Assembly: GCA_964592405.1 (NCBI GenBank)
Contig: CAZQBY010000011.1
Coordinates: 1-19,995 of the forward strand
Reading direction: 5' to 3'
DNA: 19,995 nucleotides
Origin: an uncultured archaeon
GTDB lineage: Archaea; Altiarchaeota; Altiarchaeia; JAFGQM01
Of the stretch, positions 1 through 19,995 are shown piece by piece (positions within the stretch are counted from its first letter, which is position 1; each line of letters begins with the position of its first letter). The notes below the pieces were generated by a model. It ran no database searches. It was not told where the DNA came from and worked only from the letters and a program-made list of their open reading frames with translations. Made by a program: the position numbers and the translations under genes.

Positions 1-3000
1 AGGTCACGGTCGTGGACTTCTCCGTCGTGCCGTTGCCAGGGGAGTTAAGGGTCACATTTGGGAAGTTATCTGGAACATAGCTCACGTTCCACCAGGCGTT
101 GGTCGTGTTGGCGTGGTTTGCTGAAGAGTCCTCGCAGGTAGCGTTTATGGTGGAATAGTTGCCATTAGGCATATTAGTGAAGTTCCACGAGATATACGTA
201 CCTACAGTGGAGTTGGGGTAGGCCGTGCCGTTGAAGTAGAGGGTACAGTTGACATCCTCGCTAGCCGTTATGTTTATGGTGGTGGAGTTGAAGGCAGTGG
301 TCGAGTTGTGGCCGTTGGCGTAGGTCCAGTTCCACTCTAGCTCCGGGGCTGTTGTATCTCCCTCCCCGATGGTGTAGTTAGACCACGCGCTGACCTTGAA
401 GATGACCGTGGCCGCGTCCAGGGAGGTATAGGCGTGGCAGCTTGGGGTGGTCTGGTCGTTGCAAACCTCGCCGTTTCTCAGGATGACCGGGTTGCTGAAG
501 CCCCACTCGTCGATTTCGTAGAGAGTGATGTTGGCCGTGGAGTTTATCCCGTCCCAGGGCGAGGTGAAGGCGGGGGCGAGGTAGGCGGTGTTGTTGCCGA
601 TGATTATGTTGTGCTTGGTGGCGTCACTCTCGCCGAAGGTCAGGTCGCCCTTGGTGGAGAGGTTCTGGCGGAAGCTTGAGCTGGTCCAGTTGATGATTCC
701 ATGGCTATTCTGGTAGTGGAAGTAGTTGGTGTATCCGACTCCGCTGGAGTCGTTTATCTCTGTGTTGTAGGCGTTCTGGAAGGTGTTGTTCCAGAAGGTG
801 TTGGTGCCAGAACTGACAATGTAAAGCGAGTAGTTGCCGCCCGTAACGGTGTTGTCCCAGAAGCGGTTGGAATCCGCGCCTGATTCGAGGTAGATGCCCG
901 CCGATTTTGCGTTCGGGGCGGTTGCGTTGATTGTGCATGCAGAAACATTGGTTGAGTCCGCGCCATACAGATAGATTCCATAGCTTCGGAAATAGGATGT
1001 GGACGACGCTGAGGTGATGTTCATTGTCTCATTTTGGATGGTGTTGGAGTTCATGGACGTGCCGGAATTATCCAGATAGACTCCATAGGCGAATGAGCTT
1101 GCGTTCAAGTCAAAAGTGTTGTCACGGATGGTGTTGGAATCCGACGTGCCCTCATTACTCAGATAGACTCCATTGGTGGATAATGCGTTCAAGTCAAAAG
1201 TGTTGTCCCGGATGGTGTTGGAGCTCATGGACGTGCCCCCATTAGTCAGATAGACTCCGTAGGCGGTTGAGCTTGCGTTCAAGTCAAAAGTGTTGTCCCG
1301 GATGGTGTTGGAGCTCATGGACGTGCCGGAATTATCCAGATAGACTCCGTAGATCTCTGAGCTTGCGTTCAAGTCAAAAGTGTTGTCCCGGATGGTGTTG
1401 TAATCCGACGTGCCGGAATTCCACAAAAAGACTCCATAGGCAATATAGTTTCCAGAGTTTATTGCGAGGGTGTTGTTCGTGATGTTGTTGCTTCCTGCTG
1501 TCTTCCCTGAATTGACGTAGACATAGATTGCATAAGAGTATGATGAGCCTCCTGTTGCATTCCACTCGATGGTGTTGTTCTTGATATCCACTGAGTCGGA
1601 GTCTGTCATGTGTATGGCATAGGTTGTGTCGCTGTGCTGCGTCTTCAGGTCGTTGTCATCTATGGTTGAAGAGTTGGTGTTGGTGAAGCGTATGCCGTAG
1701 TTGCTGTTGTTCCAGAGCGTGTTGTTGGATATCGTTATGTTGACGACTGCCTTCGCGGCTATGCCTATGGTGTTGTTGTTTATGGTTGAGTTGATGACTG
1801 TGACGTTGTCCGCTGTTATGTTGACCCCGCAGTAGGGATCATCCACTGTGATGTTCTGTACTGTCACATTGGAGGCGGAAATTTTGACAGCCGAGGAGAC
1901 AAAGTCCTCTATGTAGCAGTTCTTGATGGTGACATTGCTCGTAGTTGAGTTTATGGCTATCTCCGCCACAGCACCGCCATCTATGTGATGGCTGCTACAG
2001 TCAAAGACCACATTGTCCGCTGTGATGTTGAAGCAGGTGTGGTCGGTTGTTATGTCCGAGGATAGTGTATAGGTCCAGCCCGAATGGCTTAGCTCTGTGC
2101 ATGCTGAAATCTCGCCAACGGCTATTCTTATCCACGCATTTGTGGTATTGGCGTTGTTTCCGCTCTCATCATCGCAGGTTGCGTTGATTGGCGTGTAGTT
2201 GCCGTTGGAGAGCCCCTTCCTCCACCAGCATATCTGCGTGCCTGTGGTTGTGTTGACATACCTCGTGCCAGCGAAGATGAGGGTGCAGTTCACTACCTCA
2301 TTGGAGTCCACGCATATCTTGGTCTTGTTCGTTTGGGTCAGCGTGGAGTTGATGTCTGCCCAGTTCCATGTGAGAATCGGTGGGGTGGTGTCAGGACCTG
2401 TATGGGTAATATTATTGCCTTCTGTTCCGGGCTCGACAGTGAGGTTATAGATTGTGACATTGTAGACGCTGCCATCCTGCACATAGGTGAAGCAGGTCTG
2501 CGTTACAGGTCCGCTGCACTGGAGTATTTCCTCCACATTGAAGTGGCCATCATGGGAGATGAAGTTGAAGCTGTAAGGTTCAAAACTCATGTTGAACTTG
2601 GTTGTATTCAGTGTTATATTGCTGGCAGCCAGACTGTCTATCATCATCGTCAAATCACTGCCGTCATCGAAGGAAGAACTGGAGTTGAAGTAGATGTCAA
2701 CAGATGAGTCAATCAGGTGGCCTGCCTCATCATAGAGGTAGGTGATGTTGTCGGTTCCGGAGGGACGCTCTTCCTCCAGCACAAAGGTGCCGTTTAAGAT
2801 GTAAACCTCCTCCATCGGGCCTATTGTAACATTGCCGAAGTCGTCCGTGAAAAGGGTCAGCGTGGAGGTGTTCGCGTTCCAGGCGTGGGTGAAGTTTCTT
2901 CTCAGGTGGACAGTGGCGTTGAAGGTATGGTTAGTGAAGACATTATAGAGCTGCATGTAGGAATCCCTGTCAAAGAGCATGAGCTCGCTCTGTTCCACAC

Positions 3001-6000
3001 GGCTGCCGTTTACCAGAGTACCTATCTGGGCGACCGAAAGCAGGTTGGCCACCAGGGTCTGGCCACTGTCCTGATCATACCACAGATCCGTGTAGGCATT
3101 ATATTCTGAAGACAAGCTGGATGTCCTTGTCCTGTTTATGCGCAGGTCATCTATGTAGAAGGTGTGCGCCCCGTTCCCGAAGTCACTGCCGTCTATTGAG
3201 AAGTTGACTGTTTGTATATTGCTCCTTGAAAGACCGCTTATGTCTATCTCCACCAGACTCCAGCCGCTCGAAAGCTGGGAGGAGAAGTCATATTTATCCA
3301 GCACCCAAGAGCCGCTGTTCTTTAGGGAGATGTAATAGTTGGGTGCTGTCTCGGTCGTGTAGAACCAGAAGGTAAGGTCAGTAAACTGGTCCCAATCGGC
3401 AAAGGCGTTTTCACCAGAACCGCTAACAGGCCGGGATATGTACTTGAGATTATTGTCCGAGCCGCTCTGTGTGAAGGTCCACTGGAGAGACTTCATGTCG
3501 CGCTTCTTCTGCGTCTCGCTGAAGCCAACACTCTGCGTGCCGTCGCTTGCTGTCCATGTGACATTATTGTTCTCAAAGTAGTCGATAACACGCACGCTGT
3601 CATTGCGGGCATTGCTCCTCAGTATGTGCCAGAGGAGTTGCTTTGAAACATTCAGATAGAGTTCATTGCCTGTATGTTTGTATGCGTTGATAACGGCGGT
3701 GAGTGTCCAGGGAATCATATTGTAGTCAGCAAAGACTCCGGAGTCGCCGTTGGTGACAGGTATGCTTGGGCTCTCCCAGTCGTGGCTCATCCTCGAGAGA
3801 CCTCCGGTCATCCAGTAATACTCATCAGGGAACTTGTCCATGAACACACCGGAGTAGATGACGTGGTCCATAATATCATTCCCCCATTCTTTGTAGGTCT
3901 TGTTTCCTGTTATGTCATAGAGCAGATAGAGGGTATTGGCGGTATAAGACTGGGTGTTGAAGGTGACAACCTTTCGCGTATCCTCCAGCATCCATACAGG
4001 TCTCTGGAAGACATAGGTATAGTTCTCCGCTACGCTCGTGGCCCTGTTGAGGTAGGACTGATTGTTTGTGAACATATATGCCTGCAGCATGGTGTTTATA
4101 CCCAGCATCTGTGCATCCCAGTTGTCAGAGTCTACATAGTTCTTGTCTGAGCCATCTGTCTGGATAAGCCACTTCCATCGGTATTTTGTCTCGTTCCACA
4201 ATCCCCCCATGCTACCGGGGGTTGTTTTTTTGTAGAGGCCCTCTATATTCCTCATTATTATCCGCCTTGCGCTTGCGTTGTGCGTGTACATATATTCAGC
4301 TATGAACCCTGCCAGCTGGTGCGGCTGGCTCCACATATAAGCTGTAACATCCTTATACCAATTTTCATCTATATTGTCATCACCTGCCTGACCGGCTACC
4401 ATCACACCCGGCCGCGTAGCGTCCTTGAAATAGCCATATCTCCAGTCACTGGCGCTGTAATCCTTTTCATTGTACCGGAGGGTCTTGTTGAGGTAGGCAT
4501 TGTGTCCCTTGGCCTTGTTGAGATAGTAGGTGTCGCCGGTCTTGTAGAACATTGCCATGAGGGACTTGGAGACAAAGACGTTGTTCCAGTCGCTTGTGTC
4601 ATTTGGCGGATCATCGTTATCATCTTCGCCTGTGTAGTAAGCGGTCTCTGCATAGCCGTCACTGTGGAAGCATGTGTCCAGAACACTCTGGTCCGTAAAG
4701 GCATCCCTGACCTCCTCATAGTGGAAGTTGCTGTAAGATATGCCATTGGAGGCAAGATAATTGCTGTAGTATGTGGATACATTGGTGTCCTCCACCACAA
4801 AGTCCAGTGATATTGTGCTCTTAGCACTCGGCGCAAGGGATGTGCTCCTGTTGAGGACATACAATGTCTGGACGAAGAGTGCTTCTTCGTCGGCCCATGG
4901 GGGATTTGGCTCCATGTTGCGATATATCTGTATTGTCCCGCCACCATAGTTGTTCGGGCCGTAGTTCTTGGCATATCCGATGTAGCTGTCGCTGTAGGCC
5001 ACCGGTTTTATGCGCCTGACATAGTTCGGACCATAGGGATTGTTGTTGCGGTTAACATCACTGAAGAAGGAGGATATGATTCTCCGGCCGGGGAAGATTA
5101 TATATCTGAGTATATCATCGGCAGAGGCCAGCTTGTTGGTTATGGTGTCCACTATGTGTATAGTAGCATTGGTGTAGAGAGTGAAGTTGGTCTGGGTTCC
5201 GATGGTAATGCCGTCCGCCCACGTGGAGCTGAAGGTCCTTTGGGGTGTGGAGAGGTTGAGGACACATCCATCATGTATTATCTGGTGCTGCTGATACAGG
5301 TTGAGAGCCACACCTCTGGGCTTTCCCCCCTGGCCCCACAACTGCTGATAGTTGTCCGACCCATAGGGCGTTGCTATCATGGTCACACCAAACAGGTAGT
5401 TGGGTGGATCAGCATTGTCGTTCAGGAGCCTCTGTTGCTGATAGTAGGGTGTATTCTCCAAGAGAACCTCGTCCCTATAGGTAAAGGTGTCTATTGAATA
5501 ACCGTTCTCACTTGATATTTTCACATCCTGATATCTGAAGGTGAGGTTGGCATAGTCATTGTAGATGGAGATTGTATCATTCACGGAATCCGTGCCACTG
5601 TTATCGCGGTCAACCCAGACTATGGTGCTTGGGAACTCAAAGTGGTTCCATTCGGTGGTATTATGATTTCCTGCAAGATCCGTAGCGTTTATGGTTATAT
5701 TATACTTTCCATAATCCATTCCGGAGAAATCAACAGTAGCGTTCCAGTAGCCGTTGTATATTGTGCCTGACCCCAACGACATGGATGTCCAGGAGGAAGC
5801 CCAGGTCGCGTTGGAGATGCGGTATTTTACCGTGGAAATGCCGGAGGTATCGGAAACAGACACGTTTACCGTCATCTGTATGCACTGGAAGCTGTTGTTC
5901 CTTGGGGAGATTATGGTTATCTGTGGGTTGTCTGTGTCAACTAGGTTGATTTTCACCCAGGCGTTGGTGGTTGTATTGGAGTTATCAGAGATGTCCTCGC

Positions 6001-9000
6001 AGGTTACGTTAATGCTCGAGTAGTTGCCGTTGGATTTTCCTGTTATGTTGTAGCAGACAACCTCCGCTACCGTCTCGTTGACATAGTCAGTGCCGTTGAA
6101 ATGAAAGGTGCAGTTTATCCTCTCCTTCGGCTGGGATGAGTTGACACATATCTTCGTCCATGTAGTCCCTATGGTCGTGTTTATCTGAGACCATTTCCAG
6201 TTTATGTTGGGCGGAGTCTTGTCATCCTCGCTCACGTTCCACCAGGCGTTGGTGGTGTTGGACTCTATTGAAACCTCTGTGTGGCAGGTGGCATTTATGG
6301 GATAGTAGTAAGCATCTGGCATATTTGTGAGGTTCCAGCAGATATTCTTGCCGGATGTGGAGTTTGGATAGGAGTGGATGACACCTGATATATTTACATG
6401 AAGAGTGCAGTTCACTGTCTTGGAGGCATTGACACAGACAGTTGTGGAGTTGTGTCCTGTGGTGTCGTTGACGTCAGTCCAGTTCCAGTCAAGGGCAGCG
6501 GGGGTGGTATCCATAACCGTCAGCGTGGAGGTGTTCTCGCCGTATATGTTGTAGGTGCTGTTGACCTTGATTGTGTAATCACCTGCGGTTGAGGGAGCAG
6601 TAAAGGTGTAGTTGTACTTTCCGTCGAAATCCGTACGGAGGTAGTATTGTTCCGAGCCTATGCTCACATCGGAAGGTGTTGAGTAGGTGTGTGTGTTGTT
6701 GGTCCACAGAGTTACATTGTCGAAGAGACACTCGGCCCATGCACAGACAAGGGCAGCTGCGCCATCTGCAAGATCAGCACTGTTGTATGTCTGCCTAGTC
6801 TGCTGGCTGTAATCTATGAACATCCGAGAGACGGTGTCATTGTTCACTGTCTTTAGACGATACCACCGGTTCAGGCTGAAGCTGTAGCCTCCCTCAAACA
6901 GTGTCTGATAACCGCTGCTGTCCTCTTTTCCGAAGGACCGGTAATCATCATTTATCATCAACATGGAGAGGAACTTGTAACTGCTGCCGTCAAAGCGTGT
7001 GTAGAACTCTGTTTTTGCATTGTATGCACTGCCGCCCCAGTCCCTCATCATAGTATCTCCCTCAAAGACATAATCCCTGAGGGATAATGTACTGGATTTG
7101 TATTTGCCCACATCCCAGCCGCCTGTGTTGCTACAGTTGTAGACCTTGTTGCCATGGTAGTCGCTTATCTTCCAAGTACCCCAGCCGCTGTCCCATGGAT
7201 CGCTGCCCACTTCATAGTTCTCAAAGTCGTCCCATACATAGGCCACCGGATCGTATCCCGGGTCTGTTGCATCCGGGTTGCCATAATAGACCCAGAAGGT
7301 CTTTTCCTGGTCAGCTGTCAGGTTCACCCGGAAGGCTATCTTGCACCAGTGGGCACCCTGCTGGGCAGAAGAGCTGTTGTCCACTGTCTGGACACGGGTC
7401 GGGATACCGTTCTCGTCAATGACACGTATCTCCTTGGTGCAGTTCTCGTCAGCCGTGAGAAGGGTCAGGTTTGAGAGATTTACAACTATGGGCTCATTCC
7501 TTCTTTCGATGCTGGTGCTCTCAGAGATGGTGAGGTTCCTTCTGTATCTCCAGTGGAGGTCCCACCAATCCGGGGAGGAGACGTTTTCATCTACAAAAGT
7601 TGTAATGAGCGCATTATCAAGATATATGCCGATGGTGTTGTTCGGGGCATAGGACCCCTTGTAGCTGACATTTCCATAAACTGTAACGCTACTTCCTGTT
7701 GCCACCGGATTCGGGTTGAGAGTTACAGGTATCTGGAGTTTGTAGCGCCAGCTCACATTCCACCAGGCGTTTGTGGTGTTGGCCTCATTGGAGTATATGC
7801 TCTGGTCGTCGCAGGTTACATTGAGCGTATAGTTGGCATTTTTCATATTCGTGAAGTTCCAGCAGATGTTTGTTCCTACAGTGCTATTGGGATAGGCCTT
7901 GACCGTTCCGGAGATGTTTATGTGCAGGGTGCAGTTCACCAGCTCGGAGGCATTGACACATACTCTGGTAGTATTGAATTCGGTAGTCGCATTGTGGCCG
8001 TTGGCATATGTCCAGTTCCAGTCCAATGCAGGGGGGGTGAGGTCTGGCTGATAACTCACATTCCACCAGGCATTGGTGGTGTTGGACTTAAGACCCACTG
8101 TATTGTTGCATGTTGCGTTTATGGTGGAGTAGTTGCCGTCCTTCATGTTTGTGAAGTTCCAGCAGATGTTTGTTCCCGTGGTGGTATTGCGGTAGGCCGT
8201 ACCGTTAAAGTGAAGGGTGCAGTTTACGAGGTCATCAGAGGACAGGCAGATGGTTGTGGAGTTGGTGGATGTGGTTGCATTCTTGCCGATCCAGTCTGTC
8301 CATGACAGCACAGGCGGGGTGGTATCCGGTTTCCACCACGCAAGAGTAGTATTGGCAGTGTTAAACTGCTGACGCACACACCATGCGTAGTAGGTGTGGT
8401 TGGAACTGGGCAGGTTGGTCTGGTTCCAGGTCGGTGAGGTGGTAAATGTTCCATTTGCCCATTCCCTGTTGTCGCTGTATCGGCGCAATGTGCAATAAGC
8501 AGCGTTGGTGGAGGTTAGCCCTATGGTTGTGGAGTTGTAGCTGGTCGTGGAGTTTTTGCCCGCCCAGGAAGTCCAGGTCAGATGCATGGTATAATTTCTG
8601 CTCACATTCCACCAGGCGTTGGTGGTGTTCGCATGATTCCCGCCGGACTCGCAGGTCGCGTTGATGCTTGAGTAGTTGCCGTTGCCCATGTTAGTAAAGT
8701 TCCAGCAGATGTTCGTCCCTGTGGTCGTGTTGACATAGCTGGTTCCATTGAAGTGGAGGGTACAGTTGACCGCCTTAGAGGCGTTCACGCAGATGGTCGT
8801 GGAGTTGAAGCTCGTGGTAGCGTTGTGTCCGTTGGCATGGGTCCAGTTCCAGTCAATGTCGACGGAGGACAGATAGCTTACCCTCATTTCCGCGTATTCG
8901 ACTCTCATGTCCTCCGAGGCCCTATTAGAGAACACGAGCCAGGTTATCCGGCCGCTCCCGTCTATGTAAGTCGAGAAGCCCGATGACAGTGTGCGGTTCA

Positions 9001-11383
9001 CCCACGTGTCCGTGTCCGGCGGGACGCTTGTGGTCCCTCCCAGCTGGGTCCAGGAAGCGTCCAGCCACCAGTCCGCCCCGGCCTTTAGGACCCAGATAGA
9101 GTAATCGGTGGCGGAGGAGCCGTCCGTGTTTCCGTAATGGCTGAAGTTTATCTGCTGGATGCTGTCCACGGGCGACTCCGATAGGTCTATAGTGAAATCG
9201 TACCAGACGGTCATCTCGTCGCCGGGGCCTCCGTCGTCCGTCTGCCATTCGCTGCCCAACAGCTCGGTTATGGCCGTGTAGTCCGCTGAGGTCGCCTCGG
9301 TGTAATCGTTCCTGTTATTCCGGTTACCGCCGAACGGGAACACGTCCACCTCGGCCTCGTGGGCCCAACAGTCGGTGCCTATGTTGCAGGTGGCGAAGTT
9401 GTATGTGGTTGTGGCGGGGTCGATTATCTGGTCGAACTCGACGGGGGCACCGAGAACTTTCAAATCGAAGGTGTCACTGCTCCCGGTCAGGTTGGTCAAG
9501 TAGACCTTGTGCTCAGCCTCCGAGGAGATGCCCGCGAACGTGGCTATCTTCGTCCCGTTAGTCGTGTAGACCTCCACGGAAGCGAGAGAGCTGCTCCTCG
9601 CGTAGATGGTGATGTCCTTTGTGCTGTCCAGCTGCTGCCTGAAGGTGGCCCTGACGTAGTGGCCCTCAGGTATCTCCGGGCTCCACACGCCGTCGCGGTT
9701 GGCGGTCTCCGGGTAAACGTCCTCTATGAACTGCTTGTCCTCGTCCAAATGGAGCGCCTGCGCTATCTGGATGACCTCGCCGAAGCCTGGGTCCTCCGGG
9801 GTCATCCGGAAGGTGTACTCCTTACCCGGCTTCAGGCCCCTCTGGAAGAGCTCCCACTTGCCCAGACACTTCTGGGCTGCGAAATCCCAGTCCCTGCACT
9901 TGTAGAGGGCCGTCCCAGTCGCGGTCAGCGTGACATTGGCATAGTCAAACTCCATCTGCGTCGGGTCGATAGCGTAGACCTTGACGAAATCCCTCCCCGG
10001 GATTTTCTCCGGCTGGATTTCATCCAGGCCAAGGTCGAGCCCTGCTGAGAGGTTGAGGTTCGTGAAGGTTATGCTAGCGACAGGCGCTTGCTCAAGGGTG
10101 AGCTGCACTGAATTGTCCTTCAAAATGGCCACGGTCGCGTTGAGTTTCTGACCTCCACTCGTGGCGATGTTGAGCGCCTTCTCGATGTCCTTCGCCTTAA
10201 TGGGTGGCCCGGCCACAATGAAGCGCGCGGACAGGTTAAGTGGCTCGCATTCTATGTAGTACTTGCCGCGCTCGGTCGGCGAGTACAACAGGGAGAACGG
10301 ACCAGTCTGGGCCGGGAGGGGGTAGATAGTGTCGTCCGAGGGCGTCGTTATGGCGATGGTGCAGGACTCGTTCTCCGGCAGCCCCACGGTTATGTTGACC
10401 CTGTCGCCGAGCTTGTAGCTGTGCCTGTCTGTCGTCAGGTTGAAGGGCTGGAATTTCTTGCCGCGGGGCATCTTGTCCTGTGGGTGCTCCCTGGCAGTTA
10501 CGTTCACGACACTCATGTTGGATGGAAGTATCACAAAGCTCGTGGCCAAGACTCTAGTGCTCTCTTCGTATGCCAGGAGAGTCTGAACAGAATAGGCTCC
10601 GAGCTCGTCTGATGAGAATGCATATGTCGTATCGCCGTTGGCGACACCAATGGGATGTGATTTGCCATCCGGATAGATTATGGAAGTGGCAGATTTGACA
10701 GTTGGATCCGCCTTTATTCTTATGAGCACACTGTTGCCCGGAAGTATAACCTCATCATCCAGTGTGAGTGTGACATCGAGGAGTTCCTGTGGAATATTGG
10801 CAGATTGGTTGATAGGGGGTTGCTGTGTTTCGTTGGATGGAATTGTCTGGTTGATGGGTAGCTGTTCTGTTTCGTTTGCCGGCTGTCCGGTTTCGTTGGA
10901 TGGAATTGTCTGGTTGGCAGGGGGTTGTCCGGTTTCGTTGGATGGAATTGTCTGGTTGGGTAATTGGGTCTGGTTTTCTATACCCACCCTCTGAGAGGTT
11001 TGATTTTGGGGCAGGATAGAGAATGTTGTCATAAGAACCATAGACATGTTGGAAACGGAGAGATTTGAAGATGCTACATAATCTCCGGGAAGATTTGTTG
11101 CATAGCTGTAGTTGAAGCCGCCAAGATTATTGATTATGGGCGTAAATGTGTCGTTCGGCTCTTTTACAGTGAGTGATGTAATGGCTTCGGGCGGGGCATT
11201 AAGTGTTATAATAACGGATTCATTGGTGGTGTATATCTCCTTGTCGGTTGTCAGGTTGCTGGCTTGGAACAAAATGGTCAAAGGGTCTGTCTGTGTAAGG
11301 TTTGCGGCATAGGCTAATACTAAAGCCATGACGATTATGCACGCTCCGGCGATAATATAGCCCTTTTTCACTATTGCCCCCAT
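1..11383 (-). CDS. Giant secreted multidomain cell-surface glycoprotein/adhesin, >=3,794 aa, 3' end outside the window
   Basis: Manual translation from ATG at 11383 (MGAIVKKGYIIAGACIIVMALVLAYA-ANLT, a signal peptide; alternative GTG at 11371) stays open in one frame to position 2 (...NSPGNGTTEKSTTVT). The ORF track lists nothing in this frame, consistent with no stop in the window. The protein is rich in Asn/Thr/Ser/Trp/Cys with very dense N-x-S/T sequons. Confidence 0.93.
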   Translation of the reverse strand, partial: MGAIVKKGYIIAGACIIVMALVLAYAANLTQTDPLTILFQASNLTTDKEIYTTNESVIITLNAPPEAITSLTVKEPNDTFTPIINNLGGFNYSYATNLPGDYVASSNLSVSNMSMVLMTTFSILPQNQTSQRVGIENQTQLPNQTIPSNETGQPPANQTIPSNETGQPANETEQLPINQTIPSNETQQPPINQSANIPQELLDVTLTLDDEVILPGNSVLIRIKADPTVKSATSIIYPDGKSHPIGVANGDTTYAFSSDELGAYSVQTLLAYEESTRVLATSFVILPSNMSVVNVTAREHPQDKMPRGKKFQPFNLTTDRHSYKLGDRVNITVGLPENESCTIAITTPSDDTIYPLPAQTGPFSLLYSPTERGKYYIECEPLNLSARFIVAGPPIKAKDIEKALNIATSGGQKLNATVAILKDNSVQLTLEQAPVASITFTNLNLSAGLDLGLDEIQPEKIPGRDFVKVYAIDPTQMEFDYANVTLTATGTALYKCRDWDFAAQKCLGKWELFQRGLKPGKEYTFRMTPEDPGFGEVIQIAQALHLDEDKQFIEDVYPETANRDGVWSPEIPEGHYVRATFRQQLDSTKDITIYARSSSLASVEVYTTNGTKIATFAGISSEAEHKVYLTNLTGSSDTFDLKVLGAPVEFDQIIDPATTTYNFATCNIGTDCWAHEAEVDVFPFGGNRNNRNDYTEATSADYTAITELLGSEWQTDDGGPGDEMTVWYDFTIDLSESPVDSIQQINFSHYGNTDGSSATDYSIWVLKAGADWWLDASWTQLGGTTSVPPDTDTWVNRTLSSGFSTYIDGSGRITWLVFSNRASEDMRVEYAEMRVSYLSSVDIDWNWTHANGHNATTSFNSTTICVNASKAVNCTLHFNGTSYVNTTTGTNICWNFTNMGNGNYSSINATCESGGNHANTTNAWWNVSRNYTMHLTWTSWAGKNSTTSYNSTTIGLTSTNAAYCTLRRYSDNREWANGTFTTSPTWNQTNLPSSNHTYYAWCVRQQFNTANTTLAWWKPDTTPPVLSWTDWIGKNATTSTNSTTICLSSDDLVNCTLHFNGTAYRNTTTGTNICWNFTNMKDGNYSTINATCNNTVGLKSNTTNAWWNVSYQPDLTPPALDWNWTYANGHNATTEFNTTRVCVNASELVNCTLHINISGTVKAYPNSTVGTNICWNFTNMKNANYTLNVTCDDQSIYSNEANTTNAWWNVSWRYKLQIPVTLNPNPVATGSSVTVYGNVSYKGSYAPNNTIGIYLDNALITTFVDENVSSPDWWDLHWRYRRNLTISESTSIERRNEPIVVNLSNLTLLTADENCTKEIRVIDENGIPTRVQTVDNSSSAQQGAHWCKIAFRVNLTADQEKTFWVYYGNPDATDPGYDPVAYVWDDFENYEVGSDPWDSGWGTWKISDYHGNKVYNCSNTGGWDVGKYKSSTLSLRDYVFEGDTMMRDWGGSAYNAKTEFYTRFDGSSYKFLSMLMINDDYRSFGKEDSSGYQTLFEGGYSFSLNRWYRLKTVNNDTVSRMFIDYSQQTRQTYNSADLADGAAALVCAWAECLFDNVTLWTNNTHTYSTPSDVSIGSEQYYLRTDFDGKYNYTFTAPSTAGDYTIKVNSTYNIYGENTSTLTVMDTTPAALDWNWTDVNDTTGHNSTTVCVNASKTVNCTLHVNISGVIHSYPNSTSGKNICWNLTNMPDAYYYPINATCHTEVSIESNTTNAWWNVSEDDKTPPNINWKWSQINTTIGTTWTKICVNSSQPKERINCTFHFNGTDYVNETVAEVVCYNITGKSNGNYSSINVTCEDISDNSNTTTNAWVKINLVDTDNPQITIISPRNNSFQCIQMTVNVSVSDTSGISTVKYRISNATWASSWTSMSLGSGTIYNGYWNATVDFSGMDYGKYNITINATDLAGNHNTTEWNHFEFPSTIVWVDRDNSGTDSVNDTISIYNDYANLTFRYQDVKISSENGYSIDTFTYRDEVLLENTPYYQQQRLLNDNADPPNYLFGVTMIATPYGSDNYQQLWGQGGKPRGVALNLYQQHQIIHDGCVLNLSTPQRTFSSTWADGITIGTQTNFTLYTNATIHIVDTITNKLASADDILRYIIFPGRRIISSFFSDVNRNNNPYGPNYVRRIKPVAYSDSYIGYAKNYGPNNYGGGTIQIYRNMEPNPPWADEEALFVQTLYVLNRSTSLAPSAKSTISLDFVVEDTNVSTYYSNYLASNGISYSNFHYEEVRDAFTDQSVLDTCFHSDGYAETAYYTGEDDNDDPPNDTSDWNNVFVSKSLMAMFYKTGDTYYLNKAKGHNAYLNKTLRYNEKDYSASDWRYGYFKDATRPGVMVAGQAGDDNIDENWYKDVTAYMWSQPHQLAGFIAEYMYTHNASARRIIMRNIEGLYKKTTPGSMGGLWNETKYRWKWLIQTDGSDKNYVDSDNWDAQMLGINTMLQAYMFTNNQSYLNRATSVAENYTYVFQRPVWMLEDTRKVVTFNTQSYTANTLYLLYDITGNKTYKEWGNDIMDHVIYSGVFMDKFPDEYYWMTGGLSRMSHDWESPSIPVTNGDSGVFADYNMIPWTLTAVINAYKHTGNELYLNVSKQLLWHILRSNARNDSVRVIDYFENNNVTWTASDGTQSVGFSETQKKRDMKSLQWTFTQSGSDNNLKYISRPVSGSGENAFADWDQFTDLTFWFYTTETAPNYYISLKNSGSWVLDKYDFSSQLSSGWSLVEIDISGLSRSNIQTVNFSIDGSDFGNGAHTFYIDDLRINRTRTSSLSSEYNAYTDLWYDQDSGQTLVANLLSVAQIGTLVNGSRVEQSELMLFDRDSYMQLYNVFTNHTFNATVHLRRNFTHAWNANTSTLTLFTDDFGNVTIGPMEEVYILNGTFVLEEERPSGTDNITYLYDEAGHLIDSSVDIYFNSSSSFDDGSDLTMMIDSLAASNITLNTTKFNMSFEPYSFNFISHDGHFNVEEILQCSGPVTQTCFTYVQDGSVYNVTIYNLTVEPGTEGNNITHTGPDTTPPILTWNWADINSTLTQTNKTKICVDSNEVVNCTLIFAGTRYVNTTTGTQICWWRKGLSNGNYTPINATCDDESGNNANTTNAWIRIAVGEISACTELSHSGWTYTLSSDITTDHTCFNITADNVVFDCSSHHIDGGAVAEIAINSTTSNVTIKNCYIEDFVSSAVKISASNVTVQNITVDDPYCGVNITADNVTVINSTINNNTIGIAAKAVVNITISNNTLWNNSNYGIRFTNTNSSTIDDNDLKTQHSDTTYAIHMTDSDSVDIKNNTIEWNATGGSSYSYAIYVYVNSGKTAGSNNITNNTLAINSGNYIAYGVFLWNSGTSDYNTIRDNTFDLNASSEIYGVYLDNSGTSMSSNTIRDNTFDLNASSTAYGVYLTNGGTSMSSNTIRDNTFDLNALSTNGVYLSNEGTSDSNTIRDNTFDLNASSFAYGVYLDNSGTSMNSNTIQNETMNITSASSTSYFRSYGIYLYGADSTNVSACTINATAPNAKSAGIYLESGADSNRFWDNTVTGGNYSLYIVSSGTNTFWNNTFQNAYNTEINDSSGVGYTNYFHYQNSHGIINWTSSSFRQNLSTKGDLTFGESDATKHNIIIGNNTAYLAPAFTSPWDGINSTANITLYEIDEWGFSNPVILRNGEVCNDQTTPSCHAYTSLDAATVIFKVSAWSNYTIGEGDTTAPELEWNWTYANGHNSTTAFNSTTINITASEDVNCTLYFNGTAYPNSTVGTYISWNFTNMPNGNYSTINATCEDSSANHANTTNAWWNVSYVPDNFPNVTLNSPGNGTTEKSTTVT
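760..2115 (-). other. Right-handed parallel beta-helix (NosD/PbH1/pectin-lyase-like) domain
   Basis: Cap ISACTELSHSGWTYTLSSDI...TCFNITADNVVFDC, followed by repeated GIxL...NxTIxNN rungs. Confidence 0.85.
1036..1442 (-). repeat. In-frame tandem repeat of 84-90 bp beta-helix rungs (about 4.5 copies)
   Basis: Anchor tgcgttcaagtcaaaagtgttgtc at 1100, 1184, 1274 and 1364 (spacing 84, 90, 90). It encodes GVYLxNxGTS(D/MS)xNTIRDNTFDLNA. Confidence 0.92.
3135..3600 (-). other. CBM11/CIA30-like galactose-binding beta-sandwich
   Basis: VIDYFE...KSLQWTF...DWDQFTDLTFWFY...GWSLVEIDISGL...NIQTVNFSI...TFYIDDLRI. Confidence 0.65.
3610..4610 (-). other. (alpha/alpha)6 six-hairpin glycosidase-like barrel domain
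   Basis: Five repeated helix-hairpin motifs: LMAMFYKTGDTYYLNKA, FIAEYMYTHNASARRII, MLQAYMFTNNQSYLNRA, LYLLYDITGNKTYKEWG, VINAYKHTGNELYLNVS. Confidence 0.7.
6700..7570 (-). other. DUF2341-like domain followed by a ConA-like lectin/glucanase (DUF1080-like) domain
   Basis: WWDLHWRYRRNLTI...EIRVIDENG...KTFWVYYGNPDA is the DUF2341 pattern. It is followed by WDDFE...RDYVFEGD...LNRWYRLK...MFID...CLFDNVTL, a ConA-like beta-sandwich pattern. Confidence 0.65.
10220..11260 (-). other. Three MG2-like/Ig-like N-terminal domains of the giant protein
   Basis: Domain starts LTTDKEIYTTNESVII, LTLDDEVILPGNSVLI and LTTDRHSYKLGDRVNI resemble the TDKxxYxxGxxV motif of macroglobulin MG2-type Ig domains. Each ends with a G-x-Y strand. 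Confidence 0.55.
10827..10958 (-). repeat. Three identical 27-bp repeats encoding the NQTIPSNET linker
   Basis: gtttcgttggatggaattgtctggttg occurs at 10827-10853, 10890-10916 and 10932-10958, in frame within a Pro/Gln/Asn-rich linker. Confidence 0.9.
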
Positions 11384-11450
11384 TAAGTCTACCTAAAGCT
11401 ACCTACATCTAGCCTGAGCTAGCTTATCTACTTTCATGCTACGCTACCAC
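11384..11450 (-). repeat. Degenerate 10-nt-period TAG repeat array in the 5' leader of the giant gene
   Basis: Minus strand reads GTGGTAGCGTAGCATGAAAG-TAGATAAGC-TAGCTCAGGC-TAGATGTAGG-TAGCTTTAGG-TAGACTTA-ATG, which contains nine TAG. Confidence 0.6.
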
Positions 11451-11498
11451 CCAATAAGGGGTCCACCATCCCCAAAAGGTTGGAAATATAATGGAGTG

Positions 11499-11515
11499 GT
11501 TAATAAAAACATTTA
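11499..11515 (-). promoter_or_regulatory. Putative TATA box for the giant gene
   Basis: Minus strand AAATGTTTTTATTAACC about 120 nt upstream of the ATG, just after the stop of the 420-aa gene. Confidence 0.45.
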
Positions 11516-11523
11516 GCTGAAAT

Positions 11524-12786
11524 CTAATAGCCAGACAATCCTGATCGTCTCCGCCTGCCCCCCCTGCGCCTTCTGACGTTTATTATGCGTATGGCAAAGA
11601 GCGCTACGATTATGACTATCAGGAGGATGATTACCCATGTGTAGTCGGCCCCAGCCGGAGGTGCTTCCTCCTCCTCTTCCGGAGCCTCGGAAACCACCCT
11701 CTGGTTGACATTGAGTATGGTGCTTTTCTCCTCCGTTATCTTGCCGGAGTAGTAGACAATACCGATTATCTCATATTTGCCAACCTCCTGTGGCTTGTAG
11801 AATGCAGTCAGGTTCACGGTCTCACCTACCTCAACCCTCATCTCCTCGCTTTCTACAACATCCTTGAGAGCACCGTCAAGGAGTATCTGGAACTTGGCCT
11901 TGGCCATTGTCACCATTTCGCCTATGTTGCTGAATATGGCATCTATGCGGGATGTGTCGCCGACCTGTGTCCAGACGCTGGATCTGACCGAGTTTAGAAC
12001 CCCCTTTACCCTCAGGGCCCCGCGCTCCAGATAATCAAATGTCATGATCTCCTGCCCAATCTGCCGGCCGTCCTGATACATGGTTATTCTCGCCCAGTAT
12101 TGGCCGAGTTTTAGATCATCTGTCGGGATTGTTATGAGGATTTCTTCTCTGGCTGTTGGCAGGATTTCTGTCTCAGAGTAATCCACGGATTTGACGACTT
12201 TCTGCTTCATCTGGTCGAGTATTTCAACCTTTATCTCCGGTCTTATTCTGACGTTGCCTGTGTTGATTGCCGTTAGCTTGACTTCTATCGGATTGCCCTC
12301 CTCTATGTCCTTAACCTCAATATTCTGGTATGTCCACCGCTTTATCTCGCGGTCGGTTATTATGGCTGTTGTCTTTATGGCAGCTGCAGCGCCAATGCCA
12401 ATAGCTGTGCCCTCCTCAGCGTAAACCTCTTTGGGCTTTAGGGCTACATATATCAAACCCTTATATTCTCCATTGGAAACATCATCCGGTGGGCGTATGA
12501 ATGCCCTGATCTTGGTTAGTGTCCTGCCCTCAACCTCAAAGGTGTTTGTATCAAAGGACACCCAGTCCCAGTCCTCACCGTCCTCCCATTTTGCATAAAC
12601 CCTTCCCACAAGGGTCTGCCTTCCGGAGCTGCTGATTGTGATTTGCTGCTCCGCATATCCACCACGCAGGAGATTTTTGAATGTGATTGTTCCGGGGCTC
12701 ACACCAACGCTGATTGCACCGCAGTTTGGCAGGAGGATAGATAACCCTATAAGGAAAATCAACAGACATATTATCTTTGATTTCAT
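11524..12786 (-). CDS. Membrane-anchored multi-Ig surface protein, DUF916/DUF3324 (WxL-interacting protein)-like, 420 aa
   Basis: Signal peptide, then VGVSPGTITF...PPDDVSNGEYKGLI...INTGNVRIRP...ILP...LGQYWARI, an acidic linker, a C-terminal TM helix (WVIILLIVIIVALFAI) and an Arg-rich tail. Confidence 0.8.
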   Translation of the reverse strand: MKSKIICLLIFLIGLSILLPNCGAISVGVSPGTITFKNLLRGGYAEQQITISSSGRQTLVGRVYAKWEDGEDWDWVSFDTNTFEVEGRTLTKIRAFIRPPDDVSNGEYKGLIYVALKPKEVYAEEGTAIGIGAAAAIKTTAIITDREIKRWTYQNIEVKDIEEGNPIEVKLTAINTGNVRIRPEIKVEILDQMKQKVVKSVDYSETEILPTAREEILITIPTDDLKLGQYWARITMYQDGRQIGQEIMTFDYLERGALRVKGVLNSVRSSVWTQVGDTSRIDAIFSNIGEMVTMAKAKFQILLDGALKDVVESEEMRVEVGETVNLTAFYKPQEVGKYEIIGIVYYSGKITEEKSTILNVNQRVVSEAPEEEEEAPPAGADYTWVIILLIVIIVALFAIRIINVRRRRGGRRRRSGLSGY

Positions 12787-12859
12787 TTTTTGGTTACCAG
12801 AATTCCATCAGAAACTCATATAATATAAAATCCGGATAATTAAGGAAAATATTATATAA

Positions 12860-12905
12860 AAATGTATAAAAATGGAAAGGAAAAGAATAAAAAAGAAAAG
12901 GGGGA
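12860..12905 (-). terminator. Oligo-T archaeal terminator after the 322-aa gene
   Basis: Minus strand CCCCCTTTTCTTTTTTATTCTTTTCCTTTCCATTTTT directly after the TGA at 12914. Confidence 0.6.
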
Positions 12906-12913
12906 TTAACAGA

Positions 12914-13882
12914 TCACCCCTTGACTGCCGTATAGGTTGCCCAGCCGGTACATGTGCCGGACACACCAGACGGTACTTTCAAGGTCAGATAGGTCTCTGT
13001 GTTGTTTGGCCCTCCACCGAGCCCGGTCGCATCCTCGGAAAAGTCAAAGTTCGTCGCAAAGCCACCACATGTGCTCGCCGGGTTGAAATCCATCTTGCAG
13101 CAGTCAAGCCATTCCTGCTCGGTGTCGCACTTGCCTGAGCCGGCACCGCCCGTATCTGCAGAATTGTTGTATGCTATCTGCTGGGGGGTTATGTTCAGAG
13201 AACCAGGCCCTGTGCAGGTCATGTTTGTTGCGTTTATCTGAAGATCAAACCGCACATTGCCCGTGTTGTTGACCTCTACTGTTTCCTCGCTTATCTGACC
13301 GACCTGCATTGTTCCCCAGTTTACTGAATCAGTGATGTTCATGGCAAGCAGATCGTTTACGGTCACGTTCGTAAAGTTATAGTCCTTGTTGCCACTTGCA
13401 TCCCTAGCTATAATCCATGCGGTGAAGTTGCCCTCATCACTTGTTGCCTCTGCATACCACCAGACCGTAAATGAGCACTCAACATCAAGGGTGTTGCCGT
13501 TCTCGTTTGAGTAGGTGCACGAAACGTTGTGGTAACACGACGAATTGTCCTTGCCTACCAAACCGTCGCTCTTACATGTCTGGAGGGTCTCCGTCAGGTT
13601 GAGCATCAGAGAGGCATTTACATCGCCCTGCTGAGAGATATCCTGATAGCCGTTTGGATCATATATTTCCGCTGAACACACAAGTATGGTAGAGTCGAAC
13701 AGACCACTTGCATTCAGGGTTAGCGGATTTGGGTTACAGGTTACTGTATGCACCTGCGGCGGGTTGTTTGTTATGGATACCTGCAGCGGGATTGTCTCCT
13801 TATAGGCAGACAATGCCAGCTGCGAGCCTAATATTATGCTAAATAATAATAGGCTCATACCTATTATCAGTCTTTTGGTCAT
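12914..13882 (-). CDS. Secreted Cys-rich glycoprotein, putative pilin/WxL/TasA-like structural subunit, 322 aa
   Basis: Signal peptide, no TM anchor, 12 Cys and about 15 N-x-S/T sequons. The C-domain reads VNWGTMQVG...VNNTGNVRFDL...TYLTLKVPSGVSGTCTGWATYTA. SD-like AGGTG upstream. Confidence 0.85.
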   Translation of the reverse strand: MTKRLIIGMSLLLFSIILGSQLALSAYKETIPLQVSITNNPPQVHTVTCNPNPLTLNASGLFDSTILVCSAEIYDPNGYQDISQQGDVNASLMLNLTETLQTCKSDGLVGKDNSSCYHNVSCTYSNENGNTLDVECSFTVWWYAEATSDEGNFTAWIIARDASGNKDYNFTNVTVNDLLAMNITDSVNWGTMQVGQISEETVEVNNTGNVRFDLQINATNMTCTGPGSLNITPQQIAYNNSADTGGAGSGKCDTEQEWLDCCKMDFNPASTCGGFATNFDFSEDATGLGGGPNNTETYLTLKVPSGVSGTCTGWATYTAVKG

Positions 13883-13965
13883 CTTTACACCTGTTTTTGT
13901 ATTTTATTATTTGTATAATGGGTTTATTTTTATGGGTTTTTAAATTTGTGCTAAATATATAGGAG

Positions 13966-13986
13966 CTTCTATAAAAAGCTTTTCAT
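13966..13986 (-). promoter_or_regulatory. BRE/TATA promoter of the surface-gene cluster
   Basis: Minus strand GAAAAG-CTTTTTATAG (purine-rich BRE plus TATA) immediately after the nop10 stop. Confidence 0.6.
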
Positions 13987-13990
13987 TTGG

Positions 13991-14155
13991 CTAGGTCCTG
14001 TTCCTCCTGCGAAGGTCTCCATATTTGTCCTCCGGGCTGTAACGGGGCGGAGCCGAACTGAGGGTTTTTTCCTGACACTTTGGACAGAGCCCGCTGAGTG
14101 TATATGTCCCACATGCGGGACATTTCCTGATGAGGGTTTTCATCCTGGATATCAT
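13991..14155 (-). CDS. nop10: H/ACA RNP protein Nop10, 54 aa (not in ORF track)
   Basis: MISRMKTLIRKCPACGTYTLSGLCPKCQEKTLSSAPPRYSPEDKYGDLRRRNRT has the CxxC-YTL-CPxC zinc ribbon and PPRYSPEDKYG motif. ATGA overlap with the aIF2-alpha stop; alternative start at 14143. Confidence 0.95.
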   Translation of the reverse strand: MISRMKTLIRKCPACGTYTLSGLCPKCQEKTLSSAPPRYSPEDKYGDLRRRNRT

Positions 14156-14940
14156 GAGGCCCTTTTCTTCTCCCTGCTGAACGCAAATTCCATGCCGTTG
14201 GAACTGGCATATTGCTCAACAGCCTCACAGCAGTGCTTCATGGCCTTCTCGGCAAGCTTGTAGTCATCAGCTGTTATGTCTATGTGGTAAGTAGGTGGAG
14301 TGATGTAGCTTATTCGGCCCTTGATGCCCTCCGGAAGTGCAGTTTCGGCCCTGAGAAGGGCTTCTTTTATCAGCCGGACTCCCTCTCCGCTCTCGGATGA
14401 GAGTGTGATTACCCCCTTTATGCTGACCAGTGTCGGCCTGATACTCTCCCTGATGATCTTCACAAGATCCTCCCTCAGTTTGGCATCCTTTATATAGCCA
14501 TCAAGATTCTCCCTGCCGTTTGCCACTTGGGCAAAGGCTTCATACAGGGAACCATAGTCCTCTGTCAGACGAGCGGCAAAAAGGCGATATGCCTGCTCCA
14601 GATTAATCCTGTTTTTCTCTGCGAAGTGCTCCAAGAGTTTCCTCGCCCGTATCTCCTGTTTGTATTCCTTCAGCTTGGTCCTGCGCTCATGGTCGCTGAC
14701 CCTCTTGAGACTCAGATCAATATGGCCCCTATCGTGTTTTACCCCCAGAACCTTGAGCACAGCCTTCTGACCCTCCCGGAGGTAGCTCCTCGGATTCTTG
14801 ACCCACTTCCGGGAAAACTCGGCTATGCTGACTATGCCCTGCTTGTTCCCATACTCCTCCAACCTCACGAACGCGCCATAGCCAACTACCCTCTCTACAT
14901 TGGCTATAACAAGCTCACCTTTTTCGGGATATTCATCCAT
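14152..14940 (-). CDS. eif2a: Translation initiation factor aIF2 alpha subunit, 262 aa
   Basis: MDEYPEKGELVIA...YGAFVRLEEY...GHIDLSLKRV (S1 domain), YGSLYEAF, PPTYHIDITADDYK. Start moved to ATG 14940, which has an AAGGAG SD; the track's 15033 start overlaps rps27e. Confidence 0.96.
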   Translation of the reverse strand: MDEYPEKGELVIANVERVVGYGAFVRLEEYGNKQGIVSIAEFSRKWVKNPRSYLREGQKAVLKVLGVKHDRGHIDLSLKRVSDHERRTKLKEYKQEIRARKLLEHFAEKNRINLEQAYRLFAARLTEDYGSLYEAFAQVANGRENLDGYIKDAKLREDLVKIIRESIRPTLVSIKGVITLSSESGEGVRLIKEALLRAETALPEGIKGRISYITPPTYHIDITADDYKLAEKAMKHCCEAVEQYASSNGMEFAFSREKKRAS

Positions 14941-14951
14941 TGGTGTCTCCT

Positions 14952-15137
14952 TTAGAAGGATCTTATGACCTTTGCCTTCAGCTTTACCTTGCCACCTGTC
15001 GGTTCGGCCAGCTCGGCATCGCATACCAGACATCCAACCCGGGTGCTGGCATGGTCAAATATTACCTGGGTGTTGCTGCAGTTCCTGCACTCAACCTTTA
15101 GGAACCTGCTCTTCGGATGCTCTATGAGTTCGTCCAT
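14952..15137 (-). CDS. rps27e: 30S ribosomal protein S27e
   Basis: PKSRFLKVECRNCSNTQVIF...CLVC...LAEPTGGK; conserved position upstream of aIF2-alpha. Confidence 0.97.
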   Translation of the reverse strand: MDELIEHPKSRFLKVECRNCSNTQVIFDHASTRVGCLVCDAELAEPTGGKVKLKAKVIRSF

Positions 15138-15257
15138 TTTGATATGTGATTTTGTTTTGATTTTTGATATTTGTTTGTTTGAGGTTATATTGTTTGAGGT
15201 TAGTGTTATATTAATTGTAATTACTCAGCAATTACTCAGCAGGGTATACCCCGCAGG

Positions 15258-15953
15258 CTAGTAGACTGCAGGGATTTCTATGTTAAGTGCATGATCCACC
15301 AGATCCAGAAACTGCCGGACCTGTATCCTGCTGTCCTGTGGTTTGAATTCGGAGAAGTTGTTTGTGCATTTTGGACAGGCAGCCGTTATAACGCACTTCC
15401 TAGGTGCCTGTGCCAGTCGCATCTCAGCTCCCCTCTGCCTCAGAACACGTATTGGTGAGTAGTCGCCACAGCAGTCGGTGTTTGACCTGTTGTTCTTGAA
15501 CTCCCTGATTGTATATCCAAGGATCTCAAGGACTCTGCGCGGTTCATCCATCAGATGATGAAAGCGCGCTAGATAGCATGGGTCATGATAGAAGACCTCA
15601 CCAGAGCCTATGAAATTGCCATCCACGGACCTGAGCTTCTCGTATATGACCTGGCTTATGTGCTTTGCCTTTATGTTGTAAAATTCGCGAAAGATGTGAT
15701 AACAGCGCGCGCAGCCCACTATAACAAGGTTATAGTCCTTCAAAAACGTATTGTTCTCCTCAACCAATGCCTCTATGCGGCCTTCATCCACACCAAAAAA
15801 TTCACAGCCACAGCTGAATTCCCTGACGTCCACATCCACGCCGAGCTTGTTGAGCACCTTCACACCGAGGTATCCCTCATCGCTTCCGCAGTCATGACAT
15901 CCCATATGGAGGATTGCCCTGCCCCTGAGCATGGAAACAAGTGAAGAGAGCAT
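15258..15953 (-). CDS. Cysteine-rich CCG-domain Fe-S protein (HdrB/HdrD/GlpC/LutA-like)
   Basis: HMGCH...FSCG...VGCARC and YHDPCYLAR...DCCG...AACPKC. Start at ATG 15953 or 15932; the track's 16025 start overlaps rps8e. Confidence 0.85.
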   Translation of the reverse strand: MLSSLVSMLRGRAILHMGCHDCGSDEGYLGVKVLNKLGVDVDVREFSCGCEFFGVDEGRIEALVEENNTFLKDYNLVIVGCARCYHIFREFYNIKAKHISQVIYEKLRSVDGNFIGSGEVFYHDPCYLARFHHLMDEPRRVLEILGYTIREFKNNRSNTDCCGDYSPIRVLRQRGAEMRLAQAPRKCVITAACPKCTNNFSEFKPQDSRIQVRQFLDLVDHALNIEIPAVY

Positions 15954-16005
15954 CGTTATCAGCCGGGTAATTGAAAAAACGGTCAGTAAAACACAATTAA
16001 CACAA

Positions 16006-16362
16006 TTACTCCAGCAGGACGGCATTTACCACACCATCCTGACTTGGCCGGGATGTAATTCTGGCCCTGCCAAGCTCTGTCTCTATCTCGCCGCCCAGTG
16101 CAAGGACACTCTCTCTTTTGAAATCCTTGTCCGCGGCGTTGTCTCCAACAGACCTGATGGCGACCTTCTGTGTTTTTCCCCTGACCGAGACATTGGCAAA
16201 TCTGGCTTTCACAGCCACGGTCTTTGTCCTCCCGCCGGTCACACGCAGATTTTTTCTCTCCTCCCTATCCGAAAGCCTGGTTTTTATCGGATCTGACCCA
16301 AGCTCGTTCTTTTTCTTCTTCCTCTTTTGGAGTTTGACCTTCCTTCCCTGATATTTTGCCAT
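16006..16362 (-). CDS. rps8e: 30S ribosomal protein S8e, 118 aa
   Basis: KKKNELGSDP...RVTGG...ANV...IETELGRARITSRPSQDGVVNAVLL. ATG 16362 is preceded by SD GGTGA. Confidence 0.96.
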   Translation of the reverse strand: MAKYQGRKVKLQKRKKKKNELGSDPIKTRLSDREERKNLRVTGGRTKTVAVKARFANVSVRGKTQKVAIRSVGDNAADKDFKRESVLALGGEIETELGRARITSRPSQDGVVNAVLLE

Positions 16363-16458
16363 GTTAGAAATCACCGGCAGCCCGGCTTTGTAAAAGTGAT
16401 TTTTGAGTTTGGATATTCTGCATGGGGCAATAATATCCGGCAGAATCTCCCCATCTTA
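16363..16458 (-). promoter_or_regulatory. Structured 5' leader of rps8e (pseudoknot plus SD-sequestering hairpin)
   Basis: Complementary pairs on the mRNA: AUGGGG/CCCCAU, AUUCUGC/GCAGAAU, GGAUAUU/AAUAUCC, and AAAUCAC/GUGAUUU covering the SD. Confidence 0.5.
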
Positions 16459-16480
16459 GAGCGTTTATTTTGAAATTTTA

Positions 16481-16496
16481 GATATAAATACCTTCC
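16481..16496 (-). promoter_or_regulatory. BRE/TATA promoter of rps8e
   Basis: Minus strand GGAAGG-TATTTATATC, predicting a TSS near 16455-16460. Confidence 0.65.
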
Positions 16497-16520
16497 CCCC
16501 ACCGCCCAGCTCCTGCTGCG

Positions 16521-16550
16521 GGGTATGACAGGTCTGTGGTCTACATACCC
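16521..16550. other. Inverted repeat downstream of the DHH gene
   Basis: gggtatg (16521-16527) and cataccc (16544-16550) form a 7-bp stem. Confidence 0.35.
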
Positions 16551-16561
16551 AAAGACGGGAG

Positions 16562-17575
16562 TTATTTCTCAGATGGCCTCCTGTTTTTGTCCAGTTCCCT
16601 ATCCCCCAGTAACCTCTGAAGCAGGTCCAGGCACAGCTTCAGCAATTCCTGCTCAGTTCCCCTGAACCTGCCATTGACACTTATGGCAGCCGCATGCCCA
16701 CCACCCGAACCCTGTACAGCCCTGTTAAGTTCATGCACATACTCCCTGGCCAGGTTCAGCTTGGTCTTCTTTATGAAGGTATTGCTGGCACGCACGCTGA
16801 CGCGCGCCTCGCCTTTTTCAACAGAACAGACAAATGCTATATCCGCACCTATCTTTACCAAAGCGCGTGCCGCAGATGCCTCAAATGAGCTGACATGGGA
16901 GAGCGCCACTATCCACTCGCCTATCCTCTCCAGCTGAAGACGTGAAGCCGACTTCAGATGGGCTATCTTGCGTGATGGTTCGGTTGGTATGTTGATGAAT
17001 CTCAACACATCCGGATAGTCCATTCCGGACATGTCAAGCAGTTCAGCAACTATACGGAACGTCTCAGAGCGCGCAAACTGTAGATGGGCAGTGTCTGTGA
17101 CAATACCTGTTATAAGGGCTAAGCAGACGTTCTGGGTAAATTCAAAACCTTCTTCCTTCAGCAGGGCATAAACGATTTCGGAGGCAGATGTTACATTCTC
17201 GTCAAAGATGCCCTTGTGGGCCTTCTTCTTGAGCTCCTCTTCGGGTATGTGATGATCTATTATAAATATTCTGCCGGGAAAGCTCCTGATGTCTATTGGA
17301 GCAAGCTGGGAAAACGCACAGGAATCAACGACCACAATGGTGTCAACCCCGTCCAGAGAAGGATTTATCTCTATCTTGTAGTCAAGCTTTTTTATCAGAT
17401 TGCGTGCAAGGGCGTTAACCCCCCCGGCACCTGCCATAACTGGTTCCAACCCCTTCGAGCGGAGGTATTCATATATAGCTATGCTTGAGCCCACCGCATC
17501 CGGATCCGCATTAAGATGTGACAAAATCAGGATTTTTCCATCAGCTTTTGCCACATCCTGAAGCAGGGTCATCAA
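16562..17575 (-). CDS. DHH/DHHA1 family phosphoesterase (NrnA-like nano-RNase/exonuclease)
   Basis: SHLNADPDAVGS, VVVD, IIDHH, TSASEIV, GIVTDT and GGGHAAA motifs. Overlaps the prefoldin beta stop, a common archaeal synteny. Confidence 0.93.
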   Translation of the reverse strand: MMTLLQDVAKADGKILILSHLNADPDAVGSSIAIYEYLRSKGLEPVMAGAGGVNALARNLIKKLDYKIEINPSLDGVDTIVVVDSCAFSQLAPIDIRSFPGRIFIIDHHIPEEELKKKAHKGIFDENVTSASEIVYALLKEEGFEFTQNVCLALITGIVTDTAHLQFARSETFRIVAELLDMSGMDYPDVLRFINIPTEPSRKIAHLKSASRLQLERIGEWIVALSHVSSFEASAARALVKIGADIAFVCSVEKGEARVSVRASNTFIKKTKLNLAREYVHELNRAVQGSGGGHAAAISVNGRFRGTEQELLKLCLDLLQRLLGDRELDKNRRPSEK

Positions 17576-17919
17576 GCACCCTGAAGGCCCTTCAATCCGG
17601 TCTGCAGCTCCTTCTGCAGCTCTTGGGCCTTCAGAGCTATCTTCTGCTCCTGCTTCTCTAAGAGTGAGAGTCGATTGCCTGAGCTCTCTATGACATCCTG
17701 CAGTTCCTTCTTTAGCGTGGCCTTGTCGGTCTTGACAAGTATGGGTCCGATGTGCTTGTAAACATCGCCCTTTGCCTTCGTCAATTCCTTCTGTGCAGCC
17801 TCCGCCTCGCCCTTATTCAATGCCAGCTGTTGCTTTTGCACAGCTATCAACTGCAGCTGTTGCTGCATTGTCTGAAACTGGGCTACCTTGTTCTTCAGGT
17901 CATCAGAAATTTTTTGCAT
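17572..17919 (-). CDS. pfdB: Prefoldin beta subunit
   Basis: Coiled coils flanking the VYKHIGPILVK beta-hairpin; 115 aa. Confidence 0.95.
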   Translation of the reverse strand: MQKISDDLKNKVAQFQTMQQQLQLIAVQKQQLALNKGEAEAAQKELTKAKGDVYKHIGPILVKTDKATLKKELQDVIESSGNRLSLLEKQEQKIALKAQELQKELQTGLKGLQGA

Positions 17920-17960
17920 CGGAAATCAGTATTTATTTTTCTGCTATATTTTTGGTCTTG

Positions 17961-17977
17961 GACTTTAAAAGCGGTTG
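17961..17977 (-). promoter_or_regulatory. Putative TATA box of pfdB-DHH
   Basis: Minus strand AACCGCTTTTAAAGTC about 45 nt upstream of the ATG. Confidence 0.45.
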
Positions 17978-18075
17978 TGGTTTTTTTAGGGTTTATCAGC
18001 CTAGGTGAGACAGAGTTGGCCTAGCCGCTCAGGAAGAGCTTTATTTTTATTCAGCCCGCCGTTTATTAACACAAC

Positions 18076-18261
18076 ATGTACGTGCTCATAGTATCTATAG
18101 TATGCGCCCTGATGCTCGGCGGCGTGTATCTGGCAGTCTACGAGAACTGGATGGAGGGAGTTGTGGTGACCTTCCTCCTGTTTGTGGTGATAGATACCAG
18201 CCTGAGGTCTGTTATGAACAGACCTTCGTGGGTAATTCGGTTTATAAAGCGCAGAAAATAG
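18076..18261 (+). CDS. Small two-TM membrane protein, 61 aa
   Basis: Two hydrophobic segments and a basic C-terminus (FIKRRK). It fills the gap between pfdB and gapN without overlap, with an AT-rich TTTATTTTTATT upstream. Confidence 0.6.
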   Translation: MYVLIVSIVCALMLGGVYLAVYENWMEGVVVTFLLFVVIDTSLRSVMNRPSWVIRFIKRRK

Positions 18262-18297
18262 ATGTATGTGCTGGCCACACCCCTTAATCTCCGCCAC

Positions 18298-19761
18298 TTA
18301 TTTCTTCGGGTTGAAGATAATCGTGTGCACCTTTGTCATCTCATCAACCGAAAACTTGATGCCCTCCCGGTCCATGCCTGAATCCTTGTCGCCGCCGAAC
18401 GGAAAATTGCCCAGTCCGTGTGCCGGGGCTGCATTGATATTGACAGTCCCGTCCTCCAGCCGTATGCCTGCATCCAGTGCCTTGTTCACATCCTGTGTGA
18501 AGACGCAGGCATCCAAGCCGTATTCCGACTGGTTGGCGATGCTTATGGCCTCCTCATAATCCCTGACCCTTATGACCGCAGCCACCGGACCAAATGTTTC
18601 CTCCCAGGCAATACGCATCTTTGGGGTCACATAGTCCAGAACAGTGGGTTCATAATAGCATCCTCCTGCCTTCTTCCCACCCAGCAGGACCTTTGCTCCC
18701 TTCCTCTTGGCATCCTTCACGAGGGAGTTCACCCGCTCAACTGCATGCTTGTTTATCAGCGGGCCTATCTGGACTGATTCATCCCGTGGATTGCCCATTT
18801 TCCACTTCCTAGCCTCAGCCGTCAGCTTTTTCACAAAGCGGTTTGCCACACCCTTCTCCACAAGTATGCGGCTTACAGCATCACATCTCTGGCCTGAAAA
18901 CTTGAACGCTCCGGTTATACACTGCCGGGCTGCCAGATCCAGATCTGCATCGGCAAGGACCAGTGCAGGAGCCTTGCCGCCCAGTTCCAGATGGAGCTTT
19001 TGGAAGGTTGCTATCCTTGCTATCCGCTCACCCACAGCCGAACTGCCGGTGAAGGATATCATATTGACCCGCTTGTCACCAGCCAGAAAATCGCCTATCT
19101 CGCCCCCACTGCCGGTTATGACATTAAACACACCATCCGGTATGCCTGCCTCCTGTATGAGGCGCGCAAGATAAATAACAGCCAGCGGGTCATCACTGGC
19201 AGGCTTGCATACAACGCTGTTGCCCGCAGCCAGTGCAGGTGCTATCTTTGCCGAGGCAATGAAAAGCGGATAGTTGAACGGACTTATGGCCAGGACCACA
19301 CCCAGTGGCTGGCGTATGACCATACCTATCTTCTCCTTGTGCCACGGAACAGTATCCCCTAGCAGGGATTCGCCCCTTATCTGCTTGGCCTCCTCGGCCG
19401 CATACTTGAATCTCTCTGCAGTGGCTTCAACCTCACCGCTGGCCACCTTCTTGGGCTTTCCCGCATCCTCTATAATCAGATCAACGAAGAGATCAAAATA
19501 GTCATATATAAGCTCGCCTACCCTGCTGAGAATCTTGGCCCTGTCAACGGCCGGCATCCCACCGATTTTTTTGCGAGATTCATGAGCAGTCCTGAGGGCC
19601 CTGTTCGCATCCTTTAGGGTTGCACGCTGCACCTCAGCGATGACTGCGCCATCTATGGGGCTGTAAACTTCCTGAACACCCTTATTGGAAGACCTAACCC
19701 ACCTTCCGCCTATGAACATCCTGTAAGTGCCGTCCCGACAGATATTATCAAACAGATCCAT
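18298..19761 (-). CDS. gapN: Aldehyde dehydrogenase, most likely non-phosphorylating NADP-dependent glyceraldehyde-3-phosphate dehydrogenase
   Basis: ISPFNYP, FTGS, LELGGK, SGQRCDA (catalytic Cys), EETFGPV and PAHGLGNFPFGG resemble archaeal GAPN. The ALDH family is certain; the substrate is inferred. Confidence 0.8.
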   Translation of the reverse strand: MDLFDNICRDGTYRMFIGGRWVRSSNKGVQEVYSPIDGAVIAEVQRATLKDANRALRTAHESRKKIGGMPAVDRAKILSRVGELIYDYFDLFVDLIIEDAGKPKKVASGEVEATAERFKYAAEEAKQIRGESLLGDTVPWHKEKIGMVIRQPLGVVLAISPFNYPLFIASAKIAPALAAGNSVVCKPASDDPLAVIYLARLIQEAGIPDGVFNVITGSGGEIGDFLAGDKRVNMISFTGSSAVGERIARIATFQKLHLELGGKAPALVLADADLDLAARQCITGAFKFSGQRCDAVSRILVEKGVANRFVKKLTAEARKWKMGNPRDESVQIGPLINKHAVERVNSLVKDAKRKGAKVLLGGKKAGGCYYEPTVLDYVTPKMRIAWEETFGPVAAVIRVRDYEEAISIANQSEYGLDACVFTQDVNKALDAGIRLEDGTVNINAAPAHGLGNFPFGGDKDSGMDREGIKFSVDEMTKVHTIIFNPKK

Positions 19762-19763
19762 TT

Positions 19764-19995
19764 TCAGCTACCCTCCTTGGCTTTGTTTTCCACGGCTTCA
19801 TTCAGCTCCCTCACCAGTTCATCAACATCTATGCCGTGGGAGAGAGCCCCCTGTTCAATTGTTTCAAAGGCTGCAACATGGCAGCCAATACAGTGTAGCC
19901 CAAAACGCACGAAGACCTCGAAGGTCTCCGGATAGCGACTGGCCACGTCTCCTATGGCCATGTGCTTGGTTATCTTTCGGGGTTTGGTTATCTTC
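19764..19995 (-). CDS. DUF1858 domain protein (hybrid-cluster-associated redox disulfide domain), 5' end outside the window
   Basis: KITKHMAIGDVASRYPETFEVFVRFGLHCIGCHVAAFETIEQGALSHGID. The frame stays open upstream of 19961 to the window edge. Confidence 0.9.
   Translation of the reverse strand, partial: KITKPRKITKHMAIGDVASRYPETFEVFVRFGLHCIGCHVAAFETIEQGALSHGIDVDELVRELNEAVENKAKEGS

Follow-up and report, generated by a model that had tools for sequence, protein, structure and literature searches.

Gene content of the locus

The window, by which we mean the whole stretch of 19,995 nucleotides that was analysed (G000:C11:1-19995), carries on its minus strand a giant open reading frame (ORF) that begins with an ATG at 11383, and since the window starts with the contig, the frame reaches the first base of contig C11. 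The gene is cut off there by the assembly edge, without a stop codon in the window. Two smaller genes, p420 and p322, lie upstream on the same strand, and the features of the three genes, with residue numbers of the giant protein, are as follows.

12914..13882, minus strand: p322, a small secreted protein, stand-alone copy of the ~250-aa tail domain of the giant family
11524..12786, minus strand: p420, with a signal peptide, three CARDB-like Ig domains, a C-terminal membrane helix and an Arg-rich tail; predicted dock for the tail domain
2..11383, minus strand: giant ORF, N-terminal 3794 codons, ATG at 11383, 3' end open at the contig start
11306..11383, minus strand: signal peptide, residues 1-26 (n-region basic, core hydrophobic, probable cleavage after A-Y-A)
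10202..11305, minus strand: residues 27-394, probably three Ig-like sandwiches (fold inferred)
8873..10201, minus strand: residues 395-837, modules without assigned family, partly common to paralogs on C22, C9 and C2
7748..8872, minus strand: residues 838-1212, four tandem ~93-aa Cys- and sequon-rich Ig-like repeats (HMM)
7187..7435, minus strand: residues 1317-1399, DUF2341 (PF10102, 30.6 bits; cut-off 23.4)
6512..7186, minus strand: residues 1400-1624, probable lectin-like beta-sandwich, then an Ig-like module (sequence pattern, DUF2341 context)
5942..6511, minus strand: residues 1625-1814, two Cys-rich Ig-like repeats (HMM)
5639..5941, minus strand: residues 1815-1915, Big_7 / DUF7743 bacterial-type Ig (PF17957, 32.5 bits against 24.1; PF24893, 32.1 against 27)
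4787..5638, minus strand: residues 1916-2199, beta-sandwich at the N-terminal side of the enzyme-like module (strands 21-299 of model m1b4aee5babe1)
3584..4786, minus strand: residues 2200-2600, predicted (alpha/alpha)6 barrel, glycoside-hydrolase-like, nearest GH76 (structure comparison of the model)
3128..3496, minus strand: residues 2630-2752, CBM-like beta-sandwich (model strands 734-851)
2396..3127, minus strand: residues 2753-2996, conserved stretch without assigned family, kept in the ortholog
2117..2395, minus strand: residues 2997-3089, Cys-rich Ig-like repeat (HMM)
719..2026, minus strand: residues 3120-3555, right-handed parallel beta-helix (NosD / Beta_helix; Pfam, TIGR03804 repeat)
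359..718, minus strand: residues 3556-3675, cap module found after each beta-helix, recurrent within the gene family
77..358, minus strand: residues 3676-3769, eighth Cys-rich Ig-like repeat (HMM)

Translation of all 3,794 codons (2..11383) gives zero stops, and the stop-to-stop span of the frame (2..11392, 3797 codons) is the longest open frame of the 1.13-Mb assembly, in which the runner-up has 2424 codons. With 3 stops among 64 codons and uniform codon use assumed, the chance of a stop-free stretch of this length is (61/64)^3794, or ~1e-79. An earlier note on this DNA had described a single unbroken frame from 11383 to the window edge with codon starts at 1 mod 3, and the translation bears this out, including the phase, as the top base of each codon fits (11383 = 3 x 3794 + 1). 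The frame was missing from the ORF track, as that note had remarked, because open-ended ORFs are excluded from the default listing. The short ORFs in 1-11312 had been taken for shadows of the giant frame, in agreement with the finding that, among 12 ORFs of 100 aa or more in the other frames of 1..11383, not one gives a Pfam match at E <= 0.01. The giant frame itself has Beta_helix, NosD, DUF2341 and Big_7 above cut-off, with additional matches to DUF7743 and DUF4861 that overlap the Big_7 and the DUF2341 stretch, respectively. Compared with PDB sequences as a whole, the protein gives chance-level matches alone (E 0.15-0.85), and a contig scan with the whole protein found one further relative, L009.

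That the genome is a small archaeal one, also supposed beforehand, is in line with an assembly of 1.13 Mb at 87% completeness and with archaeal genes in the window, where eIF2-alpha, S8e, prefoldin, aldehyde dehydrogenase and ordinary housekeeping genes are found. About 3% of the 1.13 Mb, taken as summed ORFs, goes to six paralogous surface proteins rich in N-glycosylation sequons. CdhC was not found in the 87%-complete genome, a weak indicator of lifestyle.

Integrity of the assembly and the missing C-terminus

A frame of this size on a contig that ends inside a repeat might be an assembly artefact, in which paralogous surface-protein genes were fused across repeats common to them, or else a pseudogene in decay. 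The repeats on which such a fusion would draw are abundant, with 29 copies of the Cys-rich Ig-like repeat spread over 6 ORFs of the genome (eight of them in the giant), and contigs from public runs have loose ends at 393 and 625 and branch also at 2057, while one of them links 8084 to 8648 across repeats. The summed contig depth doubles to triples over 401-800. Single runs leave parts of the gene without contig cover (for example X1 at 801-1200), which has no bearing on the question. Against a fusion, public contigs of 950-2461 nt tile 2757-9990 end to end at no less than 99% identity, and the contigs of four public runs, which are at most 2461 nt long so that none spans the gene, contain no insertion or deletion relative to it; decay is hard to reconcile with 3794 codons without a stop. 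In another genome, moreover, two homologs that were assembled independently run collinear with the giant over 2171 and 2511 residues at 50-52% identity, and synteny is kept on both flanks. We regard an artefact or pseudogene as very improbable.

The two homologs come from a genome of the same genus (G002). One, on contig C7, is a complete ortholog of 6133 aa with start and stop present, residues 1544-3644 of which align with residues 1057-3161 of the giant (50% identity); the other, on C56, is collinear with residues 1263-3719 (52% identity). Upstream, p322 and p420 are 52% and 60% identical to their G002 counterparts. On the downstream side, the open frame C22a on contig C22 of our assembly (C22:7731..4351) ends in 251 residues that are 65% identical to the end of the ortholog. 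Behind it lies a gene for a 577-aa membrane protein (p577), and this gene and the one that follows the ortholog are 60% identical. The missing C-terminus (1127 aa) is placed by synteny, as a prediction from sequence, on this contig. The earlier note had advised extending the sequence past the window, without noticing that the gene is cut by the end of the contig at window position 1; the continuation is placed on C22 by synteny. The first 21-127 bases of C11 have no exact overlap with any other contig end of the assembly, and a sequence-based join between C11 and C22 is thus not available. The full-length protein probably has roughly 5,000-6,000 residues; a single gene running from C11 into C22 would encode at least 4,921 aa, and more likely about 5,500-6,500 aa.

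Probable export, glycosylation and architecture of the stalk

The protein starts with a signal peptide whose cleavage site was placed by eye, without a prediction tool, and residues 3-30 are the sole hydrophobic segment of its 3794 residues. This segment could also remain uncleaved and serve as an anchor. The giant contains 203 N-x-S/T sequons, compared with 80.6 +/- 7.4 expected from 500 shuffles, which gives a density of 5.35 per 100 aa, the median of 512 ORFs of at least 300 aa being 0.30. An AglB/STT3 oligosaccharyltransferase is encoded in the genome (STT3, 61.5 bits, above cut-off), and we think it fairly probable, going by these sequence features, that the giant is a heavily N-glycosylated secreted surface protein.

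Most of the chain appears to form a stalk. The N-terminus is 41% identical to that of the ortholog and 33% to the paralog on C9; within residues 27-394 the Pfam matches (A2M_BRD, MG2, Reeler) are all sub-threshold, and residues ~126-194 form a sequon-rich, N-x-T/P-rich linker. Residues 395-837 have no Pfam or NCBIfam family and no usable Atlas match. The Cys-rich Ig-like repeats that follow were found with a motif anchor and an HMM; a self-BLAST of the giant for internal repeats returned nothing useful, and the repeat profile has chance-level matches alone in the PDB. The probable lectin-like region (residues 1400-1624) has Invasin_D3 / choice_anch_X matches below threshold only. Near the end of the window lies the parallel beta-helix, with scores of 54.9-64.4 bits for PF13229 (cut-off 25.9) and 54.8-64.9 bits for PF05048 (cut-off 23.6), followed by the cap module, which is 69% identical to the start of C22a. 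The final ~700 residues inside the window sit in repeats where public contigs branch. Beta-helices of the NosD type are frequent in non-enzymatic archaeal surface proteins.

The enzyme-like barrel module

The centre of the protein is occupied by a module that was modelled as a beta-sandwich, an (alpha/alpha)6 barrel and a CBM-like sandwich; the model is mediocre (mean pLDDT 57.7, built from 5 sequences). The first ~40 residues from 2753 onward are modelled as helices that close the barrel, and VIA alignments extend to model residues 887-901. Among 1.84 billion representatives the module has 7 matches at E <= 1e-3 and 3 at E <= 1e-30. Two of these matches are stand-alone proteins of ~800 aa, and one cluster is named as a hypothetical protein of the bacterium Candidatus Saccharicenans. 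P0004 and P0005, which stand alone and have 800 aa, are homologs of the N-terminal sandwich. The relatives of the CBM-like sandwich (P0006-P0009) have sub-threshold matches to CBM_11 / Lyase_N.

Structure comparison puts the modelled barrel closest to GH76, a family of endo-alpha-1,6-mannanases. In VIA alignments with GH76 structures (PDB 4v1s, 6shm, 4boj, 3k7x and others) Z is 24.1-24.9 and the rmsd 3.4-4.0 A over 307-332 residues, at 9-13% identity, and in an unbiased search of 48,161 chains the nine top rows are all GH76 (Z 22.7-24.9 over 297-335 residues), followed at a distance of 2-3 Z units by GH88/GH105 hydrolases and cellobiose 2-epimerases. The Foldseek matches of the model are CAZymes, the best multi-domain ones being polysaccharide lyases, phosphorylases and a xanthanase. 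A similar fold alone does not establish the function of a barrel. By sequence, the barrel region has weak Pfam matches to GlcNAc_2-epim / C5-epim, and PF03663 (GH76) has no match on any tile of the giant at E <= 1, while the bacterial homolog P0005 scores 21.1 bits against PF03663, below the cut-off of 25.9. The module profile A1 finds no GH76 chain and nothing significant in the PDB, with a short helix motif in common with GH47 mannosidases at E 0.05. The module alignment contains an invariant adjacent E-D pair (A1 positions 568-569), which corresponds to E2467-D2468 of the giant and, in a rough placement by chain numbering without superposition, lies far along the barrel from the Asp-Asp site of GH76; the adjacent catalytic Asp pair of GH76 is named in the titles of PDB entries of inactive variants. 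The Asp of a YGYFxD motif is another of the invariant acidic residues. The barrel module is possibly catalytic, with a mannan-like substrate suggested by the resemblance of the model to GH76.

The earlier note had proposed that the protein combines adhesion, carbohydrate-binding and putative catalytic modules. Big_7, the eight Ig repeats, DUF2341, the CBM-like sandwich, the modelled barrel and the beta-helix fit this description, but the catalytic part gains no family at threshold, as no GH, PL or CBM family reaches the Pfam threshold anywhere on the giant. The lack of a hydrolase or lyase family at threshold would suit a purely structural or adhesive fibre, in which the barrel, beta-helix and sandwiches are non-catalytic binding or spacer modules and which sticks to a cell, a mineral or a biofilm matrix. 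(alpha/alpha)6 barrels are known in non-hydrolytic proteins, the epimerases reach Z 21-22 against the barrel model, and a beta-helix and Ig domains with many sequons are typical of DPANN proteins that are viewed, in the accounts cited below, as adhesins. Yet the barrel is 26-27% identical to stand-alone bacterial proteins, and the many Asp, Glu, Trp and His residues that are invariant between the archaeal and bacterial members fit an active site better than a spacer. The sequon density, which falls to 4-5 per 200 aa in the barrel module compared with 10-22 in the stalk, is likewise that of a compact functional domain, and we consider a purely adhesive fibre unlikely.

If the module is an enzyme, it might instead serve foraging, as a cellulosome- or glycanase-like protein on the cell surface that feeds on environmental glycans and has no role towards a host. 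Stand-alone homologs in Candidatus Saccharicenans, a bacterium named for sugar use, would agree with this, as would the polysaccharide lyases, phosphorylases and xanthanase among the Foldseek matches and the aldehyde dehydrogenase and ordinary housekeeping genes in the window. For a feeding enzyme, however, it would be odd to have a single enzyme-like module on a stalk of more than 3,794 residues, and a 1.13-Mb genome (87% complete) that spends about 3% on six surface paralogs fits the pattern of host-attached DPANN archaea, as far as the sources cited below describe it. Foraging is in our view quite improbable.

The tail domain and its predicted membrane partner

Outside the signal peptide there is no hydrophobic segment in the 3794 residues of the giant, and none in C22a; the ortholog has, besides its signal peptide, one borderline hydrophobic segment (4039-4057) inside a beta-helix. 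p420 and p577 each have one C-terminal hydrophobic segment. Apparently the giant is attached to the cell through a separate partner with a membrane anchor and not through a membrane helix of its own, a view that is based in part on modelling.

The candidate docking domain is the tail, of which p322 is a stand-alone copy (39% identity to the tail of C22a, 33% to that of the ortholog). The tail profile A2 has matches in 21 of the 61 genomes of the class and in 10 of 31 genera. The domain occurs in proteins of ~310-350 aa and also terminates giant ORFs (C22a and the ortholog in G002), with further profile matches inside open frames of 1296-2658 aa. For 21 of 35 full-length tail matches a gene of the p420 family lies 6-133 nt downstream on the same strand; the other 14 tail genes, some of which are at contig ends, have no adjacent p420 gene. 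The tail-plus-anchor pair is present in 14 of the 17 genomes with a full-length tail gene, counts that come from related genomes and hence are not independent, and a confirmed mechanism would, if true, cover the whole class.

When the p420 ectodomain and p322 were modelled as a complex, the score was 0.73, compared with 0.00 for the best of 3 controls. This passes the mark, which 116 of 157 solved complexes attain and which 2 of 215 mismatched pairs attain as well. The runs share at least 88% of the contacts, and the pLDDT of the partner is at least 77, while p322 modelled alone is poor (pLDDT 46.8). In the predicted contact, residues 130-136 of p420 run parallel to the C-terminal strand 314-319 of p322. 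The model covers p322 and p420, not the giant's own tail. p577 has no detectable relation to p420 (hhalign probability 1.7%), and its N-terminus weakly resembles the tail (probability 79%, in a match that includes the signal peptide). Neither p322 nor p420 has a significant sequence relative in the PDB by profile search. A word-index search with p322 finds 3 proteins and the profile 22, the latter all unnamed or 'hypothetical', and one relative of p420 is labelled Aenigmarchaeota.

A working model and its likeness to known systems

The general view of small-genome archaea is that they live attached to other cells, and how they attach and act on the envelope of these cells is largely obscure. 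The reading that we favour, and hold to be moderately probable, is that of a giant, partner-held secreted surface protein of a small-genome DPANN-like archaeon from hydrothermal-vent metagenomes. In the proposed model, the protein would be exported by Sec and then heavily N-glycosylated. Its Ig-like repeats would build a long stalk that bears lectin-like modules and one or more beta-helices, and the central sandwich-barrel-CBM-like module would bind, and possibly cut, a mannan-like glycan on the envelope of another cell or in a matrix. The conserved tail of the giant would be an Ig-like sandwich to which a membrane-anchored partner supplies the completing beta-strand; p322 is predicted to dock on p420 by the same strand logic, and the tail of the giant would probably dock on the 577-aa protein. 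The locus supplies testable parts, namely a very rare enzyme-like module and a docking-domain protein with its membrane partner.

Several of these features recur in cultivated DPANN archaea. Nanobdella aerobiophila has pectin-lyase-like and lectin-like N-glycosylated surface proteins (bioRxiv 10.1101/2023.10.27.564410), nanohaloarchaea have giant surface proteins of up to 9,409 aa (PMC10266531), and both sources, in the passages cited here, propose that such proteins attach to, or degrade, the host envelope. Like the proteins described there, the giant comes from a small genome and has a Sec signal peptide, very many N-glycosylation sites, Ig-like repeats, a parallel beta-helix ('pectin lyase-like') and lectin-like modules, although giant N-glycosylated surface proteins of the DPANN type are a descriptive class and not a curated family. 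By this analogy, host attachment or envelope degradation, to which the earlier note had pointed, is plausible. The gene is an ordinary example of the known giant DPANN-type adhesins, and the unusual part is the (alpha/alpha)6-barrel module, which it adds to their repertoire and which has only the three matches at E <= 1e-30 among 1.84 billion. A further difference concerns the anchor, as most Nanobdella surface proteins have a C-terminal membrane helix (none is stated, in the passages cited, for the pectin-lyase-like ones), which the giant family lacks. SPEARE-type nanohaloarchaeal giants, as described in PMC10266531, have a VirB4/TraG-like ATPase domain, and a gene for a VirB4-type ATPase lies downstream. 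In contrast, no ATPase family from Pfam or NCBIfam is found in the assembled 3794 residues of the giant, and the gene after C22a encodes the 577-aa membrane protein, without a VirB4-type domain by eye. The GH76 endo-alpha-1,6-mannanases have the modelled (alpha/alpha)6 fold in common with the giant, on which Pfam has no GH76 match; unlike in GH76, the barrel of the giant sits between two beta-sandwiches within a giant stalk.

The predicted docking resembles the WxL / WxLIP system of Firmicutes (PMC10599100), as outlined there, in its three-part logic: a small protein consists of the docking domain only (p322), a giant has this domain C-terminal to its binding modules, and an Ig-like partner ends in a membrane helix (p420). 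In both systems a strand of the partner is predicted to enter the docking domain by parallel beta-pairing. No sequence relation between the two was detected: p322 and p420 have no Pfam match to WxL, DUF916 or DUF3324 at E <= 5, which makes the pair an analogue and not a demonstrated member of WxL / WxLIP, and p420 has three CARDB-like domains where WxLIP has a DUF916-DUF3324 pair. Archaea of this kind are without peptidoglycan, so the peptidoglycan-binding role of WxL / WxLIP cannot carry over. A limited literature search found no archaeal precedent for such a barrel module or docking system. We also considered, as a tentative and rather doubtful extension, an archaeal counterpart of WxL/WxLIP or chaperone-type docking, in which the tail of the giant and of p322 would be an incomplete Ig sandwich and by which cells that lack a wall would hold or hand over megadalton adhesins. 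The cargo would bring with it the founding member of a GH76-like family, known otherwise from a few bacterial proteins, that would cut mannose-type glycans of the host envelope. Chaperone-usher and Pam pili with donor-strand complementation (PMC13278184), in the parts cited, offer a further parallel, in which a membrane-associated Ig-like partner encoded by a neighbouring gene is predicted to lend the strand that completes an Ig-like domain; the likeness lies in this predicted strand completion and gene adjacency, and not in an usher or in polymerisation.

A giant open frame that runs off its contig

The earlier note described a single uninterrupted minus-strand frame from position 11383 to the window edge, and translation bears this out: when open ends are allowed, the ORF listing gives a frame of 3794 codons that begins with ATG and contains no stop codon up to the window's first base, which is also the first base of contig C11 (the window is C11:1-19995 of assembly G000). 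The features of this region are as follows.

2-11383, minus strand: giant ORF, open at the contig edge
11524-12786, minus strand: p420, a 420-aa gene upstream of the giant
12914-13882, minus strand: p322, a 322-aa gene upstream of the giant
15258-16374, minus strand: CCG (cysteine-rich) domain gene that shares about 20 bases with the end of the gene for ribosomal protein S8e
19996-20095: 100-N scaffold gap, immediately after the window end

Measured from stop to stop, the frame spans 3797 codons and is the longest in the assembly (1.13 Mb, 22 contigs, 87% complete), followed by one of 2424 codons; by our own arithmetic, a random stop-free frame of this length has a chance of about 1e-79. Twelve ORFs of at least 100 aa lie inside it in other frames, and none of the 12 matches a Pfam family at E ≤ 0.01. 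The sole cause of the giant's absence from the ORF track is that the default listing omits ORFs running off an end. The observation is thus confirmed, and the gene extends beyond what was first seen.

Parts of the gene occur in nine public sequencing runs from nine studies, eight labelled hydrothermal vent metagenome and one marine metagenome, with 71-92% of sampled words found in three of the nine. On the question of a chimeric assembly, raised in the earlier note, these data speak in part for an intact gene: contigs from four runs (at most 2461 nt, none spanning the gene) match it mostly at ≥99% identity and contain no insertions or deletions relative to it. Against this stand contig branch points at 393, 625 and 2057, and one contig of a single run (X1) that joins 8084 to 8648 between two copies of a Cys-rich repeat, skipping 563 bases and placing 20 other letters between. 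The skip reflects either an assembly join at the repeats or a strain that lacks one copy. The branching, together with a summed depth two- to three-fold higher across 401-800, fits near-identical repeated modules, which are probably the reason why the contig ends at the window start. They also leave the order of modules in the final ~700 residues less certain than elsewhere.

Ortholog and continuation on a second contig

In a survey of 61 genomes belonging to the same class, only G000 and a genome of the same genus, G002, were found to contain the central 1101 residues of the giant. G002 has two copies of this enzyme-like region, 60-61% identical to that of the window; G000 shows one. The first G002 copy belongs to a complete ortholog on contig C7, an ORF of 6133 residues with start and stop. 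Residues 1057-3161 of the giant are 50% identical to residues 1544-3644 of this ortholog, and the N-termini are 41% identical. The second, a partial ORF on contig C56, is collinear with giant residues 1263-3719 at 52% identity. The upstream flank is syntenic: the G002 ortholog is likewise preceded by counterparts of p322 (52% identity) and p420 (60%).

On contig C22 of G000, an ORF of 1127 residues without an N-terminus (C22a) ends in 251 residues that are 65% identical to the end of the ortholog, and the next gene, p577, is 60% identical to the gene that follows the ortholog. The matching end and the syntenic neighbour therefore indicate that the giant resumes at C22:4351-7731 after an unassembled gap, bringing its assembled total to at least 4,921 residues; no exact overlap was found between the C11 and C22 contig ends. 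In the 6133-residue ortholog, a cap segment of ~100 residues after the beta-helices is present as two identical copies. After p577, C22 carries the N-terminus of another sequon-rich paralog (2-2506, minus strand); the contig start truncates it within an Ig-like domain of the type in which the window's gene is also truncated.

A putatively glycosylated surface protein of a known kind

The sole hydrophobic segment of the giant, residues 3-30, reads by eye as a Sec signal peptide ending A-Y-A. Its composition includes 10.4% Asn, 11.9% Thr and 9.4% Ser, and it contains 203 N-x-S/T sequons, compared with 80.6 ± 7.4 in shuffled sequences. This density of 5.35 per 100 residues compares with a median of 0.30 across 512 long ORFs in the genome. 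The giant and its paralogs have the highest sequon densities, ahead of neighbouring surface-protein ORFs (p322, for example), and an STT3/AglB oligosaccharyltransferase gene is encoded. A search of Pfam and NCBIfam with 15 overlapping tiles of the giant, and inspection of its repeats, gave the features below; other stretches had weak Ig-type matches.

Modules of the giant (residues)
838-1212, 1625-1814, 2997-3089 and 3676-3769: ~93-residue repeat with four conserved Cys and several sequons, eight copies in total
1317-1399: DUF2341, above cut-off; DUF4861 overlaps the same stretch
1815-1915: Big_7 / DUF7743, above cut-off
3120-3555: Beta_helix / NosD, above cut-off

Together with the modelled glycosidase-like barrel described below, the matches above cut-off broadly agree with the mixture of adhesion, carbohydrate-binding and putative catalytic modules first proposed. 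Genome-wide, the Cys-rich repeat occurs 29 times in six ORFs, and the six sequon-rich ORFs make up about 3% of the assembly (our own sum). A 2046-codon paralog (G000:C3:92840-98977, plus strand) has 13 repeat copies and, at 6.2 sequons per 100 aa, the top density in the genome; in contrast to the giant, it has a membrane helix at its C-terminus.

The giant belongs to an already known kind, the N-glycosylated surface proteins of DPANN archaea. According to two reports (PMC10266531; bioRxiv 10.1101/2023.10.27.564410), surface proteins of cultivated DPANN archaea can be large or giant and heavily N-glycosylated, with Ig-like and lectin-like modules and 'pectin-lyase-like' beta-helices, and roles in host attachment or envelope degradation have been proposed for them. 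In contrast to the nanohaloarchaeal giants described there, the assembled part of the window giant has no VirB4-like ATPase; the protein also lacks a C-terminal membrane helix, a feature of most of the Nanobdella surface proteins described. A role in host attachment or envelope degradation, as the earlier note suggested, may also apply here.

A rare enzyme-like module within the stalk

When residues 1900-3000 were compared exhaustively with 1.84 billion representatives by HMMER, seven proteins matched at E ≤ 1e-3: the G002 ortholog, two stand-alone proteins of ~800 aa (P0004 and P0005) covering giant residues ~1918-2593 at 28-32% identity, and four that have only a sandwich of ~120-150 residues (~2601-2767) in common. 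P0004 and P0005 are the only stand-alone relatives of the beta-sandwich-plus-barrel module and look secreted; one represents a 63-member cluster named as a hypothetical protein of the bacterium Candidatus Saccharicenans. These matches suggest an undescribed carbohydrate-enzyme-like family common to bacteria and this archaeal genus. The relatives have only sub-threshold matches, to GH127, GH76, C5-epimerase, CBM_11 and Lyase_N, and in a five-sequence alignment many Asp, Glu, Trp and His positions are invariant.

In the AlphaFold2 model (mean pLDDT 57.7, cores 70-90), an all-helical barrel lies between two beta-sandwiches, and the module has no sequence-level match in the PDB. Its best Foldseek matches are multi-domain carbohydrate enzymes, led by the polysaccharide lyase 5no8 (E 4.8e-8) and followed by GH94 phosphorylases and a xanthanase, all with low TM-scores. 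By VIA-align, the barrel is nearest to GH76 alpha-1,6-mannanases (Z 24.1, rmsd 3.3-4.0 Å, 307-330 residues). An unbiased search of 48,161 chains placed first 3k7x (Z 24.9), an unannotated structural-genomics protein that we take to be GH76-like; the second to ninth matches (Z 22.7-24.1) are GH76 by title or close matches to such entries, and below them come GH88 (Z 21.9) and cellobiose 2-epimerases (Z 21.7). Judged from the Foldseek and VIA-align matches, the barrel, as modelled, has the fold of the six-hairpin glycosidases. This very rare GH76-like barrel module within the stalk is new here.

A predicted docking pair upstream of the giant

A terminal membrane helix is absent from both the ortholog and C22a, which end in a tail domain of ~250 residues. 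The small secreted protein p322 is a stand-alone version of this domain (39% identical to C22a, 33% to the ortholog), and these two copies, p322 and C22a, are the only ones in G000. Its neighbour p420 combines a signal peptide and CARDB-like Ig domains (sub-threshold) with a membrane helix at the C-terminus and an Arg-rich tail; 22 proteins of ~400 aa make up its family in a 5.8-billion database. The tail profile matches 21 of the 61 genomes of the class (10 of 31 genera), in proteins of ~310-350 aa and in open frames of up to 6136 aa, including the extreme ends of the G002 ortholog and C22a; the p420 profile matches 45 of 61. With partial matches dropped, 35 tail matches remain, each covering most of the profile; a p420-family gene lies 6-133 nt downstream on the same strand in 21 of these 35 cases and in 14 of 17 genomes (the genomes are kin, so the counts are not independent). 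The pair (11524-13882, minus strand) is thus conserved across the class. The giant's own tail is followed by a different signal-peptide-plus-membrane-helix protein, p577, with no detectable relatedness to p420. Besides its signal peptide and membrane helix, p577 (G000:C22:2572-4302, minus strand) has Ig-like parts, a coiled coil and an Arg-rich tail.

Complex prediction for the p420 ectodomain and p322 gave a score of 0.73 (runs 0.74, 0.71 and 0.73), against 0.00 for the best of three controls; the pass mark is reached by 116 of 157 solved complexes and 2 of 215 mismatched pairs, counts that are rough since our own alignments were used. The runs share ≥88% of contacts, with partner pLDDT ≥77. 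In the modelled interface, two p420 segments touch p322 residues 176-192 and 309-321: residues 25-33, and residues 121-138, which are Gly/Ala/Ile-rich and conserved in the consensus of the family. The C-terminal strand of p322 (314-319) pairs in parallel register with p420 130-136. Modelled alone with a different program, p322 is poor (pLDDT 46.8), which would be consistent with, but is no proof of, a fold that needs a strand from its partner. PDB searches gave no significant sequence relative for p322 or p420, and therefore likeness to a solved complex does not, by sequence, explain the pass. The model supports the predicted binding of p322 to p420, which would occur by strand insertion, and this docking pair, well supported but predicted only, is also new.

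The arrangement of p322, p420 and the giant resembles the WxL/WxLIP clusters of Firmicutes, as described in PMC10599100, in its logic of a small protein, a large protein and an anchored partner and in its predicted parallel strand insertion. In contrast to those clusters, the substrate of this archaeal system is not peptidoglycan, and p322 and p420 have no WxL, DUF916 or DUF3324 signal in Pfam; the arrangement is an analogue, not a demonstrated member. A second analogue is provided by donor-strand systems, among them the Pam pili of CPR bacteria (PMC13278184). In a relative, genome G020, four tail-domain-only genes stand in tandem (C79:41741-45790 and neighbours), with further tail and p420-type genes on the same contig, in what looks like an expanded version of the docking system.
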